In this document: positions 1-64,000 of the stretch, in pieces
Position numbering within the stretch: the first letter of the stretch is position 1
Layout of the letters: every line of letters starts with the position of its first letter
Assembly: GCA_951406725.2 (NCBI GenBank)
Contig: OX597815.1
Span: 177,072,001-177,136,000, forward strand
Direction: 5' to 3'
Length of the DNA stretch: 64,000 nt
From: Octopus vulgaris
Taxonomy: Eukaryota
Made by a program: the position numbers and the translations under genes
Notes under the pieces: generated by a model
Told to the model about the DNA's origin: nothing
What the model saw: the letters and a program-made list of their open reading frames with translations, nothing else
Databases searched by the model: none

Positions 1-145
1 TATAATTGGATTAGCAGGCAAAAATGAGTTAACGGAGAAAGTCTATAAATAGTGTGTCACGTAGTGTAATTCAAAATTATATTATCCCGAGCTTCACTTT
101 AAATAAAGAAAAACTCATTTTTTGCTCTTCACATCACACATAACG

Positions 146-222
146 CATATATATATACACACACACATATATATATATATATACACACACACATATATAT
201 ATACACACACATATATATATAT

Positions 223-273
<51 letters not shown>

Positions 274-531
274 TATATATATACACACACATATATATAT
301 ATATACACACATATATATATATATACACACATATATATATATACACACATATATATATATATATATACACACATATATACACACACACACACATATATAT
401 ACACACACACACACACATATCTAAACACACACACACACACACATATCTAAACACACACACATATCTAAACACACACACACACACACATATCTAAACACAC
501 ATATATATAGATACACACACACATACACACA
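146..531. repeat. Compound (TA)n/(CA)n microsatellite
   Basis: Visible TA/CA dinucleotide runs; source of the YI/HT-rich ORFs. Confidence 0.97.
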
Positions 532-1306
532 CGCCTGTCATATTTACTTGCTTACATTCACATTCGCTGACATACAGGTTTAGACAAAAAGACATATCTT
601 ATGAGTGCCATGCATATACGTCTGATATCACCATGTGATAACTTTGTATATCACTGTCAAAACGCATTAGTCACTTGATTATTACGTGTTCCATTCCTTT
701 TTGTATTTCGACTTCGATCGAGGTTGACGTACGTCTCTTTATATTCCATAAAATTACACCAGTCACTGACAGGGGACGATTGAATTACTTAGAAGTCTGT
801 CGTATGGAGAATATATATTTCTTTCGCAAAAATGCTGGCAATAATTGCATTTTTTTTTGTTTTGGTTATTAGTTATGATGTCGGTGGCTGTGTGAAACTT
901 CATCAACGTTACCAAAGCGGACCTTTGTGTGACCGAGTTAACCAATCCAATCTAATAGCAATATATTATATTACACTTCGGAAATTCATATATACATAAA
1001 GTGTCTGCGTTGCGTGTGAAAAACTGGATGCTGAATGCATATGGGTGAAGTTTTTGACACTTGTAATAATTTAGGTTTAAATGCCCGACTAACGATTTGG
1101 AAAGTCCTGTTGCTTGGAGTTTTTTTTTTATCTTTCGTCTTGCTTCTTTTACTTTACTCAAGTAATATTTAATGGTGTCAAACTAGATTGCATTTTCCAC
1201 CAACATGTTAGATCTACTTATTGTGTATAATATTTAATTCATCGTAGAGACAAGGAGCCAATTACGAAACCTGAATATCATATTCAATAATATTGATACA
1301 CTAGGC

Positions 1307-1522
1307 AAGGCGGCGAGTTGGCAGAATCATTAATACGCAGGGCAAAATGCTTAGAGCTATTTCGACCGTCTTTATGTCCTGAGTTCAAATTCCGCCGAGG
1401 GTATTTGCCTTTTGTCTATTCGGGGGCCGATCAAATGGAAACAAACTGAGTGCTGGTGTCAATATAATCGATGTAACCCTTTCCCCAAAACCGCTGACCT
1501 TGTATCAAAATTTAAGACCAAC
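1307..1522 (+). mobile_element. tRNA-derived SINE, family A, with 15-bp TSD
   Basis: Head AAGGCGGCGAGTTGGCAGAATC, B-box-like GAGTTCAAATTCC; TSD attgatacactaggc at 1292-1306 and 1523-1537. Confidence 0.9.
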
Positions 1523-1852
1523 ATTGATACACTAGGCGCATGCATGTGCCTTCTACACACACAACGTGTGTACGAAAATCCGAAACTAAGCGCTACCTTT
1601 GATAGCCTACATTTGAAACGGCTTCGCTGTGGAAAGCAAAGTAGATAATATTATATCGGACACAAGAGACGCGTTTACAGGAGGCTGACCATTCTTTAAA
1701 AGATAAGCGACTCTTATCTATCATCCAAGGAAACAAATACAAAGTTGTTATGTTGAGAAGAAAGAGTGTGTATGTGTGGGTTGGTAGTTGTAATCATCCT
1801 CTGAATAAATGCGTGTTTCTCTGTGTACAGATACGTATATATATAGACACCT

Positions 1853-2086
1853 TAAGGCGGCGAGCTGGCAGAATCGTTAGCACGCCGGGCGAAATACGTA
1901 GCCGTATTTCGTCTGCCGCTACGTTCTGAGTTCAAATTCCGCCGAGGTCGACTTTGCCTTTCATCCTTTCGGGGTCGATAAATTAAGTACCAATTACGCA
2001 CTGGGGTCGATGTAATCGACTTAATCCGTTTGTCTGTCCTTGTTTGTCCCCTCTGTGTTTAGCCCCTTGTAGGTAGTAAAGAAAAC
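1853..2086 (+). mobile_element. SINE family A, near full length, 15-bp TSD
   Basis: Same head; central GCCTTTCATCCTTTCGGGGTCGATAAATTAAGTACC (resembles the Meta/Sauria-type SINE core, from recall); TSD tatatatagacacct at 1838-1852 and 2087-2101. Confidence 0.92.
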
Positions 2087-2899
2087 TATATATAGACACC
2101 TACATATACGCATGTTTATATATGCACACACAAACACACACACACACATATTCATGCATACTTATTATATGGAAAATGTGAGCATGAAAACGATTACTTT
2201 AAGTAAAGAATAAGAAAGTTTTTACTTAAAAGATTGCTGTTAGAATTAAAATTTGAATATTAAAAAATATTTCATAGTTCTTCTAATTTATCTGTTGCAA
2301 TATTTTAAGTAAAAAGTTTCGTATGCTTTACTTGAATCGTTTGTCCTATACTTTTACAGGTGTAATAACTTGTCCTATACTTTTCCAGGTTTATAATCTT
2401 AAGAATATTACTTTTCATGCTCGCATTTTTCCATGTAATCCATGATTTTTCCAGCATTGTCGTTATAGGATAATTAATAATGTCAACTAATAATTTAGGA
2501 TTTTACCTTATAAAATACTAGGTAGGGAGATACATTGGTTACTATTTTTAGCGCGTCGAGCGACCAGATAGCGGCTCTTTCATTGGTTTGATTGCGTGAT
2601 GAGATTTCTTTTACATACATATGTATAATGTGCATATCATCGGCAGAAGTTAGAGAGTAAGTCAAAATCTGAGAGTTTCGTGTACTGGCACTTATCAAAC
2701 ACGAATTTGTCCATTGTCACTCAGTAACTTGTGACGAAATAACTTCTAAAATACAAAAGTTTGTCAAAAACGTTAAGAATAAATACTGTTGTATGTGACA
2801 CATTCTACCAGTATTCGAAGTTTCAAAGTGCTTAGTTAAAAAAAACGTCAATTAAATAAACTGTACGTCAAATTGAATAGATCCGAAATGGATAAAAAG

Positions 2900-3003
2900 C
2901 AAAGTCAACCTCGGCAGAATTTGAACTCAAAACACAAAGACATGCAAAATAACGTTAAGCTTTTCGCCCGGAACGCTACCGTTTCTGCCAGCTCGACACC
3001 TTA
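2900..3003 (-). mobile_element. SINE family A 5' fragment
   Basis: Reverse-complement similarity to the 1853 copy (cctcggcagaatttgaactca ... tctgccagctcg). Confidence 0.75.
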
Positions 3004-3544
3004 CATCGTAAACATTCATTTTAGCAATATATTGTTTAATATTCTTATTCATAAGCGTTACTCCCTTACACGACATTTCGCGGAATTTCACCCCAAAACT
3101 TTTCTTCTATCAATTTTTGTTCAAAGTGACTAAGGACACTGAATTCCGCATACATTTTTCTATCATATAAACCTAAGAAAAGTATACTTCTTTTTAAAAT
3201 TGAAAAGTTTATATTAGTTTAAGGTGAATAGGTGCCTTACTGCTCCCTTGAGGTTGCAGATATTTTGATTTAGCTTTTTTCTTCTGAACCATGTCTCAAA
3301 CTATTTATGCCAAAGTGTAGCTGGGGAGGTGTCCTCTTTAAAACTATTAACAGTTTGCAATTTAGTTGAGAACTGAATTAGTGGTGAAGCTTAGAAGCTG
3401 CTGCGATTGACGAAATGGTGGACTTAAGAATATATTCAACCACTACCGTAGTTGAATTATATCTGTGTTTATGCCAGAAAATATTGAAATACCCCTGTTT
3501 GTGAACATATGTATGTATATTTGTATGCTTATACATAAATACAT

Positions 3545-3935
3545 ATACACAAATACTAGAACTGGGTACCACTGCATAGTGCCAAGGACTCCAAATTTGC
3601 CATCAAGATGTAGGACAAGATACTGTGATAGCCTGGGCTTCAGAGGTCCACAGCTCTTCAATATCCTCCCGAAGGACCTGAGAGACCTGCATGGGGTGGA
3701 TGCAGATGTCTTTAAAATAAAACTGGATCTCTTCCTGTCAGGTGTCCCAGATGAACCAACTTCACGGCAGGAGGTGCAGATGAGGGCAGTTGCATCAAAC
3801 TCTCTCATTCACCAAATGTCAATTGCTAAAAAGAATTCGTGAAGTAAAATCATGTAGCAACACCGAATGGCGGTGCCTCAGCATGGCCACAGCTCGTGAG
3901 CTGAAACTAGATAAAATAAAAATAAAATAAAATAA
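3545..3935 (+). mobile_element. 5'-truncated CR1-group LINE: ORF2 C-terminus, 3'UTR and (AAAAT)n tail
   Basis: Translates ...SLGFRGPQLFNILPKDLRDLHGVDADVFKIKLDLFLSGVPDEP..., typical of CR1-group ORF2 ends; tail at 3911-3935. Confidence 0.85.
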
Positions 3936-4519
3936 ATATATATTATATGTATGAGTTGGTGCGTGTTTATGTGTGTAAGAACATTATGTTTATGTTTTGA
4001 TCATATATTTCTTTAGCTATCTATTTATTAACGACTATTTTCCACTACACAACATCAAAATTTCAGCACCTGATAAATGTGAGATAGGTCATCTCCCTGT
4101 TATATATATATATATATATATATAGTGATCCGTTAAGGTAAGATCAATATAATAGTATGTCATCCAGTCAGAGATAAACAGAATCGTAGATAGGCTGGTT
4201 TTCATAGCGTGCCTTGTGTCTCCAAGCAATCCTCAAATTCAGAGCACTTGGTTTGACATACTTGAAAAGTAAGGTGATATTGCATGAGAAATCAGGAAGA
4301 AAAAAAACTAGAAGAACGGATATGTAAGATGGATGTGTAATGAGAAAGGTGAATAGAAATGTAAAACGAAAGGAGTGAGAAAGACGATTACATTTACGTT
4401 TTGCTTCACTGTAGAAGTCATAATTAAACTAGTTGTTGTAGATTAAGTCAATGGAGAAAGGTGTAAAAATCTACGAGACAGCTGCTTAATGCAGAGGGGA
4501 TTGTATCCTGCAGCCTGCA

Positions 4520-4668
4520 AAAGAGATTTGCCTATATGCTTGTATTTGTTGAGAATTTCAGATCTGGACTTGAGTAGTGTGGTGGAATTCTTGGATCTAA
4601 AATGAATGCGCGATTTTTCAGTTTCGCAAGGCTGCATTTCTTAGATCCATTGTTGCCAGTTGTGTGTA
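4520..4668 (-). mobile_element. Penelope-like element remnant (C-terminal end of GIY-YIG region)
   Basis: Frameshifted NGSKKC..CETEK...STTLLKSRSEILNKYKH resembles the PLE C-terminal C.LC..EK...LN.RSE...C.H motif. Confidence 0.65.
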
Positions 4669-5609
4669 AGAGCAACAGATAATCTGATATATATATACAC
4701 ACACACGTGTGTGTGCGAACATATGTCTGTGTGTATGTGTAGATTGATATATAGGTAGATGCATATATATATCTATAGAGGAGACGTACAAGCGCACACA
4801 CGCAAACAACAAACACATAGTGATGCATTTAGTGTTGATTCACACGAAATATGTGCATATGAATTGTGCACTGGAAATATATAACGGTTATTTTTTTGTA
4901 TACCTAGATGTACAGATATCTGTTTTGAAAAACGATAACATTGAAATCTCGTTTGCACATTGAATATACACGTCGCACACAAAGAAACACACGCGTACAC
5001 GGTGAGACGAATATATTTCTGTGCGGATGTGTGTGCGTGTGAATGTGCAAGTACGTATGTATACATCAATGCAGTTTAGGATTGTGTGCATGTGTGTCTG
5101 TGGTGTTAAAACTAATAAAAAAAGAAATAAGTCTGTATGAGATAATAGAAAGAGTTATAAAAACATTGTCAATGAATCCAAACATGTTTGTGAAATGTCC
5201 TCTTTCTTGAACGACTGGGTCAGCTTGACATGTACATAGCTATAGATATGTCAGTGTTTTCGCGTAGTGACAATATTTGAAGAAACAAAATTTAATTGAT
5301 GTATATATTTTCATATGAGGTTATACACACATACGTCTCTCACTCTGCTTGTCTCTCTGTCTTCTTCTCCCGCTGTCTGTCTGTCTGTCTCTCTCTCTCT
5401 CACTCTCTTTCATATACTCACTTTCAGCCATTCTCCATTCTTCTCTCGCTTTTCATATTCCGCGTGCATGTTTTTCAATCTGTCTCTTTTGCAATTTCTT
5501 TCCCTCACACCCAGCCACATATGTTTACGCCTATGCCTCTCTTACGTATCATGACAGAATATATATTTGTCCTGTTATGTGTGTGCCTGTGTTTGTGTCT
5601 ATTTCTATG

Positions 5610-5963
5610 TATGTACGTATATACATACACAGATATATATGTATGCAAGTTGTATATGTATAAATATGTATATATATATATACATATATATGTATATGCA
5701 TATATATCAATATATATATACACATATGTATACACACACATATATATATCTATATATATATACATATATGTATACACACACATATATATATATACACACA
5801 TATGTGTATACACAGATATATACATATATATAGACATATATGTAGACACATATATATACATATACACATGTATATGTAGACACATATATATATACATATA
5901 CACATGTATATGTAGACATATATACATATATACACATGTATATGTAGACATATATACATATAT

Positions 5964-6008
<45 letters not shown>

Positions 6009-6320
6009 AATATATATACATATATATACACACATATATAAATATATATTCAATATATACACATATATATAAATATATATACAAGATATACACATATAAA
6101 TATATATATATATACATATGTATTTATATATGTATATATATATATATATGTAAATGTATATATATATATGTATGTAAATATATATATATATGCATTTAGA
6201 TATGTATATATATATAGATAGATATGTTATGTATGTAAATATATATCTGAGTGTTTGTATATATAGATAAATACACGCACGCACACAAATGCATACATAG
6301 ACACACACACACATATACAC
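5610..6320. repeat. Long compound TA/CA/TG microsatellite
   Basis: Low-complexity dinucleotide array. Confidence 0.95.
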
Positions 6321-6704
6321 ATCGCTCTTCTTATTCATGTGTATCACTTTTTAAGGGAACAAATATTTATTTTCGCATTTATGCACAAAGGATACAGACC
6401 TATATATAAGCATGGATTGTATTGTGATTAAAATACACCAGTGTACTCCATACATTGTAAAGACAAGGGAAATTATTTTTAGTGAAATGTTCCAGTTTGC
6501 ATTCTTCGGTGCTATAGGCAAATATATCACAACCCATCTTTGTTAAATTTCTTGTACAAGCAATAACTCTTAAAACCATCATTAATAGTTATCTAATGTG
6601 TCACACAAAAGTCTATGATATATGTGTGTGTATCTATCTATCTATCTATCTATTATTGTATCTATCTAAATATATATGTATCTATATGTATACAACACTA
6701 CATC

Positions 6705-6955
6705 GGCCAAAGTTGTTGTTAGACATCACTGGTTACAATGCGCTTCCTCTCATTACAATATTTTGCCATGCTGCAAAGGCGGTCAGACCGGCATTTCCAT
6801 TAAACGGAAGACCAGTTTGTCGTATGGTTCCCCTTAGGCGGATGAGTGCACTGGAGCAAGCTGAAATGAAAGGTTTCCTCAAGAAAACATCTCTGCTGTG
6901 AATCGAAACCATGACACTGCGATCCCGCAGAGCATAACCAATAATCTTGGCCCTT
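6705..6955 (-). mobile_element. Degenerate tRNA-derived SINE (family C/D-like)
   Basis: Minus strand GGTTTCGATTC box followed by ttcttgaggaaacctttcatttcagcttgctccagtgcactca, shared with 20262 and 52178 copies. Confidence 0.6.
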
Positions 6956-6972
6956 TCACATAAACACTCGTG

Positions 6973-7040
<68 letters not shown>

Positions 7041-7044
7041 AGAT

Positions 7045-7167
7045 AGGCCTTCTTTCAGTTTCCGTCTTCCAAAACTCCTCACACGCCTAAAGTGACATGC
7101 AGTGGAACTGAACTCAGAGCCATGTGCTTGGGAGGCAAGGTTGTTACCACACAGCCACGCCTGCGCC
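7045..7167 (-). mobile_element. SINE family B 5' part
   Basis: ttctttcagtttccgtc ... taccacacagccacgcctgcgcc matches the reverse complement of the 21375 copy. Confidence 0.75.
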
Positions 7168-7834
7168 TTATATTTATGTGTGGAGAGAGAGAGAGAGAGA
7201 GTAAACAGATGAGATCCAAATACTCTCAATATAGAAAATGCCCATGGGGTAAAATGTGGTTAAAAGAGGAATCCGGGTGAACAGATAAGGGTATAATGAT
7301 ACAAACAACCGAATAAACCAGCTTGGGCCAGATATACGAGATATATGTAAATGCATATATACAAATGCAGAGCGAGAGAGAGAAAGAGAGTGAGAGCAAA
7401 TCAAAACCTGAAAATTTTTTGACGATGCATAAAAAGATTAAAAGTGAGAATGTATGGTGTTACATCAGATTTTTTTTTATCTCTCCACTATGAAGACGGA
7501 TTCCGGGTCTATCGAATGTTTATTTGCTTCCAATATTGTTGCATAGTTTTGTGAACTACAGCTGCCAACTTCATAAAATAAATCCAAGTCCCCGCCCCTA
7601 GAAACTGCTGTAGGGCTTGTAACACCATTCCTTCTGCCCTTTAATTTTCTCTGTCTATACTGTGTGTAAGTTTGCTCTGACAATATATAATAAATATCTG
7701 TATATTTATACTTGAATATCAATCGACTGAATATTCTCAGTCTTTGCTTTTTTCACTATTTACATGTAAACATGCAGATCTATTTTGTATATCTAACTCA
7801 GGAAGTGTTATGCATTTATCTGCATCAATGTCTT

Positions 7835-8062
7835 TATATATATATATGCGTGTGTGTGTGTATATATATGAGTGTGTATGTGCGTATATATATGAGTGTG
7901 TATGTGCGTATATATATGAGTGTGTATGTGCGTATATATATATGTGTGTGTATGTGTGTATATATATGTGTGTGTATGTGTGTATATATATATATGTGTG
8001 TGTGTGTATGTGTATATATATGTGTGTGTGTATGTGTGTATGTATGTGTATATATATATATA

Positions 8063-8094
<32 letters not shown>

Positions 8095-8095
8095 A
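7835..8095. repeat. TA/TG microsatellite with 24-bp sub-repeats
   Basis: Repeated tatatatatgagtgtgtatgtgcg units. Confidence 0.95.
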
Positions 8096-8848
8096 TTAAA
8101 GAGTGCAGAATTACGCCGAAACGATCGTTGTGGTAAATAAAGCTTCCAGCATACTCTGTATTAATCATTTAGAATACACATGCAGCGCGCGCGCACGCAC
8201 ACACACGGACATGTATTACGAAATGTTGACATACATAATGAGTAGCGTGTATTTAGGAATACATACCGTATGCTAAAACGTCACTCTATATTAAATCTTC
8301 ATACATTCTTTTATATGGCAGCCATGTTTTAACTGTAAGCAAGTACATATTTGTACGACGAATAAATATGGTTAATTCTGAATTCATACAAAGCCAAACA
8401 GATTCGTTTATATACAAGAAATGATGTATGGAAATCACGGTTGAAGATGAATATATAATTCTGCAGTGAATTTGTTTTGCATCGTATATATAGATGTGTG
8501 CGTGCGTTCGTACGTGTGTGTATTGTGTGTTTTTGAGTGTGTGTGTTTGTGCTATGTATGTGTGTGTATGTGTGTGTATGTGCTATGTATATGTGTATCA
8601 TATATAGCAGAAGTAACAGAGCGACACAAGCTCCTAGAGTCCTGTGCGTTCGCACTCAACAAACTAGTTACAAGTATAAAACCTGTGAGTTTATGTGTGT
8701 TTATAAATATATTTTCTTCTGTATTCTAATATAATTGTGTATTTCTATTATATATATATATATATATTGGTAAAAACGGTAAGATAACAAAAGAAAGAAA
8801 GAGACCTCAATATTATGTAAATAGAGGAAAATTATCTATAAAATGATA

Positions 8849-8952
8849 TGTACAATTACTCAACAGTCAAGATAAAACGCTGAGTTTCAGACGCCGAAGT
8901 AGGAATCCACAACACCAGCTCTTCGGTTATCTGACTATTGAGTAATTGTACA
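8849..8952 (-). ncRNA. Hammerhead-like motif capping a ~27-bp hairpin (U4C core variant)
   Basis: Minus strand: gtcagataa-CCGAAGA-stemII-GAAAC-tcagc-GTT-ttatcttgac; arms tgtacaattactcaacagtcaagataa / ttatctgactattgagtaattgtaca. Confidence 0.5.
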
Positions 8953-8955
8953 TAT

Positions 8956-9039
<84 letters not shown>

Positions 9040-9045
<6 letters not shown>

Positions 9046-9215
9046 GGAGAGTTTACGAAAAAAACAAAAGACGAAGACAGGTGGTGTACAAAACAAACAG
9101 ATGTATTAGTATAACGCTGATGAATAGAAAAAGTCTTTTACGTTTCAAGCCTACGCTCTTCTACAGAAAGGGACACAGAAACAAACAAGGAGAGAAAAAA
9201 ATGTGTGTAGTGGCT
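9040..9215 (-). mobile_element. Short Penelope-type terminal repeat with HHR-like variant at 9135-9170
   Basis: Minus strand cttt-CTGTAGA-a-gagc-gtag-gctt-GAAAC-GTA-aaag; partial second copy at 31972-32040 (+). Confidence 0.5.
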
Positions 9216-10022
9216 AAATTCAGTTTATTTAATGTAATACGCCATTTATAAAACAAATGTATATATGTTAGCATATATTCCGCTAGACAATATTTCTATG
9301 AACTACGTTCCATGCTTTTCGATGTTTTAATAACACAGCTTTCATAATTTCTATGTAGCAACGGTGCCACAACTTTGTTCTGTTCGAACGATGCATGACA
9401 GTCTGCTAAACGTCAACACTCCAACACAAAGTTATAGAAACTGATATTTCAATGCCATTTATTATTTGAGTAACTCGACTGTAGCCAGGAGTTAAAACTC
9501 GAAGATGACGTAACAAGTTATCACTCGTTGAATTACAAATGGAAAATAGTTTCGATGCACCTAAATCACGGCTTAAATGCAAATTGCATGGAGACGAAAA
9601 CATGGATTTTACGTTTTTTCCCCCTTTTCTTTTTATCCAGAAAATAGCTTCATTCATGCATCTGATAAAAGGACCGTTGTGGTATATTATAGAAAAATAA
9701 TGCAAAGTTCAAACCAACATTAAATTTCTCTTGTGTAAGTAGAATCAACTCTTTGGAAAATAACGACTCACTATCGGTTGATATAGAGGTCACGCCGATA
9801 TTTTTTTACAAGAATAACAATAAAATGCCAAAGCGATTCTTTTGGAAACATACATCGGCGAAGCAGTAAATGTCAACATGCAAGTGGTTTGACATAAAAC
9901 ATTAAGGGGCAGAAACAACTTCACTGCTACAATACAATTATTTCACGAAGATGTTTAAGTTCGATAATGTATTTACTTATTATTTTGATAACATGCCTTT
10001 TTGGCCCTTAACTCTGAATTAA

Positions 10023-10185
10023 TTTCGTTTTGGGATTTGGTTTGCAAGATTCTTTATATGAGTTCGTGTGTTGAAGCATATTCTGTTGTGTCTGGGGAGA
10101 GTCATTTTCTTTTTGTGCATTATAATGTAACACAGTCACCGGAAACAAATTTCCACTTTTTTCTTATTTTTATTGTCCTAAACTT
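10023..10185 (+). mobile_element. Single arm of the 13338-13659 inverted-repeat family
   Basis: ttcgttttgggatttggtttgcaagattc... is the reverse complement of 13505-13657. Confidence 0.85.
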
Positions 10186-11169
10186 AATTTATTTAGCTGC
10201 ATGGGTATGTGGAAGAAGTCTGATTTTAAAATACATTGTTCCAATTTCAGTCCCCATGTGTTAATGCCTTCTACTATAACATTCGGATGACCAAAAACTT
10301 ACACACACACATAGTTCAAAGGTAAAATTTAGAAGTCAATGGATATGCACTGGACAAGTTTGGATTGTTTTATATGAAACTTTACATATATAACATTACA
10401 CGCACACACACACACACACACATATACAAATATACACTTACATCATGGTGTAGTGACACGGGTATCATGTGTAACGATCAGATGAAGGCCATCAAGCGAA
10501 TGTAGCTGGAGTACATGGTGCCTTTTTCCTGCTACTCCTGCACCTTCTTCTGCAATTAAGTGGATTATATCCTAATGCTTCTTTCACAAGATGGTAGGAA
10601 GGCAATCAGATTGTATTCAGAAGTTCGAAAAAAGTGACTAATACACCAAATGCCAGACAGAACATTGACATATCTGGATCCTCCTCTCTGCTCGAATTCT
10701 AATACAGGGTTCCTGTTTATACCAATTCCTACAAGAAAGCAGCCGGTAGGAATCTGATTATACTCTACGAGACGGTCTTAACACCGGAAGCAGAACCCCG
10801 TACGTACGAATTGACGTCTAACGTGTTGAAGCGCATGGTCCATGACATCATTACATCCTTCAGAGCCTCGGAACGCAAAAGATGCATCCTTCGACTCACG
10901 GAAGCTATCATAATTAATAATACGTAACCAGCATTAAATAAGGGAAACAGACTGGTTACTACAGGGTCACTAGTCATCGCATATCACTATACTCTCCCAC
11001 ACAACTGAACTTTATCTTATTTCTCGTTTCAACTCGGGTCTCGTGGAAGGGTTTCTAACACAAAAACAAGAAGAAATATACGATGAAAATTTTAATTTTT
11101 ATTACTATTCATTTTTATAATTTCTGCCTCATGAAATGTATGTATGTATGTGTGCATATATGCATGTCA

Positions 11170-11270
11170 TTCAGTTTATTTCATGATTTCGTGCCAATAG
11201 AGAAAGAACCGGTTTCTAACCTAGATCCAAGGCTCGTTCATTGGAATTCCAACATAAACAACAGGGTATT
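11170..11270 (-). repeat. Dispersed short repeat with degenerate HHR-like 3' half (second copy 20770-20840)
   Basis: caatagagaaagaaccggtttctaacctag shared by both loci; minus strand GAAAC-CG-GTT. Confidence 0.55.
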
Positions 11271-12301
11271 TTTGTTTGTTTGTTTGTATGTATGTGCAGA
11301 TTTTTGTGCTTTACGTATGTATTATTATGCCTATAGTTGCATATCTAGACATGCTCATATATATATATATATTTAAATGATAAACTTCTGGAAAGTTTTA
11401 CAGATTTTTACAGTTCCAGTGATGGATTGGATCTGTTGTCTTTGAATTTTCTTTTTCGTTTCTGGTTTTGAGAAGCCTAATTTCTCAAGATTGGTATTTA
11501 GGCAGTGTGTTACATATCTCGTATGTATGTATACACACACACATATACGCACACATATATTTCATAAAAATAGAATTCATGTTTAGAATTCCCTCCAGCA
11601 GTGGCTGGCTCGTGTACAAATTGAAATTATCAATAATGGGAACTAAAGTGAGTTTAGAGAAGCAAGCTGACGTCATTTTCGCCATAAAAGTTTTTGACAG
11701 AAATAAGCTTACTTGGTGAAGACGGAATGGAATTTGCCTCGGGAAGACTTTCGAAATTTTGTGTCATCAATACGCTGTAGGCATTGGATACCTGGCGACG
11801 ATGACGACGGTGTGTGTGCGTGTGTGTGTGTACATTAATGACGAGTATACAAAGTTGCGTTAAGTCTTCAACTTTTGACGGGTTAGCATCGTCGCATGCA
11901 GTGTGTCATGCAATCTTCCGTACCAACTGGGGACCGTCGTTTCCCATGTCTGACCGATTTACGGCCTAGGAGAAAAACAGATTCGTACAAACGGTAATAT
12001 CGACTCTCGTAAATGACGAGGAATTTTGTTATTGGCAGCAGCCCAAAATAAAATCAGTGCAAGATTTGACATCAGAGCGCAGAGAAGCAGATCGATTCTG
12101 GTGATGTATATGCTCTTACTGCATTTATATATGTACGCGCACACACAGACACACACGCAGTAAGAACATGGTAGAGACGAGTGTGTGTTTGCTTCCCAGC
12201 CACATGGTTCTGGGTTCAGTCTAAGCTTGTGGGAGCTTGAGACAAGCGTCTTCCAATGAAAACTCTTGCTGAACATGTGAGTGGATTACATAGACGGAGA
12301 C

Positions 12302-12304
<3 letters not shown>

Positions 12305-12359
<55 letters not shown>

Positions 12360-12550
12360 TATGTATATATTATGTACATACATACATACACATAGTTATA
12401 TGTAGATAAACACATGATATATATAGATGTACATATACAGATGGTATATATATACATATATATGTACATATACACATGATATATATATATATATATGTAC
12501 ATATACACATGATATATATATATATATATACATATACATAAACATATAGG
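12305..12550. repeat. TA/CA microsatellite following a SINE family B head (12170-12303)
   Basis: ccacatggttctgggttcagtc ... tagacggagactg then dinucleotide array. Confidence 0.85.
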
Positions 12551-13337
12551 TATTTGAATGTTATTATGTGTTTGTATGCATCTGAATGTATTGAATAGTC
12601 GCATCACACAAGCACACACCATTTTACTCTCGGCGTGTTCGATCAGGTCTAATATTGTGCAATACAGCAATAATAAAGGGGGGCATCTTTGCAATTAGCC
12701 TCAGCAGTACCTCAGAAGTGTTATTCCTGCTTCTAGAAACAGTTGTCAAATGGCCATGAAATTCTGCCACACACAATCTTCTAAAAATAAAAACAAAAAA
12801 AAGATAGAAATGGTGTGCCCAAGAAAATGTATTCCTTTTTATATACCACAAACGAGTATTAAAAACATTTATTATAGATTGTTCGTTGAGACCTAAAATA
12901 TAGCAGGAAATATATATATGTATACGCACACACACGCGGAAAAGAATCTTCAAACATTAAGGTTTGTAGGCTAGTTTAAATATAGCATGTTAGACACTAA
13001 CATTCGCTTTCGTTTCTTCACTCAGACACATATATTGTATAGAAAGAGTTTATGCATCAGTGTACATATTTATATATAGAATAATTCTCGTTAATTTCCT
13101 CTTTGACATATGTTTCTGCTAAATAAGCTGTAGCATTTATGTACATTTGGCTGATTAATTTGCAGTACATATGCATCGAATGTAGACATTCCCGTAAAGC
13201 TTTGTTGTACCCATTGAAGCAAAGATTCAAGTGTTAGATAGTTCTTCTTAGATTTTATTCTCGGTGAAGGATCATCAAACCTTAGAGTACATGATAGTCA
13301 AGGCTGCGTTGAAATACGATATAACTATAATTCTGGT

Positions 13338-13659
13338 TCTATCGTATTTGGGGAGAGTCATTTTCTTTTTGTGTCTTATTATGTAACACACTCACCGGTA
13401 AAATTTCTGTTTTTCTTCTTTTTATTGTCCTAAAATTTTCGTTGCGTCTTGCAACCTGTTCAATAGTTTTTGAGAGATTGGAAAGGTTGCAAGACACAAC
13501 GAAAATTTTAGGACAATAAAAAGAAGAACGTGGAAATTTTACCGGTGAGTGTGTTACATAAGACACAAAAAGAAAATGACTCTCCCCAGACACAATAGAA
13601 TATGCTTCAACACACGAACTCATATAAAGAATCTTGCAAACCAAATCCCAAAACGAATC
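13338..13659. mobile_element. Palindromic (fold-back) element with 11-bp TSD
   Basis: Arms ~13349-13459 and ~13483-13587 are reverse complements; ataattctggt duplicated at 13327-13337 and 13660-13670. Confidence 0.85.
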
Positions 13660-13694
13660 ATAATTCTGGTATCATATAGCATAGAGTGAAATAG

Positions 13695-13836
13695 GTTTGA
13701 AATTCCCCCAAGACACCTGATGAAGGCTTGGAGGGTTTATCAATCGAAACGTTGGGTTAACAACAAACAAGATGAGGATAAATTTGTCACATGTAAATAA
13801 TGTACATCATTCCTCGTCTCTTAAATATAGAACTGT
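13695..13836 (+). mobile_element. 5'-truncated arm of the tRNA-head/HHR element; HHR at 13712-13758
   Basis: gacac-CTGATGA-a-ggcttg...caatc-GAAAC-GTT-gggtt; ends aaatatagaactgt like the other copies. Confidence 0.8.
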
Positions 13837-14059
13837 ATAGTAAAAGCAATTTTACATTTATCTGAAGGCGCGTAAAGATTATTGTTCTTAAAAGAATATT
13901 ATGGACAGTAACTTGGAAGTTACGCGGCTAGTTAATCTATCGTCTGATGAAAGCTTACTAGGCGAAACTTCGACGTCACATATACATACATATACACATT
14001 ATATATATAACGTCTATGAAGTCAGAAGAAGTCAGTGGCAACGTGTTCTCTTTCAAAAT

Positions 14060-14262
14060 GGCTGAATCGTTGCATCACAGCACAAAAGTCTTCACGTGAT
14101 TCCTTTCCTGTTTTACGTTCTGAATTTGAATTCCTTCGAGGTCAACTTGCCTTTGTCGATTTGGATCTATAAATTAAGTACCACTGAAGCACTAGATTCG
14201 ATTAGTCGGTCACCCCGCCCCTTCCCCTTAAACTCGGACCTTTTGCCTAAAGGACAAGGAAA
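14060..14262 (+). mobile_element. Degenerate SINE family A
   Basis: acgttctgaatttgaattcc..gaggtcaacttgccttt..aaattaagtacc. Confidence 0.65.
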
Positions 14263-14683
14263 GGAATATATCCTCTTCTAATAAATACGAACAGTTTTTC
14301 AAGCTTTTCTGTTCTTGGAGTGGCAATTAACTACACATCGGTTTAAAGTACTTCCTTCACGACTTCGGCTACTTTTCTTTGCAATGAAGTATGTTGATCG
14401 ATTGAACAATCATGTCGAATTTTAAGATTATGCACGACTTTGTAGTTATTTAAGAAATCTAGAATGGCTTTGGCATAAAATAAAACACTATTGTATTGAT
14501 TAGGGGACATGTGTGATTGCATCTCGCGGACCAATCTGTGCCGTTGCTTTCCGTCTTGACTTTCTGCTTCTAAAGGGGTCAAGTGAGCTTGGATTTTATA
14601 TTTGTAATTGAAAATCTTAACCGAATACTTAACTCTCTGTATCTCCGTCTCCCGCCCTCCCTTTCTGCCCTCCCACTTTCTGC

Positions 14684-14684
<1 letters not shown>

Positions 14685-14719
<35 letters not shown>

Positions 14720-14789
14720 ATACATATACATACGTATACATACATACATATGTACATACATACATATATATATACATATATGTACATAG

Positions 14790-14822
<33 letters not shown>

Positions 14823-15075
14823 CATATATGTACATACACATACATACATACATATATATATACATATATGTACATACTCATACATACATATATATACATA
14901 CATATACACATTCATATACATACATATATATATATATATACATACATATACACATTCATATACATACATATATACATACATAATATACGTACATAGATAT
15001 ACATATATATATATACATGCATATATATATACATGCATATATATACATGCATATATTTGTATATACACACATATA
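14685..15075. repeat. TA/CATA microsatellite
   Basis: Low-complexity array. Confidence 0.95.
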
Positions 15076-15702
15076 CTCTCAAATAGATAGCTAGCTATAG
15101 ATAAGAACACATACAAACACGCGCACGCATGCTTACATATCATGGTCGTCAGTGTCTTGTTGTCAAGGGTAAAATTCAGTTGGAGAAAGAGTGATGCAGT
15201 TCTGTAAGTAGAGTCTTAGTAAAGCCATTGAGAAGGATGCACTGTTACTTCTCTCGTAACTGCACTGTTTTCATAGAAGAACAGATTTTTCAACAATGTC
15301 GATAGATTTACGCTTCCTGCAGTATGAATGCAGTCTCTCCATTCATTCTCTTTGTTACAAATGTTGACAATATTGGAAAGAAACAGAAATAAATAATAAT
15401 AAATGAACGGAATCTATAAAGAAAGAATACGAGAAACAAAAATTGATGAAAGTGTCACGAATATATTGAATTTAAGTTGAGATTTTATCTATTTCTTGCA
15501 ATTATACTTGTTTTTACTTGAAGGGAGAGAGGGAGAGAGAGAAAGAGAGAAAATGAGTGAGAGATAGAGAGAAGTTTAATAGGAATGAGAGAAAGCGAGC
15601 TGTGACACATTTAAAAAGAAATGAACATAGCATCTCTATTGTTATAAATACATGGCATTTCATGTGTGACAAACATAAATGAATAAAATCAAAGAAAACC
15701 GT

Positions 15703-15734
<32 letters not shown>

Positions 15735-17573
15735 TCATTAATGCTCCGAGAGTCTTTCTTTTACGAACTGCTGAGTGTTACACGTTTGAACCCATTTCCC
15801 TGCGGCGAGTAAACTTTAGAATAAATAATGATATTTGATTTTTAATTATATTTTTGATAATGTCATGTTTTGCCTACCCTGCAAAAGTGTTGAATGTATG
15901 AACGCGTAATTTGTACTCAGGGATGGATAATTTATATTAACATTCTTTTTCCAGTTGGAAATATCAAATACAGATGCGCAATAGTTTCACAAATAGACGT
16001 ACAGTGGTGTTGTTTAAGCATGAATATATTCCACTACCGGAATTGCATAGGCACGCTTCACAACGATATGCTTATTTATCAGTGGGTTACGGTTTTTAGC
16101 CTTATCAAAGTGTAAGTGGTTGGCGAAAGGGCAGAAAAAAAAAAGTGAAAGAGAAATAAAAAATATTTCATTAATTAATGTTTATTTCTGCGAACGTTTC
16201 CACTGGAGGCAATTATTGATAAAAAAAAGGAAACAAGAACGATACGTAAAATACAGGCATTACTAATATACTCTCAGAAATTTCAAACTTACAACAGTAA
16301 GTAGCACATCATTTTTGGGGCAATAACAGACAACAGAAAAATCACACGAATACAACTGTAATAAAACGTCCTCAGCACACATGGTGTAACTAATTACTAT
16401 ATCTTTGATTAGTGAGAACTACAAATACACACACGCCTTATATTTACACCCACGCGTCTATGGAGTTGGCTGCCTCTAGTGTAATATTTTCGCTGTGCAA
16501 GTAATAATACAGTTATTTTTTACAAGCATAAAAACCGTTGTAGAAGGAAGAGATGTGAAGGGGTTTGTCATGCGATATATACTGCATTATTACGTACAAT
16601 GTATCATATGCTGCAAATAATATATTATTAGAACGACATTACATACAGAATAGAATATAATTTAGAATAGTTGCTCTTTGCCAAAAAAAAAAAAAAAAGA
16701 AAAAACAATTTTAAGTACGGATCTGGAGAAAGAAAATATATTTTTGAGTGCTTTGTTGTGCATTGTGAAATGGAAGTACAAAACAGTACGATTCCTGTTG
16801 CTGTTCAATAACATAATATTTTCAAGTAGATATCTATGATCCGATGACAGACCAGTGTGAGCCTAGCAGATGAGAAAATTCACTTGCTAAGTCCCGGATG
16901 TAAAAATATTCAGGATATCCTTATAAAAATGTGTCTGTATCTTGTTCCGAAAATAGTGAAACACAGGATAAATCATGTGAAACGTATGATAAATTATGTG
17001 AAACAATCGTATTATTGGAATTCGCATAGCAATAGAACAGACTCTAAAACTTGCAATATCTGATACAATATTGTCTGCCTCGTAGTATATTTGTATACAA
17101 GAGAAAAAATATTTTGTAACTGATAAATTGTTATACCTCGTACTTCAAATTTACATACAAGGTTTTTAACAAAAATATATTCACACATCGAATGATGTAC
17201 CACTACGCGCAGATGATAGCAAATTTTTTGACATATCGTAAGGAAAGAAATATGTAATTATCATGGCCTTTACAAATACAGATTTGTTTCATATTTATAG
17301 AAATTTAACCTCTTATAGTACAACGAATAAACTATATTTCTGATCTCAGTACAAATATAGAAATTGATGCTTGGGTCAAAACCCTCGGACGAAATGCCAC
17401 TAAGCTTAATAAAAAGCCTTGATAATAATAATAACACTTTTATTGGCCACAAGGGCTGAACAAAAGCAGGGACGATATAATACAAGGAACAAATGGGGTG
17501 TTGAACAATGCCGTGTATACAATAATTAACAAAGTAGGTACTGAGCGGTCCTAGCGTTATTATTATTATTATT

Positions 17574-17780
17574 AGGAGAGCTGCCAGAATCGTTAGCATG
17601 CTGGACGAAATACTTAGCGGTATTTCTCCCGTTCCTACGTTCTGAGTTCAAATTCCGCCGAGGTCGACTATATATAGTCGGGGTCGATAAATTAAGTAGC
17701 AGTGAAACACTTGGGTCGATGTAATCGACTAGGACTCCTCCCACAAATTTCCGGCCTTGTGACCATAGTAGAAAGGATTG
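17574..17780 (+). mobile_element. SINE family A (internal deletion)
   Basis: gagctgccagaatcgttagc ... ttctgagttcaaattccgccgaggtcgac ... ggggtcgataaattaagta. Confidence 0.85.
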
Positions 17781-17804
17781 TTGTTTTTGTTGTTATTTTT
17801 GTTA

Positions 17805-18078
17805 CAATCAGGTTGTTCCTGTTGTCATCAGAACAATGAGTTCAATCCCACCCAACATAAAGGAACATCTGGACCTTCTAGAAATAACTTAGAATCTTGG
17901 CGTATTCCAAAAATCGGTTTTACTTGTAACTGCACGCATACCGCGTAAAGTCGACTCAGGTTCTTGTTATGACTTGACAGTTAAAGCCCCCGGTATACGC
18001 AATATATTCAAGCTACAACATTACAATAGTGGTTTACTGTACGACGTCTTGAATAATGATGATGATAATAATGATAAT
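17805..18078 (+). mobile_element. R4/Dong-clade LINE 3' end (REL domain end, 3'UTR, AAT/GAT tail)
   Basis: Translates VVPVVIRTMSSIP...VFQKSVLLVTARIPRKV, similar to the V.P...GALG...QK..LLGTA.ILRK motif. Confidence 0.7.
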
Positions 18079-18082
18079 CGTA

Positions 18083-18612
18083 AATGTCCTCATGCAGTGC
18101 CAGTCACTGGCTCTCCTGGCTTCTCATCTTAACTGATTGGAAGTGTTATCACGTACATGTTTTGTCTTGATATAAAGAATGGGTTACAACAAATATTCTG
18201 GTCAATACAACATATTTGCTGGTCACTTGCTTGACCATAACCAGTTGAGCAAAGCGGCTGACAATATGTTCATCTCTGATGCAGAAGTAGTGGAGGAGCA
18301 TCATAGTCATCTGTTGAGAGGCATTCTTTGGGGTTTAAAAACTTCACCTCTGGAGACATGGGTGTTTTATTAAACATCTTTAAGATACCCTTATTCACGG
18401 AACTTTTGAACGAGATCGGATACTCGACCTGAAGAAAATTCTGACTGGGCCCCACCTGCAAGGTCATGTACCGTTTATCTTGATATGAGATCACCATGTT
18501 GCGCACATCTGCCTGGTGTACCCTTATTAGACGGGTAATCATGATGGGTATATAGGGCTTCGTGTATTTTACCCCAGTGTCACTTTAATGGCATGCGCTG
18601 CTCTCTCACTCA

Positions 18613-18654
<42 letters not shown>
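18083..18654 (+). mobile_element. ~570-bp non-coding retroposon with (AAT)n tail
   Basis: Homologous to 61428-62001 and 60945-61427; ends ctctctcactcag(taa)n. Confidence 0.85.
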
Positions 18655-18655
<1 letters not shown>

Positions 18656-19212
18656 GACAATAAACCATGTGATTATATCTTGCAACCTTAGCATTGACAA
18701 AACTTTAGTACAAACGGTAGAATGAGGGAGACATTTACTCTGTTGTACGTAAACTATACTTCTTTTGCATTCCAGACATCGGAGGTGAATAGAATTGCAT
18801 AAGTTAAATACTAAAGCAAATATAATTGGCATCTCCCGCATCTCTTGCTTTCCGAACTTTTTTAGCCGTGTTTCTATCGCAGAAATCATGATTTTAATTA
18901 TGATATTTCAACGCTTAAGAAAATGTTTATGTTGAAGAGTAAAGTTTATGCCTCAAGCATTTTATTGTTTATATATTAATGATATTTGTGTCGTAACCTC
19001 AGGGAATGATGCTTTTACTCCCCATCTTGTGTTGTTGTTTTTATTAGGCAATGTGACATGCTGAGATTTTGTGTATATTGATAAACGACGGTAAGATGCG
19101 AAAGAGAATCTGAGGAGTATAAACTATGAAATTGTCGTAGTATGCATGCAGTCGGACGTACGTATAGTCATGCACGCACATATGTAACCACACGAACACA
19201 CACACAAGCTCC

Positions 19213-19304
<92 letters not shown>

Positions 19305-19747
19305 ACAAATGTACGTATCCAAGGTTCAGTCTCACTACATGGCACCTTGGGCCGACCATATCCTTGTGAGTGGATTTGGTAAACGGAAACTGAAAGAAGC
19401 ACATCGTATGTATGTATGTATGTATGTATATATGTATATATATAAAGCAGAAAATGGAGAAAACTTTCGATCAAACAAATTGACAAACATCGGTTAATTA
19501 TTTTTTTATACAAAACTATAACATCGCTTATGGCCGTTTCAGCTACCAATATATCAGACGTTGTCCCCAAAGGAACTTCCGAAGATAATGTTCGTCATAT
19601 TTATAGCCCTTCCGATCTAGTACATGGAGCTTCATCAGTCAATACAAATATATAAATTAAAAGATGTGGGAAGAGGAAAGAACATGACCTCGAGATGAGG
19701 AAAGAAGGTTCAATATCCCTTAGACTGTTATTTCAACCACTAAATTT

Positions 19748-19768
19748 ACCTACCTACCTACCTACCTA

Positions 19769-19808
<40 letters not shown>

Positions 19809-19893
19809 CATGCATGCATACATACATGCATACATGCATGCATACATACATACATGCATACATGCATACATACATACATACATACATACATAC
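19748..19893. repeat. Graded tetranucleotide microsatellite (CCTA)n-(CCTG)n-(CATG/CATA)n
   Basis: Directly visible. Confidence 0.95.
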
Positions 19894-19929
19894 ATAAAAA
19901 ATATATATCGGGTGTATATATGTGTGTGC

Positions 19930-20120
19930 GTGTGTGTATGTGTCTTCGCCCACCACCGCTTGAAAACTAGTATTTGAGCGTTTACGTCCCCGTAATGTAG
20001 CGGTTCGGCAAAAGTACCCGTCTTAAAACGTAATTTACTCTGGTCGATTAGTTCGATTACGATTCTTGAAGGCGGTGTCCCAGCATGGCCTCAGTCTCAT
20101 GACGGAAACAAGTAAAAGCT
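19930..20120 (+). mobile_element. SINE family B 3' half (a 5' half lies at 19320-19410)
   Basis: tttacgtccccgtaatgtagcggttcggcaaaag ... ggcggtgtcccagcatggcc ... gaaacaagtaaaag. Confidence 0.8.
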
Positions 20121-20261
20121 TAAAAGATATTAATGTGTGTTCATATGCATGCAAAGAGAATGAGAGAGGTAGAGAAGGATAACGAAATATATAATGATAA
20201 TAAAACATAACGAGAAATAAATCCGAATATAGACGAGCGAATAATAGCGTCATATTAGATT

Positions 20262-20597
20262 AGGCTCAGTGGTTAGAGCGTCGAGCTTACGATCGTGAGG
20301 TTGTGAGCTCGAATCCCGGACCGGGCTGCGTGTTGTGTTCTTGAGCAAGGCACTTTATTTCACGTTGCTCCAGTTTACTCAGCTGTAGAAATGAGTTGCG
20401 ACGTCACTGGTGCCAAGCTGTATCGACCTTTGTCTTTCCCTTGGATAACACTGGTGGCGTGGAGAGGGGAGGCTGGTATGCATGGGCGACTGCTGGTCTT
20501 CCATAAACAACCTTGCCCGGACTTGTGTCTAGGAGGGTAACTTTCTAGGTGCAATCCCATGGTCATTCATGACCGAAGGGGGTCTTTACCCTTTACC
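20262..20597 (+). mobile_element. tRNA-derived SINE family C, full length
   Basis: A box GGCTCAGTGGTTAGAGC, B box GAGCTCGAATCCC, core ttgtgttcttgagcaaggcacttta, tail (ctttacc)2. Confidence 0.88.
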
Positions 20598-21141
20598 TCT
20601 GGATATTTCACTGCCAGTTTTTATAGTGCATTATCAGGAATAAACGCCTTCCCTTTCGGTAATAACTTATTGTCACGTGCTCTCCTAATGCTTAGATGAG
20701 TTTCTTAGTGCTTATTTTGTCATACTGGGATGATTTAGTAATTGGAATTTCTTGTGTATGTTTGTCTTTGTTCAGTTTTATTTCAAGATTTCTTGACAAT
20801 AGAGAAAGAGCCGGTTTTTAACCTAGGTTCAAGGTTCATTCGTACGAATCTATGTTCGTCTGTATGTATTCATTTTTGCGTGTGTATCGATGTGTGTGTT
20901 TGTGTTTGCAGTGAGCTTTTTCTCCCATATTAGGAAGCGTAAAATGGTATAGAGATATACAGATGAGACAGATGAATAGAGAGATAAATGCAGTGGCACA
21001 TACACGCGAACGCTGACCGCTAGAATCACAATATTCAATAATGGATGTATACGCAGGTAAGAAAATGTTGGCTCTCATGGTATTGATGGTGGTGACAGAC
21101 ACACACATAGTCTCTCTCTCTCTATATATATATATACATGT

Positions 21142-21191
<50 letters not shown>

Positions 21192-21265
21192 GAGCGCATA
21201 AGAGTAAAACCAGGGAGAGAAAAATAGTATTCGAATATCAAACGTAGAGAGTTATGATAATTCAC

Positions 21266-21305
21266 AACCATCCGACGAACGGGAACGTGAAACTGAGTAA
21301 CCGTT
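21266..21305 (+). ncRNA. Minimal hammerhead-like motif (U4C variant, weak stem I)
   Basis: aaccat-CCGACGA-acg-GGAA-cgt-GAAAC-tga-GTA-accgtt between TA tracts. Confidence 0.45.
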
Positions 21306-21338
21306 CTGTGATAGTTTCTTTTTGTGTGTATGAATGTG

Positions 21339-21370
<32 letters not shown>

Positions 21371-21374
21371 TATA

Positions 21375-21682
21375 GGCGTTGGAGTGGCTGTGTGGTAAGT
21401 AGCTTGCTTACCAACCACATGGTTCCGGGTTCAGTCCCACTGCGTGGCACCTTGGCCAAGTGTTTTCTACTATATCCTCGGGCCGACTAAAGCCTTATAA
21501 GTGGATTTCGTAGACGAAAACTGAAAGAAGCCCGTCGCATATATATATATATATATGTGTGTGTTTGTCCGCCAACATCACTTGACAACCGATGCTGGTG
21601 TGTTTACTTCCCCATAACTTAGCGGTTCGGCAAAAGAGACAGATAGAATAAGTCCTGGGCTTACAAAGAATAAGCCTTGGGC
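21375..21682 (+). mobile_element. SINE family B with internal TA/TG microsatellite
   Basis: ggagtggctgtgtggtaagtagcttgc...gggttcagtccc (tRNA-like boxes), body repeated about 10 times in the window. Confidence 0.9.
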
Positions 21683-21734
21683 CATGCAATAGTAAGTACT
21701 CGGTTAAAATACGTTGGTACACATCCAGTAGTAT

Positions 21735-22335
21735 ATTGGATATTTACTATAAACCTTCCGGTTCAGAGAAAAAGGTGTCATCATTCCACTTTTCTCCTCC
21801 TTTGTACGGCCACAACTCGAATACTGTAGCACCTCTTGGTCTCCCCACACGAAACAAAACATCTTGAGGATTGAATCACCCAAGAGGGCACTCACTAAAC
21901 GGATTGAAGGCATGACTGATCTCGATTACTGGGACCGCCTTAAAGACTTGAAACTCTACTCTCTCCAGCGCCGCCGCGAGAGTACATGATTTGTAAGATG
22001 TGGAGAACATACCGCCAGCATTGCCCAAACGACCTGAACATTAGTTTCAAGGTTCATCTAAGGCTGGGACCACGGGCCATACGTCCCCTGCCCAATTCAG
22101 GATCACAACATATAGGTACACTGCGACATAATTTCTTTTCCTCGACAGGCTCTGCCCCGCTTAACATTGTCCCAAAACCGATTAAAGAGGAAAAGGAATC
22201 TGGACATATTTCTTCAAGGAAAAGCAGATAAGCCATCCATACCTGGATACAACTCACTCAACAAGAACTCACTACTTGAATGGACCAGAAGGTAGACATG
22301 GCCCGGGCCAATCTTTGGTCGAAACATATCTAAGT
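21735..22335 (+). mobile_element. CR1-group LINE ORF2 3' fragment (frameshifted)
   Basis: LFSSFVRPQLEYCSTSWSPHTKQNILRIESPKRALTKRIEGMTDLDYWDRLKDLKLYSLQRRRE, a classic CR1 post-RT motif. Confidence 0.92.
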
Positions 22336-22350
22336 TTATCTCTGTCTCTC

Positions 22351-22451
<101 letters not shown>

Positions 22452-23899
22452 TATAAGGAGAATGAATTAACTAGTCTTTCATCTCTCTCTCTCTCTCTCT
22501 GTATCTTTTTTCCATTCTCCATTGTCAACACCGATGCCATCGGTGCTGTCACCACCACCCCCATAACAGCCAAACCATCCGCTCACATCTCTACTGTTAC
22601 CACAACAACCAATAGTCTTACTATATGAGTTATCTCCCTTAACGTTATACAGTTTACAAAGATAGGAACACAGTTGTTATACAGATGTTGCTTGAATTGT
22701 GGAAGAGGTTTTCAGAGAAACATCGAATGCCTGTAATTAGATTTCACATAGAAAAAGTACCTGCATTAACATAATACTGGGAGGATATCTCGAACTATGA
22801 GGAAAGAAATGAAAATGATCAACGTAGAGATAATTATACTTCCATGGATACAGGCTAGCATAATAATCTCAATCTAATTTTCTTCGGTTTACGAACAATA
22901 CAAGATATTAACGATGGGGGTATCCTACACATCACTGATCAACTCATATTTATAATCAGTTGTACTTCTTTTAATAACGAGCTTATCAAACCGTCTTCTG
23001 GTATTAAAATATTACATTTTCATTATTTTATGCAGTTCCCTCCAGGAACGGATTTAGGCACTGCATTCAGCCATCTTGTATAATATATATATTTACCATT
23101 TTTTGAAATTTTCAACAACTTTCTTGATATTTGGTTTCTGTTGTAATTAGTTTTCAAGTAGATGATAATTGCCTTGTTTCTATACGTTTTTTGTCGATGC
23201 CGATGCATTGATAATTATATAATCCATTATATACAGTTGGAATTTGTATGGTGTTTTTCAAAATTATCATTCCACATTATTTTGAAGACTTAACTTAAGG
23301 GATATTTTCTTCCAACTTTACTAATTAGAAACGCGCCATTGAGGAAAATTCAGCCTTGTCGGACGACCTGACAGATATAATTGAACAGATGGCGTGGTCG
23401 TGCAAGGGTAATTTTGATTTGGAGTTAACACAATTAAAAATGACCTTGAGATAAACATTCATATTTAATTAAGAAGTATAATTGTCTATATTCTGAAAGC
23501 AACAAATACTGGATAAAAAGTCCATAAACAAATATTACGTTGAAATGATACAAATATTACGTTGAAATGATAATAAAACGAGAGGTATCTTCTGCATTCC
23601 ATTGAATAACTCTATTTGGATTCATGCTTGATAAAAGACGAAAATCTTACACGACCTTAGAATTTGTTAGAGGATATAGCAATATGGTATCAGGTCAGGG
23701 TCTGCATCAAATCTGGTGTAAGTTAGTTGGTCCCAGGAGATTTAGAAAACACAAGCGTATCAGACCTGATTTTGTACCCTTCACTTGATATGTAACTTGT
23801 GCATAGGTTGTAACATATTGTACGTCATATAATATATCACTACAGATCTGATACCGAATCGTATCAACTGTGTTAAAGTTAATACATTTAATTCAATAT

Positions 23900-24210
23900 T
23901 ATTTTATTTGTTCCTTTTTTGAGCCACGCCTGGCTCATAAGGGCCGGTTTCCCGGTTTCCTTGGCGTATAGTTTCCCCACCTAGACGAGACGCCGGTCCG
24001 TTTCAGGTGAGTTGCAAGATGCAGGAGGAAAGATTGAGAGAACATTGCGGCGAAAGAGTCAGCAGAAGTTTGCCATTACCTTCTGCCAGAACCGCATGGA
24101 GCTTAGGTGTTTCGCTCATAAACACACACATCGCCTGGTCTGAGATGCGAACCCGCGATCCCTCGACCGCAAGTCCGCTGCTCTAACCACTAAGCCATGT
24201 GCCTCCACGG
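23900..24210 (-). mobile_element. tRNA-derived SINE family E (V-domain-like 3' half)
   Basis: Minus: TGGCTTAGTGGTTAGAGC ... GGGTTCGCATCTC; 3' half ggaccggcgtctcgtctaggtgggg...ggaaaccggg; A-rich tail. Confidence 0.85.
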
Positions 24211-25273
24211 ATGTATTAACTACGACTGATGAACTATACATTTGCATACACGTAAATCAACTTGTAATAATATCATCAATGAATTATCCAACATGAATGC
24301 ATAATCTGTCTGTAAGTATTCTGATAATGCTTTAAGTTTTTTCATTTTGTGTCAGAGGTTAAGGTACCGACTGATTCCACTTAAGCAATGGATATATCCG
24401 CTGATGTCTTACAAAGAACCAGGAATCTAAAAGAAACAGTAAAAATAGATTTTGTAGCATTTCGACAAATTCCAAACGCGTCATCGTTGTGAAATGGAAA
24501 ACGAAATATTTTGGTTTCAGGAATTTTGGTTTGTACACAGAAACAATGTTTTACTTCAGCTGCGGTCTAAGTAGATGAGATATTTATATATATTCTTTTT
24601 CTGCTGGTCATAACATGAAAGATTTACTAAATAGAATTTTTATTATATGTGGAGTGATATCTGAGTTTTGAAAATTGATTTGTAGAAAAAGAAATAACAG
24701 TAAATGTTAGAAACTAATTCGGAAATGGACATTTTGAAATATAATATCCATGATTTTTGTTATCATAGTTAAAAACGGATATCACTTTTGTACAAGTTAT
24801 ACTTCCTAAAAACGTTCTAATGACATCTCTGGAATTGCCTAAAACTGCAACGGCTAAATTTGTACTTGTATAATGGGTCAATAAAACTTTCAAACAATTG
24901 ATATATATATGTATGTATGTGTGTCTGTGTGTAAATATGAAATATAACTTCAATTAAAATCATTGTGTACTTTACACTGAATCTATACATTATGATGTGA
25001 TATGATATACACACACACACACACTTGTTGATATATATGTATGTACGTATGTTTGTATATGAGAGCGACGAAGAAAGAGAGAATGAGGCTAGAGAAAGAG
25101 AAAGATTGCGAAAATTTCCAACACGTTATTGTATTTTGTTTATTTCAGTAAATTAAAAGTGTATCTCCACGTGTATTAATTGTTTTCTCTGGATGAGGTC
25201 TTGGACTATGCTAGAAACCTCAGTCAATATCCCTACAATCAAATCTATTTAAGTAATATTTGTCTCATCAGGT

Positions 25274-25324
<51 letters not shown>

Positions 25325-25682
25325 TGTGTGCGTGCGTGTGTGTGTGTGTGTGTTTGTATGTGTTTGTGTGTGCGTGTAGAGAGAGAGAAAGATATGAAAT
25401 TATTTCCAATCAAATCTGTTCGATTGTTACTAACTGCATTGATTATGAAACAGCATTCGCTCATTTATATTTTGGTTAATGTTAGAATAACATTCTTATT
25501 CAAGAAAACATCAGTCACCAATTATTTTTGCAATATTCTCTATAGTTTTTTTTCTCAATTATTCTTTAATAAAATATAATCATTGTATTATCCAAAATAT
25601 ATTCCCTTCAATTTACATTTATACATATCTATTCCTGGCATTTCAGCTCCTATGTCTCTCTCTTCAGCTATTTGTATACTAT

Positions 25683-25864
25683 TTTACTTGTTTTAGTCAT
25701 CTGACTACGGCCATGCTGGAGCATCGCCTTTCGTTGAGCAAATCGACCCTAGGACTTATTCCTTGTAAGCCTAGTACTTAATCTATCGCTCTCTTTTGCC
25801 GAACCGCTAAATTACAGGGACGTAAATACACCAGCATCCGTTGTCAAGCAATTTTGGGGGACAA

Positions 25865-25907
<43 letters not shown>

Positions 25908-26075
25908 CATATATACGACGGGCGTCTTTTAGTTTCCGTCTACCAAATCCACTCAAGGCTTTGGTCGGTCCGAGGCTATAGTAGAAGACACTTGCCCACG
26001 GTGCCACGCAGAGGGACTGAACCCGGAACCATGTGGTTGATAAGCAAGCTATTTACCATACAGTCACTCCCGCGC
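25683..26075 (-). mobile_element. SINE family B, full length
   Basis: Reverse complement of the 21375 and 19930 sequences with an internal CA/TA tract. Confidence 0.9.
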
Positions 26076-26384
26076 ATATTGTATGTATATAAGAGATATA
26101 TTAACTGGATCGTCACGGCTTGAAAGTCTTTCAGATATGTCCTTTAATAATAAGGTATTAAACAGTAATAATAAGTTATGCAGAGTTCACAATAACATGG
26201 TTTAAAATGTCAATAACTCACTTGAAATAATGCGTTGGTACAGAATTATAGTGACTGATTCAAAATTGATTACTGGAATATTTAATACCAAAATTTCCAG
26301 ACCAGCAACGAGCATCTTTCTCGTGTATATGTATTGGCTCATCTCATAAATAATGTAGTTTTCTATAGTTCGTTTATTTATCAA

Positions 26385-27908
26385 AATTAAGATAAAGAAT
26401 TTTCAAAAATTTTAAATATACTCTCCTGTTCCTGGAACAATGATCTTCCATCTCTCTGGTAGACTTGCAGGGCCATTCTTCCAAAATTCTCTTGCTCGTG
26501 ACGAAAAATGTTCCTCCAGTAATGCTCTGACCTCGTCTACAGAATTCATATTTTGTCCGACCTAGTGATTTTGGAGACTGCAGAATAGATGATAATCAGA
26601 TGGGGCAATGTACGGCGAATATGGTGGGTGGGGATCGCTTCCTATTCAAACTGCTCCAGCCTTTGGTATGTTTCCCCCGCTGTATGTGGCCGAACATCTT
26701 GAAACCAAAGATGGCCGTTTTCCTTCAAACCATTCGCAGTAGATCTCCTTTGTTATCATTTGGTTCGGGTTTGAAGTTTTAAAGTGGACTAAACCATTTA
26801 TATCCCACCAAACAGAAAACAAAAGCTTACGTGGATGAAGACCGTCTTTAGTCTAGGGCGCCGGTGTTTCTCCTTTCTCTACCCCGCGTTTTCCGTGTTT
26901 GATATTTTTATAGTAAACACATTTCTCGACACCAGTCACTGTTCAGTCCAAAAAAATAGTTAATTCGAAAGACGTGACGACAAAGAAGAGCGCACATTCA
27001 CTCTCCGTGCATAACTATACACGAAAAGGTTGTGAGCCATTGGCCCAATTTGCTGACATTTCAGATGGTACACAGGAGTCAATGAATGGTTGAATAACCA
27101 AATCCAAGTTTCTCTGCTAGTTTGTCAAGTTACGATGGACATTATTTACATTCGACAGATATTTGTCCTCATCTTGTTTGTTGTTAACAAAACGCTTCGG
27201 TTGATATACCCTCCAGCGTTCTTCAGGTGTCTTGGGGAAATTTCGAACCTGGGTTCTCATTCCTAAGGTATTTTTCGATGTAATTATTATTATTTATTAT
27301 TTTCAGGTCACTGCTTGGAATCGAACTCGGAATCATGGGGTTAGTATCCCGCACTCTTAACCACTACGCCATATGTCCGTGGGCAATTATGGAGTAAATT
27401 TTAGGGCTCCATAATTGCCCACGGGCATATGGCGTAGTGGTTAGAGTGGGGGCTACTAACCCCAAGATTCCGAGTTCGATTCCAAGCAGTGACCTGAACA
27501 ACAACAACAACAACAATGATAATAATAATATCGAAAAATACCTTAGGAATGAGAACCCAGATTCGAAATTTCCCCAAGACTCCTGAAGAAGGCTAGAGGG
27601 TATATCAGCCGAAACGTTGTGATAACAACAAACAAGACGAGGATAAATATCCGTCGAATGTAAATATAGAACTGTTGTTACGATGGGATTTTGTTCCAAC
27701 AGGTTTGCAAGATGTCCTCGTCGAGCTCTACAGAACTTTCAGGATGTGGCTCGTCTTCTATGTTGTAGAATCTGGGTCGGAATTTCTGGAATCACACTTT
27801 ACACTGGCTTACGCTTAATGTCCGATCCCCATACACTGCATCAATATTCCTCTCACTTTCAGTTGCATTGTTGCAATTGAAAAAAAACCGCATTATTTAT
27901 AAGGTGAC

Positions 27909-27913
<5 letters not shown>
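26385..27913 (-). mobile_element. Decayed mariner transposon (transposase pseudogene), interrupted at 27139-27676
   Basis: Minus-strand motifs AVYGDRTLSVSQC (HTH), SKLGQW, VTGVEKCVYY, GLHPRKLLFSVWWDINGLVHF, HPPYSPYIAPSDYHLF; terminal tattgggtcaccttataaataatgcgg next to (TA)n. Confidence 0.9.
27139..27676. mobile_element. Palindromic tRNA-head plus hammerhead element, 10-bp TSD
   Basis: Inverted arms around 12-nt spacer 27395-27406; TSD gttacgatgg at 27129-27138 and 27677-27686; A box 27430-27440, B box 27472-27483; HHRs at 27186-27232 (-) and 27578-27623 (+). Confidence 0.88.
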
Positions 27914-27997
<84 letters not shown>

Positions 27998-28127
27998 ATA
28001 CGTGCGAACGTGTTTGCATATATGTGCATGCATGTTCCATACATATATACATGTAAAGTCTTAGTGGAACGAACAGCGCAAATTAAAACCTAAAGTGCAA
28101 CGTATATCTATTTCGCTATTAGCTTAC

Positions 28128-28455
28128 GAGGGCACGTGTCTAAATGATTATGGTATTTGGGTCGCGATCGCAAGGTTGTGCGTTCGATACTCAGCGGCAT
28201 GTTGTTTGCTTGGGGAAGACATTCTATTTCAAGTTGATCCAATTCACTCAACTGGAAAAAATGAGTAGGACCTCTATTTGAAAAAAGGACAGATTTGTCA
28301 CATCTTGCCTCACACTGAATTTCCCTGAGAACTGCGTTAAGGGCACGCGTGTTTATGGAGTGCTCAGCCATTTGCCCCTTTATTCAACGAGCAGGCTATT
28401 CCGTCGGTCGGATCGACTGGTACCCACGTCATCGTAACCAACGCAGTGCCAGTCG
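28128..28455 (+). mobile_element. SINE family D
   Basis: Degenerate tRNA head (gcgatcgcaaggttgtgcgttcgatactc); body shared with 37940 and 52178. Confidence 0.8.
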
Positions 28456-28525
28456 TTATTTGTTGTGAATCTACACAGGCGACACAATGGGTAAATAGCG
28501 ACGTAGGATGACTAGTTGCATACTA

Positions 28526-28652
28526 CAGGGTGTCCACAAAGTCTGGGTACATGGAGTAAATAAAATCATGATATAAAGAATTAAACATAGGAAATAATAA
28601 TTTCTTAAAGTATGTGTTAATCCCCATGTACCCAGACTTTGTGGACACCCTG
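28526..28652. mobile_element. Tc1/mariner-type MITE, 127 bp
   Basis: Perfect 29-bp TIR cagggtgtccacaaagtctgggtacatgg; TA on both flanks. Confidence 0.92.
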
Positions 28653-29976
28653 TAGAAGTCCATTCATCGCTCTGGAGCAATAGTTGATCGTACAGTCAGG
28701 GAAGTTTATCTATGTATCCGTTATGTTAAGCTTGATAGTTAATTCATATAGCTTTGCAGGTTTCATGTGTGTGTTTGTGAAATATCACTCATTTGAAATT
28801 AAATCTTCCTACATTGATTGAAAATTCCATTTTTCATGGTGCCGTAAATTCTGAAATTATTTTTTACTAATTATCACGAACGAAACTCTTGATAAATTAT
28901 AAATAAGCTATCGGCTTTTGTCACTATTGACTTTTCTTACTTTTGCCATGTTTTATTTTATTGTATCGTTATTGGAAATATTTCTGCTGATCTTAATGTG
29001 TGTGTGTGTTGTTTCACCTTTTTCTTCCTATTTACTCTATTATTGACGCGTGTATTCATGTGCAAACTTTTGAGTCAACATTTGACTTATTGAATTTAGA
29101 ATTAATATATAAATTGGAATTCCTACATGCCATACATATTTGAGTCAAATAACATTGAACTAATATATTTTTCGAAGATTTCGTCCTCAAATTCTTGCTC
29201 CCAAGTGATTTAGACAAATTTATGTGACGTGAGTTATTTAAGGAGAATGGATCTAATGTAATTAACATTTTTAGCCTATATTAGGATATAGCATCGAGTT
29301 TGAAACGTCTTAAACGGAATATTTTGACTTCTCCGCGAATAACGAAACGTTTGTGTGTCTGATAATTACACTTTACAGAAACGTAATTATAAATGGGAAG
29401 TAATATATGTATATCCTTAGATCTTTGGGAGACAGCAAAAAGATCTTGCTGGTTATAGAGCAAGGTAGACGAGTGAAGCTGGGAAGAGATGATAAGCGGT
29501 GATTTGGCCATCTCTACTGACCCACAAAGGGAAGTACGTTACAGTTTAGGGGTTGAAACACCCGATGATTGTTGGAATAAGTGGAAAAGAAGCATCTTCT
29601 CCTGGGCGTTATCAATATGTGCTAAACCTTTCAACTAAAACCCAGTGAATACCCAGCCTTGTTTTACATACGTGCCCCTTTCCTTTCAAGTTTCTTTCTT
29701 CTCCCACATTGCTTTTTTACACATATTTCGCTCCCGGGTTCAATTGCATCTCGAGTTAATTGAGAAGGACCATGAGAAGAAGTGTGATAGAAAATTAAAT
29801 AAGATGAAAGAAGCAATGCGAAAATTGATAAAATTAAATTGGTCTTTGTTCAGAACGATTTTTTCTTTATACGGAACTATTTTGTGAGTGTATAATATAT
29901 ATAAATTTGGTTCTTGTGTGTGAATGCCTAGGTGGACTTTTAAGTGTTTTGAAAAAATAATACAGAGATTTATATA

Positions 29977-30418
29977 CATTATTTACAATGGGCGGATGGT
30001 GTTCTCACCTTGTTTCTTGTTATCACAACGTTTCGGCTGATGTATTCTCCAGCCTTCATCAGGTATCATGGTCGTATTTCGAACCCAACCCTTTATCTGA
30101 CTAATGGGGTACTCTGTTCTCATTCCTAAAGTATGTTGCTGGTGCTATTTTTGTGGATAAGAGCGGTTTCTAAGTTCAATCACAGACAGGGACGTGAAAA
30201 ATAATATGAATAGAAAAATAACCTCAGCAACATATCTTAGGAAAAAGAGCAGTGTATTTCACAAGTCAAATAAAGGGATGAGTTCGGAATTCTACCAGAA
30301 CACTTGATGAAGGCTGGAAAGTACATCAGCCGAAACGTTGCGATAACAAAAAAGATGAGGGCACCTGTCCGTCCATTCTAATTAATGTGCATAATTCCTC
30401 GTTTCAAAAATATAGAAT
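29977..30418. mobile_element. Second palindromic HHR element (diverged subfamily), 12-bp TSD
   Basis: TSD gagatttatata at 29965-29976 and 30419-30430; HHR 30022-30067 (-) with intact core; HHR 30299-30344 (+, C3U); same termini as 27139-27676. Confidence 0.85.
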
Positions 30419-31645
30419 GAGATTTATATATCCGTATACATGTGAAGTATGTACGTATGTGTCTCTTAAGGTAGAGCGTGGACTAAGATGGATTTGTATT
30501 AGTGTTTTCGTGGTGGGATATAATCGTTTGTCAAATCAATATACTATTGTGTGTGTGTGTATGTGATATTGACATCCCATAACATCTTCTCCTCCCCTGC
30601 ACTCCCCTACATATTGCTTATTGTTAACACCCGCAAACTTGCTCCTTAAAATACATGACCCACACATTTTCTTTTCTTCCAAAAGCTTTTGTTTCACCAA
30701 GTCGCTCTCTGCGTTTACGTCTTCGGCTGCACATTAAATATAATATAATATATAAACGATATTTTTACGTACATGTGCGCACACTCACACATATACATGA
30801 ACACAAACAAACATACACACACAAACAAGCATGCACCCAAGCATACACACAGGACACACATACACATGCACACCCACCACACACGCGCACACACACGCGC
30901 GCACAAACACACACACATACACACACAGACTGGAAATTTCTAACAGACTACCTACTTCCAATAATTTTTTGAAACATTTGCGAAAGCATAAAAGAGTCTT
31001 GTTTGATTATTTACTAATCTGTTTCCTTGATAAATAAATATTGCTTCTTTCTTTCAAATTTAAGTTCACCTATAGCATATTTTCCCCTCCATTTATCATA
31101 TTCTGCGTCCTCTGTAATCTTGTTTGCGTTGTTGCCAATTTGCATCAATGAGCAAATCAACGCTCTGTGGTTGCAAGTACAGAACCACACAGTAACACAC
31201 ACCTACGCATCTACATCCATCAAAGCTTTCAGATGGACATGTATGTTTTTCTAATAGAGAGTTAATGCACGAATGCATATGAATGAATATCGATATATAA
31301 CTATATATGAACGGTGAAAATATTTAGTAATACTGAAGCGAAATGATTTTGCGGAACGTTGAACAATATCGATTTCTTTTGATTAAGAATGAGACGAAAC
31401 TTTAAGACAAAACTGAAAGGACATAGATGAATGAGGCGGTTCGATGTTAAACAACAAGCTGAGATGAATGCTCTGTAGTTCGTTACATTTCAGCAACACT
31501 GCGTTGCACTGTTGTACACCACAACCATTCACAAAAGTCACAGGTAACATATTTCTGAAAACTGTGGAAGCTCAGAGGCCTACAGAACTCGACAGATTGC
31601 TAAACTGAATTTCTCATTTCGAAGCATACATTTGATACATACATA

Positions 31646-31875
31646 CACGTTGCCCAACGTCGTCTGCATTGATGGCAGCGTTCCTGGAACTCCCTCTTTG
31701 GGACAGCGATGCATATGTGGTGCACCTTGTCCACCATCACTAGGTCCAGTCTGTTATGCTCTAGCACCTGATCTGTTTGGATTGCGAAATCACAAACAAT
31801 TTTACTACTCTCCGATTCCGCAACTCTGCGCTTTTTTGCTCATACCACGTCTTGCCTATCTCGTGCCTCAAAATT
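31646..31875 (-). mobile_element. R4/Dong LINE fragment, inverted copy of 32884-33113
   Basis: Near-identical reverse complement; ORF pairs 31632+ and 32864- share LPNVVCIDGSVPGTPSLGQ. Confidence 0.85.
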
Positions 31876-31877
31876 AC

Positions 31878-31910
<33 letters not shown>

Positions 31911-32434
31911 CATGCACACATACATGCATAGTTACGCGCGCACACACACACACACACACACATATATATAAACTAATACATTAGTTTGTTGTCTACACCA
32001 CCTGTCTTCGTCTTTTCTATTTTGTGAATTCTTCCCCTATATATGTATGTAGGTAAGTATTATTATATCGTGTCATATATATGTATGTGTGTGTGTGACT
32101 GCATGTTTGCATGTGAGTAGTTGAACATAAATATATTATAGAAATTATAGTAACAGGGATCAACATAGTATTTTTCAATGAATTCAGGATGAATATAGCA
32201 TGTGAGTGACCGATATTAGGGTAAACTAAGGGAAAAGTGAATAGTAGTAGTAATGGTAGTAATAATAATCATGTAGATCATAGATATAGCATGCCCAGCT
32301 GACAACAATGTATGTATTACATCTATCCCGTAACTGCGACAGTCATAGAAATTTTAAGATTAAAATGATCAACTACGAGAGACAAAAGTAGACTACTTTA
32401 TAAACTTCCAAATCTGAAATAGTTAACACCATTA

Positions 32435-32829
32435 CAAATAAAGAAAACAAACTATGCTGTATCATAGACATAGCATGCCCATCTGACAACAAGGTATGCG
32501 ATAAGGAAGAGAGAAAAGTCGAGAGATATGACAGGTTAGCTTGGGAAGTTAAGCAATTGTGGTCGTTGAAAAAGGTAGCAGTAGTACCAATAATTGTCGG
32601 AGCCCTGGGAACAGTGAGCAAAATTCTCGAGAAGTACGTGGAACAAATAGAAGCTGCAATAAGGGTGGAGCACTTGCAGAAAATAGCACTGCTTGGAACC
32701 GCACGAATTATCTGGAAGGTGCTCGAAAAATAAGAGGTGTCACTTTAGTTCACTGGTAGTGAAAAGCTGATACCGTAGTACATCTCTAGCGTTAGAAGCT
32801 GTGCAAAGGCAATGACAATAATAATAATA
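32435..32829 (+). mobile_element. R4/Dong-clade LINE 3' end: restriction-like endonuclease, 3'UTR, (AAT)n
   Basis: CIIDIACPSDNKVCDKEERKVERYDRLAWEVKQLWSLKKVAVVPIIVGALG...LQKIALLGTARIIWKVLEK*. Confidence 0.92.
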
Positions 32830-32834
32830 CTGTA

Positions 32835-33113
32835 GTGGCAACATGATCGGGTAGCGAAAGTGTTTACATTGGAAACTGTGCGAAATTTTGAGGCACGAAA
32901 TAGGCAAGGCGTGGTATGAGCAAAAAAGCGCAGAGTTGCGGAGTCGGTGAGTAGTAAAATTGTTTGTGATTTCCCAATCCAAACAGATCAGGTGCTAGAG
33001 CATAACAGACTGGACCTAGTAATGGTGGACAAGATGCACGACATATGCATTGCTGTCCCAAAGAGGGAGTTCCAGGAACGCTGCCATCAATGCAAACGAC
33101 GTTGGGTAACGCG
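32835..33113 (+). mobile_element. R4/Dong LINE internal fragment (region entering the REL domain)
   Basis: HDRVAK..HWKLC...WYEQK...KIVCDFPIQTDQVLEHNRLDLVMVDK. Confidence 0.85.
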
Positions 33114-36100
33114 TCAGGCTTGTGATGGAGACTGTATTCAAATACGTAAGCATGCACACACATCATACATACACACACACACACACACACACAACATACA
33201 TACACACAGACAGCTGAAATGTGTGTGTGTTAGTAAACGATGGCCTTATACACATACCGCCGGTAGGCTTGATTCCATTTCCGTCTGCCAAATTTTTGTC
33301 GACCTGATTCAGTAGAAGACACTTGTCCAGGGTATTATGAAGCGGAACCGTCACCGAAACTATGTGGCTAAGAAGCAAAACACTCAACGATGTAACTATG
33401 GCGACGTCTAGCAGTCAGATCGCTCAACTATTGGTCGAGGTTAATCATATAACCTTGTTTGACTTTCTTGATTAATTCTATATTGTTGTAATGGAAGTGT
33501 CTAAAATATACACAACTTCAAAAATGATCATACTTGTGTGTGTGATAATATAAGACGTATGAGTAACCAGAAACAGAGACATGGAAAAGCTTCAAGTTGA
33601 ATGTGTATGCGTGTGTGTGTGTGCGTCTGCGTGTGTGAGTAACGGGAGCGTTTATATATAGTAATATGGATATATCTGTTTATCGATGCTTGATTGATAT
33701 ATATATATCCATAACGGAGTCGTTTCAAAAAATAAAAGCGTCGAGTTTTTAAATATAGTTTTAATGTATTTAGCTTTACATTTATCTAATTGAATTTCCT
33801 TGTAGTTACTTATCTTTGAGATCTTTCACGTCAAAGTATAAAAAATATCTTCTTAATATCAGGAAAATACGTTTGTAATAAGAAATAGAAGAATGGTTGA
33901 GTAAATAACTAATTATTTGAACGTCAGATGCTTTATATTGGGTCTTTGAAAACATGATAGCAGAGTTAGTTGCTCGGCAACTAACAGTGAAATAATGACT
34001 TATTACGTTAGTACAAACCACAATTTTCTAGTGAAGATGTATAATTGGCTGAATTGACTGCAGTCCAGGTCTGATTTTTCTGTTATCGTCTCGGGGGAAT
34101 GAAAGATATAATCAATCCATAAAGTATTATTGGAGTTCAGTGTAGCGACGTAAGACTGGTTGTTTCACTATATTCCCCTGCGTTGTTCACACTAGTTTCC
34201 AAAAGAATGGAGTCAGGAATATAAATGTAGGACATATATCCGTCCATAGCAAAGTTCTGATGTTTCAACGAATATAACATTACATCGTTTCATACATAAC
34301 GAGCTTTATCACCATACACTGCTCCTTTGGTGCCTTTAGTCTTAAACATTCTGGTGAAAATATTCGGATAAGAAGATGTTCACGCTTAGGGTAAGGAAAA
34401 TATGTTTATTCTGAAGTTGGCGTGACTTGTCAGCCTGTTACTGACTGTTAGATGATATTGGTGAGAAGAATATTTGAACAGTGGAAGGATGATGTTTTGC
34501 ATTTGTGAGTATCGCATCTTTTCGAAGATGTGCTCGACTACATTCCTCTACTTCAAGTAGTAGGGTAAGAATTAAAAGATTCGATCTTCTATTTCCACCA
34601 GGTTGGGCAACTAGATAATGTTTCTAGATGTTCAAATTCTTAGGTAAGACTTCAGAAGTCTGTCCACACATAGGGTGCATTGTTCTAAATCCTGATCTCT
34701 GATATCTCGTAGTTGACTCTCCTTTACAACAGCGAACGGATTTTCGTGGGATGGGTAGAGAAGAGACTAGAAGCGAAGATCAATATAAACTATGGTTAGA
34801 GTCAGTCAAAACAAAAGTAATTTAGAATTTACGAATCCCTATCTGGAGAAAAAATGAAAACTGTCATCGAGAACCCTGCTCCTTCCGAATTGTAAATCAA
34901 TAGAATATAATTCCTTCTGCTGTCGTCCCCAAGCTCTGTGCTAGTGCCTCAAAACTGACATGGCTCCGAGAAAGTCATTTAAAATTACTAACGTCCCAAT
35001 CAAATTATTTTCTACAGTGGAAGAGATGGTCATCGAAATACAGGCATTGTAATACACTTCTATGCCTCCCACAAACGGAAACCAACTCCAAAATACACTG
35101 ACAAAACAAATTCAGAATCTACTGACCGAGTCATTTTCTATGATCAACTACCTACGAGAAATATTAGGCTCACTGGTACGTTGATAATAAAAGCTAAAAA
35201 AAAGCAATTAAACATTTACCCATACATTATTGGTTTTGCACCTCGTTAGTTTTGTTCAGTGCAGAACGGATGCAAAAGTCTGCCTGCTGTAAAACATACC
35301 AACTTCAAAATTTGCGATCGTTTTAATCGGTCGATTAGCTTTTTGTCACTCTGACAGGAAATTCTGTTTCACAGAAAATACCTGTCTCATTTACGTGGAT
35401 GAATCAACACATGGTACCCATTCTCTCCCTTCACACACAGCCATTTTATACTCCCTTCCCACCTACGTTTTGCCTTCTGGCTTCGGCCTATAGATATTCA
35501 ACCTAAACATCTTGCGCATCAATATTAACAACCGCGGAGAGATTAAACTCTCTCTCTATTATCTTTAAAACTCTCTTTTCTAACTCGCGGTTTTTCTAAT
35601 ATATTCTTTTAACCCCTGCATTCACCAAACATCTGCAGATTCTGCAACGTTTCTGCATCTGTATCTTGCCCTCTCTTTAGGATCTAATTGTTGTCATTTC
35701 TCGGGTTAGAGGCGGAAATTCTCACATTATGTATCATTTCATACGCTTATAAACTCTGAAATACATAGTAGGAGAAACCCTCCAGGCTCAGATGCTGACT
35801 TAATGTTTAAAAACTCTGTATACGACTGCGACTGTGGCGGTAACAGTCGTAATATACTTGGCATCAATATAAACCTAGATTCTTTCTTTAATATTGATAC
35901 ATCCAACCTAAGTTACCTGCGTATGATTTAAATTTGTCTCTCAAGATATTGGTCTTTGACTTACCGTGTCTCAATCATTGTTAAAGAAAAATTCTAATGA
36001 GAGCTTATATGGTAGAGTTACATATTGCATATTGGGGAATCTTTGCTAAGTTTTTTTTTAGCCTAATAATACCAAACTGGGCACGCACTTCATATTGAGC

Positions 36101-37334
36101 ATCAAATCGTATTGGTGGGGAGAACGAAAAATATTCTGAGATTGATCATTCATAAGTATAATGACTTATGAATGTATATTTAACTTTACTAGCCTTTTCT
36201 CTGTAAAACAAAACCCAAATCCAAAACTATTATTGGTTGATTGTTGAGCAGAAGCGGTATAAGTTTGTAGCATGCATGGACACTTGGCCAAGTAGTGAAG
36301 TCTGAACGAACAACCTGCTAGTTAAAGAATGTAGACACAGTAATATTTCCTCTTCTTATGTGCACTTTCTCGAATTTAGAACAAGTGACGGGAGTGGAGG
36401 TTTATTAAGGTAGATGCATGTCTTGATTTTCCTAAAATTCTAATAGAGAAAGTAGTTCAATCTTATAGCATTACTTTAAGAATAAGCATAGAAATATGCT
36501 ATGAAAAGGTTTTAAACTAAACGCAAATATCTTTGTTTGCCTTTGCTTTGTATGGTGAGAGTTTCGTGTATTCTTTTGTAATGAATTGGTCTATCATTGA
36601 TATCTTTTTAAATGTCAACTTAGCCTTTGAAAGAAAAATGTTTGTTTTGGGATCAATAAAGGCAAGGTAAATCACGACTATACGCCAGATTGTCGTCTAA
36701 ACAGTAAACTGGTTTGATTGATAGTTTTTCAATTTAAGCAATCGAAAGCTCATATAACCAGAGTAAAAGTATATAGCTTCTTCTCTGTATTGTAAATAAT
36801 GTATAACTTACTGAATAATTTCTGCAACCTTGAAAATCATTCAATTCCTGTTTCTCTTCTAAAGAAATATTGCATTTGAATTAATCTTACATCTTTTCCA
36901 AGATGAACGTGCAATTTGTTTTTGTTTTCACGTTCCCTAATCATTTTGTTACGTAAGTTTTATACCCCGCAGGCCAAGCTGATTCTCGTTTCATGATCTT
37001 GCTTTACAACTCAGATAAATAAACATTCGATTGAAAAGCCTTTTCTATAAATCAGAGGCATAACATGAAATGTATTACAGCAATATAGAAAAAAAAACTG
37101 CCTTCGAACCTTTCATTTCAGTCATGCATTCGATGTGATTATCAACAATAATTTATTTCTTCGGTTATCTTGATTTAAGATTTATTATTTATGTTGCATC
37201 GCCAACATTGCACAAGCAATATTAACCCATCGACTAATGACATACAGAAAAAAAACTAGCGAGAACATGTTCTGAAAATACGTTCACCTCCCGGATTTTC
37301 TAATGATTCTCAGACATGAAGCGTCTCGTGGTAA

Positions 37335-37337
<3 letters not shown>

Positions 37338-37409
<72 letters not shown>
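37338..37409. repeat. (GA)n microsatellite
   Basis: Perfect GA run. Confidence 0.98.
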
Positions 37410-37413
<4 letters not shown>

Positions 37414-37524
37414 GGTCATGCTGATTGAAGTATGGGAAGACATCTTGTTCCTCCCCAAAAAATCATGAACAAACACCGGCATTTAATCTAAAATGTCTAT
37501 CATAATGTTACGCTTATGATAATA

Positions 37525-37917
37525 ATACTCTTTTACGTCTTTCAGTCATTTGACTGCGGCCATGCTGGAGCACCGCCTTTAGTCGAACAAATCGACCTCA
37601 GAACTTATTCTTTGTAAGCTTATTCTATGAGTCTGTTTTGCCGAACCACTAAGTTACGGGGATGTAAACACACCAACATCATTTTTCAAGTGAAGGTGGG
37701 GAGGACAAACACAGACACACAAGTACATATATATATATATATATATCATATACATGACGGGCTTCTTACAGTTTCCGTCTACCAAATCAAATCACAAGGT
37801 TTTGGTTGGCCCGAGGCTATAGCAGAAGAGAGTCCCTCTTGTTGCCACGCAGTGGCACTGAAACTGGGACTATGTGGTTGGGAAGCCGGCTTCTTACCAC
37901 ACAGCCACTCCTGCGCT
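37525..37917 (-). mobile_element. SINE family B, full length
   Basis: tttcagtcatttgactgcggccatgctggagcaccgcc ... accacacagccactcctgcg. Confidence 0.9.
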
Positions 37918-37939
37918 AATAATAAGCATTGATATAGTG

Positions 37940-38260
37940 AAAGCGTGTGGTCAAGGGGTCAGATTATTCGACTCGCGATCGTAAGGTCGTAAGTTCGATA
38001 GCTGTCGGTGGGTTGTGTCCTTGAGGAAGACCCTGTATTTCCCGCCAATCCAGTTCATTCAATTAGCAAAAATGAGTAGCGCTTGTAATTTAAGGGGACA
38101 ACCTTGTCGGATTCTGTGTCACGCCGAATCTCTGAGAATTATCTTAAGGTATGCGTGTCTGAGGCCTGCTCAGCTACTTGTATGTTAATTTCACGAGCAA
38201 GCTGTTCTAATGACCAGATTGTCTGGAATCATTGTCTTCTTAATCGATGGAGTGCCAGTT
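37940..38260 (+). mobile_element. SINE family D
   Basis: cgcgatcgtaaggtcgtaagttcgat..ttgtgtccttgagg..; ends gatggagtgcca. Confidence 0.78.
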
Positions 38261-39939
38261 TTTTCAATATAATTGATCACCATGGATTTTGTATTCATAT
38301 TTGTATGAACATGGAAATTAAAGTAAAGAGAAACAACACATGTCCGTAACCAGTTAAAGAATCGTAAATAATGCGAATAAGTGTCTGACCGAGCGAGGAT
38401 ATTGGCGCTTTAATTATTCCTGCAGTCATTTTGTCTAACCCTGTAACTCATCACTTCAATCATATAAAATGAAGGAGTTTTAATCATAAAACCAACATAA
38501 ATATGATGTTGAATATATGTTTTAAGTAACTGAAGTAAATACATATTTCAAATAACTTCGTCCGAAATCAATAAACGAGATAATAGCCGTAAAATCCGAT
38601 TCCGATTCCAGACAAAACATTATTCACGTCATCAGATACAAAATAACAGGACACGATTTATAACGGCATTCATGTTAGAGAATATATTTGTACCATAAAA
38701 TTTGCGACGACTGTGTTAGCAATGTTGTATTTGCACGAGGCATAATTATATCCAAAACTTTGTGGAATTATGCTTATGTATTTTGATATAACACTATCAT
38801 TAAATAATATCAAACGTCATATGTGTTTAAATGTAATACAGGTGGTATCGGTTGCATTTATTGAAACTACCAGAACTTTTCAAACTTTCATAAATGTGTG
38901 CATGTTCTAAGCTTTCATATTTATGAGAGAAAGACACCGATACGCAGTCACGCAAACACGCAAACGCATAATATATATCAGTGATATTAATAAATACAGA
39001 AAGCCGTTTCAGTTTATAAGAGTATTTGTACATAATACGGTTGATTCTGAACGAACCTTCAATATGTACGAGTATAAATATGATTGAGACATTTGTAGAT
39101 ATGATAGAATGTATGATGGTTTTATTGGTAAAATTGACTTAAGAGTGTTTGACACGTCATGATTGATCTTTTCTTTTCTGCTTGTATTAAATTGGAACTT
39201 TTATTCATTCAGTTAGCCACATGACACTAAACTACGGGAGATTTCACCAAATATAGGTAAAGACGTTTTATAGCGACTTTCAAAAAACATTCATTATTGC
39301 ACAGTTTGAATTTTGTTCAGTGTCTTAGAACAGGACATTATGATAATTTTCACGTTTTTGCGTGAGAATACGAGTAAAATCCGGATCAGACATCAATTTA
39401 ATTCTTGCTTACAATATTCACTATAGCAATCTGACTGATATTCCGATTTTCATTATCGATTAAATCATGTACATCACCGTGATAGTGGTTTCAATAACTC
39501 AAGTGTATATGTATCACGTGATTCCTATATCTTCACTGTATAAAGTATATATATTTTGTGGAATAGATTTCAAATTAGTGAAATTTGTTCCACGAATATA
39601 CGAACACCTTTCTGTTAGCCTTAAATACTAAAAAAAATGGACATTATCTGCAGTAGTTTCGAGGACGTCACAACAAAAGTAAGTCACCAAAATCAGTGTT
39701 AGATGGTAGATACACTATTGATAATGGAATTGATATTTGCTCTAGGAAGATTTGATTTTCTTTTCACATACCGCCAGGTTTTTTTGGCTTTGTGTAAAGC
39801 ATTGTACAACCCCATGGTAAGGCTCAATGGCGCATCCAAGAAATATGTCACCCTAATATTTCTATCTATTGTAACAGATAATCTGTAGCTACAGCAGAAA
39901 CTTCTGATTTTCTCACATGTGGGTCTTGTGTGTGTGCAC

Positions 39940-40409
39940 GTATGTATGCACATACATACCTATATATGTATATATATACACATACATATATATGTATACA
40001 CACATACATATATATGTATACACATACACATATATGTATACACACATACATATATATGTATACACACATACATATATATGTATATACACACACACACACA
40101 TATATATATATATACATATATATATACACATACATATATATGTATACATATATATACACATACATATATATGTATACATATATATACACATACATATATA
40201 TGTATACATATATACACATACATATATATGTATACATATATACACATACATATATATGTATACATATATACACATACATATATATGCATACATATATACA
40301 CATACATATGTATACATATATACACATACATATATATGTATACATATATACACATACATATATATGTATACATATATACACATACATATATATATGTATA
40401 CATATATAA

Positions 40410-40448
<39 letters not shown>

Positions 40449-40512
40449 TACATATATACACATACATATATAATTACACATACACACATATATATGTACA
40501 TATATACATACA
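39940..40512. repeat. Long TA/CA minisatellite-like array (~26-28 bp units)
   Basis: Repeated cacatacatatatatgtatacatatata. Confidence 0.95.
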
Positions 40513-40664
40513 TTTTTAGGTATTTTTGTTTTTAAATTCTTGATGTCAAATCGTGTGTTGAAACAGATATATTTTGGGACGGTCGTTTTTGCCAAATAAT
40601 CACACGCACTGTAAATATATATTCGTTCTGCACTTGTTTATTAGTGTTCTTATTTTACGTCCCT

Positions 40665-40710
40665 TGTCTTGAAATCTTTCGTCACACATTCTGCGACCTC
40701 TTCAGTGACA
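40665..40710 (-). ncRNA. Hammerhead-like motif
   Basis: Minus: tgtca-CTGAAGA-g-gtcgca-gaatg-tgtgac-GAAA-gat-TTC-aagaca; 6-bp stem II, imperfect stem I. Confidence 0.5.
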
Positions 40711-41094
40711 CACTATCTCACATGTCTCACTCTGTTCTGTTTAGGCATTTCCGTCTCTCTATGGTATATACCATTATCTGCGCATGCGTACTTCTGTCGA
40801 TGTGTTTTGTATGTGCGTTTTTTGTGTGTATATGAGTTTACTTACTCTACTATTTTTATCCGTATACCTTTAATTTTTTCCTTGGTTCCATTTATTTATC
40901 TCTTTGCCGCATTTCGTCTAAGATATGTGTATGTGTCTACTTTGTATGTATGTATATGGGTTGATGTATTATACTGTTTGTATCTCTGTTTTGCATTCTG
41001 TCTGTAGTCGTCATGTTGCGTAGTGCAATGCTTGTGGTGGTATCGTTCCATTCGTGTGCTCTGCTGAGGCACGATCTGTCTATTACTATGTGTG

Positions 41095-41250
41095 TGTCCG
41101 ACCAAGAACCCGCTGGCTTGACACCATCAAGAGTGATACCGGAAGGGACATAGCCAATCTGAAAGAAGCGGGCCAGGATATAACTGACTGGAGGACACTG
41201 ATCCAACGAGTATCCGAGAGTCGACTTCGACTGAGCGGATAGATAGATAG
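41095..41250 (+). mobile_element. RTE-clade LINE extreme 3' end with (GATA)n tail
   Basis: RPRTRWLDTIKSDTG...DWRTLIQRVSESRLRLSG* then gatagatagatag. Confidence 0.85.
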
Positions 41251-42544
41251 TGTCCTCTGTAATCTAAATGTCAAGTCTGTTCTATGCGTTGATAATACCT
41301 TCACATCTATGTTATTAAACGAGACTGTGTTCTAATTGAACATGTCATCTATAGCACAGTGTACTGAGGGACGGTGCAAAAGAAAGGTAGCAACTTTCAT
41401 TAGGGAGAGGTTACGTAGCACAGAGGAGATGAAAAGTGATACTGGCGGAAGCCCAACGAAGAGAAGATATTGGCAGAGCTATACAAACATGCTCAGTTTC
41501 GGGGGAGACAGATGCACCCCAAGTGCCGCATTTTATACTCTTTCTCTGCCTATTGTGTGGTTGCGTAAATTGCTTCCCAACAATGTGGTCTCGAGTTCTA
41601 CGAGTTACCTTAAGCAAGAGCCTACTGCTATAGCCGTGGACCGTCCTAAGTTTTGCGGCCGGATTTGAAACAATGAAAGTGAAAGAAACCCGTCTTATAT
41701 ATATGCGTGAGTGTGTGCATTTTCGAATCTCATTGTAGTCGCGTTGGGCTTGATTAAACAATTCAACAAACTGTTACCATGGGAAAGAAACGATGTACAC
41801 ATGAATTATGACTAACGCACACAAGAGTACAGCACCCGACTAACATATAGGCGTAGAGATGGAGACAGAGGGTCAACCAGAGAGATTATATCTCACAACT
41901 ACGCTGCACATGCGTAAAGAAACATTTCGTATCCGAACGTAGCGTTGATCTAACATAAGTAACTATTCCAGGCAGTTTCAATGTATTTGACTACGTATAA
42001 TAATGATATGCAATTTGTTTTTCTCTTTCGGGATCATACTGCGAGGTGGTGACTCAAATGCTGTCCATTTTAAACGGTATCAACTGATACAGACACACAC
42101 GAGCAAAACGCGCGCATGTGCATGCACACTCATTCGCACAACGGACGTGTCTTTTCGTTTCCTGAATCTTTTGTACAACAATAAATCAATCTCTAACAAG
42201 ACAAAATACCGTTCAGCGTTTAAAATATACTTTAAAGAAAATAGGGAAATGTCGAATTTTACACACAGTCACACCTACACATACATACATACAAGACAAG
42301 GCGTAAGTAGTGGCCATTACATGTTTTTTCCTTATTGTAGCAAATACATATAAAATATGTATTGACCATTCTTTACATATTGACTTGTGTATCACTTTGG
42401 TTAAAAACCAGAATCGCTGGAGCACAATCATGGATTTATAGTGTAGAAGAGTAATGAACTTTGGATGCTGCCATAAGCATAAATGGGGTTCTTTACCAGT
42501 CTAAATATCATTGATAGCCTGGTGTCCTGATATATAACTGTTGT

Positions 42545-42725
42545 AGGAGTGGTTGTGTGGATAGGCACATGAGTGGCTATATGGCTAGAAGCTTGCTTAC
42601 CAACCACATGATTCCAAGTTCAGTTCCACTGCGTAGCAACTTGAACAAGTTTCTTCTGCTATAGCCTCGGGACAACCAAAGCCTTCTGAGTGGATTTGGC
42701 AGACGGAAACAGATAGAAGCCCCGC

Positions 42726-42727
<2 letters not shown>
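42545..42727 (+). mobile_element. SINE family B 5' half
   Basis: agcttgcttaccaaccacatg..ttcagttccactgcg..gtggatttggcagacggaaac. Confidence 0.82.
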
Positions 42728-42759
<32 letters not shown>

Positions 42760-42764
<5 letters not shown>

Positions 42765-43453
42765 GTATAAGGGCTTAGTAAAATAAATTACTTTGCCACA
42801 TACTGAACTCATTAGAAATAGTAGCTAAAGAAATTTCTTTAGCTATTTCTAATACTTAAAGAAGATCTCTCTCAGATAGTGTTTGCTCAAACCAACTCAC
42901 GAAGGTATGGGGGAAAAACATTAAAAAATCAAGTGCAAAGGTTATTTGAGAACGTACGTTTCTAGATTAGTCAAATCGACATTTCTTTCGTCAGCTCAGA
43001 ACTCCTTGATTCGGATTTGGGAACACTGAAAGTGGGAGCATACCCTTTTGGCTTCTTATCACCTCTAGAATTCCGCTCGAACTAAAAGTGCTATCAAATT
43101 CAAAATATGCAAGCGAAGAATTTCTGCTCTCCTCTTTCCACCAGCGTGGGTTAAAATTGACAAACACTATGTTTTATCGGTGAAAACCGAAGCATTAAAC
43201 AGAGAGAAATGAATTATAATTTCAACAATTGAGGGTAAAATTAATTAATTATTAATCAATTTCACCAAGTATTCAGTATGTAAAGGGACCATTTTAGGCG
43301 AATTCAAAATATTACATTATGTATAAGGGCTTAGTAAAATAAATTACTTTGCCACATACTGAACTCATTAGAAATAGCAGCTAAAGAAATTTCTTTAGCT
43401 ATTTCTAATACTTAAAGAAGATCTCTCTCAGATAGTGTTTGCTCAAACCAACT
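42760..43453 (-). mobile_element. 556-bp unit with ~137-bp terminal direct repeat and an internal HHR (42947-42998)
   Basis: 42760-42897 repeated at 43316-43453; minus tgag-CTGACGA-stemII-GAAAC-gtac-GTT-ctca; (TA)n on both flanks. Confidence 0.8.
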
Positions 43454-43457
43454 TATA

Positions 43458-43496
<39 letters not shown>

Positions 43497-43789
43497 AAAG
43501 TAGGATAAACATTTTACAAATTTAGAAGCAGGATAAAATCTTTATAAGAATTTATCAAATAGTCAGCGGGAAAAAAACTCATAAGGGAAAAAAATTTAGT
43601 TATTCCCTTTAAATATATTTATTTATATTAAGGGCATTACTATACATAAATGCCTCACGCTATGAGGGACTCTTAGAGTCAAAACTACCATAATAAATAC
43701 AGTGTGCCGAACGCGAGGGAAATTCAACTCTCGAAGCGAGCTCCTTAAAAACAGATTCAGTCGCAGATCATATGATTTCATAGTTAGTG

Positions 43790-43945
43790 CACATCACTAG
43801 TAATTAATCGGTCCAAAAAGGGTTCATTCGCGAGACGTGACGGCAAAGAAGAGCGCACATTCACTCTCTGCGCGTGGTTAGAGTTGGAAAGTTTGTGAGG
43901 AACCCTTTGAGCCAATTTGCTGACTTTTCCGTCACGCCTGATCTT
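43790..43945 (-). mobile_element. Mariner transposase fragment
   Basis: VSKLAQRVPHKLS...RVNVRSSLPSRLANEPFLDRLITSD; homologous to 26930-27065. Confidence 0.8.
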
Positions 43946-46900
43946 GTCAATCGGTTTCGCACAAGGAATATAATGGAATGTTATGCAACAATCCGATTAT
44001 ATAAATTTACGCTCATAAGAGTTAGCCGATATGCAAGGGAATATGGCGACAAGCCATTTTTGTTAAATAAAGATTAAGCAACTAATTCTAATATGAAAAA
44101 TCGATGAAACATCTAGTGTAGAATATTCTCGTAAATTTCTCTCTTATTTCGTTGAGATAGAAATATTGTTTGTTACAACTAAAATTTCAAAGTTTCTGCG
44201 ATATGCGATCATAATCCGTATTACGGAACTCAGCTTTATCTGACTGCCAGATTTACAATGATTCCGTGGTCAAACTTGCTCTGTTCAAACGAAGAGTACA
44301 TATAAAATATCAGAACAATTTTATTTAAATTCTACGTAAATATTAATTCATAAAAAAAAAATGACATTGATTGAAATGGTTACTAGCTCAATGTCGATGA
44401 ATCATATTCGATCTGCCGTTTGAACATTTTCGATGGTCCGCTACGTCATGGTTGGGGGGAGATTAGAGAACAATCAAAGAGAGAATAGTTCATACACGCT
44501 TGCGTATGAAGGCTAACAGATACACATACATACACACATCCATAGATACATACATTACATACACACATACATACATAGTACGTACATACATACACACACA
44601 CACACACACACATAAACACACACATCCATCCATCCATACAATGTAAATCAGAAGATCGGAAATAAATTTTGATATTAGTCATAGTCATTATCGATGTAAT
44701 AAGAATGTAAACAATTCTTTATTTTTTTTGGCGGGGGGGGGGCTTTATATTTTATTTTATTCTGTTTGCCATTTTTGGTCAGTAAAAAGAAAAAGACAAT
44801 CTCGCGACGCCCATTTCACGGTTTACTGATTGCTCTTCCGAGAAACCGGACTCTATCTCTTTCCCCTTCATATTTTTGCACATCAATGGCGTAGAAAAAT
44901 GTGTTTGCGTTGACTATATATATATATATACACGAAGTTAGTTTTTCTAAAATTATCTCATCATATTTACATTATAAACAATAAAATTACTCGTGGGATG
45001 GACAAGAATATATCATGAAAATTCAGCGCAAGTTAATAGAGTATTTTAAAACGGTTGAATTAGTGATGAACACAAAATCAATCACTCGCAAATCTAATTA
45101 ACCATATATTCAATCTATCTCTGGGAATATCAGCAAGAAATAAATTATGTTGGGAATGTATTCCATCTATAATATCTCTTCCCATGTATGCGCATATGTA
45201 TATATGTTTATATATGCGTGCCTGAGTGTGTGTGTGTGTAGTGTATGTATATGTGTGTGTGTAGATAGATAATCTTTAGAAAGCAGCATAAAATTTGTGT
45301 AGAAGCGTGTGCGTTCTCCTATATTTAAATACATGCTATACCATACACACACGGCCTCTCTCTCACGCACATGCACACACAAAGATATATAAACATAAAT
45401 ATACATACACATGCACAGACACACACTCATTACTTCCCATTTCGTCCCTCTAACTTAATTATGAAGTAAAATCGCCATATAAATCAAGATATAAAAGACA
45501 CACCTGGATGATTCCCATAATCAATGGAGGTTGTTCAAACAAGGGGAATCGAATCTGAGGCGAAATTACGAGCGTATCCTTATTTTAAGTGGTGTTCATT
45601 GAACCCAGATTATCGAAACATCAGTGATATAGCGGCCCACTGCCTCGTTTAGTGAGCTAATCTTCTCCCTCAGCGGCCAGAAGTACATATGTCGAGATAT
45701 CCATAATTGCATTGGATCAGAACTCGTGATGAATTGCTGTCCGCTAACAACTGTCCTTGTGTCAAATCTATGCTTTTATTATTTAAGGAGTTAATTCCTT
45801 GTCACACATATTTTACCTTTCCGTCGCTAATTTAATATGTCGAGATGAAGGAATCTTTCAAACTGTTAAATGGCAATGAAATACGTCGCGTCGAGCAAAT
45901 TGTAAAGGCGACAAAAAATGGGATGTTTTGATCTTACTTTCATAGACAAAGTTTATAGTAAAGCACAAACAAGATTATATAATATATATATATAACCCAC
46001 TTAGAGAAGCCCAAGTCCAGCTAGAAATAGCGATCATATCCCTCAAATTGAACACTAGTCAAAAAAAAAAAAAATCAGAGTGCATTCGATAATATAGTCT
46101 GAGATACACTGTGACACCAATGACGTATGTCGTGTTCAAGTTCATAACGCAATGTATCAACCACTCGTCACACACACACCCACACGCAAAAGGCACACAT
46201 TCTATCAATCTATGTATATGTTTATATGCATACATATATATCTATGTCTGCGTGTCTTTATATAAGTAACTATCTATCTATCTATATATACCAACGTTCT
46301 TCTCGGTTTTTGTGATTTTTCATTTACGAGCGCCTTGATTTTGAAATAGAACCGACCATTTGCTCAGATGTCAATGATTGCTGAAAGACACCAGGCGTGT
46401 TATAGATACATCATTGCATAGCTAGAAAGTATACGTAGCTCATATCTTACATTAAATGATATTTCTATCTCGCTCGACTGCGTACTTTCCTTTTTTATCT
46501 TACCTTAACTTCGAAAATAAACTACATACACACACACACACACACAGATGTAAATCCACACACACATACTTAAATCTAAAACAGTTACAAACAATACGGT
46601 GACTGCAGCATGATCAAATTTTCCTTTTATTTTTAAACGTTAATAATACAACAGAATTGGTTAAAATGATGGAGACGTGTTCCTGTGGCATAAAGAACGT
46701 GCAGTTGCAAATGGAACCCGCAATATTCTGCTAGGCATCTTTATTCTGGGTCTTTCCACAAGCGTGGTCCGAAGCGAAATGAATTTATTGATGCGTGACT
46801 AGCTTATTTCTTATTTTACTATGGTTGTAGAAGGAAGGTGAAGGGGAGACATTGAAACTTGAATTGGCAATAAAATATACTTTGTATCGGATATGATATC

Positions 46901-47109
46901 AACCTTAGTTCCAAGACAAAACTCACCCTTCTATGCACTAAATTAGGTTAAAGTACATCTTGATGTTCTAACAGAACTTTAATGAATTAAATTTAATTTA
47001 ATTGACTGAAAAAATTCTGTCAGATTAAATTTTATATCTGTGTTGTAAGGAGCTTACTTAAGAGGTTCATATGAAAGGTGCAGTTGTTAATTAAGTTCTA
47101 GATAATACG

Positions 47110-47193
47110 GAAGTTATTGTGTCCTGTAGGTGTTGTTAAGACTTAAAAAGAGAAGTTATTGTGTCCTGTAGGTGTTGTTAAGACTTAAAAAGA
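47110..47193. repeat. Perfect 42-bp tandem duplication
   Basis: gaagttattgtgtcctgtaggtgttgttaagacttaaaaaga x2. Confidence 0.95.
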
Positions 47194-47332
47194 AAAGATA
47201 TTTTAATCTGGTAAGGATACCGATAACTACCCGGAAACTTAACGAGATATTGTCTTGACATTCACCCCTCAAATTCAAGCATGTAGCGGATACTATCCGG
47301 TACCTGCCTCGACAAGTCATCCTTATATACTC

Positions 47333-47371
<39 letters not shown>

Positions 47372-47373
<2 letters not shown>

Positions 47374-47958
47374 ACTTCATGATGTTGTGCAGTTACTGTT
47401 TATAACTCGCTCAGAGATTTATTATTGCTTGTTTCCACTTTTTGTCACTGGAAAAAGTATATATATATATTTGCATTGAGAACCACTTCTCATCGCCGAC
47501 CGGTGGTTGTCACACGCTGATCACGGGTCCGTGTGTATCACGTCAGGCTGGAGATGAGAAAGATGACTTCCCTTTGCAAATTCTAACAGGGCACAAAGTG
47601 TCTCAGTAGCCAGCTGGAGGAGGTGTCCTCCTGGGGCTACAAGATACAGTAGCATCAACCCTTAAGGGTTAGCCACATTTAGATGGGAAATATACTTCAC
47701 GATGTCGTGCAACTACTATTTATACCTCACTCAGAGATTGCTTTTATATATATATATATATATATTTGTATTGAGAACCACTTCCCATCGCCAACCGGTG
47801 GTTGTCACACGCTGATCACGGGTCAATATCCAGAAACTCGGGTCCGTGTGTATCCCGTGAGGTTGGAGATGGGAAAGATGTCTTCCTGGGGCTACAAGCT
47901 ACAGTAGCATCAACCCTTAAGGCTTAGCCACATTTAGATGGGAATTATACTTCACGAT
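47372..47958 (+). mobile_element. Tandem ~320-bp HHR-bearing units (retrozyme-like)
   Basis: Unit starts tacttca(t/c)gat at ~47373, ~47692, ~47948; HHR 47806-47850 cacacg-CTGATCA-cgggtcaatatcca-GAAAC-tcgg-GTC-cgtgtg. Confidence 0.75.
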
Positions 47959-48454
47959 ACATACATTTATATACATAGATGTGTGTGTATGTGTGTTTAT
48001 AATACATTCATTCCTTTCCTTTCCTTTATCCACTGGAAATTAAATAAATGATAAAGTTCAGTATAGTTGTTATGTATAATCAACAGAAATTCATTTCATA
48101 TTTTAACGTTTTCCTCGGAAATTAATTAAATACAAGTATGTTTGTTTCAATGAACAGCTTTTTACGAGTTTTCTGTATATGGTTCCGAGTCACTGCATGG
48201 AGCTCATTCCGTATTGATTTATTTCAAACAAGAGAGGAACTACTTCGAATAAGAAAACATTTATCGATCGAACTACCCGCAACATAATATCGGCACCTAA
48301 TTTCATATATTCTCTTGCACAAGTTGTAAAATTACTTCAATGTTGGCTGAAAATATAATGATTCACTTTAAACTCCGCCATGTTGAACTATTGTGTAGGC
48401 TTTTGTACATCTTATTGGTACGGGATACACACACACATACACAGTCTCGTATTC

Positions 48455-48862
48455 TTTTTACTTGTTTCAATCATTTGATTGTGGCCATGCTGGAGCATCG
48501 CCTTCGAGGATTTTAGTCAAAGAAATCGAGCCCAGAATTTATTTCTTAAGCCTAGTACTTATTCTGTCGGCCCCTTTTGCCGACGCAAACACACCAACAT
48601 TGGTTATCCAGCGGTATCGGGGGGGGGGGATAAGCACAGGCACAAAGATACACACACATACGTATATATGTATATACACATGTGTGTATGTGTGTTTGTG
48701 ACGGGTTTTTTCAGTTTCCACCAACCAAATCCACTCACAAGGCGTTGGTCGGCCCGAGGTTATAGTAGAAGACATTTGCCCAAGATTCCACGCAGTGGGA
48801 CGGAACTTGGCATCAAGTAGTTGGGAAGCAAGCTTCTTGGCACACACCTACACCTGCGCCTT
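48455..48862 (-). mobile_element. SINE family B
   Basis: tacttgtttcaatcatttgattgtggccatgctggagc ... cacacctacacctgcgcc. Confidence 0.87.
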
Positions 48863-48879
48863 AGAATTCTGTTTAATTG

Positions 48880-49270
48880 CTAGTCATTAGGGTGCGGTCA
48901 ACCTGGAGCGCCGCATCATAGAATTTCCATCAACTGTATGGATCCCAGTCCTTTTTTATTTCTAAAACTGACACTTATTCTCTCCTCTTTTGCCGAACCG
49001 CCATCGGGGATTATCAACAGCGGTGGTGACGGAGGATAAACACAGCCACAAAGAAATATTCATACGCAGAAACACAATGACACCTCACCTATGTGTGTGT
49101 GTTTGTGTAAGTATGACGGACTTTTTTCAATTTCCGTCTACCATATCCGGTCACAACTCTTGGTTGGTCCGAAGCTATAAGGTACTTGCCCAAGGTTCCA
49201 TGCAGTGGAATTGAACTCGGAAGCCTTTGGTTGGGACGCAAATGTCTTTCCACACAGCCACACATCCACC
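48880..49270 (-). mobile_element. Older SINE family B copy, tandem to the previous one
   Basis: ctggagcgccgc..ttttgccgaaccg..tttccgtctacca..ccacacagccacac. Confidence 0.75.
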
Positions 49271-49272
49271 TG

Positions 49273-49304
<32 letters not shown>

Positions 49305-49503
49305 TTTATATCTATGCATGTATCGCTCTCTCTTTCTCAATATATATATATGTGTGTGTGTGTATACATATGTGCGTGTCTGTGAGTGTGTGTATGCAGG
49401 CACACATGCTTTCAACGTATACATACCTACTATGTACATACATTGGTTGGAGTGTCGGTATTATTGTTAACCAACAATTTTCCAGCTGAGTGTAGTGACA
49501 TGA

Positions 49504-49697
49504 AACGTCTTGTGTTACGCAAGTACACAACTCCCTCCCCCAGCCCAAACCGAACGTCTTGTGTTACGCAAGTACACAACTGTCTCCCCCAGCCCAAACC
49601 AAACGTCTTGTGTTACGCAAGTACACAACTCTCTCCCCCAGCCCAAACCAAACGTCTTGTGTTACGCAAGTACACAACTCCCTCCCCCACCCCTAAC
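49504..49697. repeat. 49-bp minisatellite x4
   Basis: aacgtcttgtgttacgcaagtacacaact.. at 49504, 49553, 49602, 49651. Confidence 0.95.
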
Positions 49698-50434
49698 TAA
49701 AATTCGGACGCGCGGCCGTGGTACCGACAATCTGAGTTCTAGTTGTTTTGAAGCAATTTTAACTTTCGTCCTCAGATAATCCGATTTATGCTATGAAGTG
49801 TATAATTAATTAGATAAATAAATAACCCTGTCTAAGTCATCAAATTTCACCGATTCTTCACAGCAAAGAAGTATTTAAAAAGTCTTCTCATTCCGCATCG
49901 TGGTCTCAGTGGACAAAATGGAAAAGTCCTCGTCCCAGAGGATTGCGAGGGAGATGCGTTTGAACAGCCCATCTAACTCACAGTGCTAGCATTTGCGGAC
50001 AGCCATCTCCGCCGCGAGGCAATTAGCAGAGATGGGATCCAAGAGCCGAGACTCCACTTACACAGGTTCGACCACAAACCTGTCAGAGAGCGTTCGATAC
50101 TTGGACAGTGGCCGATGAGATAAAGTATCAGTCAAATAGGAAAACTGGTAGGAATCATTAGAAATTTTCCCCTCACATCTTCATTAGACATGATTAAGAA
50201 ATGGAAGCATAGAAGCACGTAGATATCGAAAATCACATCGTCAATGATATTATTCGATGTTATTTTTAATTCTTGAGCTCCGAGAACTTCCTGAAAAATG
50301 CTTCACCTGCTTCCAGGATATCGAAACGTTTTTCTCTTTTTTTAATATGCATATTAGAATAGACGAAATAGGAAAATATAACTGGAGACAAATAATGTAT
50401 GGAGATTTCATACAATTTGTAGAGTAGATTATGC

Positions 50435-50708
50435 GGGCATATGGCGTAGCGGTTAAGAGCGCGGGCTACTAACCCCAAGATTCCGAGTTCGATTCCAAGC
50501 AGTGATCTGACTAATAATAAATAATAACATCGAAAATACCTTAGGAAGTAGAACCCAGGTTCAAAATTTCCCCAAGACACCTGATGAAGGCTGGAGGGGT
50601 GTATCAGCCGAAACGATGTGTTAACAAACAAGATAAGGACAAATATCGGTCAAATGTAAATAATGTAAATAACGTACATAATTCCTCATCTCTTAAATAT
50701 AGAACTGT
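50435..50708 (+). mobile_element. Solo arm of the tRNA-head/HHR element; HHR at 50576-50622
   Basis: gggcatatggcgtagcggttaagagc..gagttcgattcc..gacac-CTGATGA-a-ggctg..cagcc-GAAAC-GAT-gtgtt (cleavage triplet mutated). Confidence 0.85.
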
Positions 50709-51573
50709 GCTTCTATTGTAGTTTCTGTCTTCTATAACGATTTTACCCCGAATCGTAGTATCCATGCTAACTATTGCGTTGTATTATAAAAATTTCATTT
50801 AAGAATATATGTTGTAAACTCTTAAGTCCTTGACCAAACTTAAAATTTTTTATTAGAAAAATATACCAAAAAGCCAAAAGAAACAGTACCAAAATGAATT
50901 TCAGGATATAGGAGCTTAATGACTTGCAATTGCCCACAAAGGTTATAATTTTGACAGCCAAAGAGTTCTGTGACACTTATGTCTACCATTGCTGTTTCCA
51001 CATAGACCAAACCTAGCTGAGGAGACAGAGTCAATGGTTTTACATCCGAGACCATTGTGTTTTGCCCATCTAGAACTGCTGTCTTTCAAGTGGAATGGTA
51101 TGAGCTGTATGAAGTATGCTGAAAATTTCAGACACTCGAAAGCTGAAGGCAAGCTGTCTGCCGTTTATAAACGCCATGAAAGAAAGTGGCTGTTACAATA
51201 CTATTTTTGTTTTTTGTTCATAAAGTCTAACTTTGATTTGTTGAGGTTGTTTTCATTACTATGTCGCTTTTTTAGCGTTTGAAAATCTTGATTGTTCTCT
51301 TTGACGTAATTAAATTCCTTGAACATGAAACATAATCAGTTAATATGTTTGTAGGCATTTTCTCAGTTTATTACATAATACCACATATCCAAACAAGATC
51401 AGAACTATGTATATGTAAGTATGTATGTATGTATGTATGTACGGTGTGTGTGTTTCTGTGTTTGAGACTGTGTGTGGTTTGTATGTCTGTTGGATTTAAT
51501 AAATAATTATGTGATTAAATATTATCTGAAAATTTATTCTCTGTAATTATCATTTGATTTCTATTTCTTCTAG

Positions 51574-51624
51574 GTAAGTGAACACTTTCTTGTCACTGCT
51601 GTTGAGTATGAACAAGTTGCTTCG
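51574..51624 (+). other. Candidate 51-nt exon
   Basis: Pyrimidine tract tttctatttcttctAG, then 51 nt open in phase 0 (VSEHFLVTAVEYEQVAS), then GTAAGT; no partner exon confirmed. Confidence 0.3.
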
Positions 51625-52177
51625 GTAAGTATTTTAATTATTTGCTTAAGGAATCTCCGTTATTTTTCTATTCGACTTAATCGATGTACACACAAGTGAA
51701 CTGAGTTTACATACAATTCTGATTCCACAACTTGGTATAATGTCTATTTTGTTAAAGGAATTGTTAGAAAATTCTTGCCTTCATGGAAGCTGGATGTTCA
51801 TCTGGTTTGCGAATAGATTCTATGGCCATAATTTAGCGTGGGTTTCCTTATTTTGTGCGTGGGCGTACTATTTATTTTCTAGATGAATTCCCTGATAGTT
51901 GTGCCTGCCAATTTACTTGCACGTCCATTATTGATTAGATATTGAAATAAATGTAAATTTGTTCTGCTATAATGCACTGCAGCTGATTAGTAAGTGTGCA
52001 TTTCTGGGTAATAATTTTATAATTAATATCTTACATTTAACTGGATATTCATGGAATGAATGGAAATGCATGCGGCTAATTTTGCTGCCGTTGTTTACTG
52101 ATGGGATGTATTCATACTTTAAGAACGTGTTCACATCTAAAGCGTTGTGCTTATATGGATTTATAAACTTCATACTG

Positions 52178-52503
52178 AAGGCGCGTGGCTTAACGGTTAG
52201 GGTATTCGACTCCGGATCGTGAGATAGTGGGTTAAATATCCGGCGACACATTGTGCCCTTCACAGAGACACTTTATTCCACGTTGCTCCAGTTGAATCAT
52301 CAGGAAAAAAAACTAGTAGAAACTGTATTCAAACTGTCCAGCCATGTCACATTCTGTGTCACGCTGAATCTCCTTGGGAATTCAGCAAAGGTTATGCGTG
52401 TTTGTGGAGTTATGAGCCACTTGCACGTAAACTCCACAAGCAGTCTGTTCCGTTCGCCGGATGAGCTGGATCACATGTCATCATATTCGATGCAGTGCCA
52501 GTG
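52178..52503 (+). mobile_element. SINE family D
   Basis: ggcgcgtggcttaacggttagggtattcgactc..; body as 28128 and 37940. Confidence 0.82.
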
Positions 52504-52573
52504 GAATTTCATTAAATTATTTTAATACTGTGCACATTTTCGTTAGGTAATAAAGGATATTCACTAGTAGAAA

Positions 52574-52617
<44 letters not shown>

Positions 52618-52781
52618 CAGTGTTCTTTCTAGCATGTTCAATCCCATGAGTGGATTCCTAATGTATTTAAATGTACACTGTATCTTATGACTAATACATA
52701 GTCTTTGGACTAAATTTTTACATTCTAATCCACTGGAGATGAAAATTTCTATTAATTTCCATTTCACTTTGATATGATTAA

Positions 52782-52812
<31 letters not shown>

Positions 52813-55735
52813 TATCCTCCCATACACACACACATATCCTCCCATACACACAAGGACACAGGCGCACGCATACGCATGCCCTTACTCACGCACAGATAGA
52901 TATCAATTTATTCAACATTTATGAAACAAAAGAGACGCTTTAACTGTCTTTGAGAGAAACCTTACATGGATGAAAATGTGCGTTTACGAAGAAAACAAAG
53001 AGAAAACCAAAAAATGCTATCTTATGTATATGAAAAATGACATAAGTCAGTATTTAAAACACGCACGCACGCATACAGATGCAAGCATTTACGTATAAAC
53101 ACACACATACACATGCTCACATACACAACTCGGACAAATCCCAACGCTGGAACATAAGTTCGAATGAAATGAAAATAGAGTGACGTGTCACTGATGAGAT
53201 TGCAACAATGTGATGAAATAATTATTTGCCAAAAAAAAAACCAACCAACCAAAACAAAACAAAAAAGAATGAAATTACAACACGAACAATACCGAACATT
53301 TGAACTATCGATTAGCTGTTTGACCAAAGTGTTTAACATTCGAGTTAGAAAAACTAGTAAATAAACGGCTGATCGATAGATTTGTTAGCGGAATAACTAA
53401 CCCATAAACTAACAATAAAAGACCGAACCGGTTCGTGTGTTTATCATTACAGGCATAATGCCTCTCCCAAGGTTCAACACACACACACACAAATATAAGG
53501 TTATTCTTTCCCGTACAGTAGCTTATTTCATATCTTCCTGATGCAAAATGTTGTGATCGTATGGACGAATCCATGGAATATAACGAATAAGATTTTATGG
53601 TTGATGGAAATCGATAAGATTTTTTTCAGATAATTTATATTTTTGATGATAGTTTTATTCTTAGGGCATGGTATATATGCTGGAGAAGAATATAAAGAGG
53701 TTCCCATTGAGGAATTTGTGAAACATGTTCGAAACTTTGCAGAAAGTTGATAGTATTCCTTAAAGTTTACACTCGTGAAAACGCCCACATATATCATGTG
53801 TGAGATAAACTTATACGAGACCCTATTACATAATATAGAAAATTATAGATAGTCATTGTAGCAAAATTGTAAAATCTCTACTGTTACAACAAAGAAGCAA
53901 AATTTGTTCAGTTGACAAAATGAGATGGTAAAGTATTCAAAATTGAAATGATAGCCAAGGTTATTCAAATGTCACTGAAAATCAGCAAAGCAAAATTCAA
54001 TTTGACAATGTTTAAAGTATTGGAATCGCATCGTCCTTTCTAGACAATGACTTAGTATATTTTGGATGAAAAGCGTAAATGATATCAGAAAATATTCGAG
54101 GTCATTGGCCTTGCATTGAATCATATATTTAGTCGCATTTTTTTTTTTCATCAATTTAGCGAGAATACGGTGGGAGCTGATCGGATATTTCCATAGATAC
54201 ATTCAGAATGTTTGACTTCCACGGATGAGAAACAGACAAACATATTGCAACGTCTAGGAACATACAGATCATGAAACAAATATAGAGAAATATTGTCTCT
54301 CTAGACGGGTATTGTGTTGCACATTTTTCTGTCGTGATAACAGGCAGTAAAATATGCTGGTATATTACAAGCTCAATAAAGATTATTAGAGATATTTCAA
54401 CTTATTTCCGATAGAATTTCAGTGATATGAAAAAATATTGAAAACAATACTCGCCAATACTTAGACGAACGACGCAAATAATTAAATTTCACAAATGTAG
54501 AAAAAATATATTTGTATGTCTCCTACAAAACAATTGCATATTAGCAGATTGAGTTGCACACGCATGCACATATAGAATCACGTATCGAAATGCACAATTA
54601 TGCCTACGTTAGAATACGAGATATAAAAAAAAACATCCAGATACACATATTTATGATCCTACATGCATACATAAATATATGTCTGCTTGGAAGCATAGCT
54701 ACTGGTGTGTGTATAGTATAGGCCATATGTTCTACTGTTTCTTAATAAAAAAAAAAATGAAATGATAAATATGATTACCAATGACTAGAATTCATAAATA
54801 AATTCGTATTCACAAGAAAATATTTTATACATATTTTCATTCAGGCCCAGAATTTCAACTGCAAATTTCTAAACCTACTTCGAAGTATGACGAAATGATT
54901 ATCTCCCTTGTAATACCTCTCTTAAACCTGCCTCATGTGATTAAAGAATGGTATCATATGTGTCTGAATAATTTTGATTGGCTTCACGAGAATCGAGTTC
55001 TGAACGTTTTACAGCTGGCAATGCGTCTTCAGGAATGGATGCTCGTGGGACTACAGAAAATAGAAAATAACACCCTCATAGGATGGTTACACTTTCAAGA
55101 TTATATTGGAAAATGTTTCTCAAATCATTTGTAGCTGATATTGAAGTTGTTATCCACTTAAAGACATTTTTACAAGTTAGAATTCTCTGGAAACGAGTTT
55201 TACTGCCTAAATACGTTTAATCTCCTTTTTGCAACCAGTACATAAACGCCAATACCAGAGGTCACATGCTTTACTGTTGTTCTTTTCCTGAAACACTCTG
55301 ATCCATGAAGACAGTCCGCAGTTCGATATGCAGTACGTTTCAAAACTCACTTCACCTAGTGTAGGCTTATCGAAATATTGTTTATTGTACATGTAAAGAT
55401 GCGTTCCGGAAACACTGGATTTATGATGGCAATCCCATCTAAATCTAGTTACTGTAGTCGCTAAGTAAGCGAATATGCCCCTGACATGAGCTCGCATGTC
55501 AAGGACGTTTTCCTTTATACCAATAACAGTGATTTCAGAAAATTCCATTTGTGACGCCTCAATGAACCTCTCTCAGGTGCATAATCTATATTTTCATTCT
55601 ATAAACACCAGAGCAAATATTTGTAGAATTTTGGTGGAGTCCTCACCAAAGGAATGATTATTATGCATATGTATTTTACTGTACGAAGGCAGAAACTCTA
55701 GAAACCCTACACCGCTCAAGAAATATATGTGAGTG

Positions 55736-55739
55736 TGTT

Positions 55740-55800
<61 letters not shown>
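55736..55800. repeat. (GT)n(GA)n microsatellite
   Basis: Directly visible. Confidence 0.95.
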
Positions 55801-56639
55801 TCGATCGAGCGTGTGTGTGCAAATGTGTATATGTGTGTACGTGTGTATATGCGGTATGCAAATGTGTCTGAATGATATTCACGCTTGTGCAAAATAGTGA
55901 TGATCCTATTTACATTTCTTGTTGATATTGCGACCCTTCGCTTTGTACTTTCCATGACTTGAGGAATAAAAGTCTCTTAGACCGAGAAAATGTGAAGCTT
56001 TTTGTCAGGAAAAGTTAATCTCCGCAAAAACTGTCTCATATAATTCCCACCTAACGCATGACAGCTCCAAAAATCGGACGTGAAAAGAAAATGAACGGAG
56101 TCCATTACCTCTGTTTTTCTTTTGGATATCTATGCATTTACATTGTACGACATTGTGTCGTTGTTCGCGATGCATAGAATTCGAGAAAATTATGGACTTT
56201 CATTTATCACCGCATAATTATTAGCAGTGGTGCTTACAGTGATAGTCTAGCTTATCCTTTCTTTTACTTTAACCAAAGAAGGAATGGTATTTTTAACGTG
56301 CAATACATTTGGCAGAAGGGCTTTGCTTCAATCCGAGTAATGATTTTAGCACTAAGATCTTGATAAGATATAATTCCGAAATGACTATTAATCACTGTTC
56401 TCATTAATGCTTGGGAGTCAGTAAGACCGTCATCCAATATTTTTTACAAGTCGCTCGTGCTCACATGTCTTCCCATAATGCTTTCCGAAAATCATAATCC
56501 GTCATTGATCCTCAGCCTTGGTTCTGATCAGGACTCGTATATTTGTTCGCACGACATGCTGGATAAGTATATAATGCGCAGCGTTGACTGACGTCTCTTC
56601 TCAGCACTACGTCTTCCCTTTTATACTTTTCATGAACAA

Positions 56640-56940
56640 CTGCCAGAATAGCTTAACCCTTCTTTGTAATCTGTCTTCGTCTACACGTTGGACGGCCTCT
56701 TTCCTTTTAAATTGTAAAGAATATCCATGACACTAACCGTCAGGTCTAAAAATTCTATTCAACCAGCGTATTCGACATCCGGGTGTCCTTCCAGGTTAAT
56801 TACCTCACCATTTTGTACTTGATTTTCTCCGATCTTCTGTTGGTACAAATTTACTCATGCTCCTGACGCTTATCTCTAAATGGTGCTGTTTCCGCTAAAG
56901 ATATTTGCTTCTCTTTTAGAGGTCTCTTTGTGTTAGCATG
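56640..56940 (-). mobile_element. Possible highly decayed RTE-type LINE 3' region
   Basis: Minus strand gives RLVSWI...ERGRP, reminiscent of the RTE W.P...R.RGRP motif; many stops. Confidence 0.3.
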
Positions 56941-57249
56941 ATTGTTAGAAGGATTAGTAAATTTGATGAGACGCCACTGACGTCGGCGTTGGAGTTGTGG
57001 TGGTCGTTATTCTTACTCTCGTTCTGCCGATGATGTTGAAGGTGTTAACGCTGTCAGCAGTATTGATAATAGTGACTGCCAAGGTAAACTTTGCTTTTCT
57101 TCCCGTTGCTTCAAGAAAATGAAATTCGGGCATAGGATTGATTTCATGGAGCAGAACTCTTCCCATATTTTAGCCCAAATTTCAATGCAAGAAAGAAATT
57201 GCATTATTCTTAGGGTGTTGTGTTCTCAGGAGTTCTTCGAGTGGTAAAA

Positions 57250-57645
57250 TAGAACGTTGCGTGTTCTTTGTTCTGATTTTGTACTGAGTTCAAATTCCAT
57301 AGAGATCAACTTTGCATTTTATCACTTCAGGTCGATAAAACAAAGTATTACTACACAACTATTGATGTCGATAGAATCAATCTTCCTCTCTTCGAAAAAA
57401 GTTGCTGGAGTTTCTGGCTGCTGTTGGAGGACAAACACAGATACAAAGACGTACGTGCGCTCACAGCACACATGCACACACTCACACGTTTCTTTCATTT
57501 TCCGTGCATTACATCCGTTCACAAGGCCTTGGTAGGTCCGAGGTTATTGTATAAGACACGCGTCCAAAATGCCACTTTCAGTGTCTGAATCTACAACCAT
57601 GTGGTTAGAAATCAAACATCCTACCATACAGGCAGGCCTGCGCCT
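57250..57645. mobile_element. SINE A (+, ~57250-57400) abutting SINE B (-, ~57420-57645)
   Basis: ctgagttcaaattcc..gtcgataaa; then ggaggacaaacacag..acaaccatgtggtt..cctgcgcc. Confidence 0.7.
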
Positions 57646-58436
57646 AAATGTATCAAAATGTTTTTATCTTGTGGTGATGATGGTGGCGGTGTGCTATAAA
57701 AACACGAATAAAGCGCATATTAATTATTGTTATGTACAGCACAATACTGATTTAACTTTATATAGTAATTTATAGCAAAACTTGTATAGAAATTATGTGC
57801 TTAATCTCCCTGTAGGATTCATCGATTTTTGTCAATCATTAATTCCTAGTTTTATATTATTGACGTCTTCTGTTTTATTGATGCCTATGATCTCTCGATC
57901 ATATTTAGTTAAGCACAAGAAATTCCATGGAGAGTTTAAAACGAACATGATAATTATTTAATAGGCAAAACGCAAACAAATGGTTTAAAAAGGCTTAAAT
58001 GTAGGCAATCAAATTTCTAGTAGTAGCTTCTTTGTATATCCGAATCTAGCGAAAATGACCATACAATTATTTCAAAGGATGTTATTCTTATATCGGGTGA
58101 GAAAATTCGAGAAAAAAAATCTACCGTGTGTATTGGAAAATCCAACGTTTCGGACAAGAAACCATACACGTAGAGTGCTACGTTTACTTTCCGGTAAAAT
58201 GGAAGAAATTTTAACGTTACCAGGCGACGCTCTTGTAGAGAAAGGATTGATGAGGAAACAAAAAAGATGGAGAGAATACACGTTTCTGAATGAACGGTCA
58301 ACGCCTTCTAAATTAACCGGAAGATGATGGAATTTGTTTGAGGCGTGGTTGGCAAGGGAGACAACTTTTGCCAGGGATATGTGTGTATTCCCAAGCACGA
58401 ATGTGTATGCAACGAATATATGCCTCTTTATTTACA

Positions 58437-58476
<40 letters not shown>

Positions 58477-58487
58477 TACTAACTGTG

Positions 58488-58985
58488 GCAGTGCTACTAT
58501 TGTTTTTAGCGCAAGGAAAACATCTCCTCCAGCTCGCCAACGACACACAATCTGTGTCCGATTAATATTTGCGAGGTCATAGCTCCCATCTCTAGCCTTA
58601 CGTTATACACAGAGACCCGAGTTTCTGGGTGGTTACCCGTCTTCAGTGTGTGTTAATCACTGGCCAATGATGAAGAACTCATTCGACTCGCAAATTACTG
58701 TATCCTTTTTAAAGCGACACACTGCCGCTGATCTCGTAAAAGAGAGAGATAAGTTATATTAAATCTCTGAGCAAGAGATAGACAGTAAAAGTACGGAATC
58801 GTAAAATATATTTGCGAACTAAATGTGGCGGTCCTATAGTGGAGGGTGCTACTGGTGTTTCTAGCCCCTGGAAGACATCTCTTCCAGCTGGCCAACGACA
58901 AACAATCCGTGTCCGACTGGTATTTGCGAGGGAGGTCACCGCACTCATCTCTAGCCTTACGTGATACATACAGACCTGAGTTATG
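58488..58985 (-). mobile_element. Second tandem locus of the retrozyme-like HHR unit (359-nt period)
   Basis: Minus HHR 58608-58652 cacaca-CTGAAGA-cgggtaaccaccca-GAAAC-tcgg-GTC-tctgtg; next GTC at 58973-58975; homologous to 47372-47958. Confidence 0.78.
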
Positions 58986-59269
58986 TTTCTCTCGTGTTCT
59001 CTATCTGAAGAATCCTCTAGAAAGGATGCAAGCGCTAATATATGATTTATAAGAACATGTGATATATTAATAAAAATCTGTAAATATAACACCATCCAGA
59101 TTTCTGAGTACGTTATTTCTTCTAATAAATATATATATAAACATAAGCAGCAGTTAGCAGCGTTTTGCTGAAGAGGAGAATTACAATTGTCACTATGTGT
59201 GAGTAGGGTGTTAGGAAACACTTATTTCTAGCAATGTAGGCGTCTCCTAACAGCGTAGTCACATCTAGT

Positions 59270-59316
<47 letters not shown>

Positions 59317-60804
59317 TTATATAATGTTTGTGTGTGTGTGTGTACGCGCGCGCTTATGTATCTTGAGTGTTTTTGAATGGATGACGGTTAGAAGACCGAA
59401 ACAGTGAGAGATTAGCTGTTTGCTTAATCGACATATGAGATCAATTGAATTAATTAGCATATAAGCGCGGAATACTCAACCGGCATTGTGCCAGGTTGCC
59501 TCTTCGCCTGGAAATATACATTACCATCATAAATAACTGACATGCTGGATCCTCAAAATATCAAATATAAGCAGTCCTATTTGTACGCCTACACATCCAA
59601 CAACAACAACAACCCACCTATCAAAAAGAAAGAATGAAAGAAGAATACAAAGAAAAGTTAAAAGAAAAAAATGGATGTTCGCAGCTAGAAACCCAGTGCA
59701 GATTTCAGTTAGTTAAGATCTAGCGACAACAACAACAAACATTTGTGAATGATATGTAATCATTGTTCAATGATCTGCTTGAAGCGTGTATGTGATTGGG
59801 AATGTGGATTTTCACAGATAACTAATTATAAGTCGACGCAGTCGATCTGTTATTGTACTCACAATTACCACTCTCGATGTAGGGCATCGCGTAGCTGAGT
59901 ATTATATCTAAACATAACGAATAACAGGAAATGTTCACAGTCGCTAGATTTTTTTTAATCAATCTTTCGTGAAGAGTACAAATACTTTTATTTTTGCATG
60001 GATAAGGCAACTGGAAGAATGATAGTGTTCTAGAAATCGAAATTGAAAAAAAATAATATGACAAAAAATGTAAATAAAAGAATGAAGGAAATTGTAATCA
60101 AGCCGGAAACACATAAATTGATTATGAATTAATCTCTACAGATGGATGCAAAGATTAGAAAAGAAAGTAATTTATTGGAAATTGTAAATAAAATCATTAT
60201 ATAAACACACTTCTTATTAGAATCGATTTTTCCTTGAGGAAGAAGAAATCATTAGACGTCAATATCAAAATAACAGTGTTGGATGTAGTAGACGTGGTGT
60301 TTTGTAGCAAAGTAACTCTTACTCATGTTATTCATATACAGAATCATTTTTCTTCCTGTCACTGGAAATAATAATTATGATTTCTAACGTGTTTGTTACG
60401 GTTACGGAGAAACATGTGCAGTTAACAGGCGTATATGATTCCATCGATGGATGAAATAAAGAAATGATGTAAAGCGTGGGTTTAGAACGGATAGGATGAA
60501 CGTAATACATATAATTAATTATAATAAACAGAATTTAAACAAAATTCACGGATACACTATTTTAGTGAGGGATTAAATTGGATTATAGCGAGGTCAGAAT
60601 TTGAATGCTACCAATTTCAATGATCTCGGAGAGGCTAAAGCTAAACTTGATCTGGAAAGAGTATAAGCAAACATCTCAAACAGAATTTTAACGAATCTGC
60701 TTCTTTCTGGCGTCGTTGATCTTATTTCAGGGTCAATGAAATAAAGTACGAAGTACTGACTGATACACCCACTCTACAACAACTGTAAAAATCGGCTTTA
60801 ATTA

Positions 60805-60945
60805 GAACTACAAGCATACTGCGTAAAGTACTGTCTGCATGAGGCCCTTGTTGTGACTTGACAGACAAGACAACCTCCAGTACACACAATATCTTCAATC
60901 TATAACATCAAAAAACTGGATACTATACGATGTTTTCAATAAAAG
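60805..60945 (+). mobile_element. R4/Dong LINE 3' end (same family as 17805-18078)
   Basis: TTSILRKVLSA* plus 3'UTR cttgttgtgacttgacag..caatatcttcaa shared with 17960-18050. Confidence 0.7.
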
Positions 60946-62001
60946 ATGAGCTACAACAAAATTGCTGCCGAATGCCACAGATTTGGTGGCTTGTTGTTGA
61001 CTTTAACCAGTTGAGCACGTCCTGTGGCGGTTGAAAACGTGTGTACCTCTGATCACGAGCATAAGTAGTAGTGGAGCATCATAGCCACGTGTTGAGAGGA
61101 ATTCTTTGGGGTTTCGACAATTAACTCTGGAGACATGGGTGTTTCATTTGGCATCCTTAAACAGACCTTATCGAGAGACCTTTTGAGCAGGATGAGCTAC
61201 TCGATTTGAAGAAAATTCTAACTGGGTCCACCTGCGAAGTCATGCGCTGTTTATCTTGATATGAAATTACCATGTCGCACAAATGTGGTTGTGATGCATG
61301 TCTGGTGTACACTTATCAGATGGGTAGTCATGATGGGTATATTGGGCTTCGTATGTTTGTAATCTAGTGTCGCTTTGACGGCATGCGCCGCACTCTCACT
61401 CACTCACTCACTCAATAATAATAATAAATGCCCTGAAGCAGTACGAGGCAGTGGCTCTCATGGCTACTGGTCTTAATTGATTGGAAGTGTTATCACGTAC
61501 ATTGTTTTGTCTTGGTATAAAAATATGGGCTACAGCAAATATTCTGCTCAATATCACAGATTTGTTGTCACTTGTCTGAGCATAACCAGTTGAGCATGTC
61601 TCTTAGTGACTGACGACATGTGCGTCCCTGATCACGAACAGAAGTAATGGGGGAACATCAGAGCCATGTGTTGAGGGGTGTTCCTTGGGGTTTGGATAAT
61701 TCATCTCTGGAAACATGGGTGTTTCAGTCATTATCCTTAAACAACCCTTATTCAGAGACCTTTTGAGCGGGATGGGCTACTCGACCAGAGGGAAATTCTA
61801 ACAGGGCCCAACCTGCGAGGTTATGCGCTGTTTATTTTGATATGAGATTACCATGTCGCACACATATCGTTGTGATGTATGTGCCTGGTGTAGCCTTATC
61901 AGACGAGTAGTCTTGATGTGTTTATTGGGCTTTGTATATTTGTACCCCAGTGTCACTTTGATGCCACGCACTGCTCTCTCAATAATGATAATAATAATAA
62001 T
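60945..62001 (+). mobile_element. Two tandem copies of the ~570-bp (AAT)n-tailed retroposon
   Basis: Truncated copy ~60945-61427 and full copy 61428-62001, both ending in (aat)n; homologous to 18083-18654. Confidence 0.85.
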
Positions 62002-62004
62002 AGC

Positions 62005-62185
62005 AACAATAATCCTTTCTATTATAAGCACAAAATCTGTAATTTTGGGGGCGGGAACAAGTCGATTACATCGATTCCAGCGTTTCACTAGTACTTAAAT
62101 GATCCTCTCCGAAAGGATGAAAAGTAAAGTCGACCTCGGGGCAATTTGAACTCAGGATGTAAAGACGGACGGAATGTCGCTAGAC
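62005..62185 (-). mobile_element. SINE family A
   Basis: agtcgattacatcga..gaaaggatgaaaagtaaagtcgacctcgg..atttgaactcag. Confidence 0.82.
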
Positions 62186-62194
62186 AGCATCATT

Positions 62195-62470
62195 ATTTTT
62201 GATTTGACTCAATTTCGGTCTTCTTCCTGGCAGGATTTATGTGGGTAGCACATTTCTCCCTGCAACTTTAGGTATTCACTAGCTTTCAGCAGTTTTTCAG
62301 GTGCTTTCAACATCCCTGATAGTCTTTCTTGTCCCTAAGAGGCAAACGTTCTGAAGGAGTTCTACTTGACAGTATATTCGAATCGCCTTCAACCATTTGT
62401 CTTTATCTTTGCTTACAATCCCTAATGCACCAGTTATTATAGGTACAATCTTTGCACTTTACGTATTCCA
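62195..62470 (-). mobile_element. R4/Dong LINE 3' end
   Basis: Minus: KIVPIITGALGIVSKDKDKWLKAI...VELLQNVCLLGT. Confidence 0.75.
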
Positions 62471-62639
62471 AATTATCATTACTATATTATTAATATTATT
62501 GTTATTATTTTCAATCTGCGTGTTTGTTACAATCACTTGCCGAGACACACCCAGCGTCCTAAGGCAAGTGAAGGATAAGAGATGCTACATTATGATTGAA
62601 AGCTTGAGGAGTTGAAGTGGAAGAGGCAGTAGCGAAATA

Positions 62640-63965
62640 TCTTCATGTAATACAACACAGACATCTAAATTAGTAGGGTTTTTCTAAGGATGTGAGCAGT
62701 ACTTGTCAGCACAAGCTTGTGGATTCTCTGAAACATGGGTCTCCTGGGATGTTATCCAGATGGTTCTGACATCCCTGTTTTTAATCATACCTAGGGCACC
62801 TAAAATAACAAGAACAGTTCTCATTTTAAGGTGCCAAATCTTTTTTCCCGCCTTGAATAATTATGTCTGGTCTATTAGCCCCGACCGGTATTGACAGGAA
62901 AATCGCAGAGCATATCGATATTTTTACCTGAGCTAGTCGTTGAAGGTAAAAATATGACTATGCTCTGTGAAATGGTGTTTTTTTTTACCGCAATTTCGAT
63001 TTTACACTTAAGCCTTCCTGTTTGGCTTTTCTTTTACACTTTTTGCTGCATTAGAGGGTGGTGTGTCCTCCTTATCTTCATCATAATCATTCGATTTGAA
63101 CAACTTGCTGCACTTGTAAAAATTGTTTGTTGTTTCTTTTCTCAAGTCTTTGAATTCTTTGAGCTTTAGCGTAAACTTTTTATTTCTGCATTTCTTTTGT
63201 TGGTATCTCTTCTTTAGATGAAAATCCATATTTTCTCTTCATCTTTCTTCCTATTCTGGATCTTACAGCGGTTCTACAGTTCCTTTAGTATTGATAATTA
63301 CCCTCTCATTAATTCAATCCCTTTTTCAATTTTACTTTTCCAAATGAGATTTCTTCTCAAGTTTTTTTTTTTTTTTTTGCCACAGGCACACAACTGGGTT
63401 CAAGTGCATTAGTAAATGCGTAATTAATTTTACTTAACTCAGTAAGGTCAGGTTTTAATTCTTGTACGATATCTTTTGTTACATAGATGCCAATTTTAAT
63501 TATTTAGGTTTGCATTTCAGAGTTTATGAAGTGGTTTTCTACCATTCATACCTTTATGTCTTACAACTTCAAGGTCCTTCAGAATTTTCAGCTTATATCT
63601 CTCATAGATTCTCTTTAGCAAATGTATATTCTTCAAATACTGTTTCTTACTCACTTTCCTGTCTATCTTTATTACGTTAATTAGAATTCCTTGTTTCTTC
63701 AGGCCTTTGCTTGATTTTGTCAGATGATAGTGTTTCAATTAAGACTCGGAGCCGGCTACTCTATTCTCCTGATTTTGCTTCCTCTCTTATTTTCCACTCT
63801 CTGTTTGATCGCCATTATTTTAGCATCTGTGAGTCTTATTTCGGAAGATATCCTTCCTAACATTTGCTCTCTTGTTCTTTATCTAGATATAGTCTGCTGC
63901 CTTGATTTAATGTTCTTTGTATTTTGTAATAGTTTGTCGTGTCTCTCGAGATGGTTTACCTAATG
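62640..63965 (-). mobile_element. Decayed, internally deleted R4/Dong LINE
   Basis: Minus: KAQRI..FEK...NNFYKCSKLFKSN (N-terminal of RT) at ~63090-63170; CDFPVNT..ANRPDI and IWHLKMRTVLVILGALGMIK (REL) at 62780-62915. Confidence 0.72.
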
Positions 63966-63981
63966 TATAATAATAAGCGTA

Positions 63982-64000
63982 TAAGGCGGCGAGCTGACAA
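63982..64000 (+). mobile_element. Start of a SINE family A copy at the window edge
   Basis: taaggcggcgagctg. Confidence 0.5.

Follow-up and report, generated by a model that had tools for sequence, protein, structure and literature searches.

The window is a 64,000-nt stretch of Octopus vulgaris DNA, and the feature under study lies within a decayed mariner transposon (Transposase_1 match, E 4.7e-9). Two inverted, outward-facing copies of one repeat split the mariner and are flanked by a 10-bp direct repeat, GTTACGATGG. The repeat is the terminal repeat (pLTR) of a Penelope-like element (PLE). Positions in the element are numbered from +1, the first base of a tRNA-like head (27423 in the right arm, 27378 in the left arm), and position 0 exists. 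On this scale the ORF stop codon occupies -31 to -29, the predicted hammerhead cut falls after +198, and the tail ends at +283. The features of the locus are as follows.

26380–27905, minus strand: decayed mariner split by the insertion (ends approximate)
27129–27138, plus strand: left target-site duplication (TSD, 10 bp), mariner sequence, single in 11/11 other mariner copies
27139–27408, minus strand: left arm, a PLE pLTR from the stop codon (-29) to a tail-less 3' end (about +250/+257)
27186–27231, minus strand: left minimal type I hammerhead with a damaged core (invariant A of GAAA lost, giving GAAG) and changes in stems I/II; predicted cut between 27191 and 27190
27318–27326, minus strand: left B box
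27361–27371, minus strand: left A box (tRNA-like +1 at 27378)
27395–27406, minus strand: supposed 12-nt spacer, which is PLE 3' UTR directly after the ORF stop codon (left-arm part)
27407–27675, plus strand: right arm, a pLTR from -15 to the tail end (+283), with a deletion within the tail
27423–27497, plus strand: tRNA-Arg-like head of the right arm (A box 27430–27440, B box 27474–27482), stems lost
27497–27531, plus strand: (AAC/AAT)n linker of the right arm, its length highly variable among copies
27549–27551, plus strand: start codon (ATG) used by the PLE ORF of tandem copies, with the hammerhead in the same frame
27578–27623, plus strand: right minimal type I hammerhead with an intact core and mismatches in stems I and II; predicted cut after 27618
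27677–27686, plus strand: right TSD

The direct repeat is a single, uninterrupted sequence in 11/11 other mariner copies, some of which differ from it by a base. It is therefore a genuine TSD, and the mariner was in place before the insertion. The other copies hold the target site once and without the insertion, which upholds the earlier note's proposal of a single insertion event after the mariner. That note had described perfect head-to-head arms around a 12-nt spacer. The arms are indeed inverted and face outward, but their identity is 88.5%, and the spacer belongs to the left arm, being its 3' UTR up to the ORF stop codon; the two arms overlap by 2 nt (27407–27408). They differ from the family majority sequence at about 9 and 10 positions, only one of which is common to both. 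An origin by fold-back of one arm was rejected, because the arm with the longer 5' side has no tail and the arms share only this one variant. Both arms contain an A box (TGGCGTAGTGG) and a B box (GTTCGATTC) at tRNA spacing, identified with the general box consensus. The AAT/AAC linker is present, the plus arm has no TTTT terminator, and the minus arm carries a T4. The hammerhead motif occurs in each arm, but CUGAUGA, given for both, reads CUGAAGA in both. The feature is almost certainly an inverted insertion of two 5'-truncated PLE pLTRs, and the palindrome is a typical example of PLE insertion, now decayed. The window has three further insertions of this family: a solo copy starting at head position 0 (50434–50708, plus strand), a copy at 13693–13836 (plus strand), and an older head-to-head pair formed by 29967–30085 (minus strand) and 30282–30417 (plus strand). 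Another abundant tRNA-headed SINE-like repeat, recognized by eye and also found in many loci, lies at 25930–26070 (minus strand).

The arm is highly repeated in the genome (2.8 Gb, 227 contigs), with 4816 candidates, 40 of which were scored. In several of the first 30 loci the arm follows, in register, the C-terminal end of a GIY-YIG-type ORF, and in 28 of 30 loci selected by the GIY-YIG ORF (2 of which repeat earlier loci) the arm continues past the A box. Among 89 ORF-linked alignments the A box aligned in 70 and the B box was reached in 75; the remainder have deletions with private breakpoints or end early. A near full-length copy (L065) encodes an RT (RVT_1, E 5.8e-8) with a DKG motif and a C-terminal EN region that aligns with a PF01541-bearing relative (E 1e-14), Pfam alone giving no EN call. 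The PLE copies examined are broken, and the majority sequence is free of stops for 645 codons from the pLTR ATG. Where copies stand in tandem, the tail leads into the N-terminal part of the ORF, whose ATG is at +129 and whose first codons contain the hammerhead in frame. The unit comprises, in order, the ORF (RT, C-terminal GIY-YIG), its stop codon, a stretch of about 30 nt, the tRNA-like head, (AAT)n, the ATG, the hammerhead, the tail, and the next ORF. Two hallmarks of EN+ PLEs are present here, an RT followed by a C-terminal GIY-YIG endonuclease in one ORF and a pLTR in partial tandem that overlaps the ORF start. The clade placement is provisional: the DKG motif is present, inspection by eye showed no CxxC linker of the Zn-finger-like kind found in Neptune/Nematis, and the EN is C-terminal, whereas that of Naiad is N-terminal. 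The N-termini of P0019 (a relative with 57% RT identity) and of P0104 and P0118, which belong to neighboring clusters, keep the peptide specified by the ribozyme core and differ in the loop II residues. The arm is the pLTR of an autonomous PLE, provisionally of the Penelope/Poseidon type, and the Penelope machinery that had been postulated for it is an RT and GIY-YIG ORF joined to the arm itself.

The arrangement of copies was measured in the first 100 of 9320 exact matches to a 21-mer of the 3' part, all on contig C1, which were read in 88 loci and gave 142 arms. At least 72/142 arms form 36 head-to-head pairs, a lower bound because pairs split by long insertions are missed. Only one arm carries the tail in 30/36 pairs, and both A boxes are kept in 5/36. 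Direct repeats were found in 20/36 pairs, 13 of them 12–17 nt long. An inverted 5'-truncated partner, a one-sided 30–40-nt tail, and a TSD are a further hallmark of EN+ PLEs, and the available parts of PMC8557442 and PMC3846280 describe an inverted 5'-truncated copy and a one-sided 30–40-bp tail as PLE anatomy. Arm 3' ends are bimodal (n = 142), with 77 at 244–261, 59 at 277–283, and 6 elsewhere. Five copies that include the ORF N-terminus (L251, L257, L261, L265, L274) start at +237 to +241, in short repeats before the tail. In 17 pairs, here called crossed, the tail is on the arm with the shorter 5' side, and the window pair is of this type. One self-copying cDNA cannot give crossed pairs, and each inverted insertion therefore very probably involves two separate RT events.

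The junctions of these pairs show that the palindrome itself is not a family architecture, contrary to what had been supposed. They vary from copy to copy, and exact matches to the window junction number 3 genome-wide, compared with 364 for a fold-back centre of another type. One complex insertion (L063, G000:C9 about 106267700–106268700) shares the window junction together with five right-arm variants and one left-arm variant. This copy has other flanks, so the window junction was passed on at least once. That propagation, and the roughly 20:1 excess of short head-bearing copies over ORF-end copies, speak for an independent SINE/ribozyme family that the PLE mobilizes in trans, with the palindrome as a mobile functional unit whose transcripts form a dimer. 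Set against this are the free variation of the junctions and the position of the whole arm, with its head, linker, hammerhead, and tail, inside the pLTR of the autonomous element. A comparison of 102 short with 79 ORF-linked copies found no diagnostic base, the listed differences being gaps and decay in the ORF group; the short copies do not form a non-autonomous family that has only the tail in common with its partner. Both window arms also start upstream of the putative RNA start, and both window ribozymes are damaged. A self-standing SINE/ribozyme family is therefore improbable and already largely refuted.

Other classes were considered for the repeat. A MITE was rejected because arms and junctions vary, many arms are solo, an RT/EN parent exists, and there are no conserved TIRs or fixed ends. 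A non-LTR retrozyme or Sm-alpha type was rejected because the 88 loci contain no monomer arrays and the unit is joined to a coding ORF. Head-only copies are not a free SINE, since most of the 12 examined reflect secondary insertions into the (AAT)n linker. This linker is a landing site for pieces of RTE-type LINEs and other inserts (L215, L219, L196, L202), and its length variation separates head from hammerhead in many copies.

The head is derived from a tRNA. Its best match is tRNA-Arg(TCT) of the same genome (z 8.8, 0/300 shuffles), and it scores E 9e-7 with an HMM built from 35 tRNAs of that genome; this reference set comprises 35 distinct own-genome tRNAs of few isotypes, and Arg denotes the best among those. 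ARAGORN and Rfam called no tRNA in the arms. The A and B boxes are kept while the tRNA stems are lost: the acceptor and T stems are unpaired, and folding is no better than that of shuffles. Across copies the boxes are not significantly better kept than neighboring bases (P 0.46). The same holds for the hammerhead core (0.035 versus 0.051, P 0.09); the motif itself had been proposed, but conservation of CUGANGA/GAAA above its neighbors is not significant. Neutral decay after insertion predicts this lack of excess conservation in boxes and core alike, and the comparison does not discriminate. The largely open-access literature searched describes no PLE with a tRNA or Pol III head and no PLE-borne SINE. 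The parts examined of three cephalopod repeat papers (PMC6962438, PMC8967140, PMC13282606) make no mention of such an arrangement, and PMC13282606, which reports 190 Penelope-like families from an octopus, gives no sequences for them in the supplement examined. Head-to-head PLE pairs are known; the tRNA-Arg-like head inside an autonomous pLTR is apparently the new part, as judged from literature text.

The positions at which copies end upstream bear on what the head does. The 5'-end set comprised 136 arms after 6 that were N-flanked or started past the anchor were dropped; 34 arms ending in microsatellites are untraceable further. The background rate was taken from +19 to +75 and the ORF. Fifty-one of the 136 arms reach +18, and 40 of these end between -16 and +18, about 13-fold over background. 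Within this interval 20 of 35 at-risk arms end in the 8 nt from -6 to +1, about 35-fold over background. In 30 loci chosen by the head, a set that overlaps the 136-arm sample, 17 copies have their 5' end within -6 to +1 and 2 extend as far as the ORF. Abundance was estimated from exact 21-mer counts, which are 9320 for the 3' part, 4006 for the head, and 228 for the ORF end, 95 nt upstream. Correction for retention (32/174 for the head, 11/51 for the ORF end) gives rough estimates of 27,000, 22,000, and 1,100 copies, respectively, and a ratio of head to ORF-end copies of about 20:1. The pile-up of 5' ends and the 20:1 excess are pointers to Pol III transcription. From these sequence data the head is on balance likely to be an internal Pol III promoter, with RNA starting just upstream of +1. 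The window copy is not a product of such a Pol III-initiated short RNA. Its arms begin at -29 and -15, both of them upstream of -6, which assigns it to a longer RNA class. When 30 loci were selected by the ORF N-terminus, only 2 had an upstream pLTR beginning at the head, and in several the element continues in from further 5'; a Pol III start for the coding RNA is therefore unsupported. No T4 occurs in 2.6 kb of the sense strand (P 0.055, 0.021, and 0.0045 by three nulls). This was rejected as a sign of Pol III, since RTE-type ORFs in the same loci have 0–1 T4 per 0.6–1.5 kb and G4 is absent too.

An unlikely but sizeable alternative is that the head is a dead passenger, a tRNA-derived SINE that landed in the PLE 3' UTR, and that Pol II transcribes the element while a hairpin at -13 to +10 makes RT stop, skip, or self-prime. 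The head plus (AAT)n does resemble a simple SINE. The hairpin is strong (-9.1 kcal/mol; 2/1155 24-nt windows are equally stable), the second most stable of the region, and it is a hot spot for deletion (16 in 85 spanning ORF-linked copies). Fold-back of 2–4 nt is found in 14/15 arms called at -6, and the hairpin is the centre of the 364 exact fold-back palindromes. Palindromes at the 5' ends of pLTRs have been ascribed to self-priming (PMC3846280, available part), and the characterized pLTR promoters in the available parts of PMC2377424 and PMC3846280 are Pol II-like. In RNA-seq data of a related organism, covering about 6% of 3 raw runs, the two strands are equally represented and no position gathers many molecule starts or ends; at the window locus itself, no aligned record spans the insertion. 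The distribution of ends around the stem runs against a stalled RT, which should stop at the 3' base: 57 ends fall at -6 to +1 (48 at -6 to 0 and 9 at +1), 25 at +2 to +10 with none at +10 itself, and 1 at +11. The hammerhead fold (-12 kcal/mol) causes no comparable stop. The preference of ends for the 5' half of the stem and the lack of a stop at the hammerhead fold favor the end of the template as their cause; they are not proof of a promoter. A passenger also does not account for boxes that match the consensus at tRNA spacing though the stems are lost, or for the lack of a head-less, ancestral subfamily among the 89 ORF-linked alignments. A metagenome scan returned 1 distant locus, which has no head or hammerhead motif.

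The head could also act as a processing signal, with RNase P cleaving at +1 within a long Pol II transcript, or the unit could function as a retrozyme that forms a circle between two hammerheads. Nine arms do start exactly at +1, and each pLTR contains a hammerhead. This explanation is highly improbable: the 48 ends at -6 to 0 lie upstream of the RNase P site, the unpaired acceptor and T stems fold no better than shuffles, and no tandem arrays of a 300-nt monomer occur in the 88 loci.

A minimal type I hammerhead of the PLE type, putatively active, is confirmed by the motif and stems I and II in the family majority sequence. At the variable position of the core the family has 202 T and 95 A, giving the majority CUGAUGA of the consensus cited earlier. 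Rfam models gave no hammerhead score in the arms or the family. In a genome search for the hammerhead core, 25 of 30 loci belong to this PLE family; the pattern has 307 genome matches compared with 61 for a reversed control, so some matches are due to chance. The five core-like matches without similarity to the family or a PLE ORF are L286, L293, L299, L300, and L307 near 1500, and the search yielded no sister family with which to compare this one.

Copy ends were also examined for a footprint of cleavage. Nine arms start at 198–202 compared with 2.0 expected (P 2e-4 for this window, chosen post hoc; 0.013 for any 5-nt window). In independent loci 6/51 start at 198–202 (P 0.04) and 10/51 in 197–203. 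Pooling gives 19/93 starts in the 7-nt cut-site window (197–203), or 15/89 after removal of 4 cases of microhomology to the head (P 0.001). The excess is likely a trace of RT running off RNA cleaved in vivo, as far as copy ends can tell. A small hairpin and a palindrome are also present at the cut site and could add to the excess of ends. For the anole element, the available part of PMC11167929 reports protein-assisted cleavage in vitro that is dispensable for insertion and no RNA-seq reads ending at the cut. A dimer model for minimal PLE hammerheads is given in the available parts of PMC4209133 and the review PMC6765202. The proposal that divergent transcripts of the palindrome pair in trans to form the active dimer is unsupported. 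They would be two sense RNAs, such as any two copies would yield, with no special dimer route, and both window ribozymes are decayed.

Taken together, the locus is quite probably explained by an inverted pLTR insertion of a PLE whose tRNA-derived head likely serves as an internal Pol III promoter. The PLE endonuclease would nick both strands about 10–15 bp apart. RT would then start within the RNA at two sites, at +283 on one nick to give an arm with the tail and at about +250–257 on the other to give an arm without it. The two start sites are proposed by analogy with the anole element, for which two internal RT start sites bounding the tail were shown in vitro (PMC11167929, available part). 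Two separate cDNAs would be joined at their 3' ends via a few matching bases, yielding the head-to-head pair and its TSD. Most templates would start at -6 to +1, directed by the A and B boxes of a pLTR, and run on into the ORF. RT starting at the first pLTR-ORF junction would leave a 260–290-nt SINE-like copy in cis, requiring no separate SINE master. ORF-bearing copies, about 20 times rarer, would need a longer multimeric RNA, and some templates would probably be cut by the hammerhead. In the anole system the template must extend 172 nt into the ORF (PMC11167929, same part). If this rule is valid here, solo copies lack the needed part and short copies would derive from the pLTRs of tandem elements. 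A more far-reaching version is somewhat less likely than not: the PLE would have captured a tRNA-Arg-derived Pol III promoter and would generate SINEs of its own in cis, Pol III RNA from the 5' pLTR being copied from the internal RT start sites into about 20,000 short copies with no SINE master. Two RNAs, possibly joined as a hammerhead dimer, would prime at the two nicks, and the excess of ends at +199 to +203 would record cleavage in vivo.

The palindrome itself is nothing new and follows published PLE anatomy. If the promoter assignment is true, a Pol III promoter in the terminal repeat of a coding element breaks the usual split between Pol II autonomous elements and Pol III SINEs and provides a route for the birth of a SINE from a PLE. 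The tens of thousands of copies are a natural record of where PLE RT starts and stops. An open point of the PLE mechanism is addressed by the 17 crossed pairs, which argue that an inverted insertion takes two RT events; the surplus of copy ends at the predicted cut is relevant to the question of in vivo cleavage by PLE ribozymes. Many copies of the family are likely annotated as SINEs.

Three characterized PLEs, anole Poseidon PAc (PMC11167929), Adineta Pen2a (PMC3846280), and D. virilis Penelope (PMC2377424), share with the octopus element, in the available parts of these papers, a single ORF with RT and C-terminal GIY-YIG, a pLTR overlapping the ORF start, and a hammerhead near the start codon. 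The likeness extends to the inverted 5'-truncated partner, the 30–40-nt tail at one end, the short TSD (9–10 bp in Adineta), and palindromes at the pLTR 5' end. Unlike them, the octopus element has a tRNA-Arg-like head with A and B boxes and (AAT)n where those have Pol II-type promoters, and its copy 5' ends pile up at the head and, more weakly, at the ribozyme cut. The minimal PLE hammerheads of PMC4209133 (available part) match in the type I core, the extra base before stem II, the G10.1-C11.1 pair, and the palindromic 15.2-16.2 region. Schistosoma Sm-alpha and Sj-alpha also place a Pol III promoter before a hammerhead in a short repeated unit, but according to the available part of the review PMC6765202 they are non-coding and often tandem, with no autonomous ORF attached, whereas in the octopus the unit forms the pLTR of a coding element, inserted in inverted pairs. 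Metazoan non-LTR retrozymes (PMC7229834, available part) differ in their tandem non-coding monomers, canonical hammerheads, and circRNA. TRIMp3 elements (Cassandra, Helenus, and Ajax; PMC10886601, available part) resemble the octopus repeat in having a small-RNA-derived Pol III promoter in the terminal repeat with the boxes kept and the RNA fold lost. They are non-autonomous LTR elements with PBS and PPT; their autonomous partners are argued in the same part to need Pol II, with tRNA or 5S heads in non-autonomous elements only, whereas the octopus repeat is the pLTR of an autonomous element.

Follow-up and report, generated by a model that had tools for sequence, protein, structure and literature searches.

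The window analysed here is a stretch of 64,000 nucleotides from Octopus vulgaris (contig OX597815.1, positions 177,072,001 to 177,136,000). An insertion at 29977-30418 of this window is flanked by a TSD of 12 bp (29965-29976 on the left, 30419-30430 on the right, both on the plus strand), which is exact, as the original prediction held; the 12-mer occurs at these two places only in the whole window, and mismatched-flank controls yield a TSD of at least 8 bp in only 16 of 408 (subfamily A) and 10 of 388 (subfamily B) cases (3-4%). When the insertion is aligned with its own reverse complement, 304 of 401 columns are identical, the unpaired middle included, and the arms are therefore inverted copies. 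The left arm (29977-30152, minus strand) is an inverted, 5'-truncated copy of a repeat unit, the pLTR, with 91% identity to the consensus of the B2 sublineage; it spans positions ~120-298 of the subfamily B pLTR, and its terminus is the inner, untailed end. The right arm (30153-30418, plus strand) is likewise 5'-truncated and is 88% identical to the B2 consensus, covering pLTR positions 44-329 with the tail included. This Penelope 'tail' of 31 nt (30388-30418, plus strand), delimited by alignment, is absent from the left arm and constitutes the asymmetry of the two ends; full-length copies have it in one reading frame with the beginning of the ORF. The TSD at 29965-29976 looks like the start of the antisense tail, hinting at priming through partial pairing. 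Alignment to the consensus also identifies a remnant of a tRNA-derived segment at 30153-30192 (plus strand), consisting of the end of an A box, a 17-nt deletion and a B-box-like motif (30174-30182). What had been described as a tRNA-like centre of the insertion is really the 5'-truncated start of the right arm (pLTR position 44 on, with the 17-nt deletion), and the left arm stops near pLTR position 120, short of this segment.

A motif scan finds a hammerhead motif in each arm. The minus-strand motif (30024-30065) is a minimal type I hammerhead with an intact core (30027-30062), in agreement with the first reading of this DNA, and has an extra A between positions 9 and 10.1, a palindromic CG at stem III, and a stem I of 3 bp including one U-G pair. 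The plus-strand motif (30301-30342, core 30304-30339) is damaged, with a C3U change and a broken stem I. All elements of the minimal type I motif (CUGANGA, GAAA, a base between 9 and 10.1, G10.1-C11.1, palindromic 15.2-16.2, NUH) are present in the minus-strand arm and in the consensuses of both subfamilies; the plus-strand arm departs from them at C3. Neither arm has any change in GGCTG/CAGCC or GAAACGTT, and the loops read as first quoted; the arms of the sister insertion described below do show changes in hammerhead stem and core. Rfam searches of the window, five loci and one head region, at gathering or E-value thresholds, returned neither a hammerhead nor a tRNA; the hammerhead label thus rests on the motif match and the tRNA label on alignment to host tRNAs. 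The minus strand at 42955-42994 contains another hammerhead-like motif, which is not related to these and whose stem II differs.

The sister insertion at 27139-27676 is an inverted pair of the younger subfamily A, with arms 93-95% identical to the A consensus and a TSD of 10 bp (27129-27138 and 27677-27686). Both of its arms extend beyond the tRNA-like segment into the 3' UTR spacer. The two end motifs reported as shared do occur in both insertions, but the right ends are alike only at the tip. The tail of the sister copy keeps its last ~14 nt after an internal loss of ~31 nt; this loss, which falls between two AAAT words close to the end with the tail, is the same in the window (27660-27676) and at locus L036, and its presence in two independent insertions suggests a recurrent jump or deletion. 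Solo subfamily A copies with tails are found at 50434-50706, beginning near the 5' end of the tRNA-like segment, and at 13693-13835. Another inverted pair in the window (31645-33114, 238-nt arms, 94% complementary) represents a second family with inverted truncated ends; the fragments encoded by the arms and middle of this pair presumably resemble the C-terminal part of a non-LTR element, where the restriction-like endonuclease lies.

The insertion at 29977 belongs to an older and rarer subfamily, B, and that at 27139 to subfamily A. At non-CpG sites the arms differ from their own consensus by 8.1% (B) and 5.0% (A), and a B-specific 19-mer has 123 exact matches in the genome against 3816 for an A-specific 26-mer. 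Genome searches with the two elements gave 4340 and 4867 candidates, of which 40 were scored from each, and about four insertions turned up in 400 kb of DNA picked arbitrarily (genome 2.8 Gb), which suggests a family of some 10^4 copies. Four loci (L164, L223, L227 and L385) form an intermediate sublineage with an A-like head and a B-like body, suggesting a succession from B to C to A. Two groups of loci (L010, L012, L015 and L266, L267, L269) are single insertions multiplied through local duplication of host DNA. Contigs of four other organisms hold the family, and in three of these the end of the ORF and the tRNA-like segment are bridged on single contigs.

The repeat unit is the 3' repeat (pLTR) of an autonomous Penelope-like element (PLE) with an RT-endonuclease frame, as follows from its continuity with the ORF, from copies in the order pLTR-ORF-pLTR (L363, L369, L379, L385) and from the tail being in frame with the ORF start. 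Upstream extension into a common coding sequence was found at 6 of 29 distinct loci from a search with the 27139 arm, and anchored arms run upstream into ORF sequence in 20/88 B and 11/88 A copies. Conversely, 26 of 30 loci chosen by RT/thumb DNA alone continue into the pLTR unit ~300 nt on, a protein-coding origin that the original prediction had missed, and at 21 of the 30 the A-box region follows on directly from the end of the ORF. Several copies have an inverted pLTR in front. The unit follows the stop codon of the RT-endonuclease ORF and is not a separate fold-back SINE.

The majority ORF, built from ~50 copies, is a single open frame of 772 aa with YVDD and an endonuclease-type motif (YSIPCSC..YKGET), and it has no CxxC or CxxxC linker between RT and EN. 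A zinc-finger-like CxxC linker at this place is a feature of Neptune and Nematis, and is present in L107, a different PLE family of the same genome. The present element is most likely of the Penelope/Poseidon type, judged from its predicted protein. Its product has 55 longer homologs, most with RVT_1, PF26215 and PF28514, the last occupying their endonuclease-motif region, and it resembles Anolis proteins; natural ORF fragments match RVT_1, and the PDB matches are RTs, TERT among them. The GIY-YIG label for the putative C-terminal nuclease domain is weakly supported: the bipartite motif stands at the expected C-terminal place and aligns weakly to a Pfam-positive GIY-YIG domain (E 0.044), and PF01541 is found in just 2 out of 16 aligned proteins, at an E value of 0.017 at best. 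A genome search with the Pfam GIY-YIG model matched another, Neptune-like family without the present pLTR. That Neptune-like PLE family (L107, L112 and further places) is young, has many open frames of 781 aa, is lodged in TA repeats and was apparently active recently.

Copies of each subfamily were sampled as 90 loci from the first 100 word matches per list (6 matches skipped and 4 pairs merged for B, 7 skipped and 3 pairs merged for A); removal of two overlapping loci per sample left 88 A copies, all from a single contig, and 88 B copies. An inverted partner is present in 127 of the 176 copies (61/88 A, 66/88 B), a proportion raised by anchoring on a pLTR word, which favours two-armed copies in both samples. 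The paired form had been put forward as a reproducible product of the mechanism, and these counts bear this out, but it is already a published property of PLEs; the accompanying term 'fold-back' is probably wrong, since junctions vary nearly from copy to copy and either arm may be the longer.

The ends of the pairs follow a strict pattern. The 52 A pairs with both ends assignable comprise 48 with one tailed and one short end, 4 with two short ends and none with two tails (48/2/0 after correction for one insertion duplicated as three loci), and the corresponding figures for the 50 B pairs are 46, 4 and 0. With duplicates removed, 94 of 100 two-ended pairs are one-tailed, 6 are short at both ends and none is two-tailed. 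Independent choice of ends would give about half tailed/short pairs (p ~5e-11 for A, ~2e-10 for B). A TSD of at least 8 bp flanks 64 of the 102 two-ended pairs (A 36/52, B 28/50), well above the mismatched-flank controls; absence of TSDs from most palindromic copies, named at the outset as an observation that would count against the first interpretation, is not what is found. Solo copies have a TSD in 5 of 48 cases only; untailed solos with a TSD exist nevertheless (L289, L297, L191). TSDs are 9-18 bp long, mostly 11-14 (mode 12-13), and 76% AT, and the base adjoining the untailed end is T in 39 of 58.

The inner ends of the arms are much less regular. The tailed arm reaches further 5' in 22 A pairs and less far in 18, and the numbers for B are 18 and 27; over the 85 informative pairs it is longer than its partner 40 times and shorter 45 times. 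The position of the junction differs in almost every copy, in both arms, mostly with an overlap or difference of a few bases. The two arms of one insertion agree at lineage-specific sites (A site 192 in 38/39 pairs, B site 139 in 32/34), with weaker agreement at B sites 161 (24/33) and 266 (32/46); the insertion at 29977 is itself discordant at site 161. At CpG sites, the arms of one insertion do not agree.

In vitro, the Poseidon protein of the anole cleaves both strands, extends them and prefers AT-rich sites; it initiates RT at two positions, one on either side of the tail, and a dimer has been predicted (PMC11167929). How PLEs come by inverted repeats and by a tail at one end is treated as an open question in PMC8557442 and PMC11167929. 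Our favoured reading, to which we would give a probability of about 0.72, is that an autonomous PLE inserted at 29977-30418 as a 5'-truncated copy, now decayed, and that its two head-to-head pLTRs were made by two-ended priming. The RT-endonuclease of the element would cut both strands of an AT-rich target ~12 bp apart, and two cDNAs would be primed from two predicted start sites, separated by 31 nt, with each site serving a single cDNA. The template would be the same or a sibling RNA, with one cDNA begun from the inner site and one from the outer, and the 3' ends of both cDNAs would then be joined. Two-ended priming by a dimer with subsequent end-joining of cDNAs is the likely course of events that we infer from these insertions, no intermediate having been observed.

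A snap-back origin, in which a cDNA folds at its own 3' end and primes its own second arm, with later deletions at the centre making the arms unequal, is unlikely, though possible. Self-priming has been proposed for PLE inversions on the grounds of palindromic junctions (PMC3846280), and its signature is present here: some junctions retain a short perfect palindrome (L035, L036, L039, L258, L309) at a built-in hairpin (pLTR 23-34) just 5' of the tRNA-like segment. The lineage-specific bases common to both arms are equally compatible with snap-back, and arms that seem to have independent 5' ends could also result from deletions that removed palindrome centres after insertion. Against this, in those 45 of the 85 informative pairs where the untailed arm is the longer, it cannot simply have been copied from the tailed one. 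Furthermore, untailed first strands do occur, as in the three untailed solos with a TSD, yet pairs short at both ends make up just 6 of 100. The pair counts therefore fit two-ended priming better than snap-back.

The hammerhead had been taken as under selection between subfamilies, and the comparison of consensus core and stems with loop that was to decide this gives 0 of 32 differences between A and B in core and stems, 2 of 10 in loop II and 27 of 192 in the rest (core and stems against the rest, p=0.012; against loop II, p=0.052). At the level of consensuses the claim is thus moderately supported (0/32 versus 27/192), but copy 29977 does not itself show it, and selection would have acted on source elements rather than on this copy. 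In A copies the core and stems have changed as fast as the background (p=0.37 against the rest), though less than the loop (p=0.005). In B copies their level of change, 5.2%, is below the 7.8% of the rest, which we read as sublineage differences accumulating outside the motif. CpG decay in the motif, including the CpGs of G12 and stem III, is 18% against 21% elsewhere in A, and 31% against 36% in B. An intact core is found in 14 of 124 B arms, with stems that can also pair in 4 of 124; the minus-strand arm of 29977 ranks with the better preserved ones; it was, however, selected post hoc and is not special. As a single copy, 29977 is an ordinary dead insertion for its class.

Minimal PLE hammerheads form opposite-strand pairs 100-700 bp apart and have low, dimer-dependent activity (PMC4209133). 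The motifs described here share with these metazoan minimal type I motifs the lack of loop III, the palindromic 15.2-16.2, the extra base between 9 and 10.1, the G10.1-C11.1 pair and the short stem I, and differ from those described in that paper in their predicted cleavage triplet, GUU. MFE folds of the monomer recover stem II and not the full hammerhead (z -0.7 to -1.9), as is expected of the dimer type. The predicted hammerhead is likely to be a standard dimer-type PLE motif that is inert in copy 29977, where read-through RNA of the palindrome would pair the sense motif with its antisense copy. Among 5' ends, no pile-up is seen at the predicted cut in A, and those of B are few there (4/15 within 4 nt).

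The tRNA-derived segment is part of the 3' UTR of the autonomous element. Motifs like A and B boxes lie ~30 nt behind the stop codon and are intact in both subfamily consensuses. Compared with 30 host tRNA loci of six amino-acid types, the consensus segment matches tRNA-Arg(TCT) best, with a score of 65 against a maximum of 51 in 300 shuffles; ARAGORN reports nothing in this segment at default settings and only implausible folds at relaxed ones. The 5' ends of A copies are concentrated at pLTR 20-35 (0.056 per nt versus 0.002 and 0.003 either side), and B copies have a weaker excess there (0.025 versus 0.007 and 0.003). Going by these motifs and ends, the segment is likely to be an internal Pol III promoter that gives rise to short SINE-like templates, mainly in subfamily A; in copy 29977, the putative promoter would have been lost, as the segment is cut and deleted. 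Alternatively, the pile-up of 5' ends could be due to the hairpin 5' of the tRNA segment, with no Pol III transcript involved. There is no TTTT on the sense strand of ORF and pLTR (0/12 ORF T-runs; p=0.03 by synonymous shuffle, 0.06-0.12 by Markov model), against 7 in 1.8 kb of the Neptune-like control, a difference that came to notice post hoc and amounts to no more than a hint. Three raw RNA runs, all of one study and possibly of a species other than the host, contain family reads equally in both directions and show no pile-ups of starts or ends.

The short copies might instead belong to an independent, non-autonomous, tRNA-headed SINE or retrozyme with master copies of its own that borrows the Penelope enzymes. 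Such a family would account for the intact A and B boxes, for the depth profile, in which short copies are far commoner than ORF copies, and for the ends of those A arms that reach the tRNA head, 75 of 94 of which lie within pLTR 12-50. We nonetheless consider it very improbable. The tRNA segment follows the ORF stop by ~30 nt in the 21 of 30 RT-selected loci mentioned above, and many arms, both of those at 27139 included, pass the head into the UTR spacer or ORF. Moreover, three lineage variants are similarly frequent in head-start and ORF-linked copies (p 0.39-1.0), and there is consequently no sign of a separate SINE lineage. Considered as a tRNA-derived SINE, the unit has the appropriate head, but it is not a distinct non-autonomous family, being the 3' UTR of an autonomous element and having no private variants. 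Non-LTR retrozymes are head-to-tail tandems with a hammerhead in each unit, while inverted pairs or solos make up nearly all of the loci sampled here. A palindrome formed by chance, or a DNA transposon of the MITE type with long terminal inverted repeats, would explain inverted arms within a TSD and is hardly tenable, given the variable TSD length (9-18), unequal ends, variable centres and solo copies; its refutation comes from the direct continuity with the RT ORF together with the pair architecture.

A more far-reaching interpretation of the tRNA segment, which we put forward tentatively and regard as possible rather than probable, is that a Pol III promoter captured from tRNA-Arg is used both for short SINE-like RNAs and for a transcript of the whole unit, with the one-tail rule reflecting an asymmetric dimer. 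The short RNAs would come from the element's own 3' end, so that a SINE would be born inside its partner. An upstream pLTR would transcribe the whole 2.6-kb unit, the sense strand of which is without a TTTT terminator, and the hammerhead would release the ORF RNA just ahead of its start codon. The strict one-tail rule would then be the trace left in the genome by an asymmetric dimer that primes two cDNAs on a single RNA. A search for a relative predating the capture found none without the tRNA segment among matches to a distant protein query, which returned the same lineage only; the search was strict, and absence is not implied.

Most of the architecture described here is established for PLEs. 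Inverted pLTRs, a one-sided tail of ~31 nt and a TSD are described features (PMC3846280, PMC8557442), and the single ORF with RT and putative C-terminal endonuclease and the pLTR correspond to Adineta Pen2a (PMC3846280), anole Poseidon PAc (PMC11167929) and the elements of PMC8557442. As in EN+ PLEs, an inverted, 5'-truncated pLTR is adjacent, the TSD encloses the whole unit, targets are AT-rich, and an optional 31-bp tail at one end overlaps the ORF start; an inverted pLTR upstream and an optional tail of 30-40 bp with variable TSD, both features of this group, are found here. Two points differ. The one-tail rule, for which the EN+ PLE literature says 'often', is near-absolute by count (94/100, none two-tailed), and upstream of its hammerhead the pLTR contains an (AAT/AAC)n tract and an A/B-box segment of tRNA origin. 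The inverted-pair layout with hammerheads being already known, the tRNA segment in the pLTR is the unusual part. A full-text literature search found no description of a tRNA segment in the pLTR of an autonomous PLE; Repbase, Dfam and supplements may hold the family, as may the 1994 octopus SINE and 2017 dimer-hammerhead work. Passages from PMC13282606 and PMC6685494 make no mention of one.

Related combinations are known from non-coding repeats. The schistosome Sm-alpha/Sj-alpha repeats have a Pol III promoter and a hammerhead (PMC6765202), and retrozymes have been argued to derive from pLTRs (bioRxiv 10.64898/2026.07.22.740005). Like the Sm-alpha/Sj-alpha repeats and animal non-LTR retrozymes, the present unit has a putative Pol III-type promoter followed by a hammerhead motif, and a link to PLE pLTRs; unlike these non-coding head-to-tail tandems, it is a cassette within a protein-coding element, and its copies are dispersed as head-to-head pairs or solos. 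A Pol III promoter derived from a small RNA is also found in the terminal repeats of the Helenus, Ajax and Cassandra TRIMs, which in contrast are non-autonomous LTR elements with fixed TSDs of 4-5 bp (PMC10886601), whereas the present element is an autonomous PLE.

The family thus provides thousands of natural insertion products, and 94 one-tailed pairs in 100, with no two-tailed pair, constrain models of how PLE inverted repeats and tails arise. If the tRNA-derived segment is indeed a Pol III promoter inside an autonomous PLE, it would show a route from a PLE to a SINE or retrozyme, and would explain why such repeats are mis-annotated as SINEs or MITEs.

What the first reader, a model, noticed from the sequence alone, without database searches (positions are those of the whole stretch)
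42760..43453. 556-bp terminally redundant unit in (TA)n carrying a third HHR type and a strong hairpin
Seen: near-identical ~137-bp direct repeats 556 bp apart (about 1.25 units), TA tracts both sides, no coding capacity. Minus strand has UGAG-CUGACGA-interrupted stem II-GAAAC-GUAC-GUU^CUCA with palindromic ACGUACGU. The repeat also contains the palindrome attagaaatagtagctaaagaaa/tttctttagctatttctaat. Inference: partial tandem typical of Penelope pseudo-LTRs or rolling reverse transcription of a circle; near identity of the repeats suggests a young insertion.
Basis: partly seen in the sequence, partly recalled or inferred. Interest (0 to 1): 0.72.

Follow-up and report, generated by a model that had tools for sequence, protein, structure and literature searches.

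The report
Hammerhead mini-retroelement in TA microsatellite
This is a young copy of a very abundant, protein-free jumping element that carries a self-cutting RNA motif and most likely borrows the enzymes of Penelope-type retrotransposons, a known kind of element that here shows unusually clear traces of how it is copied.

Summary
In detail: a 694-bp insert (1.25 copies of a 556-bp unit; 138-bp end repeats, one mismatch) between two (TA)n tracts, non-coding, with one type I hammerhead on the minus strand (strict descriptor hit by 1 of 20,000 random sequences). Public assemblies show a high-copy family: 8,456 contigs of one run lie on the unit; copies about 10% diverged are collinear with it; the 40 listed differences spare the catalytic core. 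Other copies join (TA)n at a different left end (43215), so the redundancy is not a fixed LTR; TG..CA, PBS and PPT are absent. Both TA-joined ends lie 191 and 292 nt downstream of the hammerhead cut site, as expected for Penelope-type internal initiation of reverse transcription. Best reading: a non-autonomous, Penelope-dependent element of the animal non-LTR retrozyme kind, copied from a multimeric or circular RNA. Not shown: cleavage, expression, circles, or the autonomous partner. This copy has a single hammerhead and cannot cut out a circle itself. New member of a known kind; moderate interest.

The parts
42563..42728 (+). SINE-like dispersed repeat whose TA tract is the insertion site (host sequence, not part of the element)
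   Evidence: 75-82% matches at 19345, 21382, 25891-26069, 37724-37916, 48663-48861
42729..42761 (.). Left (TA)n tract, at the element's inferred RNA 3' end
42760..43453 (-). Whole insert, 694 bp = 1.25 units of 556 bp, GC 34%, non-coding
42760..42897 (-). 3' copy of the 138-bp redundancy; 42760 is the inferred reverse-transcription start (site B), 191 nt downstream of the cut site
   Evidence: role inferred from Frangieh 2024
42765..42803 (-). Predicted AU-rich stem-loop ending 5 nt before the 3' end
   Evidence: fold; function not tested
42811..42853 (.). Near-perfect 43-nt hairpin with a 3-nt bulge (again at 43367-43409)
   Evidence: z -5.5/-5.1; family variants change the bulge region (tables 4 and 7)
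42947..42998 (-). Type I hammerhead: helix I 42998-42995/42950-42947, core 42994-42988, helix II 42986-42964 with a spare A on each side, GAAA 42962-42959, palindrome ACGUACGU 42959-42952, predicted cut after 42951 (GUU)
   Evidence: cleavage not tested
42936..43008 (-). Extended helix I (4 bp, internal loop, 3 bp, bulge, 5 bp) enclosing the ribozyme
   Evidence: fold
43215..43222 (-). Second family terminus (site A): other copies join (TA)n here; 292 nt downstream of the cut site round the unit; read through in this copy
   Evidence: loose TA ends before 43215 in 23 contigs of X1 and 1 of X9, microsatellite before 43222 in 2 of X9 (table 7)
43234..43266 (.). Second AT-rich 15-bp hairpin, 19 nt upstream (RNA sense) of site A
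43316..43453 (-). 5' copy of the redundancy; 43453 is where copying stopped
43454..43491 (.). Right (TA)n tract

Best explanation
A young copy of a high-copy, ORF-less retroelement family that depends on Penelope-like elements (PLEs); by anatomy an animal non-LTR retrozyme or 'mini-PLE'. Steps: (1) multi-unit copies are transcribed on the minus strand (inferred); (2) two hammerheads pair through the ACGUACGU palindrome and may cut out monomers that are ligated to circles (inferred, optional); (3) a PLE RT/GIY-YIG protein nicks a (TA)n tract and starts reverse transcription inside the RNA at one of two preferred sites, 191 or 292 nt downstream of the ribozyme and next to hairpins (TA-joined ends shown, enzyme inferred); (4) the enzyme copies through the uncut or re-ligated ribozyme and past one unit length, stopping here at 1.25 units (shown by the sequence; needs a multimeric or circular template, or a template jump). 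This copy has one ribozyme, so it cannot release a circle itself. Template: circle about 40%, linear multimer or jump about 60% (judgement).
For: Repeat family: 8,456, 2,242, 113 and 206 contigs laid in 4 of 4 runs, 30 of 30 bins covered in each; 9 of 24 listed runs hold half of the words or more, under 4 organism labels and 5 studies, one of which may be the window's source. Collinear diverged copies: X9 records 25, 26, 30, 31 overlap from 42871 to 43266 at up to about 10% difference (table 8), so the ORF-less unit is no one-off deletion. Core: of 40 listed differences 2 fall in the ribozyme, at the free position 7 (42990) and the spare base after A9 (42987), with equal depths in all four runs and about half the depth in X1 and X2; the second makes a U-A pair. 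Ends: TA-joined end at 43215 in other copies. PLE features from papers: internal RT start at two sites downstream of the hammerhead, AT-rich targets (PMC11167929); partial tandems, (TA)n bias, non-autonomous families with pLTRs (PMC8557442); short helix I, unpaired base after A9, palindromic helix III (PMC4209133); retrozymes as non-autonomous PLE derivatives, units 51-972 bp (bioRxiv 2026.07.22.740005). A second hammerhead family in the window is also a partial tandem beside (TA)n.
Against: No autonomous partner seen: no RT or GIY-YIG hit in 138 of 320 window frames scanned, no loose end into an ORF among 24 rows shown (200 hidden). The ribozyme is not significantly better conserved than the rest on the rows shown (2 of 52 against 37 of 504 places, p 0.27). 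G10.1-C11.1, called highly conserved in PLE hammerheads, is absent; the cut triplet is GUU; the active monomer fold is 4.3 kcal/mol above the minimum. No TA-joined loose end at 43316, this copy's own end, is among the rows shown. The two ends are 101 nt apart, the published tail is 30-40 bp. The strong fold (z -6.0) drops to z -1.7 without the two local hairpins (other null, 15 samples), so a rod-like circle is not supported. No contig spans the unit (longest listed piece 181 nt); multimers with two ribozymes were not seen. Frangieh 2024 found hammerhead cleavage dispensable for PLE insertion in vitro.
Confidence: 0.72

Rival explanations
1. One-off internally deleted copy (or solo pseudo-LTR) of an abundant autonomous PLE; the high coverage comes from the parent's ends and the 556-bp unit does not spread by itself.
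For: Summed depth is lowest between site A and the ribozyme (X1: about 10,000-22,000 at 43172-43191 and 16,000 at 43049 against over 2 million at 43217-43273), where an ORF would have been cut out. An earlier AI note reached this verdict for a similar element in another genome (unchecked).
Against: Contigs 5-12% diverged run straight across these stretches in X1, X2, X9 and X13 (table 8, e.g. X9 records 26 and 31); loose ends there are diverged homologues of the unit; 0, 0, 0.03 and 0.05 of laid records run on into unlike sequence. Origin by deletion long ago is compatible with the best explanation.
Confidence: 0.1
2. Same RNA element, but mobilised by a microsatellite-targeting LINE (a SINE-like partnership) rather than by a PLE.
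For: No partner was identified. Cervera 2020 lists LINEs or PLEs as candidates. That some R4/Dong LINEs target microsatellites is recalled, not from a call.
Against: No poly(A) or tail of its own, two internal ends, partial tandem and a PLE-type hammerhead.
Confidence: 0.09
3. A dispersed satellite-like unit spread at the DNA level (unequal exchange, extrachromosomal DNA circles); the ribozyme is a relic.
For: Li 2026 suggest local tandem amplification of PLE ends by unequal crossover. No RNA evidence was obtained here.
Against: A lone 1.25-mer in a TA tract, no other copy in 64 kb, a recurrent TA-joined end, core intact in diverged copies.
Confidence: 0.06
4. A TRIM or LTR retrozyme with 138-bp LTRs.
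For: Two near-identical terminal direct repeats around a short non-coding middle.
Against: Repeat ends are AT..CT (plus) and AG..AT (minus), no TGG primer site and no purine tract next to the repeats on either strand; ribozyme is type I and lies outside the repeats; another end at 43215.
Confidence: 0.03

Closest known systems
Animal non-LTR retrozymes (Cervera and de la Pena 2020, PMC7229834; Li et al. 2026, bioRxiv 10.64898/2026.07.22.740005)
   Same: Non-coding repeat unit with a type I hammerhead, GC under 50%, no LTR, PBS or PPT, high copy number, more-than-unit insertion.
   Different: Unit 556 bp (150-450 bp in Cervera 2020; inside 51-972 bp in Li 2026); this locus has one ribozyme, so it fails Li's two-unit definition of an active copy; sits in (TA)n with defined ends; circles and cleavage not shown.
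Pseudo-LTR/tail region of endonuclease-bearing PLEs, e.g. Poseidon of Anolis (Frangieh et al. 2024, PMC11167929; Cervera and de la Pena 2014, PMC4209133)
   Same: Partial tandem; ends downstream of the hammerhead at two internal sites near stem-loops; AT-rich target; 4-bp helix I, palindromic helix III, spare base after A9.
   Different: No RT/GIY-YIG ORF; ends 191 and 292 nt from the cut (first site about 85-92 nt in Poseidon), 101 nt apart against 30-40; no G10.1-C11.1; a second spare base before GAAA.
Non-autonomous Chlamys PLEs such as MRC1 and Chlamys-N4 (Craig et al. 2021, PMC8557442; PMC9977147)
   Same: ORF-less PLE dependants with pseudo-LTRs, head-to-tail copies, microsatellite targets, once mistaken for LTR elements.
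   Different: Chlamys and Naiad mostly lack canonical hammerheads and Chlamys targets (C)n/(CA)n; no sequence link tested.
Plant LTR retrozymes and TRIMs (PMC7761336)
   Same: Small, non-coding, terminal direct repeats, ribozyme (retrozymes).
   Different: Those have type III hammerheads in both LTRs, PBS, PPT, 4-bp TSD; none found here.

Membership tests
Animal non-LTR retrozyme | Type I hammerhead in the repeat unit | tested here: met
   (motif); Rfam does not score it
Animal non-LTR retrozyme | Non-coding, GC under 50%, no LTR/PBS/PPT | tested here: met
Animal non-LTR retrozyme | Multi-copy family with conserved core | tested here: met
   thousands of contigs; none of 40 listed differences in a catalytic position; 26 rows not shown; no significant excess of conservation
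Animal non-LTR retrozyme | Two or more consecutive units each with a hammerhead (active copy, Li 2026) | tested here: not met
   1.25 units, one ribozyme at this locus; other loci cannot be judged from contigs. Fits Li's 'monomer' class
Animal non-LTR retrozyme | Unit of 150-450 bp (Cervera 2020) or 51-972 bp (Li 2026) | tested here: inconclusive
   556 bp: outside the first range, inside the second
Animal non-LTR retrozyme | Self-cleavage, and expression as circular RNA | not testable with these tools
   only contigs were available
Penelope-like element (autonomous) | RT plus GIY-YIG ORF | tested here: not met
PLE-dependent non-autonomous element | Partial tandem forming pseudo-LTRs | tested here: met
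PLE-dependent non-autonomous element | Insertion in AT-rich or (TA)n target | tested here: met
   this copy; TA-joined ends of other copies
PLE-dependent non-autonomous element | Two internal 3' ends downstream of the hammerhead (tail) | tested here: inconclusive
   ends at 42760 (this copy only) and 43215 (23 contigs in X1); 101 nt apart, not 30-40; right ends not surveyed
PLE-dependent non-autonomous element | PLE-type hammerhead: short helix I, palindromic helix III, spare base after A9, G10.1-C11.1 | tested here: inconclusive
   first three met in this copy, G10.1-C11.1 not met
PLE-dependent non-autonomous element | Homology to the end of an autonomous PLE in the same genome | not testable with these tools
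   no genome held; three motifs absent from the one supplement file of Craig 2021 held as text
TRIM / LTR retrozyme | TG..CA LTR ends, PBS, PPT | tested here: not met
TRIM / LTR retrozyme | Fixed ends; type III hammerhead in each LTR | tested here: not met

The most novel reading that the evidence does not exclude
A very abundant, recently active family of 556-nt ribozyme RNA circles whose dispersed insertions record rolling reverse transcription by a Penelope-type enzyme: two fixed internal start sites, (TA)n targets, and copy lengths that run freely past one unit. It would be direct genomic evidence for the proposed but unshown PLE-driven mobilisation of animal retrozymes, with a hammerhead subtype (spare base on both sides of helix II, GUU cut) shared in architecture by a second family of the same genome.
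Probability: 0.3. Interest if true: 0.62.

Novelty: new member of a known kind. Interest (0 to 1): 0.38.

Why it matters
How animal retrozymes move is proposed, not shown, and the role of PLE hammerheads is open. A young, very high-copy, dispersed family with mappable ends makes both testable: end maps tell whether a PLE enzyme starts at fixed internal sites, length distributions tell circle from linear template, and two abundant ribozyme variants (paired and unpaired at the base of helix II) allow a natural test of whether cleavage matters for spread. As a single locus it is an ordinary transposon copy.

Tried and rejected
No whole genome is held, so copies could not be collected. Rfam: nothing useful (the weak miRNA hits follow the TA tract or hairpin). 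Expression: no RNA holder listed on record; run X13 is only guessed to be RNA, so its 206 contigs are not used as evidence of transcription. The 'goes back 556' joint in 4 of 4 runs lies inside the redundant part and shows no more than this locus does; summed depth is not a copy number; none of the 32 listed pieces bridges 43316 or 42897 with 31 letters on both sides. Pattern scans: 2 loci in metagenome contigs (L001, L002; GC 60-61%, no helix I after the motif, longest match to the unit 13 nt: rejected as chance), 0 in viral contigs, 0 in prokaryotic genomes. Pfam on 138 of 320 frames plus 6 unit frames: 5 proteins with weak hits below cut-off, none RT or GIY-YIG; frames under 77 aa outside the unit were not scanned. 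Rod-like viroid fold rejected: 63% paired, multibranched as a circle, signal mostly from two hairpins. A ribozyme on the plus strand: none. A protein starting at the ribozyme as in Poseidon: the AUG in helix II meets a stop after three codons (sequence). One X2 contig has U before GAAA, but its partner base is unseen, so it is not counted as covariation. A clean empty site could not be rebuilt: the SINE's usual downstream part is missing right of the insert. Earlier findings by place and by sequence: none. Lunse 2017 is not held. PMC12602865 added nothing. The host was not determined; 'octopus-like' is recalled from the repeat landscape and untested.

Full report
Observation. The insert spans 42760-43453. 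Its first and last 138 bp are direct repeats 556 bp apart with one mismatch, 42822 T against 43378 C. It lies between TA tracts at 42729-42761 and 43454-43491; the left tract belongs to a SINE-like repeat. There is no second copy in the window, no frame over 60 aa and no Pfam hit in 6 of 6 unit frames scanned. The minus strand carries one type I hammerhead at 42998-42947, outside the repeated part. A strict descriptor was met by 1 of 20,000 random sequences of like composition, a loose one by 64 of 5,000. Rfam does not score it.

The ribozyme. Helix I has 4 bp and extends past an internal loop; helix II is 3 + 3 bp with a spare A on each side of its base; helix III is 2 bp with a palindromic loop, and the 8-mer ACGUACGU pairs with itself at -9.8 kcal/mol, while the active monomer fold lies 4.3 kcal/mol above the minimum. 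Cervera and de la Pena 2014 (PMC4209133; passages and part 2 of 4 read) describe this design as working in dimers, with short helix I and a spare base after A9 in PLEs, but with a conserved G10.1-C11.1 pair that is missing here. That GUU cuts more slowly than GUC is recalled. Two hammerheads of a second family in the window show the same two spare bases, so they may be architecture rather than damage. Cleavage was not tested.

The family. No genome is held. Of 24 runs listed, 20 hold part of the stretch and 9 hold half of its words or more, under 4 organism labels and 5 studies; one may be the window's source. I laid 4 of them, all contigs, on one unit, 42856-43411: 8,456, 2,242, 113 and 206 contigs, 30 of 30 bins covered in each. 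Overlapping X9 pieces, up to about 10% diverged, are collinear from 42871 to 43266, including the low-depth stretches, so the ORF-less unit exists in several lineages. No piece spans the whole unit. Of 40 listed substitutions (26 more hidden) two lie in the ribozyme, at position 7 and at the spare base after A9; they have equal depths, make up about half the depth in X1 and X2, and give CUGAUGA with a U-A pair. No catalytic base is among them, but the ribozyme is not significantly more conserved than the rest on these rows (p 0.27).

The ends. The largest loose-end group shown for X1 is (TA)n before 43215 (23 contigs); X9 shows the same end and one at 43222 (24 rows shown, 200 hidden). This copy ends at 42760, equal to 43316, and reads through 43215; no TA end at 43316 or fixed end at 42897 is among the rows shown. 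With the ribozyme strand as RNA, both TA-joined ends are 3' ends, 191 and 292 nt past the cut site, each beside a predicted hairpin. Frangieh et al. 2024 (PMC11167929; parts 1-2 of 4 read) show that a PLE protein nicks AT-rich DNA and starts reverse transcription at two internal sites downstream of the hammerhead, which match genomic ends, and that cleavage is not needed. Craig et al. 2021 (PMC8557442; passages; one supplement file searched) report (TA)n bias and non-autonomous families with pseudo-LTRs. LTR hallmarks are absent.

Age. One mismatch in 138 bp (95% CI 0.02-4%); five places where at least 73% of the depth in both X1 and X2 differs from this copy; pieces of 84 and 98 nt identical to it at depths 4,661 and 297. 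A young copy of a young subfamily is likely; gene conversion is not excluded.

Mechanism. Shown: anatomy, family size, collinear variants, an alternative TA-joined end, more than one unit copied. Inferred: minus-strand RNA, a PLE enzyme in trans, target-primed internal initiation, dimeric cleavage. A 1.25-unit copy with an intact ribozyme in its middle needs a circle, an uncut multimer or a template jump; contigs cannot tell these apart. The unit folds better than shuffles (z -6.0; -5.6 as a circle on both strands) but mostly through two hairpins (z -3.0 falling to -1.7 on another null).

Comparison and novelty. Cervera and de la Pena 2020 (PMC7229834; passages) and a review (PMC7761336; passages) define animal non-LTR retrozymes and name PLEs as likely drivers; Li et al. 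2026 (bioRxiv; parts 1-3 of 5 read; supplements not seen) derive them from PLE ends and count monomer copies. An active autonomous/non-autonomous PLE pair at microsatellites is known in Chlamydomonas (PMC9977147; passages). The element works like these; formal membership as an active retrozyme is not met at this locus, and homology to a PLE could not be tested. Seven searches listed no paper on this family; repeat libraries, the Zenodo files of Bonar 2026 and Lunse 2017 (not held) could not be seen and may hold it. The host looks octopus-like to me (recalled, untested); if so, recently active PLEs are at hand: 31 families, PLEs 6.83% of the O. vulgaris genome (PMC13282606; parts 1-2 of 3 and supplement search). 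An earlier AI note on a similar element in another genome prompted the one-off-deletion test, which this family does not fit.

Verdict. Real, well supported as a PLE-type non-autonomous ribozyme element, new member of a known kind. Interest 0.38; higher only if circles and a PLE partner are shown.

Noticed in passing
window 47373-47965 (+) and 58474-58982 (-): A second, older hammerhead family, unrelated in sequence to the finding (local score 22): cores at 47812 (CUGAUCA, G8 changed) and 58646 (CUGAAGA), both with a spare C after A9 and a spare A before GAAA; partial tandems beside (TA)n; the copy at 47470-47740 has lost the ribozyme's middle between two short repeats.
   Followed up: partly
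window 58997-59045 (+): Third hammerhead-like motif (core at 59005, GAAA changed to GCAA, 5-bp helix II, palindrome AGCGCU), back to back with the 58xxx copy; the pair lies between TA tracts 58436-58473 and 59273-59323.
   Followed up: partly
window 42563-42728: SINE-like repeat with at least five relatives in the window; three of five shown continue after the TA tract with (TG)n and a shared downstream part that is missing here.
   Followed up: partly
window 42899-42894 (-): GUGAGU, a splice-donor-like hexamer, overlaps the point equivalent to the insert's right end (42897/43453); PLEs carry introns near the pseudo-LTR. May be chance.
   Followed up: no
window 27143-27666, 29967-30397, 13337-13600: Long self-inverted repeats related to 50434-50708 and 13693-13836: MITE-like family.
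   Followed up: no
window 31645-31875 and 32884-33114: 231-bp inverted pair, 95% identical; frame 32920-33312 looks from memory like a LINE restriction-like endonuclease piece, no Pfam hit.
   Followed up: no
window 17909-18641, 60787-62182: Repeat of about 600 bp present once and as a diverged tandem (74-79%).
   Followed up: no
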